Below the pieces are notes generated by a model that worked only from the letters and a program-made list of their open reading frames with translations, did not search any database and was not told the DNA's origin. A stretch of 64,000 nucleotides of DNA, taken from assembly GCA_943846785.1 (NCBI GenBank), contig OX044367.1, forward strand, positions 914,831 through 978,830, in the 5' to 3' direction. The position numbers and the translations under genes were made by a program. The DNA comes from an uncultured SAR86 cluster bacterium (GTDB lineage: Bacteria > Pseudomonadota > Gammaproteobacteria > Magnimaribacterales > D2472). Each line of letters starts with the position of its first letter. Positions within the stretch are counted from its first letter, which is position 1. Below are positions 1 through 64,000 of this stretch, one piece after another.

Positions 1-990
1 GATGATGAGTTTAATTCAAGTATTGTTGTTGATAGCTGGTATAAAAAAAGTTTATGGCTATATTTGCTGTATCCATTTGCATTGGCTGTTTCTTACTTCA
101 CAAGTAGAAAGAGAAGAAAATTCTTAAAAAATTCTGTTAGTAGATATAAATCTGATGTACCTATAATAATTGTTGGTAATTTAACAATAGGAGGAACTGG
201 TAAAACTCCACTAGTAAAATATATAGCATCTGAGTTAATGAAATTAGGATATAAGCCTGGTCTTGTTAGCAGAGGCTATGGTGGTAAGTTTAAGGAAACT
301 TTAAAAGTTACCAATGAAACACCAGTCAAACAAACAGGTGATGAGGCTCAAATTTTATCAACTTTAGATATTCCATTTTATATAGATAAGAACAGAGTAA
401 GAGCGCTCAAAAAACTTAATAAGGACCATGATTGTGATGTAATTATTTCTGATGATGGTCTTCAACACTACAACATGAACAGAGATGTAGAAATTGTTGT
501 TATAGATGGCAAAAGAAGATTTGGTAATAATCTATCATTTCCAGCTGGCCCGTTAAGAGAAACATTAAAAAGATTAGATTCTGTTGATTTTATTGTTAAT
601 AATAGCGGTCCTACAGAAGACGGTGAGTATCTAATGAATGTGAGTCCAGCTAAATTTATTCATCTAAAATCAGGTAAATCATATTCTGTAGAAGAATGGC
701 CTATGCATAAACAAGTTCATGCAGTTGCAGGTCTTGGTAATCCTGGTAGATTTTTTGATCTTTTAGCTAGATTGGGTTTTGATATTACAAGAAATCCTTT
801 TCCGGATCATCATAATTTTCTTTCAGAAGATGTTCATTTTCTTGACCACCTTCCAATTATTATGACTGAAAAAGATGCATCTAAGTGTAAAGATTTTAAT
901 AATAATAAAATATGGTATTTAACAATTGAAGCTGAGGTTTCATCTAAATTTATTGATGAACTAGATAGCAAACTTAAATCTATAAATTAA
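1..990 (+). CDS. lpxK: tetraacyldisaccharide 4'-kinase (lipid A biosynthesis), probably 5'-partial
   Basis: P-loop GNLTIGGTGKTP plus VSRGYGG and ISDDGLQH motifs. The frame is open from nt 1 (..VVDSWYKKSLWLYLL.. resembles the hydrophobic LpxK N-terminus). No ATG/GTG/TTG occurs before the TTG at 64, so the true start is probably upstream of the window. Confidence 0.85.
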   Translation, partial: DDEFNSSIVVDSWYKKSLWLYLLYPFALAVSYFTSRKRRKFLKNSVSRYKSDVPIIIVGNLTIGGTGKTPLVKYIASELMKLGYKPGLVSRGYGGKFKETLKVTNETPVKQTGDEAQILSTLDIPFYIDKNRVRALKKLNKDHDCDVIISDDGLQHYNMNRDVEIVVIDGKRRFGNNLSFPAGPLRETLKRLDSVDFIVNNSGPTEDGEYLMNVSPAKFIHLKSGKSYSVEEWPMHKQVHAVAGLGNPGRFFDLLARLGFDITRNPFPDHHNFLSEDVHFLDHLPIIMTEKDASKCKDFNNNKIWYLTIEAEVSSKFIDELDSKLKSIN

Positions 991-1707
991 ATGAGTATTG
1001 ATTTTGCAATTCTTATTCCATCAAGAATTGGTTCTACGAGACTTGCCAACAAACCACTAATTGATCTCAATGGCATCTCGCTGATTGAAAGAGTTTATAA
1101 CCAAGCAATTAAATTAACCAATAATGTATTTATAGCAACAGATTCTGATGATGTGGTTGCACATGTAAAAACCTTTACTAATAATGTTGTTTTAACTTCA
1201 AGTTCTCATATATCTGGTACAGATAGAATATATGAGGCAGCTAAGGCCCTGAATCTACCTGATGATATTTTTATTCTAAATCTGCAGGGTGATGAGCCAT
1301 TTGTACCAATAAACTTATTAAAGATGATTTTAAAGGACTATGAAGAAAATCATCCTGATGTAATTACAGCTAGTCAAAAAATTACAGATAAAGTAGATTT
1401 AGACAATCCAAATTGCGTTAAAGTGCATAGTATCGATGGCTATGCAGAAGATTTCCAAAGAATTTTTAAAGATAATGTAGAAGATTTATCACATCACCTT
1501 GGTATATATGGTTATAAGCTGTCTACTTTAGAGCTATTAGTCAATTTAGAACCAACCAAACGTGAGCTTGATTTAAAGTTAGAACAACTTAGATTTATGG
1601 ATAATAACTATTCTATTTATGTGAGCAACTATCCAGATAAAGTCCAGGGAGGCATAGATACTCAGGAGGATGTAGACAAAGCAATCTCTTATCTTAAAAG
1701 TTTATGA
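991..1707 (+). CDS. kdsB: 3-deoxy-manno-octulosonate cytidylyltransferase (CMP-KDO synthetase)
   Basis: N-terminal ILIPSRIGSTRLANKPL and LQGDEP motifs, about 238 aa. It starts immediately after the lpxK stop. Confidence 0.9.
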   Translation: MSIDFAILIPSRIGSTRLANKPLIDLNGISLIERVYNQAIKLTNNVFIATDSDDVVAHVKTFTNNVVLTSSSHISGTDRIYEAAKALNLPDDIFILNLQGDEPFVPINLLKMILKDYEENHPDVITASQKITDKVDLDNPNCVKVHSIDGYAEDFQRIFKDNVEDLSHHLGIYGYKLSTLELLVNLEPTKRELDLKLEQLRFMDNNYSIYVSNYPDKVQGGIDTQEDVDKAISYLKSL

Positions 1708-2702
1708 TTATTAAAAAGAATGAACCGATTATAAATTCTTTAAAACTAAAATCTCTTTCTAAAGAGTCTGCACTTATTTCGAATAAGGCTGATCTATATT
1801 TCTTGTCTGAGCATATAAATAAACATAATCTTGAATATCTTATCCTTGGTGAGGGGACAAATATTGTTCCACCAGAATTTTATGATGGAATAGTTATTCG
1901 TTCAGATTACAAAAATATTTCATATAAATCTCCTGATATATTAACAGTTGGGTCTGCTGTAAATTGGGATGATCTTGTAAAATTCTCTCTAGAAAATGAT
2001 ATTAAAGGTTTTGAAAACCTATCTTTAATTCCTGGTTCTGTTGGAGCAAGTCCAATTCAAAATATAGGAGCATACGGAGTTGAAGTTTCATCATTGATTA
2101 GCAGCATTGATTGTTTTGATATTAAGAATTCTGAATTATTAAAGCTTTCTAACGAGGAGTGTAATTTTAAATATAGATCATCAGATCTTAAGAATTCTTC
2201 TTTATTTATAATGTCTATTAATTTCAAGATTGATTCAAATAGAAAACTTAATTCCCGCTATCAGTCTATTCAGAATTATATGAATATTAATGAGATTGAT
2301 GACGCATCATTAACAGCAAAAACTCTTGCCAATATTGTCAGCAATATTCGCAGATCAGTATTACCAAATCATCATGAAATATTTAATGCTGGTAGCTTCT
2401 TTAAAAATCCTATCCTTCATAAGGATCATATTGATCAAAAAACTTTTGCATTAGATAGTCTAATAATATGGGAGCTTGAAAATAATATGGTTAAAGTAGG
2501 AGCCGCTAGATTAATTGAACTTATTAGAGATAAAATTTCACCATCAGAAAATGTTTCATTATTTGATAAGCACTCGTTAGTGGTTATCACTAATGGAAAA
2601 GCAAATCAGTCAGAAGTTTTAGCATATGCTAAAAATATTCAAGATATTGTTTTTGATATATTTAATATTAAATTAGATATAGAGCCTAATATTATTACTT
2701 AG
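1704..2702 (+). CDS. murB: UDP-N-acetylenolpyruvoylglucosamine reductase
   Basis: FAD-binding LGEGTNIV, PGSVGASPIQNIGAYG and GSFFKNP motifs. 4-nt ATGA overlap with kdsB. Confidence 0.85.
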   Translation: MIIKKNEPIINSLKLKSLSKESALISNKADLYFLSEHINKHNLEYLILGEGTNIVPPEFYDGIVIRSDYKNISYKSPDILTVGSAVNWDDLVKFSLENDIKGFENLSLIPGSVGASPIQNIGAYGVEVSSLISSIDCFDIKNSELLKLSNEECNFKYRSSDLKNSSLFIMSINFKIDSNRKLNSRYQSIQNYMNINEIDDASLTAKTLANIVSNIRRSVLPNHHEIFNAGSFFKNPILHKDHIDQKTFALDSLIIWELENNMVKVGAARLIELIRDKISPSENVSLFDKHSLVVITNGKANQSEVLAYAKNIQDIVFDIFNIKLDIEPNIIT

Positions 2703-2704
2703 TT

Positions 2705-3310
2705 ATGTTTATTTGGTCATCAATTGCACATCTAATTGCACTTACTAGCCCTGGCCCTGATACAGCAATAGTTATAAGGCAAGTTACGCTCTATGGACGT
2801 AAATCTGGCATTATGGCTTCTCTTGGAATTGGATTTGGAATTTCTCTTCATTGCTTTTTAGCCATTAGTGGAATTTCTTTATTTGTTCTATCCAATGATC
2901 AATATAAATTTATTATTAGCTTATTTGGTGGATCTTATTTAATTTATTTAAGCTTAATGATGCTCAAGACATCAGATGATAGTTCTTTTAATTCCTCAGA
3001 ATCCTATAAGCCTGTAAATAGCTTTTTTACTGGTTTTATTACCAATATATTTAATATTAAAGCTTTTATTTTTTTTGTATCACTTTTTACCATTCTTATA
3101 GATAGTATTGAAGGTATCTATTTTTATCTATATCCAATTTATTTCTCAATAACTTCTTGTTTATGGTTTGTTCTTGTAAGCATACTTTTAAGCTCTTCAA
3201 ATAAAAGCTTTAATATTCATGAAAATAGAACTATAAAATTTATAATGAGCATATTACTATGCGTAATAGGTGCTTCAATTCTATTTAGGTCTATATATGA
3301 GTATTTCTAA
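2705..3310 (+). CDS. LysE/RhtB family amino-acid exporter
   Basis: 201 aa, about 6 hydrophobic segments, N-terminal SPGPDTA motif typical of the LysE family. Confidence 0.7.
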   Translation: MFIWSSIAHLIALTSPGPDTAIVIRQVTLYGRKSGIMASLGIGFGISLHCFLAISGISLFVLSNDQYKFIISLFGGSYLIYLSLMMLKTSDDSSFNSSESYKPVNSFFTGFITNIFNIKAFIFFVSLFTILIDSIEGIYFYLYPIYFSITSCLWFVLVSILLSSSNKSFNIHENRTIKFIMSILLCVIGASILFRSIYEYF

Positions 3311-3842
3311 ATTAACAATGAGTCTTGAGGATTCTAAAAATATACAGTTTCCACCAGTTCACTTGTGGAACCCAGATTTATGTGAAGGCCAGGAAATAAA
3401 GATTAATAGAGATGGGGCTTGGTTTTACAATAACTCTTTAATAAAAAACCAAAAATTGGTCAATCTTTTTGCTAGCGTGTTACGAAAAGATGGTGATAAT
3501 TATTTTCTTGTAACTCCAACTGAAAAAGTTCCAGTCAAGGTTGAAATAGCTCCTTATGTGATTGAAGATTTCAAAATTATAGAAGACACAATTGAATTAA
3601 AAACAAATCTTAACTACTCATTTTTACTTACTGAAAAAGATTTAGTAAGACTTAAAGAGATTGAGAAGACCTTCTTGCCATTGATTACAGTAAGAAATTC
3701 TATAGAAGGATTTTTTAATAGGAATACTTACTATCGTATTATTGATTTTGCTTTAGAAAATAATTATGTTAAAAATAATACTCTTTATATAAAAAGTAAC
3801 TCTAATTTATATCCGGTTGGCAAAGTTGCACAAGAAACTTAA
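3297..3842 (+). CDS. DUF1285 domain protein
   Basis: [30 protein letters not shown]... matches my recollection of the DUF1285 N-terminal signature. Start is ambiguous (ATG at 3270, 3297 or 3318). Confidence 0.65.
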
Positions 3843-3984
3843 TTTAAAATCTAAAAAGTGCTTAGTCTGTAAAAAAGATTTTAATTGGCGTAAAAAATGG
3901 GAACGTGATTGGGACAATATTAAATACTGTAGTGAAAAATGTAAACGCTCTAGGAATTTAAAGAGTCTTCAATCCACTCTGTAA
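3817..3984 (+). CDS. small zinc-ribbon protein, DUF2256 family (absent from the ORF track; non-ATG start)
   Basis: Hand translation gives ..[43 protein letters not shown]. The CxxC...F.WRKKW...W....YCS..C pattern is the DUF2256 signature. The frame is open from 3793 and the only candidate starts are TTG 3817 or TTG 3826. At 52-55 aa it falls below the track cutoff. Confidence 0.6.
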
Positions 3985-5761
3985 TATACATATCCAACAT
4001 ATCTAATGATATAGATCCTCTTTTTAAAACTTCATAGTGAAAATCTTTTATATCAAAGCTATCTCCTAACTCAGATTCAGCTCTAGTTCTTAACTCAAGA
4101 ATTTTAAGTTGCCCAATCTTATAAGCCAATGCTTGTCCTGGCCATGCTATATATCGATCAACTTCATTTTCAATATCTAGTTGTGATTTAGCAGTATTTT
4201 CAAGAAATAAATTTATAGCATCATCTCTAGACCAATTTTTATAATGCATTCCTGTATCTACGACCAGTCTGATAGCTCTCCACATGTCATAAGTTAATTG
4301 ACCAAATTTATCATATGGATCCTCATATAAACCCATATATTCACCAAGCTCTTCACTATAGAGACCCCAGCCTTCAACAAAAGCTGTAAAGCTTAAATAT
4401 TTTCTAAACATTGGGACATTTTCGAGCTCTTGAGCAATAGAAATTTGGAAATGATGACCAGGTACGGCTTCATGAACAGTCAATACTGGTATTTCATATT
4501 TTGGTCTTGATTCAGGCTTGTATAAATTAGCATAAAAATAACCCGGTTTACCTTTTGAGGCAGAGCTATAGTAAGCAGTTGTTGTAAAAGGTGCGCTCTC
4601 TGCTGGAATAGGCTTTACTCCATATGGTGCTCTTGGAAATGTTTTAAAGATTTTTGGAAGAAGGGGATCTATGGTTTTCGACATTATTAAATATGCATCA
4701 AAAAGATCTTCAGGATTATCATAATAAAATCTAGGACTTGTTCTAAGATAGTTTAAAAATGAATTAAAATCTCCATCCCATTCAAGATCTGCAATTATTT
4801 GTTCCATTTCTGATCTAATTCTTTTGACTTCTTTTAGACCGATATTATGGATTTCATTTGGAGTAAGATCAGTAGTCGTATGATACCTTGCAAGATCTTT
4901 ATACCAATCTCTACCATTTGGTACGTCACTTATACCAATTGTGTCTCTTGATTCAGGTAAATATTCATTTACTAAAAAATCATATAAGTTTTTATATGCA
5001 GGCAATATATTATTTTCTATAACATTTTTTGCTTCACGGATAAGTTCTGATTTTTGATTATCTTGAAAATATATGTCATCAGCATTTATAAAAATTTGCA
5101 TATATGGATTATCATCAATATCAGAATCAAGAATCGTTTTAATTTGTGAGATAACACCACGTGTAACTATTTTTGGTTGTGAATAGCCTTGGTTTAAGGC
5201 TTCTTTGTTATTAACTAAAGAATTAGATATATTTTTAGCATATGCCTCAAGTCTGATTAACCAATCTTTGTAGTCTTGTTGAGAAGAGTAAATTAGTCTA
5301 TCTCCAGTCTCATAATAACTCTGAACGCCACCTCTTTGATTAAGTTGCATAAAATATGTTGGATATTTCATTCTATTAATATCATTCTTCATACCGAGTT
5401 CAGCAAGTCTGTAATTTAATTTATTATTTTCATTAAGTGAGTTGATATCAAATGCCTGCAATTTTTCTAAAGCAGCAGCAGATTTCGATTTGTTAATATT
5501 AAATTGCTCAATACTATTTGAAGATATTAGTTGATTGTATTTTTTATTTCCCAACATTGAAGCAAAAACAGGACTATCAGCCAATCCTTCATCCCACTGG
5601 TTTTTAAGAAAATCTTCAAATACTTTATTATCATTATTAACTGAAATTAAGTTATTTGATTCCTTTGGAGTATTCAAAGTTTCATTGGCTATATTAGTAC
5701 TAGCGCATGAAGACAGGAGAATGATTGTTAAAAAATACTGATACTTTCTATTCTTTTTCAT
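3950..5761 (-). CDS. DUF885 family lipoprotein (metallopeptidase-like)
   Basis: Lipobox LLSSC at the N-terminus. [10 protein letters not shown] motif and a length of about 600 aa are typical of DUF885. Confidence 0.75.
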
Positions 5762-5766
5762 AATAA

Positions 5767-7398
5767 TTACATATTTGGATAATTTGGGCCTCCTGGTCCC
5801 TCAGGACTTACCCAGTTAATATTCTGTGATGGGTCTTTAATATCACATGTTTTGCAATGGACGCAGTTTTGAGCATTTATAACAAACTTTTTATCTCCAT
5901 CCTTTTCAACAATCTCATAAACACCAGCCGGACAATACCTTTGAGCAGGCTCATCATAAAGAGGCAAATTAACTGATATTGGAATCGAAGAATCTTTTAA
6001 TTGTAAATGACAAGGTTGATCTTCTTCATGATTGGTATTAGATAGATATACTGAGGAAAGTTTATCAAAAGAATAAACTCCATCAGGTTTATTGTATTCA
6101 ATTTTTTTTGCCTCATCAGCTTTTAGCAGACAAGCATGATCTGGTGTTGAGTGATTCATAGTAAAAGGAAGATTACCTCTAAAAATAAACTGATCAATTG
6201 CATTAAATGCTGCTCCTATCAATGCACCAAATTTGTGAAAAATTGGACCAAAATTTCTTGATTTGTAAAGTTCTGTATATATCCAAGATTGATGCACTTT
6301 ATCCTCATATGATATTCCTGATGATAAATCACCATGTATATTTTCATAGACATGTTCACCAGCAATGATCCCAGATTTCATAGCAGTATGTGATCCTTTG
6401 ATTTTAGAAAAATTCAACATACCCGCATTATCACCAATTAGAAGTCCCCCTGGAAAATCTAGCTTTGGTAATGATTGAAGTCCACCCTTAATAAGTGCTC
6501 TAGCACCATATGATAATCTTTCAGCTCCATTTAAATATTTGCTAATAGCTGGATGAGTTTTCCATTTCTGAAATTCATCGAAAGGGCTAAGATGAGGATT
6601 TTTATAATCTAAAGGTATTACATAACCAACATAGGCTTCATTATTTTCACCGTGATAAAAATATGAACCTGAAGGTGTATCAGTTGGCGTTGGCCAACCA
6701 TTAGTATGAATTACAAGACCAGGATCATAAAGTTCTTCTTTAAGTTTCCATACTTCTTTGAAACCTATTCCATAATGCTGCGGATCTTTATCGTCATCCA
6801 ATTTATACTTTTGAATAATTTCTTTTCCAAGATGACCTCTACATCCTTCTCCTAAAACAGTATATTTAGCTCTTATTTCTATTCCTGGTTCATGACCTGG
6901 CTTTAACTCACCAGATGCAGATATACCCATATCTCCAGTTTGAACGCCCACAACTTGGTCGTCTTCATAAATTAATTTACTTGCAGGGAAACCTGGAAAT
7001 ATTTCAACACCAAGATTCTCAGCTTGTTCAGCAAGCCATCTACAGAGGTTTCCTAAACTTATTACATAGTTACCATGATTATTCATTGGAGGCATTACAA
7101 AAGCAGGAATAGAGATTGCTAACTTACTTAACAAAAATAGTAATTTATCTTTTTTTACTGGAACATTTAGAGGAGCATTAAGCTCTTTCCAATTAGGTAA
7201 TAGTTCATCTAAGGCCGTTGGTTGAAAAACATTTCCTGATAAAATGTGAGCACCAATCTCAGAACCTTTTTCTAATAAACAGATACTATAATCAGTTCCA
7301 TTTTCTTTATTCAGTTGTGCAAATTTAATTGCTGTTGATAATCCAGAAGGACCACCACCAACTACCACAACATCATATTCCATAACTTCTCTTTCCAT
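5767..7398 (-). CDS. electron-transfer flavoprotein:ubiquinone oxidoreductase (ETF-QO)
   Basis: N-terminal FAD fold YDVVVVGGGPSG. C-terminal 4Fe-4S motif CVHCKTCDIKDP...WVSPEGPGGPNYPNM. Confidence 0.9.
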   Translation of the reverse strand: MEREVMEYDVVVVGGGPSGLSTAIKFAQLNKENGTDYSICLLEKGSEIGAHILSGNVFQPTALDELLPNWKELNAPLNVPVKKDKLLFLLSKLAISIPAFVMPPMNNHGNYVISLGNLCRWLAEQAENLGVEIFPGFPASKLIYEDDQVVGVQTGDMGISASGELKPGHEPGIEIRAKYTVLGEGCRGHLGKEIIQKYKLDDDKDPQHYGIGFKEVWKLKEELYDPGLVIHTNGWPTPTDTPSGSYFYHGENNEAYVGYVIPLDYKNPHLSPFDEFQKWKTHPAISKYLNGAERLSYGARALIKGGLQSLPKLDFPGGLLIGDNAGMLNFSKIKGSHTAMKSGIIAGEHVYENIHGDLSSGISYEDKVHQSWIYTELYKSRNFGPIFHKFGALIGAAFNAIDQFIFRGNLPFTMNHSTPDHACLLKADEAKKIEYNKPDGVYSFDKLSSVYLSNTNHEEDQPCHLQLKDSSIPISVNLPLYDEPAQRYCPAGVYEIVEKDGDKKFVINAQNCVHCKTCDIKDPSQNINWVSPEGPGGPNYPNM

Positions 7399-7445
7399 GT
7401 GTGTGCCTCGTTTTAGTTATTGTAAAATGTAAAAAAGTTACTACA

Positions 7446-7483
7446 ATTATACCGTATATTTAATTATAGCTAACGGTTATAAT
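7446..7483. promoter_or_regulatory. divergent etfD/etfB promoter region: imperfect inverted repeat carrying a TATAAT box on each strand
   Basis: ATTATACCGT (7446-7455) and ACGGTTATAAT (7473-7483) are inverted copies with one extra T. TATAAT reads rightward at 7478-7483, 39 nt before the etfB ATG. It reads leftward at 7446-7451, 47 nt before the ETF-QO ATG. Confidence 0.4.
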
Positions 7484-7522
7484 ACTTCGAATTCAAATTA
7501 ACAAATTTATATAATAAAAATT

Positions 7523-8275
7523 ATGAAAATACTAGTACCAATTAAAAGAGTTGTTGATTACAACGTTAAGGTCAGACCTATGGCTGATGGCTCTGATGTT
7601 GATTTAAATAATGTAAAAATGTCAGTGAATCCTTTTTGTGAAATAGCATTAGAAGAGGCTGTTAGAATTAAAGAAGCTGGAAGTGCTGATGAGGTTGTTG
7701 CCATCTCTATTGGAAAGACTGAGTCTCAAGAACAACTAAGAACAGCACTCGCATTGGGAGCTGATAGAGCAATTTTAGTTGAAACAGATTCTTTGTTAGA
7801 ACCTTTAGCCATATCTAAAGCATTGGCAAAAGTTATTGAGCAAGAAAATCCTGATATTACTATTTTAGGAAAACAAGCAATTGATGGTGATAACAATCAA
7901 ACAGGTCAAATGTTAGGAGCTTTATTAGACTATCCGCAAGCTACAAATGCTTCTGAGGTCGTAATTGACGGAACTTCACTAAATGTTACTAGAGAAATTG
8001 ATGGTGGCCTTCAAACATTAAAATTATCAATGCCAGCAATCGTAACAACAGATCTAAGACTTAATGAACCAAGATACGCATCTCTTCCAAATATCATGAA
8101 AGCTAAGAAAAAAGAGCTTAATATTATTCCTCTTGCAGATTTGGGCGTTGATGCAACTCCTAGAACTGAATTACTGTCTGTGGAGCTTCCGCCTTCAAGG
8201 GAGGCAGGAATTATTGTTGAAACAATAGAAGAGCTTGTTGATAAACTTAAAAATGAAGCAAAGGTGATTTCATGA
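7523..8275 (+). CDS. etfB: electron transfer flavoprotein beta subunit
   Basis: [18 protein letters not shown]... and the overall sequence are typical EtfB. 250 aa. Confidence 0.9.
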
Positions 8276-9200
8276 GTATTTTAGTAATAGCAGAACATGA
8301 TAATAATAGTCTTAAAGGATCTACATTAAATACTGTAGCAGCCGCTGTTAATCTTGAAAAAGAAATAACGTTATTAGTAGCTGGATCTGACTGCAGTCGG
8401 TTGTATCTGAAGCTCAATCTGTAGATTCTATATCTAAAGTTATAGCAGTCGATGATGCTGTATATAAAAACTTTATTGCTGAAAATGTCTCAGCTTTAGT
8501 GCTTAGCATTGCTAGTGATTACTCATATATTATGGCACCAGCAACTACTTTTGGAAAAAATCTTTTACCAAGAGTTGCTGCAAAATTAGATTCTCAACAA
8601 ATATCTGACATTATTAGTGTTGAATCTGATGATACATTTAAAAGGCCTATCTATGCTGGAAGCTGTATAGCTACAGTTAAGTCTAATGACTCTATTAAAG
8701 TTATAACAGTTAGATCTACTGCTTTTGATGCAATTGGAATGTCAAATTCTGGTGTAGAAGTTGTGAGTATCGATGCTGTTGCAGATTCAGGAAAATGTGA
8801 GTTTGTTTCTGAAGAAATTGCTAAAAGCGATCGTCCTGAATTAACAGCTGCTAATATTGTTATATCTGGTGGAAGAGGAATGCAATCAGGTGATAATTTC
8901 CATCTTCTTGATTCTATTGCGGATAAACTTGGGGCTGCCGTTGGAGCTTCACGGGCTGCAGTGGATGCTGGCTATGTACCTAATGATTATCAGGTTGGAC
9001 AAACTGGTAAAATTGTAGCACCTGATTTATACATAGCTGTTGGCATATCTGGAGCTATTCAGCATTTAGCAGGTATGAAAGATTCAAAAGTGATAGTTGC
9101 AATTAATAAGGATGAAGATGCACCAATTTTTCAAGTAGCCGACTACGGTTTGGTATCTGATTTATTTACTGCCTTGCCTGAATTAGATTCAGCTTTGTAA
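8272..9200 (+). pseudogene. etfA: electron transfer flavoprotein alpha subunit, reading frame broken once (net 1-nt deficit between 8391 and 8424)
   Basis: The ATG at 8272 (ATGA overlap with etfB) gives [42 protein letters not shown], then stops at 8422-8424. The EtfA continuation (..VVSEAQSVDSISKVIAVDDAVYKN..APATTFGKNLLPRVAAKLD..) is in the neighbouring frame, which is open from 8391 and includes the listed 8499-9200 ORF. Confidence 0.85.
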
Positions 9201-9218
9201 ATAGTATTTCTTTTCCAT

Positions 9219-9249
9219 AAAAAGGATCATTTTTGGTCCTTTTTTTTTA
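9219..9249 (+). terminator. rho-independent terminator after etfA
   Basis: Stem AGGATC (9223-9228) pairs with GGTCCT (9235-9240), including one G.U pair. Loop ATTTTT, followed by T8, with an A-run upstream. Confidence 0.6.
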
Positions 9250-9273
9250 TCCTTTTGGTGGTAAACTTTTTGT

Positions 9274-10545
9274 ATGAAATTTTTATATATATTTTTAGCT
9301 TCCTTTTCTTTATCAGTTTCTGCCTCAACAGTTATCTATTCATCCTCATATATTGATGTTATTAATTTAACTGAAATGAATGATCATTCAATTGTAATAG
9401 ATGGCAATAAAATCAGCGCTATAGAAGCTGGCTTCATTCAACTTTCAAATGAAGATACATTGATTGATCTCAGAGGTATGACATTAATGCCTGGATTTAT
9501 GGATATGCATGTTCACTTTGGTCAAGAATATCTATCAAAAGCTGAACGTCCTGCAAAAGTTGAAAGAGAGACTAGTGCAATTATGGCAACATCTCATGCG
9601 CTTAAAACCTTAAAAGCAGGTTTTACAACAGTTAGGCAGGTTGGTGATAGTGGTATGGTTGCCATATCATTAAGAGATACCATTAATTCTGGTAAAATTA
9701 TTGGACCAAGAATATATACTTCAGGTAAGAGTATTGCTACTACTGGCGGTCATGCAGACCCAACTAATGGCCTTAGTTCAGATAGTTACAGTTATCCTTC
9801 AGCTGAAGATGGTGTTATCAATGGTCCATATGATGCCTATACTGCAGTTAGGCAGAGATATAAAGACGGTGCTGATGGTATTAAATTAACTGTAACAGGT
9901 GGAGTCTTAAGTGTTGCCAAATCAGGTGATAATCCTCAATTCACAATCGAAGAGGTTAACTCAGTTGTAAAGGCTGCAAAAGATTACGGTATGTGGGTTG
10001 CAGTTCATGCTCATGGAGCTGAAGGTATGAAAAGGGCAGTTATAGCTGGTGTCGACTCTGTTGAACATGGAACATTCATGACTGAAGAGGTTATGGATTT
10101 AATGATTCAAAATGGCACATACTATGTACCCACTATTTCTGCGGGAGAATTTGTTGCTGAAAAATCTAAAATTGATAATTATTTTCCTGAGATAGTTCGT
10201 CCAAAGGCTGCTAGTGTAGGTCCGCAAATATCAGCTACTTTTTCAAAAGCTTATAAAAGAGGTGTGAAAATTGCTTTTGGGACTGACGCTGGCGTTCAAC
10301 CTCATGGAACAAATTTAAAAGAGTTTGTTTATATGGTTAATAGCGGTATGCCCAATATAGAAGCTATTAAATCTGCAACATTAGAGACTGCTAAATTATT
10401 AAAGATAGATTCTGAACTTGGTTCTATTTCAGTGGGTAAATTGGCAGATTTGGTTGCTGTTAAGGGTAATCCAATTCAAGATATTAATAATATAGAGAAT
10501 ATTTCTTTTGTCATGAAAGATGGAGTTGTTATAGAGCATGATTAA
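9274..10545 (+). CDS. secreted amidohydrolase-family metallohydrolase (COG1228-like)
   Basis: Signal peptide MKFLYIFLASFSLSVSAS. Metal ligand motifs MDMHVHF, VHAHG and FGTDAG. Confidence 0.8.
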   Translation: MKFLYIFLASFSLSVSASTVIYSSSYIDVINLTEMNDHSIVIDGNKISAIEAGFIQLSNEDTLIDLRGMTLMPGFMDMHVHFGQEYLSKAERPAKVERETSAIMATSHALKTLKAGFTTVRQVGDSGMVAISLRDTINSGKIIGPRIYTSGKSIATTGGHADPTNGLSSDSYSYPSAEDGVINGPYDAYTAVRQRYKDGADGIKLTVTGGVLSVAKSGDNPQFTIEEVNSVVKAAKDYGMWVAVHAHGAEGMKRAVIAGVDSVEHGTFMTEEVMDLMIQNGTYYVPTISAGEFVAEKSKIDNYFPEIVRPKAASVGPQISATFSKAYKRGVKIAFGTDAGVQPHGTNLKEFVYMVNSGMPNIEAIKSATLETAKLLKIDSELGSISVGKLADLVAVKGNPIQDINNIENISFVMKDGVVIEHD

Positions 10546-11488
10546 TAAACTTAATCCTTTTTATGTTGCTTTATATGCTTCAATTCTGTTTCTTTTTACT
10601 TTTTTTGGTTTAAGTGCTCTTGGTCTTATTCAGTCATCAGTTGGTTTAGAATTTGTTGGACAAGCATCTAGATGGTGTGAAACTCTTTCAGATGGACTTT
10701 TCAGAGAACCAGTCAACACCCTAAGTAATTTAGGGTTTATGGTAGTTGGACTCTATATTTTTTGGATCATTTCAAATGAAGAAACTAACTCAGATAATGA
10801 ATTTTTTGGCCCCTCTAAAGTAGTTATTCTTTATGCATCTGCAGCTGTATTTTTAGGCCCTGGCTCTATGCTTATGCATGGAACAAATACTTTATGGGGT
10901 GGATGGGCTGATAATCTTAGTATGATTATGTATATAGTCATACCATGGCTTTATAACGTTTATAAAATGAGCAACTGGTCACAGCAGACTTTTATAAAAG
11001 CATATTTATCTATCATAGTAATCTACTCTGTATGGAGATGGTTTACCGATTGGGGATTAGGAATTAATTTCAACTTATTTTCAGTTTCTATAGGTTTGTG
11101 GTTTATCTCAGAGGTCTTATATTTCTGTAAAAATTTCTGGTCAGTATGGATAAGATTTTTTTCAGGTTTTGTAGGCTTTGTGGTTCTTGCATTATTTGGA
11201 ACGCTTCCTGCGGAAGTATTTGAGAATATTAATGAGTATTGGTGGATTATATTTTTCTGGTTACCTGGATTATTGGCTAACTCTAAGCCTGAAGGTAAAA
11301 GAACCTATATTTATTATTTATTAGGAATGGTTACTTACTTCGCTGCATTTTTTATCTGGAACTATGGAGTTCCAGATAATGAATACTGTAAACCTGACTC
11401 ACTAATTCAAGCTCATGGTCTATGGCATTTATTATCAGCTGTAGCTACTTACTTCTTTTTTCTACACTATAGATCTGAAAGAGTTTAA
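10538..11488 (+). CDS. polytopic membrane protein, alkaline-ceramidase-like family
   Basis: About 7 TM segments. WCE...EPVNTLSNLGF near TM1-2, LMHGT, and a C-terminal HGLWHLLSA motif resemble the ceramidase (PF05875-type) pattern as I recall it. 8-nt overlap with the amidohydrolase. Confidence 0.5.
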   Translation: MINKLNPFYVALYASILFLFTFFGLSALGLIQSSVGLEFVGQASRWCETLSDGLFREPVNTLSNLGFMVVGLYIFWIISNEETNSDNEFFGPSKVVILYASAAVFLGPGSMLMHGTNTLWGGWADNLSMIMYIVIPWLYNVYKMSNWSQQTFIKAYLSIIVIYSVWRWFTDWGLGINFNLFSVSIGLWFISEVLYFCKNFWSVWIRFFSGFVGFVVLALFGTLPAEVFENINEYWWIIFFWLPGLLANSKPEGKRTYIYYLLGMVTYFAAFFIWNYGVPDNEYCKPDSLIQAHGLWHLLSAVATYFFFLHYRSERV

Positions 11489-11531
11489 GTTGCTGCACTA
11501 TAAAATAGTTTCACATCCGGTACCATCAAGA

Positions 11532-11564
11532 AAATCAAGAACTCTTTTTTTATCTTCTTGATTT
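11532..11564. terminator. A/T-rich hairpin between convergent genes
   Basis: AAATCAAGAA (11532-11541) pairs perfectly with TTCTTGATTT (11555-11564). The loop is 13 nt and T-rich. The stem is weak because of its composition. Confidence 0.35.
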
Positions 11565-12529
11565 AATAGGTCGAACTCATTCTTAATCCATTTAGGCATT
11601 TGGCTTGATAAGGAAAAGTTTTTTGTTTCCACACAGCATTATCTATCTTCATTTCCCATGTTTCATCGCCGTTTTCAAGAGCTTTAGCATTTGACAATAA
11701 TGCCGGTATATACATTTTTCCAACTTCTTTTAACAGATTTTTTAGTGATTCTGGGCTATCCTCAAGTTTTGTCCATGCGGTATTTTCAGCATCGTGTCCT
11801 GAAAGATCATCTAAAATATCAACCCATGCTACAGTTCTCAATGAATATTCATATGCTATTTTTCTTGGTGTTGGATCAAATCCAACTAATTGGGTAAGTT
11901 GTCCATAAAAAGAAAAATCAGATGAAGAAGGTTTTGTACCTAACAAGAAAGGGCTATTCAGTAGAGTGTTCTTCCATTAGATTTAAAAATCTTTTATAAC
12001 TTGCATCAATAAAATCAGCAGTCCCATCATTTGAACCTACAACCCATAACCTATCTATCTGCCTCTTTGATACAAACTCCTTATATTGCGCAAGTGTTTC
12101 ATTTGGGGTATTCACAGCAATATCTACCAATGGGAGTATTGTTCCTGCAACATTCGCGTCCTCTTCAAAATACCATCTGTAGTGAAACATGTATTTGGTA
12201 ACCCATTCATCTCCAAAATCTTCAAGCAAATAATTTATAAATGCCAAGGCGGGGTCATCTGGAACTATCTTTCTTTCAGTAAATTCATTTTCCAATCTTC
12301 TTATTATTGGAGTTGAATCAGTAGTTGCTACTAATGAACCATCATCATTTGGTAATAAAATTGTTGGAAGTAGAACTGGCTTTGGTAGATCTATACCAAG
12401 TTTAGTAATTTTCTTAGCGATATCACCATTATAAACAATATAAGGGATATGCCTATACCTGAATGCAGCTAATATTTTTTGAGTATAAGGTGAGGGTGTT
12501 GCACCAAAAATCTTAATTTTTTCAGTCAT
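11563..12529 (-). pseudogene. GST-like protein (thioredoxin-fold N-domain plus GST C-domain), split by one frame change
   Basis: The 191-aa ORF (MTEKIKIFGATPSPYTQK...) ends at TAG 11954-11956. The second frame is open from 11976 and reads ..LLNSPFLLGTKPSSSDFSFYGQL.., a GST C-domain motif. The switch must lie in 11957-11976. Confidence 0.7.
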
Positions 12530-12559
12530 ATCTATACTTATATTTTTACAATTATTCCT

Positions 12560-13639
12560 TCATTGGGATTTATATTTCCAACTCACAATTTGATTATAAG
12601 TTTCTATAAAATTTTCAAGACCATCAATTTCAATAACATTCATCCAGTCTTTACTTTGATTAGATCTCTTGGCCATAAATTCATTAGTTCTTTGGTTATA
12701 GCCTTCATAGCCCCAATCTTTAAATCTTTTTTGGATATGTGCTGGTGCAAAAAAGAACTCAGTTCTTTCTCTTAACATTGCTTGTCCTAATGCATCTTCT
12801 GCTGTTACCTCATTCTCCCAATGAGTCATTCCAACTGTGTAGCACTTGAGCATATTATTTCCTAGTGAACCATGAAGTGTTCCTAAAATTTCACGACTTC
12901 CTGCCATATCAACCATAACAGTCTTGAGATCACTATTTACTGAGGATAGTTGATCATATGAAATAACTTGATCATAACAACCTAACTTAGTTACAAAATC
13001 AGTATTTTTTGAAGATGTAAGTCCAATTATAGTTGGGGTTTGTTCTGAGTCTTTAAGACCTTGTGCAAGACCTATTGCTGTTTTGCTTGAAGCACTAACA
13101 ATAATAATTTGATCTGCATCAAGATAAGCTTCATCTTCAAGCGCATCGCAAATACAAAAGGAAGTTATATGGAGAGGGAAAAGGAGTGATCTAAGATTAT
13201 CCTTGGAAGGATCATAATTATTATCTCCATTAACTCTAATATAATTATTGTATACAGCAGGTAAATCTTTTCGATGATCTTTACCATCACTAAAACCCTG
13301 ATCAGTAATTTTTATTGGGTTAATGATCAGTGAGTCAGCAGGGGGGAAGTATCCAAATAACCTTTCACCTTCTTTGATACAACTATTTTTTGATTGAGTT
13401 ACATTCGCAAATCCCCAGACTGGTATACAGCCCCAATTCATTATTTAAATCCTCTATTGTCTTTAAAGAATTGCCAGTAACCAATCGTATCTCCAGCAAC
13501 CCCATAAGTAACATTGTTTGATGTGAAAGCAAAACTTTCTATTGATACCGAGATTTCTCCTTCTTCAATTTCTAAGCTTTGTGTCTGAATAATCCTTGTT
13601 TTTGAAAGATCACTTTTTAAATGTTTGTAATTGCTTCAA
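12560..13639 (-). pseudogene. DUF2855 family protein, two frame changes near the 5' end
   Basis: The 293-aa ORF starts at ..NWGCIPVWGFANV. Upstream frames encode (TTG 13637-13639) MKQLQTFK / SDLSKTRIIQTQSLEIEEGEISVSIESFAFTSNNVTYGVAGDTIGYWQFFKDNRGFK. One break is at the A5 run (13614-13618). The other is confined to 13441-13447 and includes an A3 run. Confidence 0.65.
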
Positions 13640-13644
13640 AATTA

Positions 13645-14055
13645 TTATTCTTTAACTTCTATATTAAGCTGTCCAGCTAGTCCTGCTACTCTATGTTTGT
13701 TACTTTCTAAGTAATCAGGAGTCTGTTACCATTTTGAGCATTGCCTTTCTACTTGGATATCTTGCAATAGCAACTTTATCCCAAAGCTCTTCCACTCTCT
13801 CCAAGCATCAAGCGACTTACAGAGCCACCAAAAGACCATTCAGCCGCCAACTTTTTTTAAGTGTTCAAGGACTTCTTTGCCATATATAGCATAGGCTTCT
13901 TCGCCTGTGAGATCGCTATCTCTTCCATCTTCGTATTCAGCTTTTTCTTTAAATTTTAAAAGGTTAACCATAGCAATTGGAGTATCAGTATCACCTTCAA
14001 GAAATCCTTCCATTTGTTCTTTAGTGGGATGAACACTGTTGTTAAATTCCATCAT
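13645..14055 (-). pseudogene. DUF1330 domain protein, three +1 frame changes
   Basis: Spliced reading: MMEFNNSVHPTKEQMEGFLEG..EHLKK / AEWSFGGSVSRLMLGES / EELWDKVAIARYPSRKAMLKMVTD / PDYLESNKHRVAGLAGQLNIEVKE*. Breaks lie at the A7 run (13852-13858), within 13779-13807, and within 13718-13725. Confidence 0.65.
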
Positions 14056-14670
14056 TATTCCCCTAATGTTATAGCTTTTTGAAACGCTGGCCTGGCTTCA
14101 ATTCTAGCTACATAGTTTTTAATATGATCCATATCATCTGAAACACACCCTAGTCTGTTAGCCATAAAACATGAATGCCCAAGCATAAGATCGGCTGCTG
14201 AGAAATCCCCAACTAAGTAATCTTTATCTGCAAGGTTGTCGTTAACTGGTACAAGAGATTTGGCTATCAGATTTTGCGCTTGTCTTAAAACATTCTCATC
14301 TCTTCTATCAGGCGGCAATAAAATTGTTTGAACAACAACTTGATTCATTGGAGGCATAACCATCCCCTCACAATAATGAAACCATTGAAGATAATATGGG
14401 AACTCTTCAGAATTAGAGTCGGGTTTTAGACCACCATCTTTATGACGCTCAAGAACATATTGAATAATAGCTCCTGATTCAAAAATAGAAACTTCCCCAT
14501 CCTCTAACACTGGAACTCTTCCTAACGCATGTCTCGACCTATGTTCAGGTGATTTTAAGTCCTTCCTTGGTAAATGGCATGATATTTACTTCATAATCCA
14601 ATCCTAATTCTTCGAGAAGCCAAACAACTCTTCCAGCTCTAGTGCCAGCAGTAAAATGAACCTTTAACAT
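14055..14670 (-). pseudogene. glutathione S-transferase, one frame change in an A4 run
   Basis: ATG 14668-14670 gives MLKVHFTAGTRAGRVVWLLEELGLDYEVNIMPFTKEGLK. The continuation [29 protein letters not shown].. is in the +1 frame. An A4 run at 14553-14556 lies inside the switch window. Confidence 0.75.
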
Positions 14671-14712
14671 AAATAATCTCCTTCTATTTTTTTACCATTT
14701 TTTGTGCATTTT

Positions 14713-15363
14713 TTATAAATTCTTCTTTGTCTTTTCATCTTTTAATATACTTTCCCTATCTACAGGTATTTTAGTTCCTTTAATCATGCCTGGTTGCTCA
14801 TACATCCTATCTTTCCATTTTTCTAAATGAGTTAACCCATCAAGAGATACTCCAGACCAATTATGTGTTCTAACCCAACACCAATTAGCTATATCAGCTA
14901 TTGAGTATTCTCCTGCAAGCCATTCATTTTTAGAAAGATGAGTATCTAAGACCTCAAAAAGACGTCTTGATTCATTTTGATATCTATCAATAGCAGGTTG
15001 TAGTTTTTCAGGAAAGTATCTAAAAAAAACATTTGCCTGACCCATCATCGGACCAATACCACCCATTTGAAACATTAACCATTCTGTAACCTTTGCTCTA
15101 CCCACAACATCATCTGGTATAAGTTTCCCAGCTTTATCTGCTAAATAAAGCATGATTGCACCTGATTCAAAAATAGAAAGATCATTATCTGTATCTATAA
15201 TTGCAGGGATTCTTCCATTAGGACTTATTTTTAAAAAATCAGGTTTTTTTTGATCACCTTCTCCCAGATTTACTGAATGAAATTCATAAGGCATTTCAAG
15301 TGCCTCCAATGTACAAGACACTTTATGTCCATTAGGTGTAGATGCGGTATATAGATGAATCAT
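14713..15363 (-). CDS. yfcG: Nu-class glutathione S-transferase (YfcG-like), intact
   Basis: [53 protein letters not shown] closely parallels E. coli YfcG as I recall it. 216 aa. Confidence 0.8.
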
Positions 15364-15369
15364 AAAAAA

Positions 15370-16448
15370 TTACTCCTTGATAAAGTCCACTAATACCTTA
15401 GATAGTTGTTTTGGTCTTGTCCACTGAAAAAAATGTCCTCCACCTATTTGTGGGGCACTTATTGCATTTGGAGCCATCTTAAGAACATCTTTTTCAATTC
15501 CATTTGTTACTGGATCATCACCAGCAAAAATAGATAAAAATGGTTTATCTGATGTTTTAAAAAAAGCACGAGCTTCTTTTTGAGCTTCTAATGATTGATC
15601 TGGAATTATTGGGACATGGCTAGGCATTGCTCTTGGCCCCATTTTATATGACGGATCAGGAAATGGAGCCTCATACGCTTTCATTAAATCAGTATAAAAG
15701 GGTGATATCTTTTCTAGTCCTATCTTTTGTAACAGAATAGTGGATATAGGCTTTGACCGGAGATCTTGTCTAAACGTGACTCTCCATTTGCATTGCAGTT
15801 AAGTAATACCAATTGGAAGATTTTTTGAATCCCAAGTGAAATTTTTGCCAGTACATAAATTTTGTTGCCATGATGTTTGTATCTCCATCCATTTTTAATT
15901 TCTTTCATTACCATTTAAAGAAGCTTATTTTTTTATTGGACTGCTCTAAACTCTTTACTTCATCAATAACTTCTTGAGGAGTATTTGGATTATATGGAAG
16001 ACCTGTATTTCCCATAGCAATTTTTAAAAATCTATCTGGATCTGCAGCAACCATTCGCAAGCCAATTAATCCACCCCAGTCTTGGCCAAAAAAAGTAAGA
16101 TTTTTAAAATCATTTACTCTTCAACCACTCACCCATCCAATCTACTTGATTTTGGTAAGAATAATCCTCTCTTGCAGCAGGTTTATCGGATTTTCCATAA
16201 CCTATTAAGTCTGGTGCAATAACCCTTATTCCTGCCTCATTTAAAATGGGAATCATTTTAGCGTATAGGTAGCTCCAAACGGGTTGTCCATGCATTGCTA
16301 ATAATATTGGCCCATCTTTTGGCCCTTCATCAATATGATGAACTCTAAGCTCAGTGCCATCTTTGGTACGGATATATGTGTATATTGGATTATAAGGATA
16401 GTCCTTAATATCTTTAAATTGTGAATCAGGTGTTCTTAGAACTTCCAT
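15370..16448 (-). pseudogene. haloalkane-dehalogenase-like alpha/beta hydrolase, at least 3 frame changes
   Basis: The N-terminal ORF (..HHIDEGPKDGPILLAMHGQPVWSYLY..) stops at 16110-16112. The +1 frame continues [39 protein letters not shown], carrying the nucleophile motif. The C-terminal ORF has KAYEAPFPDPSYKMGPRAMPSHVP...GGGHFFQ. The middle (about 15690-15925) needs several more switches that I could not resolve. Confidence 0.75.
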
Positions 16449-17095
16449 CTAAATCCCTCCGTGTAATTTTATATTTTCAATAAGATCATCAAACTTATCC
16501 TGACCAAAAAAGTAGTTCCCCTTATAAACAGACAGGGGAACACCATGATGACCTGCTTCCAACTGATCAACTTGATTTTGTTTAATTTGGTTAACTAATT
16601 TAGCTTCATTTTTGATTACTTCTTCTTTAATTTCAGAAAGCTCAATATCAAAATCTTTTAATATTTCTGCTATATGATTATCTGTATTCCAATGTTTTAC
16701 TGACCATATTTTTTCTGAAAGTTTATAAGCAAACTCTATACCGTATCCTCTATTTGTCATTTCTTGACCCATATGACAAATATCAAAAATATATGGCTGG
16801 TCCTTAGCAATTTTAGCTGTAAAAATATTTTGTTTGATTGGGTCTGGTTTTACTGGAAGATTTAGAGGCATATTCAATAATTTAGCTTTTTTCTTAAAAT
16901 CTGACATGGTAGATAGAAAAAAGAACATATTTTTCTTTTCAAACCATTCAGGCATTCTTATTGCAATTGGATATACAAGCTTAAAATTTACATTAATATT
17001 TGACTCATTTTTAAGCTTTAACATTCTTGGCAGTATTAAATATGAATAGGGGCTCCTGTAAGAAAAATATAGATCAACATTTTATCATTATTCAT
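16449..17095 (-). pseudogene. DsbA-like 2-hydroxychromene-2-carboxylate isomerase family protein, one frame change
   Basis: ATG 17093-17095 gives MNNDK.., and the SPYSYL motif (..YRSPYSYLILPRMLKLKNE..) is in the adjacent frame. The C-terminus has HHGVPLSVYKGNYFFGQDKFDDL. The switch lies within 17039-17083, which holds a 5-nt run (17063-17067) and a 4-nt run (17080-17083). Confidence 0.7.
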
Positions 17096-18768
17096 TCTAA
17101 ATTTATAATTTTTTGTAATTTTTCATTTCTTAGCCTCTTACTTACATGTTGTTTGGCCTTTGTCTTATCTTCTATCTGTTTTGGTATATCTGTTGTGACT
17201 GGCATAAAGACTGATTGAGGCCAGCTTGGCTCTGGCATTGATTCAATATGAGTATTAAGCTTTGCATGCAATAGACTTTTTAAAGTTAACTCTGACATTG
17301 CATAGATTATTTTGTTCATATGGATCATTTTTAAGGTTATATAAATACTCTTGTTCATTTGGAAATTTCGATCTTATTAACTTCCAATCATTATGAATAA
17401 TTGCCTGATAGGTTGCATTTTTCCAATAAAGAGTTTCATGTGGTTCCCCACTCTTTTCATTAGTTAAAAAGGGAATAAGGTTTATACCATCTATTTTAAT
17501 TTCTTTTAGGTTGTTCAATATTCGCAGCTCCTAATATAGTACTAAAAATATCTGTGTGGTGAATTCGTTTACTAAATACCTGATTTTTATCTATTATTGA
17601 TGGCCACTTTGCAAAAAATGGCACATGCACACCTCCTTCAAAATGAGTAAGCTTCCATCCTCGATAGGGCTTATTTATATCATGCAGACCAATATAACCA
17701 GCGCCACCATTATCAGAAGTAAAGATTATTAAAGTATTCTCAGTTAAACCATTTTCTTCAAGTGCATCAACAATTTTCTCAATTGATCTATCAAGAGCCT
17801 CTATCATTCCAGAATAGACTTGAAGCGTATGGTTTTGCATATGTTTGTGCTTTTCATAATCTTTCTTAAGTGACTGTAAGGGGTTGTGAGGCGCAAAATG
17901 ACCCAAGTAAAGAAAGAATGGCCTATCTTTATTATTGTTTATTACATTTACAGCTTCATTAGTATAGTAATCCGTTATGTATCCACCAGGCTCAAATGGC
18001 TCTACCTCCATTAAAACTTACTGCAAATTGTGATGATGCCCAAACCATATCTTCAATACTGCTATCTATTTTCGCATTTACAACATCTGGATGATTTTTA
18101 GGAAGATATAAACTGCTATTAAGCATTAAACTATCATCAAAGCCTTGATCATTAGGTTTCATTCCATCTGTAAATCCACCTAAATGCCATTTACCAATAT
18201 GAGCAGTGTAGTAACCATTATCTTTAAGCAATTCTGCAATTGTTATTTCGTCACTAGGAAGTCCTCCAATCGTTAGACCAACTTCATCCCACTGAACATC
18301 ATCCAGCTCTATGGTTTCCAACTCTCCATCGCGTCTGAGTAAATTCATTATCCTCGCCGCATTTGCAGGGTAGGGGGTAAATTCAAACCCATATCTACTC
18401 GAATATCTTCCTGTCATTATAGATGCTCTTGAAGGAGAACATACTGGGCTTGCTGCATAACCATTAGTAAAAGCAATACCATCTCGTGCAAGCTTATCTA
18501 TATTTGGTGTTTTAAGTGACCCATCAGCTGCACCACCATTATAAAAAGAAACGTCATTAAACCCCAAATCATCGGCTAGTATCAAAATAATATTTGGTTT
18601 TTCCGATATAACTCTTTCTTTATTAGCTGGCCAAATAATTTCTCGGTTTTCTGCAATTGGATTACTAAAATTTAGCGATAAAGGAATTAGTGTAAGCGCA
18701 ATTTCTTTTTTAAAGTTCCACCCAACTGCAATGCATAAAAGTATTAAAAATATAATTTTTTTTTTCAT
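17092..18768 (-). pseudogene. Cys-type arylsulfatase, three frame changes
   Basis: Four overlapping ORF pieces of 258, 171, 87 and 88 aa. Signal peptide, ADDLGFND, and the CSPSRASIMTGR formylglycine motif. The junctions splice as ..SFN/EVEPFEPGGY.. (about 17992-18011), ..NIEQPK/EIKIDGINLIPF.. (A4 run, about 17496-17518) and ..DPYEQNNL/..AMSELTLKSLL.. (about 17255-17300). The stop overlaps the next gene's start (ATGA). Confidence 0.8.
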
Positions 18769-18909
18769 TTCAGTTTAAATCTTATTATATTTAAAGAATT
18801 AAGGTATGCGTTTTTTTGAAAATCATTTATGCATGATTGCACAAAAAAAAATTTACAGACTATAAATGGATATATAAACTTGAAATGTTGTTTAAAAAAG
18901 TTTGAACCA

Positions 18910-19974
18910 ATGTTAAAAATATTTAAATATTTAGTTTTAGTTATAGTGTCTCTTTATATTATAGGTACTCTATCTTTAAAGAATCATTTTATTCAAGACA
19001 GTCTTTTAAATATAGCTATCAAATCAATTGCCACACCAGAATCATACCTAACAGAGGGTGATGCATTAACAGCAATAGTGTGCGGCTCTAGAGCACCAAT
19101 TAATGATCCAGCAAGAGCTGAGGCATGCATTCTTGTTCAAGCGGGTAAAGATATTTATATATTTGATACTGGTGGTGGAAGTATAGCTAATTTACATAAT
19201 TGGAATATACCTTGGGATAGAGTAAAGACCATATTTTATACTCACCTTCATTCTGATCATGTTTTTGATATTGCTGATTTCCATCAAGCAACCTGGATTA
19301 ATGGTGCAAGAGATACTAAACAAAAAGTATATGGACCTGAAGGAGTTCAAATGCTTACCGATGGAATTGAGCTAGCTTACACAAAAGATTATTTATTTAG
19401 AAATCAGCATCATGGAGATAGTATTGCTCCATTAAATATAGCAGGTTTTGATACTCACACTGTTGATTTAGATAATCCTATACTAATTGATGATGGAGAT
19501 TTAAAAATAACAGCATATAACGTATCTCATGACCCAGTTGATCCAGCTCTTGGTTATAGAATAGATTACAAGGGACGATCTATAAGTATTAGTGGAGATA
19601 CAATTTATGATCAAAATCTTGTTAAAAATTCTAAAAATGTCGATGTTTTATTTCATGAATCTATGTCGCTTGAAATATTAGACCTTATAAACCAAGTTGC
19701 TAAAAGAAATAATAACTATATAGCTGATACTGTAACAATAGATATTCTTGATTATCACACGCCTATTATGGATGTAGTAAAAGCTGCTAATGAAGCTAAT
19801 GTAAAACATCTTGTTTTTTATCATCATCTTCCAGCCCCACGCAATCAATTGATGGAGGATATTATGTATAGAGGTGTTGATAAGGTCACAGATGAATGGA
19901 CTTCATCGCATGATGGAACAAGAGTCATTCTTCCTATAGGTTCAACTGAAATATTAGTTGATCGAATTGAATAG
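18910..19974 (+). CDS. MBL-fold metallo-hydrolase with N-terminal membrane anchor
   Basis: HLHSDH (HxHxDH) motif and a later ..SGDT.. motif. I prefer ATG 18910 (MLKIFKYLVLVIVSLYIIG), which is followed by a hydrophobic segment, over ATG 18829. Confidence 0.7.
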   Translation: MLKIFKYLVLVIVSLYIIGTLSLKNHFIQDSLLNIAIKSIATPESYLTEGDALTAIVCGSRAPINDPARAEACILVQAGKDIYIFDTGGGSIANLHNWNIPWDRVKTIFYTHLHSDHVFDIADFHQATWINGARDTKQKVYGPEGVQMLTDGIELAYTKDYLFRNQHHGDSIAPLNIAGFDTHTVDLDNPILIDDGDLKITAYNVSHDPVDPALGYRIDYKGRSISISGDTIYDQNLVKNSKNVDVLFHESMSLEILDLINQVAKRNNNYIADTVTIDILDYHTPIMDVVKAANEANVKHLVFYHHLPAPRNQLMEDIMYRGVDKVTDEWTSSHDGTRVILPIGSTEILVDRIE

Positions 19975-20045
19975 AGTTAAATAAATTTTATATATTTCAA
20001 CAAATTGCTTTAGTATGTTGTTAATTTAAATAGGTGTAAAAAATT

Positions 20046-20969
20046 ATGAATAGAGTATTAAGAGATACAGGCGCAAAATATCCAATTGTTCAAGCTCCAA
20101 TGGGATGGATTGCAAGAAGCCAGTTAGCCTCAGCAGTATCGAATGCAGGTGGTTTAGGCGTTATTGAAACTTCTTCTGGTGAGGTTGATATTTGCAAAGA
20201 AGAAATTAAAAAAATGGCTAGCCTTACAGATAAACCTTTTGGAATAAATCTACCGTTACTATTCTTAAAAGACTCATCTATGGTAGATTTTTGTGTAGAT
20301 AACAATGTAAATTTTGTAACAACTTCTGCTGGTGATCCATCAAAATATATTAAAGTCTTAAAAGATGCAGATATTACTGTTTATCATGCTGTGCCTAACT
20401 TACAAGGCGCTCTTAAAGCATTTGAGGCTGGCGTTGATGGTCTTGTTGTTGAAGGAACCGAGGGAGGTGGATTTAAGGGTTATGAAGAAATCGGCTTAGC
20501 TGTTCTAATACAAGCTATTAAAAAAGAAATAGATTTACCAATCATTGCAGCTGGTGGAATAGTAAATGGTATAGGAATGGCATCAGCCTTTGCTGCAGGA
20601 GCTGAGGCTATTCAAATGGGAACACGCTTTGTTTCTTCAATAGAAAGCCCTGTTCATGATAATTTTAAAGATTCGATTAAAAGTGCAGGAACAGATGGAA
20701 CATATATTCTTAATAAATCCTCTAAGCCAGTCATAAGAGCATTAAAAACAGATTTTACTAAAGATATTTATGAGAAAGGTTCAATGAACATGGGAGATCT
20801 GGCAAAAATTAAAGATCTTTATTTTGGTGGCGATATGAATGCTGCACCAGCTTTAGCAGGACAATCATCAGGTTTAATTAATGAAATTAAGTCAGTTAAA
20901 AATATTATTGATGAAACTATAAGTGAATATAATCAAGTCTGTTTAAATCTATCAAAGAATCTTTTTTAA
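20046..20969 (+). CDS. nitronate monooxygenase (NMO, 2-nitropropane dioxygenase family)
   Basis: YPIVQAPMGWIA..AVSNAGGLGVIE, EGGGF, and IAAGGI..GTRF motifs of the FMN TIM-barrel NMO family. Confidence 0.8.
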   Translation: MNRVLRDTGAKYPIVQAPMGWIARSQLASAVSNAGGLGVIETSSGEVDICKEEIKKMASLTDKPFGINLPLLFLKDSSMVDFCVDNNVNFVTTSAGDPSKYIKVLKDADITVYHAVPNLQGALKAFEAGVDGLVVEGTEGGGFKGYEEIGLAVLIQAIKKEIDLPIIAAGGIVNGIGMASAFAAGAEAIQMGTRFVSSIESPVHDNFKDSIKSAGTDGTYILNKSSKPVIRALKTDFTKDIYEKGSMNMGDLAKIKDLYFGGDMNAAPALAGQSSGLINEIKSVKNIIDETISEYNQVCLNLSKNLF

Positions 20970-21062
20970 ATACGTATTTTTTACACATAATTCTTTCTTT
21001 TTCTTATTGCAAAGCTCATATATAATTTTGATTATTATTTATTTTATTAATAGGGGATTAGA

Positions 21063-23501
21063 ATGAAAAATTCTATTTTTACACTATCTGTTCTGCTTTC
21101 AATGTCTATATTTTTAGATGCTCAAGATGTTGAAGAAGTTATTGTTACGGCAACCAAAACTGAAAAAACACTTCAAGAGGTTCCAATAGCGGTATCAGTT
21201 GTAACTGCTGATGTTATTGAAAAAGCTAACGTTGTTGATATATTTGATCTTAAGTCAGTTGTACCATCACTTGATACAAGACAATACCAATCATCTGTTA
21301 ATACAACTTTTTTTATTAGAGGTTTCGGCAATGGATCAAATAATCCGGGCATTGAACCTTCTGTCGCTGTTTTTATTGATGGTGTATACAGATCTAAAAC
21401 CCAAAGTCAGATATCTGATTTACCAATGGTCGAGAGAATTGAGGTTCTAAGAGGACCACAAAGTACTTTATTTGGCAAAAATGCTTCTGCTGGTGTTATA
21501 AATATTGTTACTAAAAAACCATCCTTTGAAAAGTCTGGAAATGTTTCTTTTGGAATAGGTAAATATAATTCAAGAGTTGGTAAGGTTTATTATACAGGCC
21601 CTCTAAATGAGAATCTTGCCTATAGTTTTAGTGCTAACTTTAATAAAAGAGATGGTCATTCAGAAAATCCTATCACTGGGAATGCTACTAACGATAGAGA
21701 TAGAGTAGGCTATAGAGCAGAGCTCTTATATGTACCATCTGATGATTTATCAGTTAGGGTTACTGCTGATTACGATGATTATGACGAAATATGTTGTGCC
21801 GTTGGAAGTACTTCATATGGAGTTGGAAACCAAGTAACTGCAATGTTAGGTGGGCAAATAATCCCTAATGATCCTTATACAGAAAAAGCATTCTATGACT
21901 TTGATCCTACTTCAAAAGGCGATAATTCTGGTTTATCTATTCACATAGAAAAGAATCTAGAAAATGCAACGATTGAAAGTATTACCTCATACAGAAAATC
22001 ATATAACTTTGAAGTTCAGGATGTTGACTTTGATGCTGTTAATGTAATTGCTCCAAGTCCAATTGAAAAAGATCTAAATGGTGTTACACAAGAATTAAGA
22101 ATCTACTCTGAAGACAATGAAAAAGTTAATTGGTTATTTGGTGGTTTTTATTATCAAGAAGATATGGATTTTAATGAATCTATTTACTACGGACCTTTAT
22201 GGAGAACTTATCTAGATGCATTTCTACCTGCAGGAACCATTGCTGGCGTTGCAGCTGCTTTTGGTCTTCCAGATAGCTTAATGTTTGCAGCTGGTCAGGG
22301 CAATACAGAAACAGCCACTCAAGATAATTCAACTAAATCTATCTTTGCACAATTTGACATTCAACTTACTGAAAAGCTTAATGCTATTATCGGCGCTAGT
22401 TATATGGAAGATGAAAAGTCTGTTTCATATAATCAAATCAATACTGCTGTATTTTCAAATCTTGATTTTGTAGGTGCTGGAGCAATGGGATTAATAGCAG
22501 CAGGCATTCCACCATCACAGGCTGTAGTTCTTGCAACAGATCCTGCTTACAACCCTTTATTACCTCTCAGAGGACTTCAATTTATTCCTCAATTTGTTAA
22601 TTTTCCAAATGCTGCACAAGATGGTAAAAGCAGTGATGATAATGTCGACTATACAGCTAAATTATCTTATGCATTAAATGATGCAGTAACTCTTTATGGT
22701 GGTGTTTCAACTGGATTTAAAGCAACTGCTTGGAACATATCAAGAAACTCACTTCCAAATGCGACTGAAACTGCTGCACTTGCTTCTGCAGGAACTCCAG
22801 TCGGTCCTAATACTGGTCTTGGACAAAGGTATGCTGACCCAGAAGAAGCTGAAGTATTTGAATTAGGAGCAAAAATTTATCTCCCTTCCGGTTATCTAAA
22901 TATAGCTATGTTTGATCAAGAAATTAAGGGCTTTCAATCAAATACATTTATTGGAACAGGTTTTGTACTAGCAAATGCTGGATCTCAGTCAGCTGATGGT
23001 TATGAGTTTGATTTGGTATTCTCACCCACTGATAATATTGACTTAGCTGTAAGTGGTTTATTTATTGATCCGGTGTATGACTCATTCCCTAATTCAGCCT
23101 CTGGAGATTTAACAGGTACAACACCAACGAATATCCCTGAGGATACTATCTCTTCAAATATTACTTGGAACTGGGAAAGAAATGGTTTTGATGGTTATGT
23201 TAGATTAAGTCATCTTTATGCAAGTGAAGTTAAATTACTTGAAAATCCAACATGGCAAGCAATTCTTGAATCTAATGGAAATGGTATTAAAGAGCAAGAT
23301 ACATTAAACATTTCTGCAGGTATAGAAAAGGAGGGCGTTGGTGGAGGTGTTTTATCACTAATGTTCTATGGTAAAAACATTAATGATGACAAATGGATTA
23401 CATCTGCTTTCCCAGCTGTTGCTGATCCATCTTCAACAACATTTTTTGGATATCCTAATAACTATAAGAGCTATGGTCTAATGGTAAATTATAGTTTTTA
23501 A
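21063..23501 (+). CDS. TonB-dependent outer-membrane receptor
   Basis: Signal peptide. Plug motifs (EEVIVTATK, VEVLRGPQSTLFGKNASAGVINIVTK). A long beta-barrel ends in a terminal aromatic residue (..NYSF). Confidence 0.9.
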   Translation: MKNSIFTLSVLLSMSIFLDAQDVEEVIVTATKTEKTLQEVPIAVSVVTADVIEKANVVDIFDLKSVVPSLDTRQYQSSVNTTFFIRGFGNGSNNPGIEPSVAVFIDGVYRSKTQSQISDLPMVERIEVLRGPQSTLFGKNASAGVINIVTKKPSFEKSGNVSFGIGKYNSRVGKVYYTGPLNENLAYSFSANFNKRDGHSENPITGNATNDRDRVGYRAELLYVPSDDLSVRVTADYDDYDEICCAVGSTSYGVGNQVTAMLGGQIIPNDPYTEKAFYDFDPTSKGDNSGLSIHIEKNLENATIESITSYRKSYNFEVQDVDFDAVNVIAPSPIEKDLNGVTQELRIYSEDNEKVNWLFGGFYYQEDMDFNESIYYGPLWRTYLDAFLPAGTIAGVAAAFGLPDSLMFAAGQGNTETATQDNSTKSIFAQFDIQLTEKLNAIIGASYMEDEKSVSYNQINTAVFSNLDFVGAGAMGLIAAGIPPSQAVVLATDPAYNPLLPLRGLQFIPQFVNFPNAAQDGKSSDDNVDYTAKLSYALNDAVTLYGGVSTGFKATAWNISRNSLPNATETAALASAGTPVGPNTGLGQRYADPEEAEVFELGAKIYLPSGYLNIAMFDQEIKGFQSNTFIGTGFVLANAGSQSADGYEFDLVFSPTDNIDLAVSGLFIDPVYDSFPNSASGDLTGTTPTNIPEDTISSNITWNWERNGFDGYVRLSHLYASEVKLLENPTWQAILESNGNGIKEQDTLNISAGIEKEGVGGGVLSLMFYGKNINDDKWITSAFPAVADPSSTTFFGYPNNYKSYGLMVNYSF

Positions 23502-23516
23502 GACAAAACTATTTAA

Positions 23517-23546
23517 ACAAAAAGGGAGCCTGTGCTCCCTTTTTTA
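23517..23546. terminator. bidirectional rho-independent terminator
   Basis: AAAAA-GGGAGC(23524-23529)-CTGT-GCTCCC(23534-23539)-TTTTTT, lying between convergent genes. Confidence 0.7.
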
Positions 23547-23954
23547 ATCTTCGATATCTTTTCTAATCTTTAATTTTTCTAAGCTTATTTGATCCTTTAA
23601 AGTCATGATATAGGCCGCACCTGCAAGAATTAATATTCCTGAAGCTTCATAAATTATATTCAATGAGTCAAGTTCTTTGCTTTGAAGAATAATCATTCTA
23701 GTTAAAGCTGTCATTGCAATAATTATCGGAAGAGTGACTGGAAGTCTATTACTTGCATAAAAAGATCCAACCATACCCAGTACCTCTGCGTAGATAAATA
23801 AAAGAAATAGGTCACTTAATGTGACTACTTGTTCGATAATTAATCTATAGATTTCAATTCCAGTTGCATACAAAGTAGCTATTGCAATTATCATTAATAT
23901 AGATCTTTCTGAGATATCTATAAAGTTTTGCCAAACATTAATATTTTTTTTCAT
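23544..23954 (-). CDS. PsiE-like (phosphate-starvation-inducible E family) membrane protein
   Basis: 136 aa with 4 hydrophobic segments. Size and layout resemble E. coli PsiE (..FIYAEVL.., ..MTALTRMII..). Confidence 0.5.
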   Translation of the reverse strand: MKKNINVWQNFIDISERSILMIIAIATLYATGIEIYRLIIEQVVTLSDLFLLFIYAEVLGMVGSFYASNRLPVTLPIIIAMTALTRMIILQSKELDSLNIIYEASGILILAGAAYIMTLKDQISLEKLKIRKDIED

Positions 23955-24084
23955 ATTTAGATTATATGTAACTTTTTATAACTATAGAAATTTTATATAT
24001 ACATAAAATATATACTTCAGTGAGTTAAATATAAACATAAACGTATATATTTAAAGATTGTTAATTTAATAATAGGGAAAAATT

Positions 24085-24768
24085 ATGAATAAATTAAAAC
24101 TATTTTTTGTATTAGTTTTTGCTTTTAATATAAATGGGGCACCAGAAGGGGCCTTTAATACTCTTATGGTTAAAGCTAAAAATGTAGATGCTTATGTAGA
24201 TTATATGAGAAACAATACTGGTCCATTTGAAGCAATTGGTGCTGATATGGCTGGTGTTTGCGTTACTCGGTCAGGCAATGATTATAAAGGCCAAATGTTT
24301 GTTTGGAACGCCTTTCCATCTGTTGAAAAGGCATTAGCTGCCTCTGACTTATATGATCCAATGAATGCATCTGCTAGCTTTAATAAACTTAGAAAGGTCA
24401 TGTATTCTGCTACTTTTAAACCCATTAAGGAATTTGATCTCAAACCAGGATCAGAAAGACTATGGAGACTAAAGCTTAATAATCCTAGAGCCTATGTTCA
24501 AAAGGTAACAGAATTAGAAATGGCAATGAATAAAGCAGGTCATGATATGAGAATAGGTGTTTTTGCTCCTATAGCTGGTGGTAAGGAAGAGACTGGGATG
24601 TATCATGTAAGAGCCGTAAGTAATACTGCTGCAGAAAGTGGCGCTGCTCTAGATGACTATTATGCAGGTGCAAAATGGGGAGATATTTGGAGAGAATCTC
24701 TAAAGTATGTAGATGAAGTTGTTACCGATACTATGGAAAAATGTGAAGTTATATACACCGCAAATTGA
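24085..24768 (+). CDS. secreted protein of unknown function with an internal two-fold repeat
   Basis: Signal peptide MNKLKLFFVLVFAFNINGA. Residues 27-41 (LMVKAKNVDAYVDYM) echo residues 127-141 (WRLKLNNPRAYVQKV), exactly 100 aa apart. A good SD (AGGGAAAA) precedes the start. Confidence 0.5.
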   Translation: MNKLKLFFVLVFAFNINGAPEGAFNTLMVKAKNVDAYVDYMRNNTGPFEAIGADMAGVCVTRSGNDYKGQMFVWNAFPSVEKALAASDLYDPMNASASFNKLRKVMYSATFKPIKEFDLKPGSERLWRLKLNNPRAYVQKVTELEMAMNKAGHDMRIGVFAPIAGGKEETGMYHVRAVSNTAAESGAALDDYYAGAKWGDIWRESLKYVDEVVTDTMEKCEVIYTAN

Positions 24769-24786
24769 TATAGTAAAAGTTATCAT

Positions 24787-24810
24787 AAAAGGGAGCTATG
24801 CTCCCTTTTT
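24787..24810. terminator. bidirectional rho-independent terminator (same stem as 23524-23539)
   Basis: AAAA-GGGAGC(24791-24796)-TAT-GCTCCC(24800-24805)-TTTTT, lying between convergent genes. Confidence 0.7.
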
Positions 24811-24811
24811 A

Positions 24812-25837
24812 TTAGGACGTTGAATTTAAAAGATTTAATTCCTCATCATTCATTTCGGCTTCAATATCTTCAAACAAGAGACTAGATAAATATCTTTCTG
24901 CAGTATCAGCTAACATACAAAGTATTTTTGAGCCTTTTGGGGCTTTGTTAGCAACTTCCATAGCAACAGCAAAAGTTGATCCACCAGAGATACCAGTAAG
25001 GATGCCTTCATGAGCAGCTAATTTTTGAGACCATTGAATACCGTTGGCTCCTGCAACAGGAACTATCTCATCTATAAAATCTTCATTAATAGACTCTTGT
25101 AGCACGAGAGGAATAAAATCAGTTGTCCATCCTTGGATTGGGTGTGGTTGCCAATCAGGGTGGGATTGAGCAGGAGCTCCATCATCTGTTCTTTCCTGAA
25201 TATTTCCATTTACTAGAAGAGGTGCAACATCAGGCTCAGCCATTATAAGTTTAGTATGAGGCATTTCTTTTCTAAGCGTTCTTGCAACACCACTGAATGT
25301 ACCACCAGTTCCATAGCCAGAAACCCAATAATCTAAACCGGAATCTTTAAAATCATTAACTATTTCATTTCCGGTAGTTTTTTCATGAATATTTGCATTA
25401 GCTTTATTTTCAAATTGCCTTGCATAAAACCAACCATTTTCATCAGCAAGTTTTTTTGCTTTGTTATATGCACCAGAGCCAGCCTCAGCAGCAGGAGTTA
25501 ATAACACTTTTGCTCCTAAGAAACGCATCATTTTTCTTCTTTCTATTGATGCACTTTCTGGCATTGTAATAACACAAGGATAATTCTTAGAAGCACAAAC
25601 AAATGCTAAGCCTATACCTGTATTACCACTAGTGGCTTCAACTACAGTTTGTCCAGGTTTTAAGGTGCCATTAGCTTCAGCTTCATTAATTATACTCAAA
25701 GCAAGTCTATCTTTTACAGAGCTCGCAGGGTTAAAGTATTCCGCTTTAACATAAAGCTCAATACCTTCTGGTGCTAAATTATTTATCTTGATGCTTGGTG
25801 TATTACCAACGGTTTCTAAAATACTATTAAATTTCAT
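24812..25837 (-). CDS. cysK: cysteine synthase / PLP-dependent beta-replacement enzyme (CysK family) with an acidic C-terminal extension
   Basis: PLP lysine motif SVKDR, plus TSGNTGIGLA and GGT..G loops. At 341 aa it is about 30 aa longer than typical CysK. Confidence 0.75.
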   Translation of the reverse strand: MKFNSILETVGNTPSIKINNLAPEGIELYVKAEYFNPASSVKDRLALSIINEAEANGTLKPGQTVVEATSGNTGIGLAFVCASKNYPCVITMPESASIERRKMMRFLGAKVLLTPAAEAGSGAYNKAKKLADENGWFYARQFENKANANIHEKTTGNEIVNDFKDSGLDYWVSGYGTGGTFSGVARTLRKEMPHTKLIMAEPDVAPLLVNGNIQERTDDGAPAQSHPDWQPHPIQGWTTDFIPLVLQESINEDFIDEIVPVAGANGIQWSQKLAAHEGILTGISGGSTFAVAMEVANKAPKGSKILCMLADTAERYLSSLLFEDIEAEMNDEELNLLNSTS

Positions 25838-25875
25838 GCTAATTATTTATAAAAAAATTGAGTTTATCACAGTCG

Positions 25876-27921
25876 TTAATATTTGGTATCTTCATCAGCT
25901 AAGTTTAGAATAAAACTATATTCCATAGAGATTTCGTTGAATTGATTCAATCTTCCACTCAACCCCCCGTGACCACCAATAAGATTCATCTTCATAATAA
26001 TATTGTTAGCTGATTGGTTATGATCTCTTAATTTTGCAATATATTTTGCTGGCTCAAAATATTGAACCTGTGAGTCATATAAACTAGATGTAACAAAAAC
26101 AGAAGGATAGTTGTAATCGTTAATATTGTCATATGGTGAATATTGTTTGATGTAATTATATTCATCTAAATTTGCTGGATTACCCCATTCACCATATTCA
26201 AAAGTTGTAAGAGGTATTGTTGGATCAGACATAGTAGTCAGCACATCTACAAATGGGACGCCGGACAAGATTCCTCTATAAAGGGTAGGTTCAAAATTAA
26301 TAATAGCGCCCATCAAAAGACCGCCAGCACTTCCTCCACGTGCAAATACTTTTTTAGAATTCCCAATATTCTGATTAAGAACAGACTTTACAACGTCATT
26401 GAAATCATTAAAGGTATTCAATTTATTTAATAATCTACCTTCTTCATACCAATGTTTGCCCATCTCTCCGCCACCACGTATATTAATAATAGCGAACACA
26501 AAACCTCTATCTATAAGCGGCAATAACGAAGATCTAAAAGTTGCATCTATATTGATACCATAAGAACCATAACCATAAAATAAAATAGGTGCTTCTTTAA
26601 GGTTGGTATCAAGCCTAGATAAAAAAATTACAGGAACATTGGTTCCATCTCTAACTTCTACAAAAAGACGCTTATCAATATAATTAGTTGCATCAAAGCC
26701 AACTATATCCTTTTGCCATAATAAATTTGATTTATTTTCTTTTAGGTCATAGCTATATATTGATTCAGGAGAAGTAAGACTAGAGTATGTGTAGTTAAAT
26801 TTTAAATTCTGTTTCTCATTATTAGATGATAAAGCTACATCGTATGCGTGATCTTCAAATTTAATATCTGATTGTGAGTCAGTTAGAAGGTCTAGAATAG
26901 TAATTTCTGGCAACCCATTTTTTCTAACTTCAAGTATTAAATGATTACTAATCGTATAAATATTATTTATAAAAATTAAATCATTGTGAGGAACTATCAC
27001 ATTCATATCTTTAATATTTTTTGTCTTCATGTCCGAAAGTAAGACATGGAAATTTGGAGCCTTATGATTTGATAAGACAAAAAATTTATCATCTTCGACA
27101 TGATCTAAGTAGTACAAATGATTATTTGTTCTAGCCATAAAGACCAATGGTGACTCGAGAGGCTCCATTGTATCTATTAATCTAATTTCATTTTCATCTG
27201 TTGAATCAATATTTATATATATGTAATCTTTAGATTTAGATAGTGATAAGAAGATATTAAATTTTAAGTCTTCCTCTTTAAAGAGTAGTTTATCTTCTGT
27301 GCTATTTGTTCCAATTTTATGTACAAAGACTGAATCCGATATAAGTGTTATTGGGTCTTTTTTTGAATATATTAGGTAGTTATTGTCTTTTGACCATATA
27401 GGAGCTCCTGATGTCAATTCTAAGCAATCTGCAAGAACCTCCATGGTTTCAGTATCAAGAACTTTAATAGTAAATTCTCGCCTTCCTGTATTGTCCTCAC
27501 TAAAAGCAACATATTTGTTACTAGGAGAAGGGGATATAGATTGGATTGAATAATATTCCTGATTTTTTAGGTTTTCGTTTGCATCTATTAGCAACTCTTC
27601 TTTTCCATTTACCATTCTGAAGTAACGAGGCAATTGGTCATTTTTTTTAATTTTATTGAAATACTTAATTCTATTATTAGTAAATCCAAAAGAGGTTTCT
27701 TCATCTGGTATTTGTTGTATTAGCTCAGCGGCTATTTCATCAGAATATGGTTTTCTAGAACTAAACCATTGATCTGCATATTCATTTTCAGATTCCAGAT
27801 ATGAAAGCATTTCTTTATTAGTTCTTGAGTCATCTCTTAACCAATAATAATTATCTGTTCTTGAGTGATTATGTTGTTCCAGAATGTATGGTATTTTTTT
27901 TGGTTTTGGTGCCTGCATCAT
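25876..27921 (-). CDS. ptrB: oligopeptidase B / prolyl oligopeptidase family S9A serine peptidase
   Basis: N-terminal ..DNYYWLRDD.. motif. Catalytic GGSAGGLLMG. 681 aa. Confidence 0.85.
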   Translation of the reverse strand: MMQAPKPKKIPYILEQHNHSRTDNYYWLRDDSRTNKEMLSYLESENEYADQWFSSRKPYSDEIAAELIQQIPDEETSFGFTNNRIKYFNKIKKNDQLPRYFRMVNGKEELLIDANENLKNQEYYSIQSISPSPSNKYVAFSEDNTGRREFTIKVLDTETMEVLADCLELTSGAPIWSKDNNYLIYSKKDPITLISDSVFVHKIGTNSTEDKLLFKEEDLKFNIFLSLSKSKDYIYINIDSTDENEIRLIDTMEPLESPLVFMARTNNHLYYLDHVEDDKFFVLSNHKAPNFHVLLSDMKTKNIKDMNVIVPHNDLIFINNIYTISNHLILEVRKNGLPEITILDLLTDSQSDIKFEDHAYDVALSSNNEKQNLKFNYTYSSLTSPESIYSYDLKENKSNLLWQKDIVGFDATNYIDKRLFVEVRDGTNVPVIFLSRLDTNLKEAPILFYGYGSYGINIDATFRSSLLPLIDRGFVFAIINIRGGGEMGKHWYEEGRLLNKLNTFNDFNDVVKSVLNQNIGNSKKVFARGGSAGGLLMGAIINFEPTLYRGILSGVPFVDVLTTMSDPTIPLTTFEYGEWGNPANLDEYNYIKQYSPYDNINDYNYPSVFVTSSLYDSQVQYFEPAKYIAKLRDHNQSANNIIMKMNLIGGHGGLSGRLNQFNEISMEYSFILNLADEDTKY

Positions 27922-27991
27922 AGTTTTTATACGTTATTATCTATAAAGTTAATTAAATAATTATTACATATTAATAAGGTAACAAATCGTA

Positions 27992-28900
27992 ATGTCTCAT
28001 TTAATAGCCCTAATATTTATATCAGTTTCTGTTTATATAGGTTCTGCATTTATGTCGTTATTATTGGGCATTATTTTTGCATATTATTTTGACTTGCTCG
28101 AAAGTTTTTTCACTAAAAAAGTTGGCTCAAAGTTTATTCAAATTGGTATTATTTTATTAGCATTTTCAATACCTATTTATGATGCATATGAGTTAACAAA
28201 GACCTTTATTCCTTTCATCTCAATATTTGTTCTTTTGATTTTATTGTTTGGATTCATTATTGGTAAATTTTTTAATTTAAAACGTAACCAAATTATTCTC
28301 ATATCTAGCGGCACAGCAATATGTGGTGCTACAGCAATCGCAGCCATTGCACCTATTGTTAAAGCTAGCCCTAAGTCACTAGTGACCTCTATCTCATTAG
28401 TTTTTATATTAAATGCATTTGCGCTAGTTTTTTTTCCTTTTATAGGTACTTATTTTGGATTGTCGCAGGAGTTTTTTGGAGCTTGGGTTGCTCTTTCAAT
28501 TCATGATACTGCTTCAGTCTTAGGAGCAGCACTTTCTTTCGGCGAAGAGTCTGTTGATGTTGCTACTACAATCAAATTAACTAGAACGCTTTGGTTGATT
28601 CCTCTCATGATAGTTCTTTCAATTTATTATGATAAAAAAACAACCTTTAAAATGCCTATTTTTGTTCTTATTTTTATAGCTGTATTATTTTTAAATACCT
28701 ATCTTGATATTAGCAATATGACAGCCTTATTTATTGATCAAACTAGTAATATTTTTCTTTTTACTGGTCTGTTTTGCATCGGGACATCTATAGATAAAGA
28801 ATCTATGTTAACTTTGAGCAAAGGGATTGTTCTCCATGCATTAATTTTATGGGTAATTGCAATCTTGCTATCATTTATATTAGTATCTTACGTAATATAA
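27992..28900 (+). CDS. YeiH/UPF0324 family membrane protein (putative sulfate exporter family)
   Basis: Polytopic protein of 302 aa. The SSGTAICGATAIAA motif is characteristic of the family. Confidence 0.65.
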   Translation: MSHLIALIFISVSVYIGSAFMSLLLGIIFAYYFDLLESFFTKKVGSKFIQIGIILLAFSIPIYDAYELTKTFIPFISIFVLLILLFGFIIGKFFNLKRNQIILISSGTAICGATAIAAIAPIVKASPKSLVTSISLVFILNAFALVFFPFIGTYFGLSQEFFGAWVALSIHDTASVLGAALSFGEESVDVATTIKLTRTLWLIPLMIVLSIYYDKKTTFKMPIFVLIFIAVLFLNTYLDISNMTALFIDQTSNIFLFTGLFCIGTSIDKESMLTLSKGIVLHALILWVIAILLSFILVSYVI

Positions 28901-28916
28901 AATTACTTTAAGCTGT

Positions 28917-29810
28917 ATGAAAAATAACCTTGAGTCTCATATTAAACTAAATGAAAACATCATAATTTACATAGATGGTGAATTGATTTCAAAAGCTGAT
29001 GCCAGTGTTTCTGTTTATGATAGTGGTTTTATGATGGGAGACGGCATATGGGAGGGTATACGACTAGTTAATAAAAAATGGCTGTTTTTAGATGATCATA
29101 TTGATAGGTTGTTCGAGGGCGCTAAGGCTATAGATCTTGATATTGGATTGACTAAAAATGATATAAAAAAGGAGCTATTTAAAACTCAAGAAGCTAATAA
29201 AATGACTGATAAAGCCCACGCAAGACTTATGGTTACTCGTGGGGTAAAAAGTAAACCGTTTCAACGACCATCCTATTCTCTTAACGGACCAACAATAGTA
29301 ATCATTATGGAGCATTCTGAAGATGCTACGGACAATCCACCAATCAAATTAGCTACAGTTTCTCAAGTAAGAGGAAACCCCATGGTACAAGACCCTAAGC
29401 TTAATAGTCATTCCAAACTTAATTGTATATTGGCCTGCATACAAGCAGAAAAAGCAGGAGCTGATGAGGCTTTAATGCTAGATCCTAATGGTTTTGTCAG
29501 TACAACTAATTCTTGTAATTTCTTTATAGTAAAAAATGGGCAGGTTTGGACTAGTACTGGTGACTATTGCATGAACGGCATTACTAGAAAAAAAATTATT
29601 GAGATTTGTATATCTAATAACATACCTATATTTGAGAAGAACTTTTCTTTAGTAGATGTATATTCAGCCGATGAGGCGTTTATAACTGGAACTCTAGGCT
29701 CATTAGTTTCTGTGGAATCTATAGATGGTAGATTGATTGAAAACAATGCTAATTACTCAATGACTCAACAACTCCTTCACCTATACAACGACTTAACTCA
29801 TAGTGTCTAA
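28917..29810 (+). CDS. class IV (branched-chain/D-amino-acid) aminotransferase family protein
   Basis: ..SVSVYDSGFMMGDGIWEGIR.. and the overall fold-type IV pattern. 297 aa. Confidence 0.8.
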   Translation: MKNNLESHIKLNENIIIYIDGELISKADASVSVYDSGFMMGDGIWEGIRLVNKKWLFLDDHIDRLFEGAKAIDLDIGLTKNDIKKELFKTQEANKMTDKAHARLMVTRGVKSKPFQRPSYSLNGPTIVIIMEHSEDATDNPPIKLATVSQVRGNPMVQDPKLNSHSKLNCILACIQAEKAGADEALMLDPNGFVSTTNSCNFFIVKNGQVWTSTGDYCMNGITRKKIIEICISNNIPIFEKNFSLVDVYSADEAFITGTLGSLVSVESIDGRLIENNANYSMTQQLLHLYNDLTHSV

Positions 29811-30528
29811 AAGGCAAAACATTGCAATCTGGTCAGGACCACGCAATCTATCCACAGCTTTAATGAGGAGTTTTGGGAACAGAAGAGATGTTACTGCTGT
29901 ATATGATGAGCCATTCTATGCATCATATTTGATAACAACTAAAAAGAAACATCCAATGTTTGATGAAGTTATAGAATCCCAAGAGAATGATTATAATCAA
30001 GTTGTTAAAGCCTGCACTAAGAGTGCTGGCAATGGTATTTGCTATCAAAAACACATGGTTCACCATTTACATCCCAACCACAGTAAAAAATGGATTTTAT
30101 CTTGTACAAACTGTTTCTTAATAAGAAAACCTGAAGAAGTGATTTCTAGCTTCCTTGATAAATGGCCGGAAGCAACATTTGAAGACTTTGGTTTCAAGGA
30201 ACAATTTGGTCTTTATAACTACCTTTTAGATAAAGGTGGCGAAGCTCCTGTGGTTGTAGATGCAAGTGATTTAAGAAATAACAGTGAAACAACATTAAAG
30301 AAACTTTGCTTTGCACTTAATATTGATTGGGATCCTTTAATGCTTTGTTGGACAACTGGTCTTAAAGACTATGATGGTGTTTGGGCAAAACATTGGTATC
30401 CATCTGTCATGCTTTCAAGTTCATTTAGGCCTGAATCAGGAAAAATAAAAGTTTATAGCCAAAATATTATTGATTTTGCTGATATTGCAAGAGATTATTA
30501 CAAAGAGCTATTTAAAAATAAAATATAG
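29803..30528 (+). CDS. sulfotransferase-like / P-loop-like protein of unknown function
   Basis: GTG start with an 8-nt overlap on the aminotransferase. IAIWSGPRNLSTALMRSF resembles a PAPS 5'-phosphosulfate-binding loop. The family assignment is from memory only. Confidence 0.4.
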   Translation: MSKRQNIAIWSGPRNLSTALMRSFGNRRDVTAVYDEPFYASYLITTKKKHPMFDEVIESQENDYNQVVKACTKSAGNGICYQKHMVHHLHPNHSKKWILSCTNCFLIRKPEEVISSFLDKWPEATFEDFGFKEQFGLYNYLLDKGGEAPVVVDASDLRNNSETTLKKLCFALNIDWDPLMLCWTTGLKDYDGVWAKHWYPSVMLSSSFRPESGKIKVYSQNIIDFADIARDYYKELFKNKI

Positions 30529-30569
30529 AATAAGTGATAAGCTATATTTAAAAATTTATGGAGTTATTT

Positions 30570-32075
30570 ATGAAGAATGCATATCTATTTGCCCTTATAT
30601 TTGCATCGGTTTTATTTTCTTTAGATGCTGTCACATCTGATGAAGATACTAATGCTTGTGAAGAAAATACAATCATTAATGAAAAAAGTTTTACAAAAGA
30701 TTTTGAAGGTATATTTAATGGAAAAAAACTTAACTATAGCGCCAGTCTTAAAGAAAAAATTCTTTATGAAAAAGAAGATTCCAGTGCACCCTTAGCTTCA
30801 TTTTTTTATTCAGAATATATTGTTGATAGTAAAGAAAACAGACCTGTCATGTTTGTATTTAACGGAGGTCCTGGTTCAGCATCATTATGGTTACATATGG
30901 GTGTGCTTGGACCAAAAGTAGTTAAAGTGCCAAGTGATGCGTCAGATGATGGTTCGGCGCCTTATAACATCGTAGATAACAAACTTTCTCCTTTAAGTGA
31001 AACAGATATGGTCTTTATTGACCCAGTTGGAACTGGTTATAGCAGGGCGGCTGGCTGTCATGAAGGTTCAGAATTTTGGGGTGTAAATGAAGATCCAAAA
31101 ATTATTGCAGAATTTATAAGACGTTGGATTACAGATAATAAACGCTGGAACTCTCCTAAATATATATTAGGTGAGAGCTATGGAGGTATAAGAGGGCCTT
31201 TGCTTGTCTCTGAATTAAGATCAGGTGATATTACTCCAATAGAGGTAAATGGATTGCTAATGGTTGCTCCTGCTTCAGATTATCAATATTTGGTATTTCA
31301 TCCAGGAAATAATAGTCCTCATTATGGATTCTTTCCATCATATGCTGCAACTGCGTTTTACCATGGAAAAGTAAATACAAAAAAATCGCTAAAGGAATTT
31401 TATAAAGATTCAAAAAACTTTAGTTTAAATGTTTATGGTCCAGCCTTGCTTAAAGGATCTCGTCTAGATGCCAAAGAAAAAGAAAATTTAATTAATGAAT
31501 ATGTATCTTTTACTGGTCTATCTAAAAGATTTGTTGAAGATTTTAATCTAAGAATCGATCCGTCAAGTTTTAGAAAAGAGCTTCTCAGAGACGAGGGTTA
31601 TTCTGTAGGCAGGCTTGATTCAAGATACAAGACATCTGATTATATTTCTGGTGGTCAAAATTCAGATACAGATGTATCTAGTGAAGGTTTTATGTCTGCA
31701 TATGTTACAGCTATGCACACTTGGTTTGCCGAGATAGGTGTTGAAATGAAAATGTTATATCAAAGTGGTGACTCAGATGTTTATTTAAGTTGGAAACACC
31801 CTCAAAAATGGAAAGGTAATGATTTTGGTTATGTTAATACTGTTCCTCATATAGCTAGAGCGCAAAGATATAATAAAGATTTTAAAGTTTATGTATCATG
31901 TGGACTTTACGATCTTGCAACTCCATGTTTTACAGCTGAAAATTTTATGAATGATAATTCAGTTGATATGAGTAGGGTTGTTTTTTCTGAATTTGAAGCA
32001 GGGCATATGATGTATAACCATCAACCATCATTTGATAGATTTTTAAAAGAGGTTAATGAATTTATATCTAAATAA
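30570..32075 (+). CDS. secreted peptidase S10 family serine carboxypeptidase
   Basis: Signal peptide, plus FNGGPGSAS and nucleophile GESYGG motifs. I prefer ATG 30570 (MKNAYLFALIF..) over 30558. Confidence 0.8.
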   Translation: MKNAYLFALIFASVLFSLDAVTSDEDTNACEENTIINEKSFTKDFEGIFNGKKLNYSASLKEKILYEKEDSSAPLASFFYSEYIVDSKENRPVMFVFNGGPGSASLWLHMGVLGPKVVKVPSDASDDGSAPYNIVDNKLSPLSETDMVFIDPVGTGYSRAAGCHEGSEFWGVNEDPKIIAEFIRRWITDNKRWNSPKYILGESYGGIRGPLLVSELRSGDITPIEVNGLLMVAPASDYQYLVFHPGNNSPHYGFFPSYAATAFYHGKVNTKKSLKEFYKDSKNFSLNVYGPALLKGSRLDAKEKENLINEYVSFTGLSKRFVEDFNLRIDPSSFRKELLRDEGYSVGRLDSRYKTSDYISGGQNSDTDVSSEGFMSAYVTAMHTWFAEIGVEMKMLYQSGDSDVYLSWKHPQKWKGNDFGYVNTVPHIARAQRYNKDFKVYVSCGLYDLATPCFTAENFMNDNSVDMSRVVFSEFEAGHMMYNHQPSFDRFLKEVNEFISK

Positions 32076-32117
32076 ATTTTTTAATTCAATGAAGACTGTT
32101 AAAGAAGGCAATTAATT

Positions 32118-33305
32118 ATGTATGGTAATTTTAAAACTCACTTAGCAAATCAACTTAATCAAATTTATGATGATGGCTTGTATAAAACTGAGCGGGAAAT
32201 AACTACTCCTCAGGGCTCAATCGTAAATACGATAGAGATAAATAATTTAATTAATCTTTGTGCTAATAACTATCTAGGTCTTGCTGAGAACCGTTATATA
32301 AAAGATGCAGCAAAAAAAGGCTTAGATGATTGGGGTTATGGAATGGCCTCAGTTAGATTTATTTGCGGGACTCAAACTTTACATAAAGAATTAGAAAATA
32401 AATTAAGTAAATTCGTTGGTATGGAAGACACTATACTTTACCCATCATGTTTTGATGCAAATGCTGGTCTGTATGAGACTATTTTAAGTAGTGACGATGC
32501 GGTGATATCTGATTCGCTTAATCATGCCAGCATTATAGACGGCATTAGACTTTGCAAAGCATCTCGTTTTCGCTATAAAAATAATGATATGGATGATCTA
32601 GAGATTCAATTAAAAGCAGCTGTTTTAAATGGAGCTCGTTACAAATTAATAACAACTGATGGCGTTTTCTCAATGGATGGAACGATTGCAAAACTTGATA
32701 AAATTTGTGAACTTGCTGAAAAATATGATGCATTAGTGCACTTTGATGATTGCCATGCAACAGGATTCATAGGAGATACAGGCCGAGGAACTCACGAATA
32801 TCATAAATGTATGGACAAGGTTGATATTATTACAGGAACGCTTGGAAAGGCACTAGGAGGAGCGAGTGGGGGCTATACAAGTGCTCATAGTGAAATTGTT
32901 AATCTGCTTCGTCAAAGATCAAGACCATATCTATTTTCCAACACAGTTGCTCCACCAGTAGTGGCTGGAGCAATCAAAGCTATTGATTTGGTTGAAACTT
33001 CAATTAATCTCCAGACAAAACTTAAAGAAAATACTAAATATTTTCGTAAAGGCTTAGAGAACCTTGGCTTTAATTTACTTCCAGGAGAACACCCAATCAT
33101 TCCAATAATGATAGGTGATGCTTCGTTGGCAGCAAAATTTGCTGCAGAAATGTTAAATAATGGTGTTTATGTGATTGCTTTTTCATATCCAGTTGTAGCA
33201 AAAGGAATGGCACGAATAAGAACTCAAATGTCAGCATCATTCTCAAAAGAAGATTTAGATTCTGCTCTTCATTCATTTGCATTAGCTAAGGATAAAATTC
33301 TATGA
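32118..33305 (+). CDS. kbl: glycine C-acetyltransferase (2-amino-3-ketobutyrate CoA ligase)
   Basis: Typical Kbl sequence ([27 protein letters not shown]). Located directly upstream of tdh. Confidence 0.92.
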
Positions 33306-34327
33306 AAGCATTAATAAAAAAAGAAGCATTACCAGGCCTTTGGCTTGAGGATGTTGCTATGCCAGAGATAGGTATTAATGATGTCCTAATTAAAATTAAA
33401 AGAACTGCTATTTGTGGTACTGATCTTCATATTTATAACTGGGACAAATGGGCACAAGATAACATCACAACACCAATGACTATAGGCCATGAGTTTGTAG
33501 GTGTGATTGTAGAAATTGGATCTAATGTTAATGATTTCTCAATTGGTCAAATTGTTTCAGGAGAAGGGCATGTCGTTTGTGGAAGATGCAGAAATTGTCT
33601 TGCTGGAAGACGTCATCTATGTGCTGATAATAGTGGTGTTGGGGTAGATAGAAATGGTGCTTTTGCAGAATACCTTTCTTTGCCAATGTCTAATGTCTGG
33701 GTGCATAAACCATCTATTGATTTGGATGTAGCATCCTTATTTGATCCTTTAGGAAATGCAGTTCACACAGCTCTTCAGTTTGATTTACTTGGTGAAGATG
33801 TCCTTATTACTGGTGCTGGGCCAATAGGCGCCATGGCAGCTGCAGTATGTAAACATGCAGGTGCTCGTCATGTTGTAATAACTGATATAAATCCTTATCG
33901 TCTTTCTTTAGCAGAGACATTAGGAGCAACACACACTATAGATGTAAGAAATGAACAACTAGCCGATGTTCAAAAAAATTTAGGGATGACTGAAGGGTTT
34001 GATGTTGGTTTGGAGATGTCTGGCAACCCATCAGCATTCAGAGACTTATTAGCAAATATGTGTCATGGTGGAAAGGTTGGGATTCTAGGTATTCCATCAG
34101 AAGAAATGGCAATAGATTGGAGTCTTGTTATTTTTAATATGCTGACATTAAAAGGTATATACGGTCGTGAAATGTATGAAACATGGTACAAAATGTCAGT
34201 TATGATTGAATCTGGTTTAGATATAGGAAAGGTTATAACTCATCGCTTGAACTACACTGATTTTCAGGAAGGTTTTGATTTAATGAACTCAGGTAAAGCT
34301 GGTAAAATTATACTAAACTGGAATTAG
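33302..34327 (+). CDS. tdh: L-threonine 3-dehydrogenase
   Basis: [38 protein letters not shown] closely parallels E. coli Tdh. 341 aa, with a 4-nt overlap on kbl. Confidence 0.92.
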
Positions 34328-34337
34328 GATCTAGCAT

Positions 34338-34859
34338 ATGAATTCAGAAACTGTTGTTTTAATTGTTCAAGTAATAGCTGCCTTTGGTGTAGTTGTATCG
34401 GTTATATATCTTGGTATACAGATACATCAACAAAATGAAATTACAAAAGCTCAATTTGGTCATTCGTTAACACAAAGGCAATATGACAGATTTTTTCAAA
34501 CAACCAAAGATCAAGAATTTTCAAATTTTCTAGCAAAAGACTGGGCTTCTGATGACTTAACTCATACCGATAGATGGAGAATTAATCACTTTGTAATGAC
34601 ATGTCTTGTAGATGTATTTGATGTCTATGACAAAGTGCAGAAAGGGTTTGTTGATGACTCTCATCTAAAATCTAGAATTTCAGCACTAAGATTGGGTGTT
34701 ATGAAGACAGAGCAGGGTAAAAGTGTATGGAATTTCATGAAAATTAATAGATCTAAAGAGTTTATAAAATGGTTTGAGCATGAAATATATGAAAAAGAAA
34801 TATATTCAGATCCAGAAAGAGATCAAAAGCTTGAAGGTATGAATATTATTCGTAAATAA
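34338..34859 (+). CDS. hypothetical protein with a single N-terminal TM helix
   Basis: 173-aa ORF. The N-terminus VVLIVQVIAAFGVVVSVIYLGI is hydrophobic. I recognise no family. Confidence 0.4.
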   Translation: MNSETVVLIVQVIAAFGVVVSVIYLGIQIHQQNEITKAQFGHSLTQRQYDRFFQTTKDQEFSNFLAKDWASDDLTHTDRWRINHFVMTCLVDVFDVYDKVQKGFVDDSHLKSRISALRLGVMKTEQGKSVWNFMKINRSKEFIKWFEHEIYEKEIYSDPERDQKLEGMNIIRK

Positions 34860-34861
34860 AA

Positions 34862-36352
34862 TTAACCTAATACGTTCGATGTATTCTGTAATCTGTTTAC
34901 TATATTTTTGTCACCAAGATGGAAGGTTTTAATTTCTTCTTTCCAGTTAACATCTTTAAACTTTTTCAAGCCCATCTCATACCAGGTTTCATTTTTATAA
35001 TTCTTTTTATTATCAATATGTAAATCAATCAATGATAGCCAAGCTTTAGTATTAAAATTCTCAACTTTATCAAACAACTCCTTACATTTATCTAAATTAC
35101 CATTTAAATAGTAAGCAAACATTATGGTTTGTATTGGTCTATCTGAATTTACATCACTTGCAACAATTGGCTCAAGCTCATGCATCTTTTCAAATATTTT
35201 AATTGCTGTATCTATATCACCATTTCTTAATAGCGACTCTCCATAAATAGATAAAACATGTGGATTACTTGGATTGGCTCTATATGCTTTAGTTGCATAA
35301 AATTTTGTTTGCTCGAAGTCATCCATGGTCAGGTTGGCTTCAGCTAAAATTCTATTTGTATTCCAATCATTATCATTTAATTCATTAGCCTTACTAAGAG
35401 ATTGAAGCATCTCAGGCATAACATCTTCTTTCTTTTTAAAACCCAAGAACATAGATTGGCCAAGTGTACATGCTTTCCAAGAGTGAGGAAGGGGGTTTAA
35501 TGCATCAGCCTCAATGGCTGCATCAAGCATTTTTAAAGCCTCAGCATTAGCTTCTTTTTCAAATTTTTGATTAAGTGCTCTACCTTTAAGTGTGTACTCA
35601 TAAGAGGTCATGCTTTCAGTGGGTTTTCTATGTGCTCTTTTTAAACTCGTAATTTCTATTTCACCAATAACGGAATAAATAATCTGTGTGACTATTTCAT
35701 CTTGTAAGTTAAAAATATCTGTTTTAACTTTATCGTATTTACTGCTCCATATAACCTCATCGTCAACCATATCACTTAGTTCAACAGATATTCTTAATCT
35801 GTTATTTGATGATCTAATGCTTCCAGATACAACATAATCAAAACCCCATTCATCTTTAAATACCTGGCTAGAGTAATCTTTATCCCTGAAACCAAAACAT
35901 GTTTTTCTTGTCGCTACGGAAATTTCTTTCACCATAGATAATTCTGTAATCAGGTCTTCAACTATGCCATCTACTAGAAAGGCTGATTCTTTATCATCAT
36001 TAAGATTTTCAAATGGCATTATGCCAATTTTTGGCTTTTTATTGGATACTAATTGTTTGAGGGATTCATAATCTTTTAACTCATTACCAATAATATTCTT
36101 TTTTCTAAATATAAAAGTAGCAATCAACGAAAAGGGGAATCCTGCTATCAATAATATAAATAATATTTGCATTAATGACTCTGAGCTCATACCAAGAATA
36201 TTATCAACAGATACATTATCGACAACTATACTAGAGAGCTGAATTGTTGCGAATGCACCGACACTATAAGCAGTTGCTGTCTTAAATAATGCAGAACCGA
36301 TGTTATGTAATCTTATTTTTATAAATGATGAAATTATCTTAAAAATATCCAT
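34862..36352 (-). CDS. membrane-anchored TolB-N-like / TPR repeat protein
   Basis: Two or three N-terminal TM segments. Next comes IGIMPFENLNDDKESAFLVDGIVEDLITELS...YVVSGSIR, a TolB-N-like module seen in CadC/adenylate-cyclase-type TPR proteins. The C-terminal half is TPR-like. Confidence 0.5.
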   Translation of the reverse strand: MDIFKIISSFIKIRLHNIGSALFKTATAYSVGAFATIQLSSIVVDNVSVDNILGMSSESLMQILFILLIAGFPFSLIATFIFRKKNIIGNELKDYESLKQLVSNKKPKIGIMPFENLNDDKESAFLVDGIVEDLITELSMVKEISVATRKTCFGFRDKDYSSQVFKDEWGFDYVVSGSIRSSNNRLRISVELSDMVDDEVIWSSKYDKVKTDIFNLQDEIVTQIIYSVIGEIEITSLKRAHRKPTESMTSYEYTLKGRALNQKFEKEANAEALKMLDAAIEADALNPLPHSWKACTLGQSMFLGFKKKEDVMPEMLQSLSKANELNDNDWNTNRILAEANLTMDDFEQTKFYATKAYRANPSNPHVLSIYGESLLRNGDIDTAIKIFEKMHELEPIVASDVNSDRPIQTIMFAYYLNGNLDKCKELFDKVENFNTKAWLSLIDLHIDNKKNYKNETWYEMGLKKFKDVNWKEEIKTFHLGDKNIVNRLQNTSNVLG

Positions 36353-36456
36353 CTGCTAATAATATCTAAAATTTGTAAAAGCTCAAGAACAGGGTATTGG
36401 AGACATATTCATATCTAAATACACACATCACTTCGCATAATATATATTATGTTCAA

Positions 36457-38040
36457 TTATATAGGTTGATTATGTTTAATAATAAATCTATTGGTATCAG
36501 TTAATTGATACTGTTTAGATTTGATATCACTTACATACATGAATTTAGCTTCAATTTGATTAGAATCTATAGCTAACTTAACAAAACCTTTACCTGAACC
36601 ATTTGCCCACTTCAGGTTTTCATTTTGCTTTATAAACCCTTGATCAATATCGTTGGTTATACTTTTAAATAGATCAACGGAATTTGGTGATGATATTGAA
36701 GGTGCTGCAATCTCTACACCTATAAAATTTTGACTATCACTGAACAAATTTGATATCCATGAGTTATGTGTATCTCCTGTAAGAACGATACTAGATTGTG
36801 CTTTAGAAAGTATTTTAAGTAACTTGTTTCTTTCTTTTGGATAACCATCCCATGAATCAGTATTGTAAGGAATATCCATTCCACCAATTTTTAAGTATTT
36901 ATGAAGGAATTTAGGAAAAGAATTTTTATCTAATTCAGAAAATATTTTAGGTAATACTGTTGGCGAAAGGAGAATTTGTTGTCCAATAACCGACCATTTA
37001 AATTTATTATTAATATTTTTATCAAGCCATTTAAATTGTTCGGCACCGACTAGATTTCTTTTCTTTTGAAGGTCTTTCATATATTGTTTTTTATTAAATT
37101 CATTGTCTTTAAAGTAATTATCAAAATTTAATTGTTTATCTCTATATATAGATCTTGTATCTAGCATTAATAATTGAAATAAAGACCCTATTTCAAACTT
37201 TCTCCATATTTTTAATTTTGAATTTGATTCTCTAATTGGCATCCATTCATAGTAGGCTTTTAATGCATTGGCCTTTCTTGTTGAAAAATACCCCTCATCA
37301 TATGTATGGTTTTCAGCTCCATTTTTCCATGAATCATTAGCAAACTCATGATCATCCCAAACTGGAATCATTGGTTTTTTTGAATGCAATAATTGGAGGT
37401 CTTCATCAGTTTTATAAAGCGCATGACGTTTTCTATAATCATCTAGGCTAACAATCTCAGTAATTGGATCAACCACCCTATTAAGTTTTTTAGCATCCTC
37501 TGTGGCATATCCATCTGCACCATACTCATATAAATAGTCTCCTAAATGCAAAACTACATCAATATCACTATCAAGAGCTATCTCTCTATATGCATTAAAA
37601 AAACCAGCTGGATAATTAGAGCAACTACAAAAAGCTAAATTAAATTTATCAGGGTTTGAGATTGGTAAAGTTTTGGTAGTGCCAATTGGGGAAAAGATAT
37701 TGTTTACAATAAAACGATAATAGATTTTTTTTGCGTTATATTCGAGTGGGATATTTACATCAACCTTTAATGTAAAATCATTATGCGCATACGACTTGGT
37801 TGTTCCTGAAGTAATTATATTTGTAAAATCTTTTTTAGTTGATATCTGCCAGGTAGCATTTATTTTTTTATTTGTATTTTTTGTAATTTTAGACCAAATT
37901 ATTACCCTGTCATGAGTTGGATCACCACTAGCAACCCCGTGATTAAACAATATTTTTGTATCGCTTTCTTTCGCTAAGATTCTTATATTAAATACAGATA
38001 TTAAAAGGCTAAAAAACTTTAAAAAAGATCTTCTTTGCAT
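36457..38040 (-). CDS. phoD: PhoD-family alkaline phosphatase/phosphodiesterase, Tat-exported
   Basis: Twin-arginine signal MQRRSFLKF (ATG 38038-38040 preferred over TTG 38061). GVASGDPTHDRVIIWSK and the metallophosphatase motifs GDYLYEY and WDDHEF are present. Confidence 0.85.
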   Translation of the reverse strand: MQRRSFLKFFSLLISVFNIRILAKESDTKILFNHGVASGDPTHDRVIIWSKITKNTNKKINATWQISTKKDFTNIITSGTTKSYAHNDFTLKVDVNIPLEYNAKKIYYRFIVNNIFSPIGTTKTLPISNPDKFNLAFCSCSNYPAGFFNAYREIALDSDIDVVLHLGDYLYEYGADGYATEDAKKLNRVVDPITEIVSLDDYRKRHALYKTDEDLQLLHSKKPMIPVWDDHEFANDSWKNGAENHTYDEGYFSTRKANALKAYYEWMPIRESNSKLKIWRKFEIGSLFQLLMLDTRSIYRDKQLNFDNYFKDNEFNKKQYMKDLQKKRNLVGAEQFKWLDKNINNKFKWSVIGQQILLSPTVLPKIFSELDKNSFPKFLHKYLKIGGMDIPYNTDSWDGYPKERNKLLKILSKAQSSIVLTGDTHNSWISNLFSDSQNFIGVEIAAPSISSPNSVDLFKSITNDIDQGFIKQNENLKWANGSGKGFVKLAIDSNQIEAKFMYVSDIKSKQYQLTDTNRFIIKHNQPI

Positions 38041-38096
38041 AAGAAGAAATATATCATCCAAGAAGATTTAAATGTAAATTATTTTATGTTCCTGCT

Positions 38097-38392
38097 TTAT
38101 TTTAAACTACTAATAAAATCATATATTGCATTAGCACATGATTCAGGATTTTCTATTACATTAAAATTAGCTGATTCAGGTATTAAAACTAAATCTACTA
38201 AAACTTGAACCAGCTTTTGTTTTTATCATTTTATAGCTACCTTTACTCGTTATAAATTGATTTTGACAAACAACTCCTGAAGATTGATGAACAGCATCAG
38301 GATAAATATCTTCTATCTCATCTCTAAATAAATATAAGTATCTATAAATATAAAAATAAAATACGTAAAACTCTTTAGAAGAGAATCCAACA
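38097..38392 (-). pseudogene. possible degenerate C-terminal remnant of an alpha/beta-hydrolase gene
   Basis: No start codon. A stop-free frame begins right after the mmsA stop (..LFRDEIEDIYPDAVHQSSGVVCQNQFITSKGSYKMIKTK..). After one frame switch it reads KLVQVLVDLVLIPESANFNVIENPESCANAIYDFISSLK*. This looks like an alpha/beta-hydrolase C-terminus with the His position replaced. Confidence 0.3.
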
Positions 38393-39880
38393 TCAATTAT
38401 CGTTTTTTGGGAATCCTAAGTCTACTTTGCTATCAGCTGGATTAGGCCATCTTGTAGCAATTGATTTAGTTTTTGTATAAAAATCTATAGATGAATTACC
38501 AAATGCTTTAGTTTCTGAAAAACCACTATCTTTCCAACCACCAAAACTATGAGAGTATGTAGGAAGAGGTATTGGTACATTGATGCCAACAGACCCTGCT
38601 TGAACTTCATTTGCCCATTTTTGTGCAACTCCGCCATCACGTGTGAATAGCGCAGCACCATTACCAAGTTTATGACTATCAGTTATATCCATAGCTTCCT
38701 CATATGAACTAGCCCTAACAAAACATAAAACAGGTCCAAATATTTCATTCTCATAAACTGACATACCAGGCCTCACATGATCAATTAAAGTAGCGCCAAC
38801 AAAAGAGCCTTCCTCCTTATCAGATAAAGGCCTGCCATCAAAAACTAATGATGCCCCTTCTGTCTCTGCTAAATCTATAAATGAATAAATACGATCTTTA
38901 TTTTCTTTTGAAATAACTGGACCTAGCTGAGTATCTGGATTATCTGTTTTACCCATTACAAGACTAGGTATTCTATCTTTGATTTTACCAACTAATTCGT
39001 CAGCAATATCTCCAACAGCAACAACAACAGACACTGCCATACATCTTTGACCAGCTGCGCCAAAACTTGCAGAAACAGCTGCATCTGCTGCCATGTCTAG
39101 ATCAGCGTCTGGAAGGACGATCATATGATTTTTTCCCCCACCAAGTGCCTGAATCTTAGTATTGTTTTGAACTCCTAAAATCTTTAAACTTTTTGCGACT
39201 GGTGTGCTTCCAATAAATGCCAATCCAGCTACTTTTTCATGACAAACTAGTTGTTCTACAATTTCTTTACCACCATTAAGAACGTTGTAACAACCATCTG
39301 GGAAACCTGATTCTTTAAATATATCAGCATATAATCTTGATATTGATGGAACCTTTTCACTGGGTTTGGCTATAAAGGTGTTGCCAGTAACTATAGCCAT
39401 AGATGCATGAAGAATTGGTATTAATATTGGAAAATTAAATGGTCCACAACCAACAACAACACCAATTGGGTATCTAACATCAGTAATATCTATACCACCT
39501 GCAACATTAGGACTCATTATGGATGGATAGAAATGCTGGACACCAGCAATATGTGTAAGAGCTTGAACAGCTCTATCTAATTCAGCCTCTGCATCAGGCC
39601 TTGTTTTACCAGCTTCTGTAATGCATATATCTATAATCTCTTCTGACTTATTGATGATTCCTTGTCGTAAATTCAGTATTAATTCAGCCCTGTAACTCAG
39701 ACCAGTTTTTGACCAAGTTATAAAAGTTTCAGCAGCTGCATTGATGGCATTATTAGTGGTGTCCTTAGTTGCATAAAGAACTTCACCTATATTAGAACCA
39801 TATGACGGATTTATAATACTTATTGATTCATTAGATTCGAAACATTCTTTGCCGTTTATATAATTTGTTACTTGATACAT
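38393..39880 (-). CDS. mmsA: CoA-acylating methylmalonate/malonate-semialdehyde dehydrogenase
   Basis: ALDH fold with a catalytic Cys context (GQRCMA). The C-terminal SFGGWKDSGF...FYTKTKSIATRW motif is typical of MmsA. Confidence 0.85.
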   Translation of the reverse strand: MYQVTNYINGKECFESNESISIINPSYGSNIGEVLYATKDTTNNAINAAAETFITWSKTGLSYRAELILNLRQGIINKSEEIIDICITEAGKTRPDAEAELDRAVQALTHIAGVQHFYPSIMSPNVAGGIDITDVRYPIGVVVGCGPFNFPILIPILHASMAIVTGNTFIAKPSEKVPSISRLYADIFKESGFPDGCYNVLNGGKEIVEQLVCHEKVAGLAFIGSTPVAKSLKILGVQNNTKIQALGGGKNHMIVLPDADLDMAADAAVSASFGAAGQRCMAVSVVVAVGDIADELVGKIKDRIPSLVMGKTDNPDTQLGPVISKENKDRIYSFIDLAETEGASLVFDGRPLSDKEEGSFVGATLIDHVRPGMSVYENEIFGPVLCFVRASSYEEAMDITDSHKLGNGAALFTRDGGVAQKWANEVQAGSVGINVPIPLPTYSHSFGGWKDSGFSETKAFGNSSIDFYTKTKSIATRWPNPADSKVDLGFPKNDN

Positions 39881-39916
39881 ATTTAATTCCTAATCATATA
39901 TGATATTTATATTGAC

Positions 39917-39935
39917 TATCCTAACCACTTGACTA
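39917..39935 (-). promoter_or_regulatory. putative mmsA promoter (-35 TTGATT, 17 nt, -10 TAGGAT) overlapping a shared operator-like motif
   Basis: The minus strand reads TTGATT-aagtttagtcaagtggt-TAGGATA. TCAAGTGGTTAGGATA matches 46383-46398 at 14 of 16 positions, including an identical 11-mer (CAAGTGGTTAG). The -10 box ends 37 nt before the mmsA ATG. Confidence 0.5.
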
Positions 39936-39971
39936 AACTTAATCAATAAAATTTATGTATATATATATTAA

Positions 39972-41537
39972 ATGCATTTCGATATAGCAATAATTGGTTA
40001 CGGTCCTGTGGGAGCAGTTGCAGCAAACATGTTTGGTGCAAGTGGTCATGATGTAGTAGTTATTGAACCAAAAAAAGATATATGGGATATACCTCGAGCT
40101 GTGGCTCTTGATGGACAAACTCAAAGAATTTTTCAGTCAATCGGTATTATTGATGATATAGCCAGAACTTCATTTGAAGGGCTTAAATTTATAAATAAAA
40201 AAGGTAAAGAAATCGTATATGTTGATTTTTCAAATAACCCACAGCCTAATGGATATTATGAAACTGTTGGTTTTAGCCAACCCGATCTTGAAAAAGATTT
40301 GAGATCAAGAGCGCTAAAATATGAAAATATAACTTTTAAATTAGGTAAGTCCCTTACAGAACTATCGTCAGAAATTAATAATAATCATTTAACCATAACC
40401 AATGTAGATACGGGTGAAGAAGAGAAAATTTCATCAACATATGTATTAGCATGTGATGGTGCTAATAGCTTTGTAAGACAAAAGCTTGATATAAGATCCT
40501 TTGATTACAAATGTGATCAAGATTGGATTGTTGTGGATTATGAAATAGATCCAAATTATGAAATTTTAGCTGGCCCTATGCATATATGTGATTATAAAAG
40601 ACCTACAACTGTTGCACATATTTCAGGGCGCCACATTAGATGGGAATTTAAATTTAATGAAGACGACGATGTTAATAAAGTAGAAAAGCATAGCTCAATT
40701 CGTTCAATGATGAAAAAACATGCATGGCGACTAAATCCTGATATTGATATCAATACTGGCAATATACTTAGAGCTAGTAAATATACTTTTCATGGGCTTG
40801 TTGCAGATACCTTTAAGTCAAATAACTGCTTTTTGGTTGGGGACTCAGCTCATCAAATGCCCCCCTTTCTCGGTCAAGGCTTGTGTCAAGGAATAAAGGA
40901 CGTTTACAACCTTCATTGGAAGTTAGATGGAGTGATTAGAGGTAAGTATGCTGACAGGATCTTAGAAACATATTCTGATGAGCGAATATCAATCGTTAAA
41001 TCAGTCACTGAAACTGCTATCAAACATGGCGGGGTTATTGGAACTCAGAATAAATATATAGCTTTGATTAGAGATACATTGCTTAACATGGCCAGAATTT
41101 TTCCAAAATTATTAAGCTTTTTTGATTTTTACCATCCTTGGCAAATTGATAATGGATTGATAGATAAGTCTTTATATCCGAATAAAGCAAACGGTATTGT
41201 AATATCACAACCAAGTTTAGACCTTAAAGTGGATAACAAACCATTTGATCAATTCATAGGTTATTCCTTTGCATTAATAGTTTTTGATCAAAATGAAATA
41301 TTGTTTAATGATATTAAAGCATTAGAAAGCTCAAAAATATTTGAAAATAATATTTATTTGATAGATAAAGATAGTCTATTTAATGAAGATAGTAATTTTA
41401 TAAAGTGGAAAAGGGATAATAATATTTCAGCAGTTATAATAAGACCAGACAGGCATGTATACGGATGTTGTGATGATGAATCAATGATTACAAAAGTTGA
41501 TGAATTAAATAAAAAATTAATAAGCGAGCTAACATGA
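39972..41537 (+). CDS. FAD-dependent aromatic-ring hydroxylase (MhpA/PheA-type monooxygenase family)
   Basis: FDIAIIGYGPVGAVAAN (GxGxxG), CDGANSFVR, and GDSAHQMPPFLGQGLCQGIKD motifs. Confidence 0.8.
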   Translation: MHFDIAIIGYGPVGAVAANMFGASGHDVVVIEPKKDIWDIPRAVALDGQTQRIFQSIGIIDDIARTSFEGLKFINKKGKEIVYVDFSNNPQPNGYYETVGFSQPDLEKDLRSRALKYENITFKLGKSLTELSSEINNNHLTITNVDTGEEEKISSTYVLACDGANSFVRQKLDIRSFDYKCDQDWIVVDYEIDPNYEILAGPMHICDYKRPTTVAHISGRHIRWEFKFNEDDDVNKVEKHSSIRSMMKKHAWRLNPDIDINTGNILRASKYTFHGLVADTFKSNNCFLVGDSAHQMPPFLGQGLCQGIKDVYNLHWKLDGVIRGKYADRILETYSDERISIVKSVTETAIKHGGVIGTQNKYIALIRDTLLNMARIFPKLLSFFDFYHPWQIDNGLIDKSLYPNKANGIVISQPSLDLKVDNKPFDQFIGYSFALIVFDQNEILFNDIKALESSKIFENNIYLIDKDSLFNEDSNFIKWKRDNNISAVIIRPDRHVYGCCDDESMITKVDELNKKLISELT

Positions 41538-42145
41538 ACAAAGTATCTAAATTAAAAACAATTAAAAGTAATAAAACAAAAGGCAGAGAGAATGTTGAGA
41601 AAAGATTAATTGAATCAGCTGCAGTGCTTGTCGGCTCTATAGGGCCTAACCAATTGAGTATCAGAGACATAGCCGACCATGCTGGTGTAAATCATGCTCA
41701 AATACATCACTACTTTGGTGGCAAAGACGGCTTGCTTATTGCTACATACAAGTTACTTGCTTTTGAACATATTGAGCAATTACAAAGAAGAAATGTTTCT
41801 CCAGACAATATGATTAGAGAGCCACTAGGAGATATAACAAATAATTACTTTAAAGCAATCATAAGAGCAGTGCTAGACAACCGCATGGACCTAGTCCGAG
41901 TGCAGGTTGATTCTAATCTATCAATGTCTAAAAAAACTCTAGATCAGTTAGTTAAGTTAAAAAATAAAAAAAAGCCTACTGCTGATATGAAAGCTGCTAT
42001 TGCATTGATTATGGTTCTAGAATTTGGGCTTGCATCAATGAAGCCATATATTATGGAAGTTTTAGATATCAGTGAAGAAGAAATGAAAAAATTCATGGAT
42101 TTATTCTTTAAAGCAAGGGATTTAGGTTTAAATGAAGTTCTATAA
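41534..42145 (+). CDS. TetR family transcriptional regulator
   Basis: HTH LSIRDIADHAGVNHAQIHHYFGGKDGL. ATGA overlap with the monooxygenase and a 14-nt overlap with the sulfatase. Confidence 0.85.
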   Translation: MNKVSKLKTIKSNKTKGRENVEKRLIESAAVLVGSIGPNQLSIRDIADHAGVNHAQIHHYFGGKDGLLIATYKLLAFEHIEQLQRRNVSPDNMIREPLGDITNNYFKAIIRAVLDNRMDLVRVQVDSNLSMSKKTLDQLVKLKNKKKPTADMKAAIALIMVLEFGLASMKPYIMEVLDISEEEMKKFMDLFFKARDLGLNEVL

Positions 42146-43682
42146 TATTTTATTATTATTTTTTACGCTGTCCATTTATAGTCAACCCAATGTAATAATA
42201 ATACTCACTGATGATCTTGGTTGGGGCGATGTTTCATATCATGACGGATTTATACCCACACCAAATATCGATAGTTTTGTTTCAAATGGTATTGAATTAA
42301 ATAGGTTTTACGCTAATCCGACATGTAGTCCTACTAGAGCGTCATTATTAACAGGACTTCATATATTTAATCATGGAGTTATTAGGCCCTTCATGAACCC
42401 ATCAGCTGAACAAACAGGTCTACCCGAACACCTAAAAATAATGCCAGAATATTTTAAAGAGGCTGGTTATCAGACAGCATTATCTGGCAAGTGGCATCTA
42501 GGCATGCATAAAGAAGAATATTTACCAACCAATAGAGGTTTTGATTCTAGTTATGGTCATATGTTAGGTGGTATCGGCTACTATGATCATGTTCACACCA
42601 ATCGAATGGACTGGCATAGAGATGGCGTCTCATTAAGTGAAGATGGATACTCAACAGAATTAATTGCTGATGAAGCTATTAACATAATTGAAAATAAAGA
42701 TGACGACCGCCCTCTTTTTCTTTATGTCGCATTTAATGCTCCTCACACACCAATTGAGGCTCCTGAAGAAGATGTTAATAATTTTTTATATATAGAAGAT
42801 GAGCTAGACCGAAATTATGCTGCAAATATTAGCAAGCTTGATATTGAAATTGGCAGAATTATTAATTCAATAAAAGCTTCTGGGTTGCTTGAGGAAACTA
42901 TCATTATATTTTTAAGCGATAATGGACCTGTTTTCGATATAAATCCTATAGTTAAAACAATTGCACCCGGTTTAACTAAATCTAAGGGCAGTACCGCTGG
43001 TCTTAGAGGTAGCAAAACTTCAGCTCTCGATGGTGGAATAAGAGTACCTGCAGCTATATGGTGGAAAGGAATCCTTGAACAATCAAAAACTGATCAATTT
43101 ATGTTTATACAAGATTTACTTCCAACACTCTTAACAGCAACAGGGATTGGTTATGATGAAGATTTACTCATTGATGGAGTTGATAGATGGTCTAATCTAG
43201 TAACAAATAAAATCACACCTCCTGATAATGCATTTGTTGGAAATAAGATCATCTTTGATGAAAGAGCGCTCTTTAATAACGAATGGAAGCTTTATTATAA
43301 AAAACCAGTAATGTTTAATGTAGAAGGTACCTTTAAGCTTTTTAATATAGTTAATGATCCCTATGAAACTGTAGATTTATCAACTACTGAAATAAATATT
43401 TTTGATGAAATGAAAGATACTTTGATGAATATCAAAGAGCTTAATAGTATAGGTACAATAGACCCTGTGCATGCATACCTGCACGGAGATTCCGAAGGTG
43501 GAGATGTGGTTGGCTCACCTTGGTTGGATAGAGATTACGAGCTTAACGAGCCTGTATCAAAGACGGTAGGTTTGTTTGTAATGATATGGGTTTTAATTCA
43601 ATCATTCAAATATCAACTAATAGGACTAATACTTTTGTTTGTAACATGCCGATTTGCATACAAAAGATACAAAGTTAGATAA
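42132..43682 (+). CDS. Cys-type arylsulfatase with a C-terminal hydrophobic anchor
   Basis: Signal peptide, TDDLGWGD, and the CSPTRASLLTG formylglycine motif. The last approximately 45 aa (VGLFVMIWVLIQSF..LIGLILLFVTCRFAYKRYKVR) are hydrophobic and followed by a basic tail. Confidence 0.85.
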   Translation: MKFYNILLLFFTLSIYSQPNVIIILTDDLGWGDVSYHDGFIPTPNIDSFVSNGIELNRFYANPTCSPTRASLLTGLHIFNHGVIRPFMNPSAEQTGLPEHLKIMPEYFKEAGYQTALSGKWHLGMHKEEYLPTNRGFDSSYGHMLGGIGYYDHVHTNRMDWHRDGVSLSEDGYSTELIADEAINIIENKDDDRPLFLYVAFNAPHTPIEAPEEDVNNFLYIEDELDRNYAANISKLDIEIGRIINSIKASGLLEETIIIFLSDNGPVFDINPIVKTIAPGLTKSKGSTAGLRGSKTSALDGGIRVPAAIWWKGILEQSKTDQFMFIQDLLPTLLTATGIGYDEDLLIDGVDRWSNLVTNKITPPDNAFVGNKIIFDERALFNNEWKLYYKKPVMFNVEGTFKLFNIVNDPYETVDLSTTEINIFDEMKDTLMNIKELNSIGTIDPVHAYLHGDSEGGDVVGSPWLDRDYELNEPVSKTVGLFVMIWVLIQSFKYQLIGLILLFVTCRFAYKRYKVR

Positions 43683-44337
43683 TTTCACATACCTCATTAA
43701 AATCTAAACGAGGAAGTCTCATAAATATTTTAGATGGATCGCCATATCCAATACAACAAAGAAAATTTGATTTAATATTTGTTCCGCTGAAAAATACTTC
43801 ATCAACAATTGCATTATTAAACCCAGACATAGGCCCACAATCTAAACCTAAAGCTCTTGATACCATCATAAAATATGCACCTTGAAGACTGCTATTTCTA
43901 AAAGCAGTTGAGTGATTCATGATTTCATTATTTTTATACATTGGTGCAACATCCATATGTGGAAACAGCTTGCCCATATTGTCAGAAAAATCTAGATCAA
44001 ATCCTATAATTGCAATAACAGGAGCAGACATAACTTTATCTATATTGTTAGGTAAAAGAGATTCTTTGAGTTTAAGTTTTTGTTCCTCACTTTTTATAAA
44101 CTTAAATCGGGCAGGACAGCAATTGGTGCTTGTTGGACCCATTTTTGTAAGCTCATAAATAGATCTAATTAGTTCCTCAGAGACATCTTTATCTTGCCAA
44201 CCATTCATACTTCTTGCTTCACCAAACAATAAATTTAATTGGGAATCATTTAGCGCTTCATTATTATTTTTTAAATTAGAAAAAGTTTCTTGAGCAGCAG
44301 CTACTGCTATTTTTTGATCATCAGTTAGTTCAACCAT
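43675..44337 (-). CDS. rutE: RutE-like nitroreductase-family malonic semialdehyde reductase
   Basis: Close parallel to E. coli RutE as I recall it (..NGW..GPTS.NC.PAR..F..AFRNSS.Q.AY....RALGLD.GPMSGF..SN.L..IGYGD.SK.F.RLPRL.F.E.C). Confidence 0.75.
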   Translation of the reverse strand: MVELTDDQKIAVAAAQETFSNLKNNNEALNDSQLNLLFGEARSMNGWQDKDVSEELIRSIYELTKMGPTSTNCCPARFKFIKSEEQKLKLKESLLPNNIDKVMSAPVIAIIGFDLDFSDNMGKLFPHMDVAPMYKNNEIMNHSTAFRNSSLQGAYFMMVSRALGLDCGPMSGFNNAIVDEVFFSGTNIKSNFLCCIGYGDPSKIFMRLPRLDFNEVCEII

Positions 44338-44339
44338 TA

Positions 44340-45437
44340 TTAGTCCTCAGTAGAAGCTTTTGCAGCCATTTCCATTTCTTTAATCATGCCTGGTATTGTT
44401 GGGTTTTCAGCCCTTGCATTGTCAATTTGATCAACAGGCATAGTTATACCAAAGGTATTTGGTACTTCTGGCCCATATTGAGCCATAGCCAGATCTCTAA
44501 ATCCTGAATTCTCAGTTGGTACTGAAGCATCTATAAGGTCTCCATCAGTCCAATGTTCATGTGTAAATCCATGTGGATCTCTCCAATAATCATACATCTG
44601 ACTACCAAGTAAATGTCTACCTATGCCCCATTCATGATAATACTCATCAACCGTTTTCATATGGTAATGACCTGCCATTAAGTCATCTACTGAATCTGTT
44701 ACCTCATAACCTGCATGTCCATAAGCAACAACATCCATATTACCGGGCAAACCCATGTTATTTAATGTGTGATGATCAACAGGTTTATTACCTTGGTTGC
44801 ATCTCATAAAAGCGCCCATTGAGTTACCATCTGGCCCAATACAGTTATTACTAGTTAAAAAACCAAGAGTGTTTGCATACCAATCAATAGATGCTTGAGG
44901 ATCTTTACAATTAATAGCGGTATGCCCTAATCTTTTTACTTTTGAAGTTAACTCATACACCCATTTATCACCATGAACCTGCCATTCATCAGATGCACGT
45001 CCAAAACGTTGTAATTCATTTTCTCTTTGCTTTGATTGACCTGTATTTAATACTTTTGAAACAATAGCAACAGGTTCTGCAGGTACCATTCCGTGACAAA
45101 CCTCAACTTCAATACCGTCAGGATCAATAATAGTAACTTTATGCCCTCCACCAGGCTCATTATTTTCAACAATATCAACATTAAATTCATTAGATAAAGC
45201 TTCTAAATCTGAATAATTATTAGCTTCATATGCTGAGCCTATATATTTATTTTCATTACCTTTAGTAGCTACATATATATAAGGTGATGTACCTGTTCCT
45301 CTAAAAAAAATACTATTTTCATTTTCATGCGCAAGAATCATTCCAAAATGATTTAAATATTTCTTTTGAGCCTCAAATTCCTCAAGCTCAAATCTGACAT
45401 AAATAATGTCAGCTATTTTACATATAGGTTCTTTCAT
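44340..45437 (-). CDS. two-domain VOC (glyoxalase/extradiol dioxygenase) superfamily protein
   Basis: 365 aa with two beta-alpha-beta-beta-beta-type modules (..YVRFELEEFE.., ..LGHTAINCKDPQASIDWY..). Substrate unknown. Confidence 0.6.
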   Translation of the reverse strand: MKEPICKIADIIYVRFELEEFEAQKKYLNHFGMILAHENENSIFFRGTGTSPYIYVATKGNENKYIGSAYEANNYSDLEALSNEFNVDIVENNEPGGGHKVTIIDPDGIEVEVCHGMVPAEPVAIVSKVLNTGQSKQRENELQRFGRASDEWQVHGDKWVYELTSKVKRLGHTAINCKDPQASIDWYANTLGFLTSNNCIGPDGNSMGAFMRCNQGNKPVDHHTLNNMGLPGNMDVVAYGHAGYEVTDSVDDLMAGHYHMKTVDEYYHEWGIGRHLLGSQMYDYWRDPHGFTHEHWTDGDLIDASVPTENSGFRDLAMAQYGPEVPNTFGITMPVDQIDNARAENPTIPGMIKEMEMAAKASTED

Positions 45438-45439
45438 AA

Positions 45440-46300
45440 TTATTTCTCCTTTAATAATCTAGTAATTTCTGACAAAGCAAGATCTTCATATTTATTAGAT
45501 CCATTGCCATATAATGATTGAATTTCTATCTCCCATTCACCAGTTACATAATCTAATATTCCTTCTTTATAACTGGGTCTAGCTTGAATAATTTTCCAAT
45601 ATTTAGCTATGTTTGGTAAATTCTCACTTGTTAAAAGATTAGTAAATCTCATCTCATTAATTCTATGAAGAATTGAAGTCATGCAGGAGTCTATTGCAGT
45701 ATATTGATCTCCCATCATAAATGGCTTTTCATGTTTAAGAATATCCTCTATATAAACTAGATGCTTGGATAGTGCTAAAACCATTTTTTTACACAACTTT
45801 TCAGGTGGTTTACCAAGAATCCTTAAAAGGATAAAAATAGGTATTCTTTTTTTGATGGAATGTTTGGTTGAATAATCCCAAATAACACTCAGTAAAGATC
45901 TTTTACACAAAAGTCTTACTAAGATAGTTGCTGAAATACCACCAGCGGTTGTTCCTAATGTCTCACCTAGCTCTTTTTTCTCATCAAGTTTTACAAAATC
46001 CAGAAGGTTGTTAAATATATCTTGGTTGATATTTTCAGGAAAAAGATCTGTACCATCAATATAGGTAGAATTAATATGACGCATTATTTGGATGCTGTCA
46101 GGAATAACATTTCCGTTATCAATCATAGTGGGAACTAGATTTTTAGGATTTAACTTTTTGTACTTTTTGGATAGATGGTCACCTTTAGATTCCAAATATA
46201 AAAGATTGTAATCATAAGAAATATTTTTTTCAGATAAAGCAACTCTTGCCATATTTGAGGCAACAGACTCACCGTATCCATATAGCTCTATTTTATGCAT
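45440..46300 (-). CDS. GST-like protein (thioredoxin-fold N-domain, long C-domain)
   Basis: IELYGYGESVASNMARVALSEKNISYDY..NPKNLVPTM.. is typical of a GST N-domain. 286 aa. Confidence 0.6.
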   Translation of the reverse strand: MHKIELYGYGESVASNMARVALSEKNISYDYNLLYLESKGDHLSKKYKKLNPKNLVPTMIDNGNVIPDSIQIMRHINSTYIDGTDLFPENINQDIFNNLLDFVKLDEKKELGETLGTTAGGISATILVRLLCKRSLLSVIWDYSTKHSIKKRIPIFILLRILGKPPEKLCKKMVLALSKHLVYIEDILKHEKPFMMGDQYTAIDSCMTSILHRINEMRFTNLLTSENLPNIAKYWKIIQARPSYKEGILDYVTGEWEIEIQSLYGNGSNKYEDLALSEITRLLKEK

Positions 46301-46348
46301 TAAATTAAATCAAATAATTTCATATGTCATAAGTAAAACATAAATTAT

Positions 46349-46367
46349 TATTTTATCCAACTGGATA
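46349..46367. promoter_or_regulatory. perfect palindrome TATCCA-AC-TGGATA (operator-like site 1)
   Basis: 46354-46367 is TATCCAACTGGATA. The minus-strand reading CCAGTTGGATAAAATA (46349-46364) matches the 46383-46398 motif at 12 of 16 positions. It lies in the divergent GST-like / receptor intergenic region. Confidence 0.45.
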
Positions 46368-46398
46368 GTTGTAATTTTCTATCCAAGTGGTTAGAATA
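46366..46398 (+). promoter_or_regulatory. putative receptor-gene promoter (-35 TTGTAA, 17 nt, -10 TAGAAT) overlapping operator-like site 2
   Basis: TTGTAA-ttttctatccaagtggt-TAGAAT. TATCCAAGTGGTTA (46380-46393) is a 13-of-14 copy of site 1. The -10 box ends 36 nt before ATG 46434. Confidence 0.5.
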
Positions 46399-46433
46399 AA
46401 TAAATCAATATTTATATTTCCTAGGGGGAAAAT

Positions 46434-48860
46434 ATGTCAATTAAAAAAATGTTTTTAACATACACTTTTATTTTTACAGGTCTATATGTTCAGGATGTAA
46501 TATCACAAGAGTCATCTGATTCAAGACTTGAAGAAGTTGTTGTAACAGCACAGAAGAAAGAGGAAGGTCTTTCAGAGGTACCTATTTCAATTCAAGTTCT
46601 TTCTGATGAGATGATTGAATCCAGAGGTGTAACATCAATGAAACATCTTGCTGAATATATTCCTGGATTACATATATCAAAGGGCGCGGGTGAATGGAAT
46701 GTATATATGAGAGGTATTGGATCAGGAACAAATAAAGGTTTTTCTCAATCAATTACAACTTTTATAGATGGCATGCCAATTACTCAAGGGTCTCAATACT
46801 CATCTCCCCTAATGGATGTTGAGAGGGTTGAGGTTTTGAGAGGAACTCAAGGTGTTCTATTTGGTAAAAATACTATTGGTGGTGTTATTAATATGGTTAG
46901 TAAATCACCTACCATTGGTGGTGAAACTGAGGGAAACTGGGGTATTGAATATGTCCCTGAATGGAATACTAAAAAATATAACGGAGCTATGAATATTCCT
47001 GTCAGTGATTCATTTGCAATGAGAATAGCTGTCCAAAAAGAAATGTCAGATGGATGGGTCACAAATGCTTACCAGGACACTGGCAGTAGTCCAGAAAATG
47101 AATCTGAGGCAATAAGAGCTACTATGTTATGGGAATTAGATAATATGGAAGTAAATTTAAAATTATCTTCTTTAAGTTCAGAAAAAAAAGGCTCAGAAGC
47201 TGGTATATATAAATACGAACTTTCTGCACCATTTGGAGCATTAGCAACAGCTACTCCTCCATATACAGGCGCAGTAATTAATTGGAGAATAACTAATGCA
47301 TTCTTCTCAGATCAAATTGTGGGAGTTCCTGGTGTTACTTATTCAGATAATACAACCTATCAAAATCCTACAGGAGGAACTGTTGATTCAGATAATGCAA
47401 TTTTAAAACTTTCCACATCATGGAACGATCATGATGTTGTGTCTACAACATCATATTCTGTATACGATTATAAGTGGGGGCTTGATGCAGATTTTGGACC
47501 TCTTGCTCTAATTGCTGTTGATAATGATGTTGATTTTAAATCTGTAACCCAAGAAGTAACTATATCTTCTCCAGTAGACGATAAATTTGAATATATTTTT
47601 GGTTTTTACTACGATGATATTCATTACGATGGAATAAATGATGGCATGTTTGATATGTCAGTTGGAGGTCTTTTTGGTCAAATATTCCCTCTTCCAAACA
47701 TCTTCGCTCTTCAGACTAGAGGAGCCTTTTCTGCAGATTTTGCTGCCACACATACATCTAATGATCAGAAATCTACTACCAAATCAATTTTTGCTGAAGG
47801 TACCTATTATGTTAGTGATAAATTAACTATAAAAGCTGGTGTTCGTTTTTCTGATGATGAAAAAGATGTTAAAAGTATTCAAGGTATGAGCTCTTCTGCA
47901 ACTCCTGGAGGATTAGGAAGGGAGAACTTTACTTTGGCACCACCAGTACTTGGTGTTTTTAATGCTTTGGCTAGCCGAAAAGTTCATAACTTTCCGATTC
48001 AATCCAGATCAGAAAATCATACTACTCCTTCTTTAAAAGTACTATATGATTTTTCTGATACTACTCGCCTTTATTTAAGTTATGCAGAAGGTTACAAAAT
48101 GGGTGGTTTTGATGGATCTGAAAATGCTCCTCAAATAAACTCCACTACACCTGGTGATGCTTTTCAGTTTGATGCTGAACAGGCTGAAACATTAGAAATT
48201 GGTGCAAAAATGGATTTTCCTGAAAGAAGTCTAAGAGCTAGTTTTGCTTACTTCTCAACCGACTATACAGATATGCAAGTATCAATTTTTAACGGATCAT
48301 CATTTCAGGTTTCAAATGCTGGTGAATCAGAAATAGATGGAGTAGAAGCAGAATTTACTTGGGCTCCAACTGATAATATTGTAATTGGAGGTTCAGCTAC
48401 AACTCTTGATTTTGCATATGGAGCATATGTAGGTGGTTGTACAGCAGATCAAGAAGTTGCTTATAGACTAGCTAATTTAACTAAGATTGGTTGTGTACAA
48501 AATCAAGCTGGACAAACTGGTAATAATGCACCAGAGCTAGCTGCTTCAATGTATGCAAATTATTACAATAATCTAAGTGCAGATTGGGATATGGTCCTTT
48601 CAGTTAATGCGAATTATCAAGATGAGGTATATACAAATACTGACAATGACCCAGATGCTTTTCAAGAAGCTTATACAAAAATTAATTTAAGTGCATCTTT
48701 TGAGCATTCTAACGGGTTAAATGTATCCGTATTTGCAAGAAATGTTACAGATGAAATAACTGCTACCCAACTATTAGACTTACCCCTAGTACCTGGATCG
48801 CATTTTGCACTATGGGCTCCTGGAAAAGAAGTTGGTCTATCAGTTAGAAAAACTTTTTAA
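46434..48860 (+). CDS. TonB-dependent outer-membrane receptor
   Basis: Signal peptide, the plug (EEVVVTAQKK, VEVLRGTQGVLFGKNTIGGVINMVSK), and a barrel ending ..SVRKTF. A strong SD (GGGGGA) precedes the start. Confidence 0.9.
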   Translation: MSIKKMFLTYTFIFTGLYVQDVISQESSDSRLEEVVVTAQKKEEGLSEVPISIQVLSDEMIESRGVTSMKHLAEYIPGLHISKGAGEWNVYMRGIGSGTNKGFSQSITTFIDGMPITQGSQYSSPLMDVERVEVLRGTQGVLFGKNTIGGVINMVSKSPTIGGETEGNWGIEYVPEWNTKKYNGAMNIPVSDSFAMRIAVQKEMSDGWVTNAYQDTGSSPENESEAIRATMLWELDNMEVNLKLSSLSSEKKGSEAGIYKYELSAPFGALATATPPYTGAVINWRITNAFFSDQIVGVPGVTYSDNTTYQNPTGGTVDSDNAILKLSTSWNDHDVVSTTSYSVYDYKWGLDADFGPLALIAVDNDVDFKSVTQEVTISSPVDDKFEYIFGFYYDDIHYDGINDGMFDMSVGGLFGQIFPLPNIFALQTRGAFSADFAATHTSNDQKSTTKSIFAEGTYYVSDKLTIKAGVRFSDDEKDVKSIQGMSSSATPGGLGRENFTLAPPVLGVFNALASRKVHNFPIQSRSENHTTPSLKVLYDFSDTTRLYLSYAEGYKMGGFDGSENAPQINSTTPGDAFQFDAEQAETLEIGAKMDFPERSLRASFAYFSTDYTDMQVSIFNGSSFQVSNAGESEIDGVEAEFTWAPTDNIVIGGSATTLDFAYGAYVGGCTADQEVAYRLANLTKIGCVQNQAGQTGNNAPELAASMYANYYNNLSADWDMVLSVNANYQDEVYTNTDNDPDAFQEAYTKINLSASFEHSNGLNVSVFARNVTDEITATQLLDLPLVPGSHFALWAPGKEVGLSVRKTF

Positions 48861-48902
48861 GTTGAACTATTAATTATTGGTCCCCCTGATCAATAGCTAA
48901 GA

Positions 48903-48943
48903 AAATCATGGTGGAGTAATTGCCTTCACCATGATTTATTTTT
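48903..48943 (+). terminator. rho-independent terminator after the receptor gene
   Basis: AAATCATGGTG (48903-48913) pairs perfectly with CACCATGATTT (48927-48937). The tail is ATTTTT. Confidence 0.65.
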
Positions 48944-48965
48944 CAAAAAATATTAAGGAGAAAAA

Positions 48966-49877
48966 ATGGGTTTTAAATTAGCAAACGTAAATGGTAAATC
49001 ATCTCTTATTTATGGTGAATCTTATTATGATATAAATACTATTTCCCAGGGTAAAATTTCATCAGACCCATCAGAAGTATTAGATTCGTTAAATGATTTG
49101 CATGAATTATCTAGTAACATTAATAACTTTGAACCAACAGGATTGATAGAAAACTCTTTATTAGGAGCACCTATTACAAATTCTAGAAATTGTTTTGCTG
49201 TTGGTTTAAATTATAAAGCGCATGCAGAAGAAAGCGGTATGGAGATTCCGCCATTTCCAATGGTTTTTACTAAACATACTTCTTGTATTGTTGGACCTTT
49301 TGAAGAAATTCAAATGAGAAGTGATATTGTTGATTATGAAGCAGAACTGGTTGTTGTAATAGGCAAGGAAGGTAAAAATATAACAAAGGCTAATGCTTGG
49401 GAACATGTTGCTGGATTAACTGTAGGTCAAGATATATCTGATAGAGCTGTTCAATTTCATGCAACCCCTCCTCAGTTTAATCTAGGTAAATCATTTGACA
49501 CGTTTGGACCAATAGGTCCTTGTTTGGTGTCACCTGATTTAGTTACTAATAAAGATGCAGTGCAGCTCCAATGCTATGTAAATGATGAATTAAGACAGGA
49601 AACAAGTACAGATGATTTAATATTTACAGTACCAGATATCATTTCTTACATATCAGAATTCCTAACATTAAATACTGGAGATCTGATATTTACGGGAACA
49701 CCATCAGGTGTTGGTGCTACTCAAGGTAAATTACTTAAACACGGTGATATAGTCACAACATCCATTAATGAAATTGGAACTATTATAAATAAGTGTATTA
49801 GAATTAATAATCATTCAAATGTAGATTATATGCCTGAGTTTTTAAAAGGAAAAATTCCAGCAGAAGATAATACTTAA
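48966..49877 (+). CDS. fumarylacetoacetate hydrolase (FAH) family protein
   Basis: VGLNYKAHAEE, DYEAELVVVIGK, and GDLIFTGTPSGVG motifs. Confidence 0.85.
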   Translation: MGFKLANVNGKSSLIYGESYYDINTISQGKISSDPSEVLDSLNDLHELSSNINNFEPTGLIENSLLGAPITNSRNCFAVGLNYKAHAEESGMEIPPFPMVFTKHTSCIVGPFEEIQMRSDIVDYEAELVVVIGKEGKNITKANAWEHVAGLTVGQDISDRAVQFHATPPQFNLGKSFDTFGPIGPCLVSPDLVTNKDAVQLQCYVNDELRQETSTDDLIFTVPDIISYISEFLTLNTGDLIFTGTPSGVGATQGKLLKHGDIVTTSINEIGTIINKCIRINNHSNVDYMPEFLKGKIPAEDNT

Positions 49878-49942
49878 ATCATTTATAACAGATCAACTGT
49901 ATTTCTTTAGACTTTAAATCTACTAAATACTTTATGTGCAAA

Positions 49943-50398
49943 CTATTTAGATTTATGGCCTGGAACTAAATTAGCAGACTCAATACCAGCAATAGCACAA
50001 ATTTCATCTTGATCAGACACATCACCGGTTACACCAACGGCGCCAATATTTTTTCCATCTTTTTGGATAAGCATTCCACCAGGTGTTGGAACAAGTTTAC
50101 CCCCTGCCATTGTTTGCATTCCAGTTACAGCTGGTGCCAATCTTGGTTGACCTTCAAATACATCTCTTAATGTATTAGACGAAACATTAAATGCTAAACA
50201 TGTCCATGCTTTAGCATAAGCAATATCAGACCTTATTAATCCTGAGCCCTCTTCAGATAATGATGCTCTTACAACACCTGCTACATCAACTACAGTAACA
50301 GTTAATGGCATTAAGTTTAATTCTCTTCCCTTTTTTAAAGCTTCTTTGCATATATTTAATGCTTCATCTAACTTAATTTCACCTGGGTTGATAATCAT
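49943..50398 (-). CDS. GlcG/HbpS-like (DUF336) heme-binding protein
   Basis: ..AYAKAWTCLAF.. and GGMLIQKDGKNIGAVGVTGDVSDQDEICAIAGI match the family pattern. Confidence 0.7.
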   Translation of the reverse strand: MIINPGEIKLDEALNICKEALKKGRELNLMPLTVTVVDVAGVVRASLSEEGSGLIRSDIAYAKAWTCLAFNVSSNTLRDVFEGQPRLAPAVTGMQTMAGGKLVPTPGGMLIQKDGKNIGAVGVTGDVSDQDEICAIAGIESANLVPGHKSK

Positions 50399-50486
50399 AA
50401 TAATAATGTCCTGTATTGAATTTATATTAATAATTATATAACTATATGAACCCCCTATTGGAAGAAATATAGTTTAAAATATGCAC

Positions 50487-50705
50487 ATGTCAAAAGAAGA
50501 TGCATTAGAGTTTGAAGGTGAAGTGATTGAAACACTCCCTAATACTAAATTTAAAGTAAAACTTGAAAATGATCATGTAATTACAGCTCATATATCTGGA
50601 AAAATGCGCAAGCATTACATTCGTATATTAACTGGTGATAAAGTTAAGGTTGAGATGACACCTTATGATTTAACTGTAGGAAGAATAACCTTTAGAGGAA
50701 GATAA
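50487..50705 (+). CDS. infA: translation initiation factor IF-1
   Basis: [70 protein letters not shown] is near-canonical IF-1. I prefer ATG 50487 over 50481. Confidence 0.92.
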
Positions 50706-50706
50706 G

Positions 50707-52950
50707 CTAAGCTTTTACCTTCTTTTTTACTTCACTAAATTTCAAATTTCCATTTTTAATATCAAGATTAATTTGCCCGCCTGATTTTAAGTTTCCAAAT
50801 AGTAATTTATCAACTAAGGGTTTTTTGATATTTTTTGAAATAAACCGTTCCATTGGTCTTGCACCCATTTCTTTGTCATAACCATTATCAGCTATCCAAT
50901 CAATAACGTTATCTGAAACTATTATTTCAACATTTCTTTTATCAAGTTGAGCTTGAAGTTTTGTTAAGAACTTATCGACAATAGATAATATGATAGTTTT
51001 ATCTAAGTAGTTAAATTGTATAATTTCATCTAGCCTGTTCCTGAATTCAGGTGAAAATAGTTTATTCAATGAATTCATTGCATCAGATTCATTTGATGAA
51101 GTACTAAAACCAATATTTCTTCTGCCTAATAATTCGGCACCAATATTAGTTGTCATTATTAATATAACATTCCTGAAATCAGCTTTTCTTCCATTATTAT
51201 CTGTTAATACACCGGCATCCATTACTTGCAGCAATATATTAAATATATCTGGGTGAGCTTTTTCAATTTCATCAAGCAGCAAAACACAATGTGGTGACTT
51301 AACAACTGCTTCTGTTAAAAGACCGCCTTGATCAAATCCAACATATCCTGGAGGTGCTCCTATAAGTCTTGAAACGGTATGTCTTTCCATATACTCACTC
51401 ATATCAAAACGAACTAGGTCTATACCCATAATTTCTGAAAGTTGATTAGATATTTCGGTCTTGCCCACCCCAGTTGGTCCGGTAAATAAAAATGAGCCTA
51501 TTGTTTTATTGTCATCTCTTAATCCTACTCGAGATAGCTTTATTGCATTTGCTAATGTTTCTACAGCCACATCTTGACCAAAAATTACACGCTTGAGACT
51601 TTCTTCAATATTTTTGAGATTCTTCTTATCAGCTGCTGTAATACTTTGTTCTGGTATTTTTGTAATCTTTGAAATAGTTTTTTCAATATCAGATTGATTT
51701 ACAGTAATTTTTTTTGAGTTTTTTCTACTAATGTTAAGCATAGCTCCTGTCTCATCGATAACATCTATAGCTTTATCAGGAAGAAATCTGTCATTGATAT
51801 ATTTAGAAGATAAATCAATTGATGTTTTTATTGCCTCATTTGAATAATTAACATTATGGTACTCTTCATAAACATCTTTAATACCATCAAGAATTTCAAT
51901 ACATTCATCGTAATTAGGCTCTAAAACATCAACTTTTTGGAATCTTCTGGATAAAGCTTGGTTTTGATCAAATATACCTCTGTACTCTTGAAAAGTTGTA
52001 GAACCGATACATCTAATCTGACCCTTACCTAGTGCAGGCTTAAGGAGATTGGAAACATCCAAAGACCCTCCAGAAGCTGAACCAGCACCAATAATTGTAT
52101 GAATTTCATCAATAAATAATACAGGCTTATCTTCGTTATCTAAAAATTTTAGAACTTCTTTAAGACGTTTTTCAAAGTCTCCTCTATATTTTGTTCCAGC
52201 TATTAAAGCTGCGATATCAAGAGAATATATTGTTGAATTAGCTAAAATCTTTGGAACATTACTACTTGTTATTAAATAAGCTAATCCTTCTGCAATAGCT
52301 GTCTTCCCTACTCCTGATTCACCAACCAATAGAGGGTTATTTTTTGTTCTACGAGATAATATTTGTATTATTCTTTCAACTTCTCTACTTCTCCCAACAA
52401 GTTTATCAATCTTGCCTTCTTGAACCTGCTTATTAAGATTTATAAGATAATTACTTTCCTTTTTTTCTTTAGGGGCATCCGTTTCTACCTCTTCATCTTT
52501 TGAATTAGTTTCAATAGTTGTCTTTTCAGGACTACCATGGGAAATATGAGTAACAACATCAAGACGATTTATATTATTTTTATTGAGTAAGTAAACTGAA
52601 TGAGATTCTTTTTCAGAAAAAATTGCTACTAGAATGTTTATAGGTTTTACAACTCCCTTACCTGAGGATTGAATATGAAAGACTGCTCTTTGTAGAACTC
52701 TTTGAAAACCAAGTGTTGGTTGAACAGCTTTTTGTGCATCAGTTCGCATAATGCTAGTTTGTTTAAGATGATCATTAAGACTATCTTTTAGCGATTGAAC
52801 TTGAATATCTTTTGATTCTATAAAATCTTTTACATTATAGTCATTGAGAATCATCAAAAATAAATGCTCAACAGTTAGATATTGAATATTTATCTCTTGA
52901 GCTTGATCAAACAAGCTAGCAATTGAAATTTCTAAATCTTTACTAAACAT
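50707..52950 (-). CDS. clpA: ATP-dependent Clp protease ATP-binding subunit ClpA
   Basis: Two AAA+ modules (GESGVGKT, GPTGVGKTE). 747 aa. Downstream of clpS. Confidence 0.92.
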   Translation of the reverse strand: MFSKDLEISIASLFDQAQEINIQYLTVEHLFLMILNDYNVKDFIESKDIQVQSLKDSLNDHLKQTSIMRTDAQKAVQPTLGFQRVLQRAVFHIQSSGKGVVKPINILVAIFSEKESHSVYLLNKNNINRLDVVTHISHGSPEKTTIETNSKDEEVETDAPKEKKESNYLINLNKQVQEGKIDKLVGRSREVERIIQILSRRTKNNPLLVGESGVGKTAIAEGLAYLITSSNVPKILANSTIYSLDIAALIAGTKYRGDFEKRLKEVLKFLDNEDKPVLFIDEIHTIIGAGSASGGSLDVSNLLKPALGKGQIRCIGSTTFQEYRGIFDQNQALSRRFQKVDVLEPNYDECIEILDGIKDVYEEYHNVNYSNEAIKTSIDLSSKYINDRFLPDKAIDVIDETGAMLNISRKNSKKITVNQSDIEKTISKITKIPEQSITAADKKNLKNIEESLKRVIFGQDVAVETLANAIKLSRVGLRDDNKTIGSFLFTGPTGVGKTEISNQLSEIMGIDLVRFDMSEYMERHTVSRLIGAPPGYVGFDQGGLLTEAVVKSPHCVLLLDEIEKAHPDIFNILLQVMDAGVLTDNNGRKADFRNVILIMTTNIGAELLGRRNIGFSTSSNESDAMNSLNKLFSPEFRNRLDEIIQFNYLDKTIILSIVDKFLTKLQAQLDKRNVEIIVSDNVIDWIADNGYDKEMGARPMERFISKNIKKPLVDKLLFGNLKSGGQINLDIKNGNLKFSEVKKKVKA

Positions 52951-52951
52951 A

Positions 52952-53290
52952 CTAATCCGTTAATGGTTCTATTTCACTTAAAAGTGGATGGTTGTGATGT
53001 TTTGCCATTTCATTAACTTCATATGACATCATCTCAGCGATCTCTTTAGAAAATATACCACATACCCCCATACCTTTTGTATGGACAGCCATCATTATTT
53101 TTGTTGATTGCTCGTGGGTATGATTAAAAACAGTTTGTAAGACATAAACTACAAACTCCATAGGAGTATAGTCATCATTTAATAAAATAACCTGATATAA
53201 AGGAGGCTCTTTAACTTCAGGTTCTTTTTCTAATACAGATGAACCATAATCATTTTCATTATCTATTTCTTCTATAGAAAGCTTAATCAT
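52952..53290 (-). CDS. clpS: ATP-dependent Clp protease adaptor ClpS
   Basis: PPLYQVILLNDDYTPMEFVVYVL...AVHTKGMGVCG motif. Confidence 0.9.
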   Translation of the reverse strand: MIKLSIEEIDNENDYGSSVLEKEPEVKEPPLYQVILLNDDYTPMEFVVYVLQTVFNHTHEQSTKIMMAVHTKGMGVCGIFSKEIAEMMSYEVNEMAKHHNHPLLSEIEPLTD

Positions 53291-54543
53291 TACATTCTTT
53301 TAATCATCTCATCAGCAAATCCAGAACATGAAACGAGATCAGCCCCTTCCATCATACGCTCAAAGTCATAAGTAACTTTTTTAGCACCAATTGTTCTTTC
53401 CATTGAGCTAATGATTAAATCTGCTGCCTCTACCCATCCCATATGCCTTAGCATCATTTCAGCAGAAAGGATAAGGCTTCCTGGATTAACTTTATCCTGG
53501 CCAGCATATTTTGGAGCTGTTCCATGAGTAGCTTCAAATACAGCATAGTCATCAGAAAGATTTGCGCCTGGTGCTATACCAATACCACCTACACAAGCTG
53601 CTAGTGCGTCTGAAATATAATCACCATTAAGATTCATAGTTGCAATAACATCATAATCTGTTGGTCTTAAAAGAATTTGTTGTAGGAATGCGTCACATAT
53701 AACGTCATTAATAATTATAGATTTACCATTATTCGGATTTTTAATAACTTGCCAAGGTCCTCCATCTAGATCTTCTGCTTGATAATCAGTTTTTGATACT
53801 TCATAACCCCAATCCCTAAAAGCACCTTCGGTATATTTCATAATATTACCTTTATGAACAAGTGTTACAGAGGATCTGTCATTATCAATAGCATAATCTA
53901 TAGCTTTTTTTACTAACCTTTCAGTACCTTCTTTAGAAATTGGTTTAACACCAATACCAACAGTATCTGGAAAGCGGATTTGATCAATACCAAATTCTTT
54001 TTTAAGAATCTCAACTACTTTCTTAGATTCATCCGACTCAGCCTTAAATTCAATACCAGAATAAATATCCTCAGAATTTTCTCTAAAAATAATCATATCT
54101 GTATCTTGTGGTCTTTTAACAGGCGATGGAACGCCATCAAAGTATCTAATAGGTCTTAGGCAAACATATAAATCAAGAATTTGTCTTAATGAAACATTCA
54201 ATGACCTTATACCACCACCAATTGGCGTAGTTAAGGGCCCTTTTATGCTAACTACATATTCTTTCAATGCTTCAATAGTCTCATCAGGAAGCCAGGTATC
54301 TTTGGTATATACGTTAGTTGATTTTTCTCCACAATAAACTTCCATCCATTCAATTTTTCTTTCGCCTTCGTAAGCAATTTTTACTGCTGTATCAACAACT
54401 TTTAACATAGCAGGTGTAATATCAACACCGATACCGTCGCCTTCTATAAATGGAATTATAGGATTATTTGGTACGTTTAATTTGCCATCAGTTATAGATA
54501 TTTTAGATCCTGACTCTGGTTCTTTAATTTTATCGAATTTCAT
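53290..54543 (-). CDS. icd: NADP-dependent isocitrate dehydrogenase (homodimeric type)
   Basis: [18 protein letters not shown], and [13 protein letters not shown] motifs. 417 aa. Confidence 0.92.
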
Positions 54544-54639
54544 TTACTTATTGACCTCTGTATTAAGATTTTAGCTTCCAAATCGGTCATAATTATACTC
54601 TTTATTAATTTAATATAACACTTAGAAAAGAGAAGAAAG

Positions 54640-55719
54640 ATGCAAAATAAGACAGTAGTTGTTGGGATGTCAGGTGGAGTTGATTCATCTGTAACCGCAT
54701 ATCTATTAAAACAGCAAGGTTATGATGTGAAAGGTCTTTTTATGAAAAACTGGCAAAGTGAGCCAGGTGAAGTATGTACTTCAGAAATTGATTTTAAAGA
54801 TGCATCTGCAGTTTGTGACAAACTAGACATTCCTCTTCATAAGGCTAATTTTTCTGACGAATACTGGGAAAGAGTTTTTACAAATTTTTTAAGTGAACAT
54901 GAAAAAGGAAGAACACCTAATCCAGATATATTATGTAATAGGGAAATTAAATTTAAATCTTTCTTAGATTATGCATTCAATATTGGAGCTGATTTTATAG
55001 CAACTGGTCACTACGCGAAAATTGTTAACAAAGATAATCATAAATTCTTAGCTAGAGCTAAAGATTTATTTAAAGATCAAACATACTTCCTTCATGAAGT
55101 TAACGAAAATGAATTTAAAAGATGTATTTTTCCTTTATCAGATTTAACTAAGGATGAGGTAAGAGAAATAGCACTAAAAGAAAACTTAATTACTGCTGAT
55201 AAAAAAGATTCAGTAGGTATTTGTTTTGTTGGAGAACGTAACTTAAAAGATTTCTTAAATAGATTTATATCATTTTCAAAAGGAAAAATTAAAGATGAGA
55301 ATGGAAATGTAATAGGCGAACATCAAGGATCAATTTTATTCACTGAAGGACAAAGACAGGGTTTGCAAATTGGAGGTGTTAAAGGAGCTGATGAGCTACC
55401 TTGGTATGTATTTAAGAAAGATATAAAGAACAATGAAATACATGTCTGCCAAGGTGTTGATAACCAACTACTAATGAACTCTGGTATTTATGTAGAGAAA
55501 ATTAATTGGATAAATGATATTAACTATGAGCTCCCAATGAAATGTCTTATTCAGGTTAGGCATCAACATACACCAGTTGAATGTTCGATTAGTTTAGATA
55601 AAAAAAGAATCATGGTAACTTTTAAAAATAAAATTAGAGCAATTGCACCAGGTCAATCAGCAGTTTTTTATGATAATGATATATGCTTAGGTGGCGGAAT
55701 TATTGAAGAAACTTTTTAA
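54640..55719 (+). CDS. mnmA: tRNA 2-thiouridine(34) synthase
   Basis: PP-loop VVVGMSGGVDSSV, plus TPNPDILCN and KDQTYFL motifs. Confidence 0.92.
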   Translation: MQNKTVVVGMSGGVDSSVTAYLLKQQGYDVKGLFMKNWQSEPGEVCTSEIDFKDASAVCDKLDIPLHKANFSDEYWERVFTNFLSEHEKGRTPNPDILCNREIKFKSFLDYAFNIGADFIATGHYAKIVNKDNHKFLARAKDLFKDQTYFLHEVNENEFKRCIFPLSDLTKDEVREIALKENLITADKKDSVGICFVGERNLKDFLNRFISFSKGKIKDENGNVIGEHQGSILFTEGQRQGLQIGGVKGADELPWYVFKKDIKNNEIHVCQGVDNQLLMNSGIYVEKINWINDINYELPMKCLIQVRHQHTPVECSISLDKKRIMVTFKNKIRAIAPGQSAVFYDNDICLGGGIIEETF

Positions 55720-55758
55720 TTTAATTAGAGCTCATTTAAAGGATGATAAAATAAACAA

Positions 55759-57114
55759 ATGAAATATGATCATGACAACATCTCACCACTAGATAATAGA
55801 TATGCAAATAAAATTTCTGATCTAAGACAGAATTTTAGCGAGTCAGCATTAATAAAAATACGATTTGAAATTGAAATAGAATGGCTTATATTTCTTTGTA
55901 CAAATTTACCTAAATCATTTAAACCATTGAGCAAAGAATCTATTAATAAAATTAATAAGTTTAAAAATAATTTTGATGATAAGTATGTAATTAAAATTAA
56001 GAAAATTGAATCTATCACTAATCATGATGTTAAAGCTGTTGAATATTTTATTGCTGACTTTTTTAATAAAGATAATATCCTTAAAAAATATGTTCATCTA
56101 ATTCATTTTGGCTTAACAAGTGAAGATATAAATTCACTTAGCTATGCAGTTTTAACAAAGGATGGAATTTTATTATTAATAAATGAAATTAATAAAGTTA
56201 ATAAAACCTTAAAGAATTATTCTAAAAAATGGTCAAAGATAGCTTTCTTGGCTAGGACCCATGGTCAAGCCGCTTCCCCTTCTACCTTGGGTAAAGAATT
56301 TAAAGTTTATACCTCAAGACTTGATAGAGAATTAAAGCTGCTAAAAATGATTAAACCATTAGCTAAATATAGCGGAGCAACGGGAAATTTTCATACTTTT
56401 GAAATAGTAGATGATTCTATTAATTGGCCAAAAATTAATAAGAAATTTTTAAAGCAGTTTAAGGTTGAGCAAAATTTATTTACAACACAAATAGAGCCAC
56501 ATGATTGGATTGCAGAAGTATCTCATTCAGTCATAAGAATTAATAATATTCTTACTGATCTTTCTCAGGACTGTTGGATTTATATTTCAAACGATATATT
56601 TAAACTTAAACTAAACAAAAATGAAGTTGGCTCATCAACAATGCCTCATAAGGTCAATCCAATTGATTTTGAAAATGCTGAAGGCAATTTTGGAATTTCA
56701 TCATCACTATTTAATTTTTTTGCAGATAAATTAACAAAATCTAGACATCAAAGAGATCTATCTGATTCAACCGTCTTAAGAAATATTGGTTTAGGTTTTG
56801 GATATTCAGCAATAGCATTAATATCAACTAATAAAGGCCTCTCAAAAATAACACCAAATTTAACAAGTATAGAAAAAGAATTAGATCTTAATTGGGAAGT
56901 TCTTACAGAAGCGGTACAAACTCTTATGCGATATGAGGGTATCCCTGATGCATATGAGCAGCTTAAACAACTCTCGAGAGGATCTAAGCTTACACAGAAG
57001 TCTTATAAAGAATTTATAAATAATCTTAATATATCGGATAAATCAAAAAATAAACTTATTTCATTAATGCCATCAACTTATACTGGTTTATCTGTATTCT
57101 TATCAAAATACTAA
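55759..57114 (+). CDS. purB: adenylosuccinate lyase
   Basis: SPLDNRY N-terminus and the GSSTMPHKVNP signature. 451 aa. Confidence 0.9.
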   Translation: MKYDHDNISPLDNRYANKISDLRQNFSESALIKIRFEIEIEWLIFLCTNLPKSFKPLSKESINKINKFKNNFDDKYVIKIKKIESITNHDVKAVEYFIADFFNKDNILKKYVHLIHFGLTSEDINSLSYAVLTKDGILLLINEINKVNKTLKNYSKKWSKIAFLARTHGQAASPSTLGKEFKVYTSRLDRELKLLKMIKPLAKYSGATGNFHTFEIVDDSINWPKINKKFLKQFKVEQNLFTTQIEPHDWIAEVSHSVIRINNILTDLSQDCWIYISNDIFKLKLNKNEVGSSTMPHKVNPIDFENAEGNFGISSSLFNFFADKLTKSRHQRDLSDSTVLRNIGLGFGYSAIALISTNKGLSKITPNLTSIEKELDLNWEVLTEAVQTLMRYEGIPDAYEQLKQLSRGSKLTQKSYKEFINNLNISDKSKNKLISLMPSTYTGLSVFLSKY

Positions 57115-57254
57115 TTTATAAGCTTTTTTGTAGCAAAACTACATAGAAATACACCTTAAAACATCTGTAAATAGGGATTTTTAAAATATTATTGACAGTT
57201 TGGGTTATATATTATCTACTTCACTACATAATTTTAATTTCAGAGACTATTATT

Positions 57255-58835
57255 ATGACAAACCATAAAGATCAACTAGAAAAAGCATCAAACATACCTG
57301 ATATGAACTCACCTCATTGGGATGCAATCAACCCTGATTATGTTGCACGGATGAGAATGCAAAATAAGTTCAAGACAGGTATAGATATAGCAAAATATAC
57401 AGCAGGTATTATGAGGAAAGATATGGATGCGTATGACAATAATACTGCTGACTATACCCAGTCATTGGGATGTTGGCATGGTTTTATAGGTCAACAAAAG
57501 ATGATTTCAATTAAGAAACATTTCAAAACTACTGATAGAAAATATTTATATTTATCTGGATGGATGGTAGCAGCATTACGATCTGAATTTGGCCCACTAC
57601 CAGATCAATCAATGCATGAAAAAACATCAGTAGCTAGTTTAATTGCAGAACTTTATCAATTCTTACGTCAAGCAGATGCCAGAGAGCTTGGTGGTTTATA
57701 CAGAAAACTTGATGCTGCTGAAGGGAGTTCTAAAGAAACTGTCCAGAATGAAATAGATAATTTTCAAACACATGTTGTTCCAATAATAGCTGATATTGAT
57801 GCTGGTTTTGGTAATGAAGAAGCTACCTATTTAATGGCTAAACAAATGATTGAGGCTGGAGCTTGTTGTATTCAGATTGAAAATCAAGTATCTGATGAAA
57901 AACAATGTGGACACCAGGATGGAAAAGTAACTGTGCCTCATGCAGATTTTTTAGCAAAGATTAATGCAGTTAGATATGCTTTTCTTGAGCTTGGTGTAGA
58001 TGATGGTGTCATTGTTGCAAGAACAGACTCTTTGGGTGCTGGTCTTACTAAACAAATTGCAGTAACTAGCGAAAAAGGAGATTTGGGTGATCAGTATAAT
58101 TCATTTCTTGATGTTGAAGAGGTTACACCAGAAACAATGAATCATGGTGATGTAATGATTAGTCAGGATGGAAAAATTGTTAGGCCAAAAAGGCTTCCTA
58201 GTAACTTATATCAATTTAAAGCTGGAACAGGTGAAGCAAGATGTATTTTAGATTCCATCACAAGTCTTCAAAATGGAGCAGACTTGATTTGGATAGAGAC
58301 TGAAAAGCCTCATATTGGTCAAATAGGGGCAATGATGGATGAAATTAAGAAAGTAGTACCTAATGCAAAACTAGTCTATAACAATAGTCCATCATTCAAT
58401 TGGACTTTAAATTTCCGACAACAAGTTTTTGATGCAATGGTTGAAAACGATCAGGATGTATCTTCATATGATAGAAGTGATCTAATGAATGAAAGTTATG
58501 ATACATCTGAATTAGCAGTTGAGGCAGATAATAAAATAAGAACTTTCCAAGCAGATGCTGCTAGAGAAGCCGGAATATTTCATCATCTTATTACCCTACC
58601 AACATATCACACAGCTGCACTGTCTACAGATAATCTAGCCAAAGAGTATTTTGGTAATAATGGAATGCTAGGCTATGTAGCTGGAGTTCAGAGAAAAGAA
58701 ATTAGAGAAGGAATTGCATGTGTTAAACACCAAAATATGTCAGGTTCTGATATGGGTGACGATCATAAAGAATACTTTGCAGGTGAGGCTGCATTAAAAG
58801 CAGCTGGCGAAGACAATACTATGAATCAGTTCTGA
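57255..58835 (+). CDS. aceA: isocitrate lyase (long, about 526-aa form)
   Basis: The KKCGH-type motif appears here as EKQCGHQDGK, and DIDAGFGN is present. I prefer ATG 57255 (MTNHKDQLEKA) over TTG 57192. Confidence 0.88.
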   Translation: MTNHKDQLEKASNIPDMNSPHWDAINPDYVARMRMQNKFKTGIDIAKYTAGIMRKDMDAYDNNTADYTQSLGCWHGFIGQQKMISIKKHFKTTDRKYLYLSGWMVAALRSEFGPLPDQSMHEKTSVASLIAELYQFLRQADARELGGLYRKLDAAEGSSKETVQNEIDNFQTHVVPIIADIDAGFGNEEATYLMAKQMIEAGACCIQIENQVSDEKQCGHQDGKVTVPHADFLAKINAVRYAFLELGVDDGVIVARTDSLGAGLTKQIAVTSEKGDLGDQYNSFLDVEEVTPETMNHGDVMISQDGKIVRPKRLPSNLYQFKAGTGEARCILDSITSLQNGADLIWIETEKPHIGQIGAMMDEIKKVVPNAKLVYNNSPSFNWTLNFRQQVFDAMVENDQDVSSYDRSDLMNESYDTSELAVEADNKIRTFQADAAREAGIFHHLITLPTYHTAALSTDNLAKEYFGNNGMLGYVAGVQRKEIREGIACVKHQNMSGSDMGDDHKEYFAGEAALKAAGEDNTMNQF

Positions 58836-59017
58836 TCACAGACTTCTGTATCAGTTCTTCCACATATTTGGCATGGTGCACCCTCTTCTAGGTTAGCCAT
58901 GCCACCGCATGACCCTTTTATCGGTTGATTTCTCATAATCAATCCTAGTGCTAATCCTGTAAAAGACAGCGCTATAACCATAAAACCTAAAAAAATATCA
59001 CTCATAAACAAAATCAT
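58826..59017 (-). CDS. nqrM: Na+-NQR maturation factor NqrM (DUF539)
   Basis: One TM helix, then the IKGSCGG...C..C cysteine motif. Located immediately downstream of apbE. An alternative start is ATG 59003-59005. Confidence 0.75.
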   Translation of the reverse strand: MILFMSDIFLGFMVIALSFTGLALGLIMRNQPIKGSCGGMANLEEGAPCQICGRTDTEVCDQN

Positions 59018-59999
59018 ACCATTTATCAGAAAAGAGTAATTCTATTTCATCATTTTTACTATTAATTAACATTAAAGGAATACCTTGTTTATTTGCTAGA
59101 TTAATAGACTCTTCACCACCCATAGCATTAAAACCTGTTGCATAAGCATCAGCTTGTGTAGCCGATTTGCTGTCAAGGACGGTAACTGATAAAACATTAC
59201 TAATAATTGATTTCTGATTATTAGGATTAATAGTATGAGTTTGTTTGGTTCCATCTGGAGATATCTTAAAATTTCTATACTCACCAGAAGTAGCAATTGA
59301 TAACATCTCACCATTTATATTACTGATAACATAAATAGATTTATTTGAATAAGAGCTTGGGTCTTGTATTCCAACCATCCATGGTTCTTTATAGTTAAAA
59401 CCATTAATAATGACTTCTCCACCTATATCAATTAAATGATTCGGTAAATTATTAGATATTAAATATTCATGAATTTTTTGAACAGCATAGCCTTTTGCAA
59501 TTGATGATAAATCAAACCAAAAATTAGAACTTTTAAGAACAGTTTGATTTGATTTATTTAATATATAAGTCCTTACATTTGGGTTGTTACTTACATCTAT
59601 ATTAAATGTTGGAGAAAACCCCAAAGAGCTAGATACCTTTCCAAGTGTAATATCATAAAAACTTTTAAAAATATTTGATGTTAATTTAGCTTCATCCAAT
59701 ATTGAGTAAAGATCATTGGATATCACAAGCTCAGTTTTAATTGGGCTGTTATTAATTATTGCTATCTCTGAGTCTGATTTATAGTTCGATGCAGTGTTAT
59801 CAACATCATCAATAATAGCTAATATTTTTTTCTCATGATGATCTGCAATAAATTCTGTAGAAGAAACAGACCAAGTTGTTCCATAGGCATTGCCTGAAAT
59901 TGAGTATAAATTGGTTGAATTGAAATTATAAGCAAGATATATACAGAACAGACCTACAGATAAAGCTAATAATTTAGAAAAAATATACCTATTCAACAA
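58998..59999 (-). CDS. apbE: FAD:protein FMN transferase ApbE
   Basis: ApbE-family motifs (..SSIAKGYAV.., ..IATSGEY.., ..ADAYATG..). Located downstream of nqrF. Confidence 0.85.
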   Translation of the reverse strand: MLNRYIFSKLLALSVGLFCIYLAYNFNSTNLYSISGNAYGTTWSVSSTEFIADHHEKKILAIIDDVDNTASNYKSDSEIAIINNSPIKTELVISNDLYSILDEAKLTSNIFKSFYDITLGKVSSSLGFSPTFNIDVSNNPNVRTYILNKSNQTVLKSSNFWFDLSSIAKGYAVQKIHEYLISNNLPNHLIDIGGEVIINGFNYKEPWMVGIQDPSSYSNKSIYVISNINGEMLSIATSGEYRNFKISPDGTKQTHTINPNNQKSIISNVLSVTVLDSKSATQADAYATGFNAMGGEESINLANKQGIPLMLINSKNDEIELLFSDKWYDFVYE

Positions 60000-60006
60000 C
60001 TTTTAG

Positions 60007-61233
60007 TTAACCACCAAAATCATCTAACGCTATATTCTCTGGTTCAACTCCTATATTTAGCAATAAATCTATAACAGCTTTGTTCATCATAGGTGGGCCA
60101 CACATATAATACTCACAGTCCTCTGGTGCTTCATGATTTTTTAAATAATTTTCATATAAAACATTATGGATAAAACCTGTATCTCCATCCCAATCATCTT
60201 CATCCTGAGGATCAGATAATGCTACATGCCATTCAAAATTATCATATTTTTCAGCAAGGTCATTAAATTCATCTACATAAAACATTTCTTTAAGGCTTCT
60301 AGCTCCATACCAAAAAGTAATTTTTCTGTCAGTATTAATTCGTAACAATTGATCAAAGATATGTGATCTCATAGGAGCCATACCAGCACCTCCGCCAACA
60401 AAAACCATTTCATTTGGTGTTTCTTTAGCAAAGAATTCCCCAAATGGCCCAAATACCTTAACTTTATCTCCTGGTTTTAGGTTAAATGTCCATGAAGACA
60501 TAACACCTGGAGGGAAATCAGTACCTGGAGGTGGAGAGGCAATTCTAATATTAAATTTTATGACTCCTTTCTCTTCAGGATAATTCGCCATAGAGTAAGC
60601 CCTAATAACAGGCTCTAGGTTTACGGCTTTATTATCCCAGATTTTAAAATGATCCCAGTCACCATGATACTCATCTTGAATATCAAAAGACTTATAGTCA
60701 ATTTCATACGCAGGAGCTTCAAGCTGGACATAACCACCAGCTTTAAAATCAACATTTTCTCCTTCAGGAAGTTTTAGAACTAGCTCCTTAATAAAAGTAG
60801 CTACATTATCATTAGAGATAACTTCGCATTCCCATTCTTTAACACCAAAGATTTCTTCAGGCACTTCAATTTTCATATCATTTTTTACAGCAACCTGGCA
60901 TGAAAGTCTCCAACCATCATTTTTTTCCTTAGAATTAAAATGAGATTCTTCAGTAGGTAAGATTGAACCGCCGCCATCAAGAATGACACATTTACATTGA
61001 CTACAAGTTCCACCTCCTCCACATGCTGATGATAAAAATATTTTATTTTCTGCTAATGTTTGAAGTAATTTTGATCCAGCAGGAACGACTAATGGATTTT
61101 CTGAGTCACCATTTATTTCAATAGAAACATCTCCAGTACTTACCAATTGTGATCTTGCACCAATAATCACACCGACAAGTGCTAAAACAATTCCAGAAAA
61201 AGCAACAACTCCAAGTATTAAATCTATTTGCAT
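60007..61233 (-). CDS. nqrF: Na+-translocating NADH:quinone oxidoreductase subunit F
   Basis: N-terminal TM helix, 2Fe-2S motif [12 protein letters not shown], and an FAD/NADH-binding domain. 408 aa. Confidence 0.93.
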
Positions 61234-61248
61234 AATATTAAAACCTAA

Positions 61249-61860
61249 TTAAAGTGAAATCCCTCCAAAAGACATAAAACCAAAACTCATTAAACCTACA
61301 ATAATAAATGTAGCACCCAAACCCTTAAGACCCTCTGGAATATCAGAGTACTTTAACTTCTCTCTTATTCCAGCAAGTATAACAATTGCCATAGCCCAGC
61401 CAAAACCAGCACCAAGACCATACACAACACTTTCGCCAAACATTAAATCTTTTTCAATCATAAACAGTGAAGCTCCCAATATAGCGCAATTCACTGTAAT
61501 TAACGGAAGGAATACACCAAGAGCATTATATAAAGCTGGTACATATTTATCTAGAAACATTTCTAAGATTTGAACAACAGCGGCAATAACACCAATATAA
61601 CTAATTAATGAAACAAATCGTAAATCAGTTCCTTCAATCCCAGCCCAAACCAATGCATCCTCTCTTAAAACAAAATTATAGATTAAATTATTTAGAGGGA
61701 CCGTTATTAAACAAACAACAATAACAGCAATTCCAAGGCCCATAGCAGCTTCAATTTTCTTTGAAATAGCAATAAAGGTACACATACCAAGAAAAACAGA
61801 TAAGGCAATATTTTCTATAAAGACAGTAGTAATGAATATATTTAAATAATGCTCAAACAT
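61249..61860 (-). CDS. nqrE: Na+-NQR subunit E
   Basis: 203-aa polytopic protein typical of NqrE/RnfA, in the expected operon position. Confidence 0.92.
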
Positions 61861-62539
61861 TTAATTCTCTCTTAGTAAGATCAGGTGCTGTTGAGTGTTT
61901 TGATACAGTAAAGTCATCTTCCTCTACTTGAGCTGGCCTATATGCCCTTATAGCCCAAATAAATAAACCAATAATAATAAATGAGCTAGGAGGTAGAAGT
62001 AGTAAATTATTACCCATATACCAACCACCATTAGATACTAACGGTAGTATTTCATATCCAAATAAAGTTCCAGATCCAAATAACTCTCTGATAGTTGCAA
62101 CACCTATAAGAATAATACTATAGCCAAGACCATTTCCAAGACCATCAAAAAAACTTAATAAAGGCTTTTCCTTCATGGCAAAAGCTTCAGCTCTTCCCAT
62201 AACTATACAATTTGTAATTATTAAACCAACAAAAACTGATAATTTCTTACTAGTTTCATAACTATATGCCTTGAGTAACTCATCAACCACAATAACAAGA
62301 GAGGCAATGATCGTCATCTGAACAATAATTCTAATACTGCTTGGAATATAGTTCCTTATTAGAGATATGAATAAATTTGAAAAGGATACAACAGTTGTCA
62401 AAGCTATACACATAACCATAGTAACCGAGAGATTATTGGTAACTGCAAGAGCTGAACAAATACCGAGAATTTGAAGCGTAATTGGGTTTTCTTCAATAAG
62501 AGGCTTAAATATAACTTCTTTATATTTCTTAAGACTCAT
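61853..62539 (-). CDS. nqrD: Na+-NQR subunit D
   Basis: Polytopic protein. The [18 protein letters not shown] motif is typical of NqrD/RnfE. Confidence 0.92.
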
Positions 62540-63302
62540 AACTTAACTCTTTAAATAATTTTGCGTAACCAGACTCACCAAACCAATATGTAATCATGTT
62601 TGTAACTCCCCTGCTTGTAAGAGTTGCTCCAGATAAACCATCGACCTTATAGTCAATATTAGCATCATCTGTTTCTACTTTACCCTTCATAACTGCAAGT
62701 TTTACTTCATCATTCTCATATATTTTTTTACCAGGCCACATAGCTTTCCATTTAGGATTATCAACTTCAGCACCTAATCCAGGTGTTTCTTTGTGATCAT
62801 AAAATTCAAGACCTGCAACAGTATTAAAATCCTCTTCTATTGCCATATAACCATACAAGGTTCCCCATAAACCATAACCCCTAATTGGCAATATTAGCTT
62901 ATCAATAGATGAATCCTCATTTCTAACAATAAAAAATTTACCAACATTTTCACGATTTTTTATAATTGCTATATCCTCTGATGCACTTAAAGAAGTTGAT
63001 AAATTAGGGTTTCTTGTAGATTTAAGCTGATCATAATCTTCTATAACAAAATTTTCATAGGAATCTAGTATTTTTCCAGAATTAAAATCAACATATTTCA
63101 TTTCAAGCTTACTAAATTGAATCTTTACATCAACTGAAGAATCATAAATTTTAGCAGCTTGTAAAATTTTTATACTTTGATTATTTGTTGCATTTTCTTT
63201 TTGTAGATCTCTTAGATTAACTGCAGCAAAAGAGACAACCAAAGAACAAACTAAACATATAACAAATGCAACACCTAGAGTTTTAGTAACTGAATCATTC
63301 AT
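62529..63302 (-). CDS. nqrC: Na+-NQR subunit C
   Basis: N-terminal TM helix and the FMN-attachment motif [13 protein letters not shown]. Confidence 0.9.
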
Positions 63303-64000
63303 TTGCCAAAGCCCTCCTTCTCTTAATATTAGACATAACTACCATGTGATCAATAACAGGAGCTAATAAATTTGCAAACAATATTGCTAGCATCATTCCT
63401 TCGGGGAACGCTGGATTAATAACTCTTATAAGAATAACTGTTATACCAATAACAATTCCATATATCCATCTTCCTGTATTAGTACCAGAACCAGAAACTG
63501 GTTCAGTCGCCATAAATACTAGTCCAAAAGCAAAGCTACCTATGACTGCATGCCAATACCAAGGAACATAGAACATTGGATTAGTATCAGATCCAACTAT
63601 ATTGAGAATAGATGACATAAATATCATTCCAACTAAAGTACCAAGTATTATTCTATATGAGGCAACCTTTGTTACTAACAGAATTATCAGGCCTATACCT
63701 ATAGCAATTACAGAGGTTTCTCCAACAGATCCTGGTACAAATCCCAAGAATGAATCCATCCAAGTGTATTGATTTAAAATACCTGGCATTCCATTTTCTG
63801 CAGCAACACCAAGAGCTGTTGCACCACTATAACCTTCAGCCACTATATTATTGTCAGCTAAACCAGCAATCCATACCTTGTCACCTGATATCTGTGATGG
63901 GTATGCAAAATAAAGGAATGCCCTTCCAGTTAAGGCTGGGTTAAGGAAATTTTTACCAGTACCACCAAAAATTTCTTTGCCGATCACAAGTCCAAAAGTT
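63295..64000 (-). CDS. nqrB: Na+-NQR subunit B, 5'-partial (continues beyond the window)
   Basis: ..[17 protein letters not shown].. and YSGATALG (FMN site) motifs. The frame stays open through nt 64000 (..[11 protein letters not shown]..). Confidence 0.9.

Follow-up and report, generated by a model that had tools for sequence, protein, structure and literature searches.

How can every gene of one operon be broken by frame changes in a genome whose neighbouring sequence reads cleanly? The question is raised by a minus-strand detoxification operon at 18768-11492 of the window, by which is meant the whole 64,000-nt stretch of SAR86 DNA analysed here. An earlier note, made from the sequence alone, described eight tightly packed genes in this region, and both the order and the close packing are confirmed, with gene families identified by Pfam searches of the fragments and of intact alleles. 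The genes encode a sulfatase (PF00884), a DsbA-like protein (PF01323), an alpha/beta-hydrolase (PF00561), a YfcG-like glutathione S-transferase (GST), a second GST, a DUF1330 protein (PF07045), a DUF2855 protein (PF11017) and a long GST-like protein. Two independent methods, frameshift-aware protein-to-DNA alignment and DNA alignments to orthologues, served to map the frame changes. The breakage by frame changes is real, and it goes beyond the seven broken genes and at least 14 changes first counted: none of the eight genes has escaped, and the events number at least 20, with about 15 single-base insertions, two scrambled blocks and four single-base deletions. The comparisons described below indicate that these frameshifts are very probably a consensus artefact of collapsed strains at a real hypervariable island, and represent neither gene decay nor homopolymer miscalls.

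The damage can be followed gene by gene along the minus strand. In the sulfatase gene (17137-18768; about 543 residues when intact; PF00884 on fragments, with frameshift-aware and site alignments), the three switches seen earlier are single-base insertions at 18003, 17508 and 17303; a scrambled 3' end at 17145-17179, on balance 14 nt shorter than in the L171 haplotype and without its stop codon, had been missed. The DsbA-like or HCCA-isomerase-like gene (16449-17095; 215 residues when intact; Pfam and identity profile) has the one switch ascribed to it, a 1-nt deletion near 17080 (ATAATAATG to ATAAAATG) that shifts the start codon into another frame; over 16449-17000, the rest of this gene matches the intact L171-type allele at every position (100%). 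In the haloalkane-dehalogenase-like alpha/beta-hydrolase gene (15370-16448; 354-363 residues when intact; Pfam and alignments), for which at least three switches had been given, there is an insertion at 16116 and a blended block at about 15700-15990 with roughly 10 surplus bases, for example at 15838, 15798-15799 and 15737. The YfcG-like GST gene (14687-15363; 226-227 residues when intact; profile match and alignments to relatives) had been called intact. This was wrong - a 1-nt deletion at 14735, on a C/T SNP between L082 and L083, rewrites about the last 16 residues of the C-terminus, leaving a product of 216 residues against 226-227 in all relatives. The second GST gene (14055-14670; 204 residues when intact; frameshift-aware and site alignments) carries its single reported switch as a 1-nt insertion at 14558-14559, where the window has GGACTTA, L082 has GGA-TTA and L083 has GGAC-TA. 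The three switches of the DUF1330 gene (13640-14055; 133-134 residues when intact; PF07045 on the intact allele, alignments) are likewise recovered as single-base insertions at 13843, 13797 and 13721, all three on inter-haplotype SNPs. The last two genes had been undercounted. The DUF2855 gene (12541-13639; 365-366 residues when intact; PF11017, alignments) has four single-base insertions instead of two switches, at 13613-13621, 13461, 13437 and 12584, and the long GST-like gene (11492-12529; 343-345 residues when intact; frameshift-aware and site alignments) has two events instead of one, namely a nucleotide inserted at 11966 and another missing at 11593, where L162 and L173 differ by a G/T SNP. 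The reported absence of nonsense codons outside the middle of the dehalogenase-like gene holds in the cleanly alignable parts, that is, outside the blended block, where frameshift-aware alignment found no in-frame nonsense codon.

The damage is also as sharply localised as had been proposed. Outside the operon, open reading frames of at least 100 codons span 95% of the sequence. The left flank (539-11400) aligns to L161 with one gap and the right flank (18897-30969) to L164 with none, giving one indel in about 23 kb. Eleven sibling assemblies of long-read style are 99.9-100% identical to the window in the flanks; inside 11.5-18.8 kb their identity drops to 86-97%, with gaps by the dozen. The one frame change noticed elsewhere in the window is a 1-nt deletion at 8397 on the plus strand, in the gene for ETF-alpha, located by alignment and by a gap between open reading frames at 8275-8499. 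No other frameshift was found outside the operon. At this site the window has GCAGT-CGG, L161 and L162 (with an ETF-alpha of 309 residues) have GCAGTGCGG, and there is no homopolymer. A tRNA scan of the window was empty.

If the operon were decaying, one might expect its indels to be found in other sequences of the same locus. At a local identity of 92-99%, eight related genomes and the short-read metagenome contigs carry an unbroken copy of every gene. The gene order, whose absence from relatives would by the note's reasoning have weakened the operon reading, is conserved with every gene intact in L001, L002, L007 and L061, so that this check does not refute it. The companion suggestion was to see whether the indels are shared with orthologous loci; none of the window's indels is present in the short-read contigs or the related genomes. 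Exact look-ups of three of the window's products, the 216-residue GST and the sulfatase and DUF2855 fragments of 258 and 293 residues, found no match in the searchable collections. Among the 11 siblings, which come from other samples, the operon is broken in eight, in differing sets of genes, and intact in three (L165, L171 and L173). Two events do recur, 16116 (in L161, L166, L170 and L172) and 12584 (in L169), solely in long-read-style assemblies, and these could be real minor alleles instead of a recurrent artefact. In most siblings, the counts of mismatches and frameshifting indels in the operon relative to an intact reference are 0/0, 9/1, 11/2, 24/3, 54/7, 97/8 and 157/15, and at a second variable spot the indels of most siblings likewise increase with mismatches. 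An invariant flank of 6.8 kb has no mismatches and no frameshifting indels in eight siblings and the window. The exception is L173, whose operon differs from that of L171 by 108 mismatches but by no frameshifting indel; therefore, divergence alone does not force errors.

The positions of the indels bear on their origin. They lie on SNPs between co-occurring haplotypes, where the window has the two alleles next to each other or lacks both. At 13461, for example, haplotypes have AAA-ACT or AAA-GCA and the window has AAAGACA; at 13797, haplotypes have GGAGG-AG or GGAGA-GG and the window has GGAGAGAG; in both cases the surplus base is the alternative allele. The association was measured by ungapped voting, with a null from simulated non-homopolymer insertions, in three versions of the test. 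The insertions that fit numbered 8 of 14, 11 of 15 and 14 of 15, against null rates of 11.1%, 21.8% and 42.1%, respectively (P about 3-5e-5 in each version). A search of the haplotype panel for polymorphisms matching the deletion at 8397 and the insertion at 17303 found none. Over about 4 kb compared with L082 and L083, the only length differences are 11 frameshifting 1-nt events, with no indels in multiples of three.

Haplotype painting places these events within a mosaic. At least three intact haplotypes, each assembled independently, contribute to the operon in the window, with segments of L171 type, L081 type and L082/L084 type, and two blocks that match nothing well. In these two blocks the allele of origin switches every few bases, as seen in the hydrolase gene at 15.7-16.0 kb. 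Within the sulfatase gene, the L171-type source gives way to the L081 type at 17508 and resumes near 17200. The segment 13500-15400 is nearest to the short-read contigs L081, L082, L084 and L085 (0-4 differences per 100 nt) and differs from all sibling long-read assemblies by 4-29 per 100 nt. The genomic surroundings of L082 are different, SDR and NMO genes lying downstream.

These observations suggest how the broken operon may have arisen. The source is a metagenome assembly, very probably a long-read, Flye-like one, of a North Sea-type SAR86 population; the names of matching short-read contigs are ones that we take to denote North Sea samples. In that population most of the genome would be nearly clonal and the eight-gene operon would exist in several deeply diverged alleles. 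The assembler would have merged these alleles into one path, and consensus or polishing would have drawn on reads of more than one allele. At a SNP, or at two adjacent SNPs, the consensus step may then have set the alternative bases in separate columns. Retention of both would produce a 1-nt insertion of a non-neighbouring base, retention of neither a 1-nt deletion, and very different alleles would give a scrambled blend. The broken genes would thus be a property of the consensus sequence and not of any cell. The sequencing platform and the assembler are deduced from the names and sizes of sibling contigs, and which consensus step produced the errors is likewise an inference. A 30-sample North Sea series assembled from PacBio HiFi reads with Flye --meta, in which SAR86 was abundant, has been published (PMC10108472), and a sister study applied FragGeneScan to PacBio assemblies because of their more frequent frameshifts (PMC10877868); the naming and sizes of contigs and the number of samples, along with the North Sea sample names, suggest that the window may belong to this series. 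The Great Barrier Reef Nanopore/Illumina hybrid dataset was discounted as the origin of the siblings, since it comprises just 27 hybrid assemblies and, to judge by ENA numbering, its project was registered after these assemblies.

The note had itself favoured a sequence artefact over biology, and that part of its reading stands; the mechanism that it proposed, homopolymer-length miscalling in a poorly covered stretch, does not, and is now highly improbable. The genome is about 33% GC and A/T runs do lie near several switch points, with the event at 13613-13621 adjoining an A5 run. These runs appear to be bystanders, as none of the indels lengthens or shortens the runs that were named: the A7 run at 13852-13858, for example, has the same length in relatives. 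The inserted base forms a run of one in 11 of the 15 insertions and a run of two in three, and it is usually unlike both neighbours, as in TTT[C]AC, GGC[T]GAA and AAA[G]ACA. The remaining insertion, at 13613-13621, abuts the A5 run but is a different base (run length 5 including the inserted base), and the closest haplotype sets the gap on the neighbouring G. Nothing points to poor coverage as the cause; the errors track strain polymorphism, and random low-coverage error would not favour SNP sites. Recent inactivation of the operon, the note's alternative, would mean that one SAR86 strain has accumulated about 20 frameshift mutations. The involvement of all eight genes between clean flanks and the recurrence of the alleles at 16116 and 12584 are what such decay might look like, and yet it is very unlikely. 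Besides the absence of the indels from short-read contigs and related genomes, and the siblings of the same population that are intact or broken at other sites, the indels sit on inter-haplotype SNPs with both alleles present (P about 4e-5), and nonsense codons are missing from the cleanly aligned parts. In addition, real bacterial indels and pseudogene decay show a deletion bias and an association with repeats. The events here comprise 15 insertions and four deletions, nearly all outside repeats; this excess runs opposite to the bias of decay and therefore counts against pseudogenisation. Finally, the segment at 13.5-15.4 kb differs from its nearest haplotype by about six indels and about 15 substitutions, which is far too indel-rich for natural decay.

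A different possibility is that the mosaic is a genuine recombinant haplotype, produced by homologous exchange among co-occurring SAR86 lineages, and that only the small indels are consensus errors. Tracts of 0.3-2 kb do each agree at 98-100% with one known haplotype, L173 and other intact siblings represent distinct haplotypes within the same flanks, and gene-content variants exist at the island. However, switches of haplotype fall together with indels, as at 17508, the block at 15.7-16.0 kb alternates between alleles every few bases, in L161 and L168 the same two alleles are partly mixed, in a graded manner and with added indels, and the L082-type tract derives from a lineage with another downstream context. 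This explanation is unlikely, although part of the mosaic could reflect genuine recombination instead of a chimeric consensus. The indels might also be real and have arisen in vivo, if homeologous recombination of alleles that are 5-20% divergent were followed by faulty heteroduplex repair that kept the bases of both strands. There is little chance that this is correct; if it were, recombination between lineages would have a mutational outcome not described before, with an operon destroyed in one recombinant lineage. Programmed ribosomal frameshifting or transcriptional slippage, by which the frames would be decoded in vivo, might seem to be suggested by the nearly uniform sign of the events, one added base. 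No motif, slippery or otherwise, is common to the sites, which are conserved in none of the orthologues (all single-frame) or conspecific sequences and vary between assemblies of the same population; an Rfam scan of the window found no element. This explanation has a negligible probability and was rejected because neither site nor motif is conserved.

The preferred explanation, a consensus of collapsed strains, has known relatives. Strainberry and Strainy are reportedly strain-aware tools that address collapsed-strain consensus errors in long-read metagenome assemblies. As with such errors, the damage in the window is confined to a strain-variable region, with a haplotype mosaic and indels at polymorphic sites, and the outcome differs between samples as the strain mixture shifts. 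What differs is the signature of both alleles in tandem, which was derived solely by sequence comparison and of which no description was found in the literature examined. The tool proovframe is said to correct frameshifts in long-read assemblies with homopolymer miscalls. The window resembles such assemblies in that its genes are split by single-base indels and can be re-spliced with the aid of intact homologues. Homopolymer-miscall errors, however, are genome-wide and lie in homopolymers, whereas those of the window lie within 7.2 kb and outside homopolymers.

The broken operon is biologically unimportant because no cell likely carries it. Its value is as a fingerprint of the artefact: non-homopolymer 1-nt insertions that cluster in a strain-variable locus and in which the two alleles of the population stand next to each other. 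Such a fingerprint can flag false pseudogenes in long-read metagenome-assembled genomes even when no reads are at hand. Pseudogene counts and calls of 'operon loss' in these genomes will be inflated precisely at those loci that vary most and are of greatest ecological interest.

The locus itself resembles the replacement-type flexible genomic islands, in which divergent allelic gene clusters occupy a fixed locus in otherwise near-identical genomes: its flanks are 99.9-100% identical, its alleles are up to about 20% apart in nucleotide sequence, and siblings include gene-content variants. It departs from the classic examples, which are cell-envelope glycosylation clusters, in being a GST / sulfatase / hydrolase cluster, and also in that some of the apparent haplotypes may stem from other SAR86 lineages. 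A modest point worth noting is that this SAR86 GST / sulfatase / dehalogenase-like cluster behaves as a hypervariable island, with deeply diverged, selectively maintained alleles amid nearly identical genomes. Purifying selection shows in the dN/dS ratio of 0.04-0.22, which was computed on intact alleles since a value for the window's re-spliced genes, as an allele blend, would be meaningless.

The window, with a GC content of about 33%, is a fragment of a SAR86-clade gammaproteobacterium, and outside the operon 95% of it lies under long intact ORFs. The region from 11.5 to 18.8 kb is split into many short ORFs. Here the minus strand carries eight closely packed genes (18768 to about 11492), which encode in order a sulfatase (Pfam PF00884), a DsbA-like/HCCA-isomerase-like protein (PF01323), an alpha/beta-hydrolase of the haloalkane-dehalogenase type (PF00561), a YfcG-like GST, a second GST (GST2), DUF1330 (PF07045), DUF2855 (PF11017) and a long GST-like protein. 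The operon gene order described in the earlier note is conserved in the related SAR86 genomes L001, L002, L007 and L061 and in other relatives, where the eight genes occur in identical order (75-82% nucleotide identity) and none is broken.

Frame-breaking events were mapped in two independent ways, by frameshift-aware protein-to-DNA alignment and by DNA multiple alignments, with intact SAR86 relatives as guides. Both approaches placed the window-specific events at the same sites, and the list was refined with closer sequences. The sulfatase gene is interrupted at 18003, 17508 and 17303 and has a scrambled 3' end (17145-17179); the DsbA-like gene has a 1-nt deletion near 17080, with loss of the start; and the hydrolase gene has an event at 16116 and, over about 15700-15990, a block that gains roughly ten bases. 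Further downstream, the YfcG-like GST gene carries a 1-nt deletion at 14735, and events fall at 14558 in GST2, at 13843, 13797 and 13721 in DUF1330, at 13613-13621, 13461, 13437 and 12584 in DUF2855, and at 11966 and 11593 in the GST-like gene. Because the list spans every gene, all eight operon genes are damaged, with at least 20 events, including about 15 single-base insertions and 4 single-base deletions. The earlier note had recognized the damage but undercounted it, at seven of eight genes and at least 14 frame changes; the YfcG-like GST that it took to be intact has lost its true C-terminus to the deletion at 14735 (216 versus 226-227 aa). The sharp localisation was correctly seen, since the flanks are clean, with no gaps in 12 kb on the right and one in 10.9 kb on the left. 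This is also the single frame change noted outside the operon, a 1-nt deletion at 8397 (plus strand) in the ETF-alpha gene, which splits it into one ORF ending at 8275 and another starting at 8499. It lies outside any homopolymer (GCAGT-CGG in the window versus GCAGTGCGG), and the two available comparators, the sibling assemblies L161 and L162, show no polymorphism at the site.

Sequences from the same population were found in two sets. In a scan of metagenome contigs, the short-read contigs L081-L085 matched portions of the operon at 92-99% identity, and no gene in them is broken; aligned across about 4 kb, the window differs in length from L082 or L083 by 11 frameshifting 1-nt events and by nothing else. 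Sibling assemblies, recovered by exact-protein look-ups with intact flanking genes, come from different samples and are of long-read style, with ENA ERZ10646xxx accessions and Flye-style contig or scaffold names; their contigs are 0.2-1.2 Mb long. In the flanks they are 99.8-99.9% identical to the window and essentially gap-free; inside 11.5-18.8 kb identity falls to 86-97%, with dozens of gaps. The operon is intact in three siblings (L165, L171 and L173) and broken in eight others, in differing sets of genes. The window's indels are private to it except for those at 16116 and 12584. TTGAAGAGT at 16116 also occurs in L161, L166, L170 and L172, and the extra G at 12584 in L169, all long-read-style assemblies from other samples.

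Intact haplotypes of the population are separated by a SNP at the indel sites, where the window holds both alleles in tandem. At 14558 L082 has GGA-TTA, L083 has GGAC-TA and the window has GGACTTA; at 13461 the haplotypes AAA-ACT and AAA-GCA correspond to AAAGACA, at 13797 GGAGG-AG and GGAGA-GG to GGAGAGAG, and at 13437 GAA-TGG and GAT-TGG to GAATTGG. At 14735, a C/T SNP, and at 11593, a G/T SNP, a base is deleted and the window has neither allele. In an ungapped voting test, an insertion was scored as two-allele if the deletion that gave the best match fell on different bases, not equivalent to one another, in different panel members; the null came from non-homopolymer insertions simulated over this operon. 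Under the strict rule, 8 of 14 sites scored with the population panel (null 11.1%, P = 3.7e-5) and 11 of 15 with the wider panel (null 21.8%, P = 3.0e-5); the relaxed rule gave 14 of 15 with the wider panel (null 42.1%, P = 5.0e-5). No matching polymorphism was found in the panel for 17303 or 8397.

Each sibling was also compared with the intact sibling L171 (figures are mismatches/frameshifting indels). In an invariant 6.8 kb flank, the 8 siblings aligned over it and the window itself all show 0/0. Within the operon of most siblings, indels climb with mismatches (0/0, 9/1, 11/2, 24/3, 54/7, 97/8 and 157/15). The exception is L173, whose 108 mismatches and lack of indels mark it as a divergent haplotype that was assembled cleanly. 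A second variable spot at about 23-24 kb, comprising the 3' end of a TonB-dependent receptor gene (21063-23501) and PsiE (23544-23954), behaves as the operon does: intact in the window, it is fragmented in L165, L166, L168 and L169, with values of 35/11, 90/8, 20/5 and 19/6 among the broken siblings. The sibling comparison thus argues that errors track strain variation, rather than a particular sequence or a coverage hole. L173 has truncated gene calls at this second spot (window 23000-24000).

Taken on the sequence comparisons (private indels, their coincidence with SNPs of which both alleles are kept, haplotype mosaicism, sample-specific damage in siblings, and intact independent sequences), the broken operon is very probably an artefact of a collapsed-strain consensus. 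A single path would have taken in reads that belong to several alleles of a hypervariable island, and consensus calling or polishing would have rendered SNPs as 1-nt insertions or deletions and blended the stretches of high divergence. The homopolymer-length error favoured in the earlier note does not survive as a mechanism. The inserted base is mostly unlike its neighbours (TTT[C]AC, GGC[T]GAA, AAA[G]ACA, TGT[G]AGT); counting the inserted base itself, the run length is 1 in 11 cases, 2 in three and 5 in one ambiguous case, so that 14 of 15 are runs of 1-2, and the A/T runs singled out in that note are the same length in relatives. With indel contexts that contradict it, homopolymer or low-coverage error is extremely unlikely. 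Programmed frameshifting is effectively excluded because no shift site is conserved. Genuine pseudogenisation is very unlikely: the spectrum is insertion-biased and outside repeats, the cleanly aligned parts contain no nonsense codons, no short-read sequence shares the indels, and the indels coincide with SNPs. Residual doubts on the artefact reading come from the recurrence of 16116 in four siblings and 12584 in one, and from 17303 and 8397, which are unmatched in the panel. The two recurrent alleles fit the pattern in which both alleles are kept, but they may be real minor alleles.

When the window is painted in 100-nt bins by nearest haplotype, 18.9-17.5, 17.0-16.0 and 12.2-11.3 kb are nearest L171-type, 17.5-17.2 kb is nearest the metagenome contig type L081, and 15.4-13.5 kb is nearest L082/L084-type, all with 0-4 differences per 100 nt. 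The frameshift at 17508 falls exactly on a haplotype switch. The lineage of the L082-type tract has SDR and presumed NMO genes downstream, versus a convergent ceramidase-family gene in the window. No good match exists for 15.7-16.0 and 17.0-17.2 kb (10-16 differences per 100 nt). In the 15.7-16.0 kb block the source allele flips every few bases, as in GGTAT/TACTTAACT/GCAATGCAAATGG, which is GGTATGATTAATGAAATGCAAATGG and GGTTTAATTAACTCCTTTCAAATGG joined with two bases gained; tracts of a few bases are not a product of recombination. That the mosaic is in part a true recombinant, with only the indels artefactual, is unlikely overall, though possible for the long tracts.

Under the collapsed-strain reading, the broken operon is genuine as a feature of the sequence but not of the organism, and its biological interest is low. 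We infer the sequencing platform and assembler. A 30-sample PacBio HiFi/Flye --meta North Sea bloom series in which SAR86 is abundant has been described (PMC10108472), and for its own PacBio assemblies a companion paper (PMC10877868) chose FragGeneScan 'due to a higher number of frameshifts'; a literature search found no link between the sibling accessions and either study. If the reads are HiFi, random read error could not account for a consensus indel rate of 0.3%, and the mixed-allele mechanism would be a still better fit. One by-product is a read-free fingerprint for false pseudogenes of the collapsed-strain class.

Another is the view of the GST/sulfatase/hydrolase cluster as a hypervariable island with gene-content variants in an otherwise near-clonal SAR86 population. 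Island alleles (11492-18768; L161-L173 and L081-L087) differ by 1.5-20% at the nucleotide level, against flanks that are 99.9-100% identical in 10 or more assemblies. Pairwise comparison of intact alleles gives dN/dS of 0.04-0.22 at dS of about 0.2-2.7, a sign that purifying selection has long acted on these deeply diverged operon alleles, and hence that the operon is functional in nature. In L161, L164, L167, L169, L170, L084 and L087, the sulfatase and DsbA genes are separated by a 278-aa DJ-1/PfpI gene; the window lacks it, with the junction at about 17110-17126. DUF2855 is duplicated in L165, and L167 has an extra inserted TonB-dependent receptor gene.

At the operon's 3' end synteny is lost. 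The window and its siblings have the convergent ceramidase-family gene there (PF05875; window 10538-11488, plus strand); in the more distant relatives L001 and L061, as in the L082/L083 lineage, the GST-like gene is instead followed by an SDR gene. The next gene after SDR in L082/L083 encodes 322 aa and is presumably NMO-like. On the other side, a metallo-beta-lactamase-fold gene (18829-19974, plus strand) is divergent from the operon. Its sibling-locus copies have precomputed Pfam hits to PF23023 (Anti-Pycsar Apyc1) and Lactamase_B, and the PF23023 match probably reflects a shared fold only. The likely start (MLKIFKYL...) lies 27 codons into the ORF as listed.

Follow-up and report, generated by a model that had tools for sequence, protein, structure and literature searches.

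We put forward, at about even confidence, that the locus described here is a chromosomal catabolic regulon of SAR86, apparently TetR-controlled, which would take a sulfated phenolic compound through the full flow proposed below. Our data comprise family memberships, synteny and operator motifs, from which we infer every reaction and the substrate class. The route draws support from four enzymes of the window (the whole stretch of 64,000 nucleotides analyzed) that are homologous to DntB, DntD, DntG, and DntE of the lower 2,4-DNT pathway. The core is thus a known trihydroxytoluene meta-cleavage module; what has no characterized counterpart is its coupling to a TonB-dependent receptor (TBDR), a sulfatase, GSTs, and a TetR regulator. 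An earlier note on this DNA had known of no characterized system of exactly this composition, which stands for the coupling but not for the core.

Layout and conservation of the cluster

All ten open reading frames lie exactly where the earlier note had placed them, on the same strands (table 1), and its family assignments hold in Pfam and NCBIfam profile searches. The coordinates also bear out the overlaps described for the hydroxylase, TetR, and sulfatase genes (4 and 14 nt) and the 2-nt gaps between the GST, VOC, and reductase genes. Four transcription units had been claimed, although the accompanying list named five, and the term "island" does not apply in the sense of horizontal transfer: the GC content of the cluster is the same as that of the flanking DNA, and the icd-clpS-clpA flank is kept beside it in other SAR86 genera. 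Downstream of the aldehyde dehydrogenase (ALDH) gene, 14 related loci carry an alpha/beta-hydrolase-like gene (~430 aa, GHDRG motif, weak match to Abhydrolase_1); the window has lost this gene, and a remnant is left behind.

Table 1. Features of the SAR86 locus (positions in the window)
Feature	Position	Strand	Basis
Remnant (24 aa) of lost alpha/beta-hydrolase-like gene ("family 13")	38112-38183	-	tblastn, 71% identity over 24 aa
ALDH, CoA-acylating (methyl)malonate-semialdehyde type (MmsA/DntE-like)	38393-39880	-	TIGR01722, PDB matches, DntE identity
Operator-like palindrome TAACCACTTGACTA, ALDH/hydroxylase divergent promoter region	39922-39935		
Group-A FAD aromatic hydroxylase, MhpA/PRK06183 superfamily	39972-41537	+	PF01494 (FAD_binding_3), NF004829
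TetR-family regulator	41534-42145	+	PF00440
Formylglycine-type S1 sulfatase	42132-43682	+	PF00884, signature motifs, hydrophobic termini
RutE-type FMN nitroreductase-fold protein	43675-44337	-	PRK05365, PDB IstO
Two-domain VOC protein, predicted type I extradiol dioxygenase, DntD family, marine long form	44340-45437	-	Triad, AF2 model, Foldseek, DntD
Ser-type GST-fold protein (GDAP1-like/zeta-like)	45440-46300	-	GST_N/GST_C Pfam matches
Operator-like palindromes TATCCAACTGGATA and TATCCAAGTGGTTA, 26 bp apart, GST/TBDR divergent promoter region	46354-46393		
TBDR, outer membrane	46434-48860	+	Plug and barrel Pfam matches
Intrinsic-terminator-like hairpin 3' of TBDR gene	48903-48937	+	14-bp stem and T-run
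FAH-family hydrolase, DntG-like, putative acylpyruvate-hydrolase type	48966-49877	+	PF01557, DntG identity
HbpS/GlcG-like protein	49943-50398	-	PF03928

Nine of the ten genes form a cluster common to SAR86, SAR92/Porticoccaceae, Maricurvus, and marine Rhodobiaceae; the gene-neighborhood comparison suggested earlier found synteny kept across orders and classes. Among 53 marine loci retrieved via the VOC protein, which are not phylogenetically independent, the VOC gene has as its neighbors a GST (42 loci), sulfatase (38), FAH (35), TBDR and hydroxylase (34 each), reductase (30), TetR (29), and ALDH gene (27), a recurrence far above chance. The GlcG-like gene, counted in the earlier note as part of the set, occurs in only 3 of 40 comparable loci and is therefore probably a neighbor of the cluster rather than a member. 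The VOC, FAH, and hydroxylase genes are adjacent in marine long-form and terrestrial short-form loci alike, and in marine Gamma- and Alphaproteobacteria they are accompanied by the sulfatase, GST, TBDR, TetR, ALDH, and reductase genes. In Halieaceae loci, the neighbors of the same VOC family are a VanA/VanB-like O-demethylase, FAH, and a small FAD hydroxylase, a combination that would likewise yield a trihydroxybenzene.

Ring cleavage and the accompanying enzymes

The VOC protein (365 aa) is predicted to be an extradiol dioxygenase of the BphC/HPCD type, DntD-like. Its 2-His-1-carboxylate triad (H172/H241/E294) and second-sphere residues (H223, H275, and Y284) are invariant across 22 homologues, and, like those of BphC, its metal ligands belong to the C-terminal domain. 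With a confident AF2 model (pLDDT 90.9), the top Foldseek matches are extradiol dioxygenases, and the family profile matched BphC, HPCD, HsaC, and C23O in the PDB. DntD, the 2,4,5-trihydroxytoluene oxygenase, is the closest characterized relative among those found here: it shares 31% identity over the full length (E 1e-43) and scores 208.6 bits with the family profile, against 84.5 bits for the best PDB chain. The earlier note had left cleavage as extradiol-type or hydroquinone-type and had suggested profile searches to tell PcpA/LinE-like from BphC-like proteins; these came out BphC-type, with no PcpA/LinE-type chain among the PDB profile and fold matches, and we retain the first option and reject the second.

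The FAH protein (214 bits with PF01557) has as its nearest NCBIfam model 2,4-didehydro-3-deoxy-L-rhamnonate hydrolase, matches 6v77 in the PDB (E 1e-58), and is 38% identical to DntG (E 9e-44). The ALDH passes the cut-off of TIGR01722, the CoA-acylating methylmalonate-semialdehyde dehydrogenase model (497 vs. 448.5 bits), its top PDB matches are all MSDHs (E 1.7e-124), and it shares 36% identity with DntE over 465 aa. DntE-like MSDHs are also ordinary enzymes of valine and beta-alanine catabolism. The hydroxylase (168 bits with PF01494, 390.5 with NF004829) is distantly DntB/PnpA-like: PnpA is its best PDB match (E 1.2e-18), and it aligns with DntB across 375 aa at 25% identity (E 3e-25). These relationships bear on a homoprotocatechuate-type meta pathway, where a 4-hydroxyphenylacetate-like phenol would be converted to a catechol, cleaved by an HPCD-like enzyme, and passed to FAH as an HpcE-type decarboxylase/isomerase. 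The VOC protein has the length of HPCD, HpaD is its top, if weak, NCBIfam match, and HpaG/HpcE models and structures match FAH; yet the scores fall far under the cut-offs (41.7 vs. 321 bits for VOC, 156 vs. 276 for FAH), DntD and DntG stand nearer to the two proteins, none of the conserved genes encodes an isomerase, hydratase, or aldolase, and the ALDH is of the MSDH rather than the HpaE type (252 vs. 638 bits), making this pathway highly improbable.

The role of the GST is less straightforward. Its residues S12, S15, P57, and S69 are invariant, an insertion of ~65 residues separates its two domains, and its profile ranks GDAP1 first in the PDB, ahead of zeta MAAI and then LigF (its structure model was too low in quality for use). 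The earlier note had proposed GST-type isomerization before FAH-type hydrolysis; along gentisate/homogentisate lines, ring cleavage would give a maleyl-type enedione, the GST would isomerize it from cis to trans with glutathione, and FAH would cut the fumaryl product. Those pathways (NagI/NagL/NagK; HmgA/MaiA/FahA) likewise have a flavin hydroxylase and a cleavage dioxygenase followed by a GST-fold protein and FAH; our GST is similar in its N-terminal domain to zeta-class isomerases of maleylacetoacetate and maleylpyruvate, the PDB matches of FAH include FAH-family hydrolases of fumarylpyruvate and maleylpyruvate, and the GST, VOC, and reductase genes are translationally coupled. However, the GST scores 61.9 bits with the maleylacetoacetate isomerase (maiA) model, whose cut-off is 171, over residues 6-93 of the N-terminal domain only, and both its insertion and its GDAP1 match argue against such a role. 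In gentisate and homogentisate pathways the ring is cleaved by cupin dioxygenases and not by a DntD-like VOC enzyme, and their outputs, fumarate with pyruvate or acetoacetate, would not account for the presence, under the same operator, of a dedicated malonate-semialdehyde dehydrogenase. Short-form VOC-FAH-hydroxylase clusters do without the GST, and the 2,4-DNT route as listed has no GST step (PMC10602510). We consider this logic decidedly unlikely, and find no support for the GST-type isomerization that it entails.

For the GST, as for the RutE-like reductase, quinones or substituents are the more plausible targets. This reductase exceeds the cut-off of the malonic semialdehyde reductase model PRK05365 (272 vs. 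152 bits), matches IstO in the PDB (E 1.4e-35), and could act as a quinone reductase instead. A rival reading takes halogenated (e.g. brominated) phenol sulfates as the substrate: a haloquinone produced by the flavin hydroxylase would be reduced by the nitroreductase-fold protein and dehalogenated by the GSTs before cleavage, as in pentachlorophenol or 2,4,5-T degradation. Pentachlorophenol and gamma-HCH lower pathways (PcpB-PcpD-PcpC-PcpA; LinD-LinE) bring together flavin hydroxylase, quinone reductase, GST, and VOC-fold cleavage enzyme, as the cluster does. The dioxygenase of the latter, however, matched no PcpA/LinE-type chain by profile or fold and has its metal ligands in the C-terminal domain, and the cluster has no maleylacetate reductase. 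One or two Ser-type GSTs adjoin the hydroxylase and the nitroreductase-fold protein, several SAR86 loci carry beside the cluster a haloalkane-dehalogenase-like gene and an alpha/beta hydrolase of the Asp-nucleophile type, the orthologous sulfatase is never seen without the GST, and bromophenols are common marine metabolites (PMC7601137). Nonetheless, dehalogenase activity is not inferable from sequence, and the window has neither the alpha/beta hydrolase, which it has lost, nor the second GST. We regard halophenol sulfates as unlikely, and as a refinement of the preferred sulfated-phenol reading rather than a true alternative to it.

Sulfatase, receptor, and shared operator-like motifs

The sulfatase (197 bits with PF00884) carries the signatures CSPTRASLLTG and GYQTALSGKWH, a signal-like segment at the N terminus, and a hydrophobic anchor at the C terminus. 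Its best PDB matches are ARSB (GalNAc-4-sulfatase), carrageenan sulfatases, and a Pseudomonas arylsulfatase; since carbohydrate sulfatases are among these nearest solved relatives, and the arylsulfatase equivalog cut-off is not reached (142.6 vs. 481 bits), aryl sulfate is a putative substrate only. That the compound is a sulfated aromatic remains an inference from gene linkage. In gammaproteobacterial loci a TBDR always adjoins GST-VOC, the slot being filled by two different TBDR families. The cluster encodes no inner-membrane transporter gene.

One 14-bp palindromic motif is common to both divergent promoter regions and conserved in relatives, and the cluster therefore looks like a single regulon, apparently controlled by the TetR protein, its presumed repressor. 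TAACCACTTGACTA is flanked by promoter-like hexamers (39912-39939), and the same motif occupies the equivalent site in every SAR86 locus, its counterpart in SAR92/Porticoccaceae being TAGCCANNTGGCTA. TATCCAACTGGATA and TATCCAAGTGGTTA, the sole exact matches within the 64 kb, overlap promoter-like hexamers on both strands, and SAR86 loci keep two or three palindrome copies in this region. A strong terminator separates the TBDR and FAH genes; a search upstream of the FAH gene found no operator motif.

This arrangement also bears on whether sulfatase and receptor might serve another substrate (a sulfolipid, sulfated sugar, or steroid sulfate) and merely lie beside an ordinary phenol module for unsulfated aromatics. 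The solved relatives of the sulfatase would agree with this, as would VOC-core loci with no sulfatase within 10 kb (e.g. L033), and a genome paper on SAR86 assigns its arylsulfatases to sulfolipid desulfation (PMC11582366). Yet the TetR gene overlaps those of the hydroxylase and the sulfatase on either side of it, and the operator motifs tie the TBDR promoter to that of hydroxylase-TetR-sulfatase. Moreover, although gene order has been reshuffled extensively, the clusters of SAR86, SAR92, Maricurvus, and Rhodobiaceae keep an orthologous sulfatase, and glycosidase, lipase, and beta-oxidation genes are not in the conserved set. We thus find a separate substrate rather unlikely.

Proposed route and known systems

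On the preferred reading, the TBDR would bring in a sulfate ester, the membrane-anchored periplasmic sulfatase would strip its sulfate, and the freed phenol would pass into the cytoplasm. There, the FAD hydroxylase would form a 1,2,4-trihydroxybenzene of the hydroxyquinol type or the corresponding quinone, which the DntD-like dioxygenase would open to 2,4-dihydroxy-6-oxohexa-2,4-dienoate, an acylpyruvate. The DntG-like FAH enzyme would then release pyruvate and malonate (or methylmalonate) semialdehyde, and from the semialdehyde the MmsA/DntE-like dehydrogenase would make acetyl- (or propionyl-) CoA. The RutE-like flavoprotein may reduce malonate semialdehyde or take the role of the quinone reductase DntC. 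The GST, rather than isomerizing the ring-fission product, probably conjugates, reduces, or dehalogenates the aglycone or its quinone, or cleaves an ether bond in it. In outline, the route first suggested fits from uptake and desulfation through ring hydroxylation and extradiol cleavage to FAH-type C-C hydrolysis and the disposal of malonate semialdehyde; its isomerization step is unsupported.

The lower 2,4-DNT route comprises the monooxygenase DntB, a non-specific quinone reductase, the oxygenase DntD, the isomerase/hydrolase DntG, and the CoA-dependent MMSDH DntE, ending in pyruvate and propionyl-CoA (PMC10602510). In Burkholderia cepacia R34 and Burkholderia sp. DNT (DntB, DntC, DntD, DntG, DntE), the enzyme families follow the same logical order as in the cluster: FAD monooxygenase, quinone reductase step, VOC extradiol dioxygenase, FAH, and CoA-acylating (methyl)malonate-semialdehyde dehydrogenase. 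The dioxygenase there acts on a 1,2,4-trihydroxy-arene and the end products are pyruvate and an acyl-CoA, as we propose here. Identities are modest (25-38%). The profile of the VOC family takes in DntD. Conversely, the cluster lacks the nitroarene dioxygenase and the LysR-type DntR, adds the TBDR, periplasmic sulfatase, one or two GSTs, RutE-type flavoprotein, and TetR regulator, and its dioxygenase has an extra insert of ~17 residues and a helical tail of ~40; in nature it surely does not act on a nitrotoluene.

The coupling of receptor and sulfatase has parallels of its own. In the Pseudomonas ats/sft loci, where sulfatases allow aryl and alkyl sulfate esters to be used, a TonB-dependent receptor (SftP) is genetically coupled to this use; these loci scavenge sulfur when sulfate limits, with no known link to ring cleavage, whereas the SAR86 cluster is linked to carbon catabolism, in sulfate-rich seawater. 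Polysaccharide utilization loci of Bacteroidota with S1 sulfatases also co-regulate a TonB-dependent transporter and periplasmic sulfatases with catabolic enzymes, but the cluster has no SusD, glycoside hydrolases, or sugar catabolism, and its downstream enzymes would hydroxylate and cleave aromatic rings. SAR86 is abundant in the ocean, and the cluster suggests sulfated phenols of plant or animal origin as food for ocean bacteria.

Ring-cleavage core and the lower dinitrotoluene pathway

Judging from homology, the core of the cluster is of a known kind, a DntBDGE-type module for the meta-cleavage of trihydroxyarenes. Homologues of DntB, DntD, DntG and DntE, four enzymes of the lower 2,4-dinitrotoluene (2,4-DNT) pathway, all lie within 12 kb in the window, and their joint encoding marks the stretch as carrying a putative module of the lower 2,4-DNT type. 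In that pathway, which ends in pyruvate and propionyl-CoA (PMC10602510; see also PMC3757077), DntB is the 4-methyl-5-nitrocatechol monooxygenase, DntC a non-specific hydroxymethylquinone reductase, DntD the 2,4,5-trihydroxytoluene oxygenase, DntG a bifunctional isomerase/hydrolase, and DntE a CoA-dependent methylmalonate-semialdehyde dehydrogenase (PMC10602510). Against the Dnt protein sequences in the supplement of the same paper, the identities are modest: 31% over 298 aa for the VOC protein and DntD (BLASTP, E 1e-43), 38% over 216 aa for the FAH protein and DntG (E 9e-44), 36% over 465 aa for the aldehyde dehydrogenase (ALDH) and DntE (E 1.6e-104), and 25% over 375 aa for the hydroxylase and DntB (E 3e-25).

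The VOC protein matches PF00903 in the Pfam search and comprises two tandem VOC domains of beta-alpha-beta-beta-beta modules, both visible in its AF2 model (pLDDT 90.9), for which Foldseek gave a probability of 1.00 to RHA1 DHBD, AphC, C23O, HsaC, HPCD, and BphC; these six, with 3b59 and LapB, are its best PDB neighbours, and all are extradiol dioxygenases. Across 22 aligned homologues, H172, H241, and E294 are invariant, as are H223, H275, and Y284; the former constitute a 2-His-1-carboxylate triad in the C-terminal domain, second-sphere His and Tyr are present, and triad and second-sphere residues align with their equivalents in 3b59. Their spacing matches that of H146/H195/H210/H241/Y250/E260 in BphC. 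The VOC protein is thus assigned to the type I two-domain extradiol dioxygenases, with a predicted cleavage activity. The earlier note had weighed a PcpA/LinE-like against a BphC-like protein and allowed for hydroquinone-type cleavage; homologue alignment, AF2 model, Foldseek search, and family profile all speak for BphC-like, and the hydroquinone option was abandoned, since neither the 48 PDB sequences that the VOC family profile matched at E<=1 nor the model's 50 best Foldseek matches in the PDB include a PcpA/LinE chain. An HPPD/homogentisate route was likewise discarded, the NCBIfam search giving no HPPD model match. Against the family profile, DntD reaches 208.6 bits, where the best PDB chain (3b59) gets 84.5 and BphC 44, and the long family motif WGIGRHxxGSQ(I/M)(F/Y)DYWxDPxGxxxEH(F/W)TDGDL is present in it too; on these grounds DntD, homologous over its full length and nearer than other extradiol dioxygenases, is the closest characterised relative that we found. 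From gene context alone (MSDH, FAH, and demethylase/hydroxylase partners), we infer a preference for 1,2,4-trihydroxylated rings.

The remaining core enzymes would fit such a substrate. The FAH protein (PF01557, 213.9 bits) retains metal-binding acidic residues and an NYxxHxxE segment with a His/Glu pair, whose role is described in work on FAHD1; its segments VGLNYKAHAEES, DYEAEL, and GQDISDR align with VGLNYADHTAES, DYEGEM, and GNEVSVRD of DntG. Among NCBIfam models, a 2,4-diketo-acid hydrolase comes nearest (184 bits, under the cut-off of 500), and the protein is placed in the FAH superfamily, DntG/acylpyruvate hydrolase type, with hydrolytic activity predicted. The ALDH reaches 497.4 bits against TIGR01722 (cut-off 448.5) and its ten best PDB matches are all MSDH/MMSDH; by family score, it is classed as a bona fide CoA-acylating (methyl)malonate-semialdehyde dehydrogenase (MSDH). 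Extradiol cleavage of 1,2,4-trihydroxybenzene next to the isolated C-H yields 2,4-dihydroxy-6-oxohexadienoate, the keto form of which is an acylpyruvate, and FAH-type hydrolysis of the latter would give pyruvate and malonate semialdehyde, the substrate of both MSDH and RutE; the structures of these intermediates rest on chemical reasoning. Such chemistry has a precedent in the lower 2,4-DNT pathway. The RutE-like reductase (271.8 bits against PRK05365, RutE malonic semialdehyde reductase; cut-off 152; best solved relative IstO) could be a malonate-semialdehyde reductase or fill the quinone-reductase role of DntC. A small GST takes its place in some SAR92 loci, and a CMD/AhpD-like protein adjoins the VOC gene in Rhodobiaceae, which hints at an auxiliary redox role.

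The core occurs in other guises. VOC, FAH, and hydroxylase genes are found together in 27-30 of 40 long-form (marine) loci and in 18-19 of 23 short-form ones; in the short-form alphaproteobacterial relatives (306-308 aa, e.g. Parvibaculum), the three are adjacent but GST, sulfatase, TonB-dependent receptor (TBDR), and MSDH are lacking. In Halieaceae, the VOC family is accompanied by a VanA/VanB-like O-demethylase, a small FAD hydroxylase, FAH, and a LysR regulator, an alternative way to a trihydroxybenzene. Four loci from Halieaceae/Congregibacter MAGs (L035-L037, L039), with VanA-like Rieske oxygenase(s), VanB-like reductase, small FAD hydroxylase, LysR, and FAH beside the VOC family, look like a methoxyphenol-fed version of the pathway; they also encode a CMD-family protein, a distant sulfatase (26-29% identity), and a TBDR.

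Sulfatase, glutathione transferase, and receptor

The sulfatase (PF00884, 197 bits) displays the CxPxR formylglycine motif and the GKxxH signature (CSPTRASLLTG, GYQTALSGKWH), with a signal-like segment at its N-terminus and a hydrophobic anchor at the C-terminal end. Domain and motifs place it in the formylglycine-dependent S1 family. Its solved relatives include carbohydrate sulfatases as well as arylsulfatases, so that either class would fit by sequence alone; it scores 142.6 bits against the arylsulfatase equivalog NF010322/PRK13759, below the cut-off of 481. A choline-sulfate (BetC/BetI) system was rejected, the BetI and choline-sulfatase matches being weak and far under their cut-offs. 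Candidate substrates are known from marine organisms: zosteric acid and other sulfated phenolic acids occur in seagrasses and green algae, and bromophenols are widespread (PMC7601137), and sulfated phenolics are described from invertebrates (PMC6780655). Given that SAR86 genomes reportedly offer no support for sulfate incorporation, except for a putative permease in one family (PMC11582366), desulfation here most plausibly unlocks carbon, not sulfur.

The GST matches GST_N and GST_C in Pfam, and 15 orthologues all keep S12, S15, P57, and S69; with its N-terminal-region Ser, cis-Pro, Glu/Asp-Ser glutathione-binding motif, and helical C-domain, it is assigned a genuine Ser-type cytosolic GST fold, which accommodates a conserved insertion of ~65 residues. 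In the structure model, built from a shallow alignment, pLDDT is 63 and falls below 50 in the insertion, too low for the model to be used. The profile ranks GDAP1 first in the PDB, followed by zeta-class isomerases and LigF. The GST isomerisation proposed in the earlier note found no support: the score against TIGR01262 (maiA) is 61.9 bits against a cut-off of 171.05, over residues 6-93, a single domain, which leaves the protein outside the zeta-class MaiA family (maleylacetoacetate/maleylpyruvate isomerase) by score. In 63 non-redundant loci of >=12 kb, counts that are not phylogenetically independent, long GST and orthologous sulfatase occur together in 23, GST alone in 8, sulfatase alone in 0, and neither in 32; the long GST is linked to the sulfatase, not to the ring-cleavage core. 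As the orthologous sulfatase is never found without it, we think that the GST, rather than being an isomerase, conjugates, reduces, or dehalogenates the aglycone or the quinone derived from it, or cleaves an ether bond there, although no other part of the model is as weak. Fifteen loci, those of Rhodobiaceae among them, have in the cluster a second insertion-bearing GST of ~285 aa (family 9), which the window lacks.

The receptor slot beside GST and VOC is occupied, in different SAR86 genomes, by two unrelated TBDR families of 25-28% mutual identity on opposite strands, one in L001, L011, and L018-L020, the other in the window, L007, L010, L014-L017, L030, and L031. Both carry the operator motif of the cluster upstream.

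Conservation, genomic setting, and regulation

All ten ORFs of the earlier note were recovered at exactly the same coordinates in our ORF check, and its motif-based family assignments held in Pfam and NCBIfam searches. We fetched 85 loci around VOC relatives and scored them with the ten proteins of the window and by all-against-all ORF clustering. In 53 marine loci, many of them partial so that the counts are lower bounds, the VOC gene is neighboured by GST (42), sulfatase (38), FAH (35), TBDR (34), FAD hydroxylase (34), RutE-like reductase (30), TetR (29), and ALDH (27). The neighbourhood conservation sought in related genomes thus extends across Gamma- and Alphaproteobacteria, the set being kept in reshuffled order in several SAR86 genera, SAR92/Porticoccaceae, Maricurvus nonylphenolicus, and marine Rhodobiaceae (Alphaproteobacteria). 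The GlcG-like gene, previously counted as a member, is the exception, present in 3 of 40 comparable loci and probably only a neighbour. Relatives of the VOC protein abound in marine metagenomes (1,373 sequences fall in a single cluster at 90% identity), and the gene cluster is represented by thousands of metagenome sequences. The closest public VOC relative is from the SAR86 MAG L010 (96% identity), which places the window in SAR86 (Magnimaribacterales); cultured carriers are SAR92 H231, SAR92 H921, and Maricurvus nonylphenolicus KU41E.

The receptor-linked catabolic island of the earlier note stands as a grouping, given the linkage in the 53 loci; island in the sense of transfer is a misnomer, since the composition of the cluster matches its flanks (window GC ~32%) and other SAR86 retain the icd-clpS-clpA flank. 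These comparisons gave no sign of recent horizontal transfer. One flank holds nqr, apbE, purB, mnmA, icd, and clpS-clpA, the other phoD, peptidases, and aminotransferases; tRNA and Rfam scans of the window returned nothing, hence no signal of an RNA element or integration site. In L002 and L004, two SAR92-like contigs, a phage-type integrase and an XylR-like sigma-54 activator directly follow the cluster, whereas L003, with identical cluster genes, runs on into housekeeping genes, which argues for a strain-variable insertion at the cluster edge.

Several further elements were noted (see table). In 14 related loci, the ALDH gene is followed by an alpha/beta-hydrolase-like gene without annotation (~430 aa, GHDRG motif; family 13), and the remnant kept at this place in the window suggests that its genome lost a cluster member. 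The second S1 sulfatase and its neighbours may form a second sulfatase/receptor neighbourhood. The 112-aa part of the interrupted-looking hydrolase resembles a haloalkane-dehalogenase-like gene beside the cluster in six other SAR86 loci, and a sulfotransferase is encoded in a genome that also carries sulfatases. In SAR86 and Rhodobiaceae loci, a DUF1330 protein and/or cytochrome b561 lies beside the cluster or its sulfatase.

Positions of features in the window and in loci fetched around VOC relatives
Feature	Sequence	Position	Strand	Remarks
Interrupted-looking alpha/beta hydrolase	window	16110-17024	-	abutting ORFs of 191 aa and 112 aa
Second S1 sulfatase	window	17496-18768	-	two overlapping ORFs (171 aa, 258 aa); frameshift or assembly error
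Genes adjoining second sulfatase	window	18829-23501		MBL-fold, nitronate-monooxygenase-like protein, TBDR (21063-23501)
Putative second sulfatase/receptor neighbourhood	window	17496-23501		
Sulfotransfer_5-domain protein	window	29803-30528	+	between class IV aminotransferase and S10-type carboxypeptidase-like protein
Family 13 remnant	window	38112-38183 (match)	-	24 aa, 71% identity; ALDH-phoD intergenic region 38062-38392
Ten-ORF cluster	window	38393-50398		
ALDH	window	38393-39880	-	
VOC protein	window	44340-45437	-	
GST	window	45440-46300	-	
Family 9 GST	L001	11766-12620		one of 15 loci
Family 9 GST	L047	2438-3301		one of 15 loci
DUF1330 / cytochrome b561	L001	19165-20054		
DUF1330 / cytochrome b561	L010	18318-18632		
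DUF1330 / cytochrome b561	L044	11089-11397		
DUF1330 / cytochrome b561	L047	1843-2412		
FAD hydroxylase gene in two ORFs	L010	13904-15470		pseudogene or assembly error
Integrase and XylR-like activator	L004	12227-13441		
Haloalkane-dehalogenase-like gene	L006	20271-21092		

Gene overlaps (hydroxylase/TetR 4 nt, TetR/sulfatase 14 nt) and gaps of 2 nt each (GST/VOC, VOC/reductase) delimit tight units, and the regions between divergent units carry a common motif. Two 14-bp palindromes, TATCCAACTGGATA and TATCCAAGTGGTTA, with no other exact match in the 64 kb, lie between GST and TBDR, and a third copy, TAACCACTTGACTA, between ALDH and hydroxylase. Each copy sits between promoter-like hexamers, in a sigma-70 scan that is weakly informative, its matches being fewer than in shuffled sequence. 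The degenerate pattern has four matches window-wide against 2.3 expected, not above chance; three of the four fall in the two divergent regions. The motif recurs at ALDH/hydroxylase in every SAR86 locus examined for that region, at GST/TBDR in SAR86 loci sharing the TBDR arrangement of the window, as TAGCCANNTGGCTA in SAR92/Porticoccaceae loci, and 48 bp upstream of the TBDR gene in SAR86 genomes with the other receptor. From this placement and conservation across loci, not from the window-wide count, there is good evidence that the ALDH, hydroxylase-TetR-sulfatase, GST-VOC-reductase, and TBDR units answer to one repressor, presumably the TetR of the cluster, through this putative operator. 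The FAH gene is left outside the proposed regulon, since a strong terminator precedes it and no operator motif was found upstream.

Proposed route and significance

With the family memberships, conserved linkage, common operator motif, and Dnt homology in hand, we infer each reaction and the substrate as follows. The TBDR would bring in a sulfate ester, from which the anchored periplasmic sulfatase would free the phenol; the cluster encodes no inner-membrane transporter. The hydroxylase would then give a triol of the hydroxyquinol type or the corresponding quinone, ring opening would fall to the DntD-like dioxygenase, the DntG-like FAH protein would release pyruvate and malonate or methylmalonate semialdehyde, and MSDH would convert the latter to acetyl- or propionyl-CoA.

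The earlier note knew of no characterised system of this exact composition. For the DntBDGE-type core, this no longer applies, given the Dnt homology; for its coupling it does, as we found no paper describing it. Literature searches on SAR86 sulfatase/TBDR/GST clusters and on marine arylsulfatase with extradiol dioxygenase gave general statements only, those on hydroxyquinol meta-cleavage no characterised marine case, and those on orcinol, trihydroxytoluene, and acetylpyruvate nothing in the collection searched. What is new is the coupling of the core to a TBDR, a periplasmic sulfatase, insertion-bearing GSTs, and a TetR operator system, conserved in dominant marine plankton. Tentatively, and as a reading that we consider rather doubtful as a whole, SAR86, SAR92, OM60/Halieaceae relatives, and marine Rhodobiaceae might have in common a pathway devoted to sulfated polyphenols, perhaps halogenated or joined by ether bonds; receptor and sulfatase would gate it, hydroxyquinol would undergo extradiol (meta) cleavage, and the GSTs with the insertion would act on the aglycone in a new step that depends on glutathione.

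Few bacterial groups of the surface ocean are as abundant as SAR86, and its diet is largely unknown. Its members probably use "aromatic, polycyclic and heterocyclic" compounds, whose identities are not given (PMC11582366). The cluster offers a concrete, testable proposal, with a defined receptor, sulfatase, and ring-cleavage route for which DntD, DntG, and DntE provide precedent; nothing is overturned, and the view that SAR86 probably eats aromatics becomes a set of specific experiments. The cluster may, in addition, indicate what kind of natural ancestor lies behind the "xenobiotic" lower DNT pathway. If the route is indeed common to abundant surface-ocean heterotrophs, aryl sulfates would be a sizeable, hitherto unrecognised pool of labile marine DOC.
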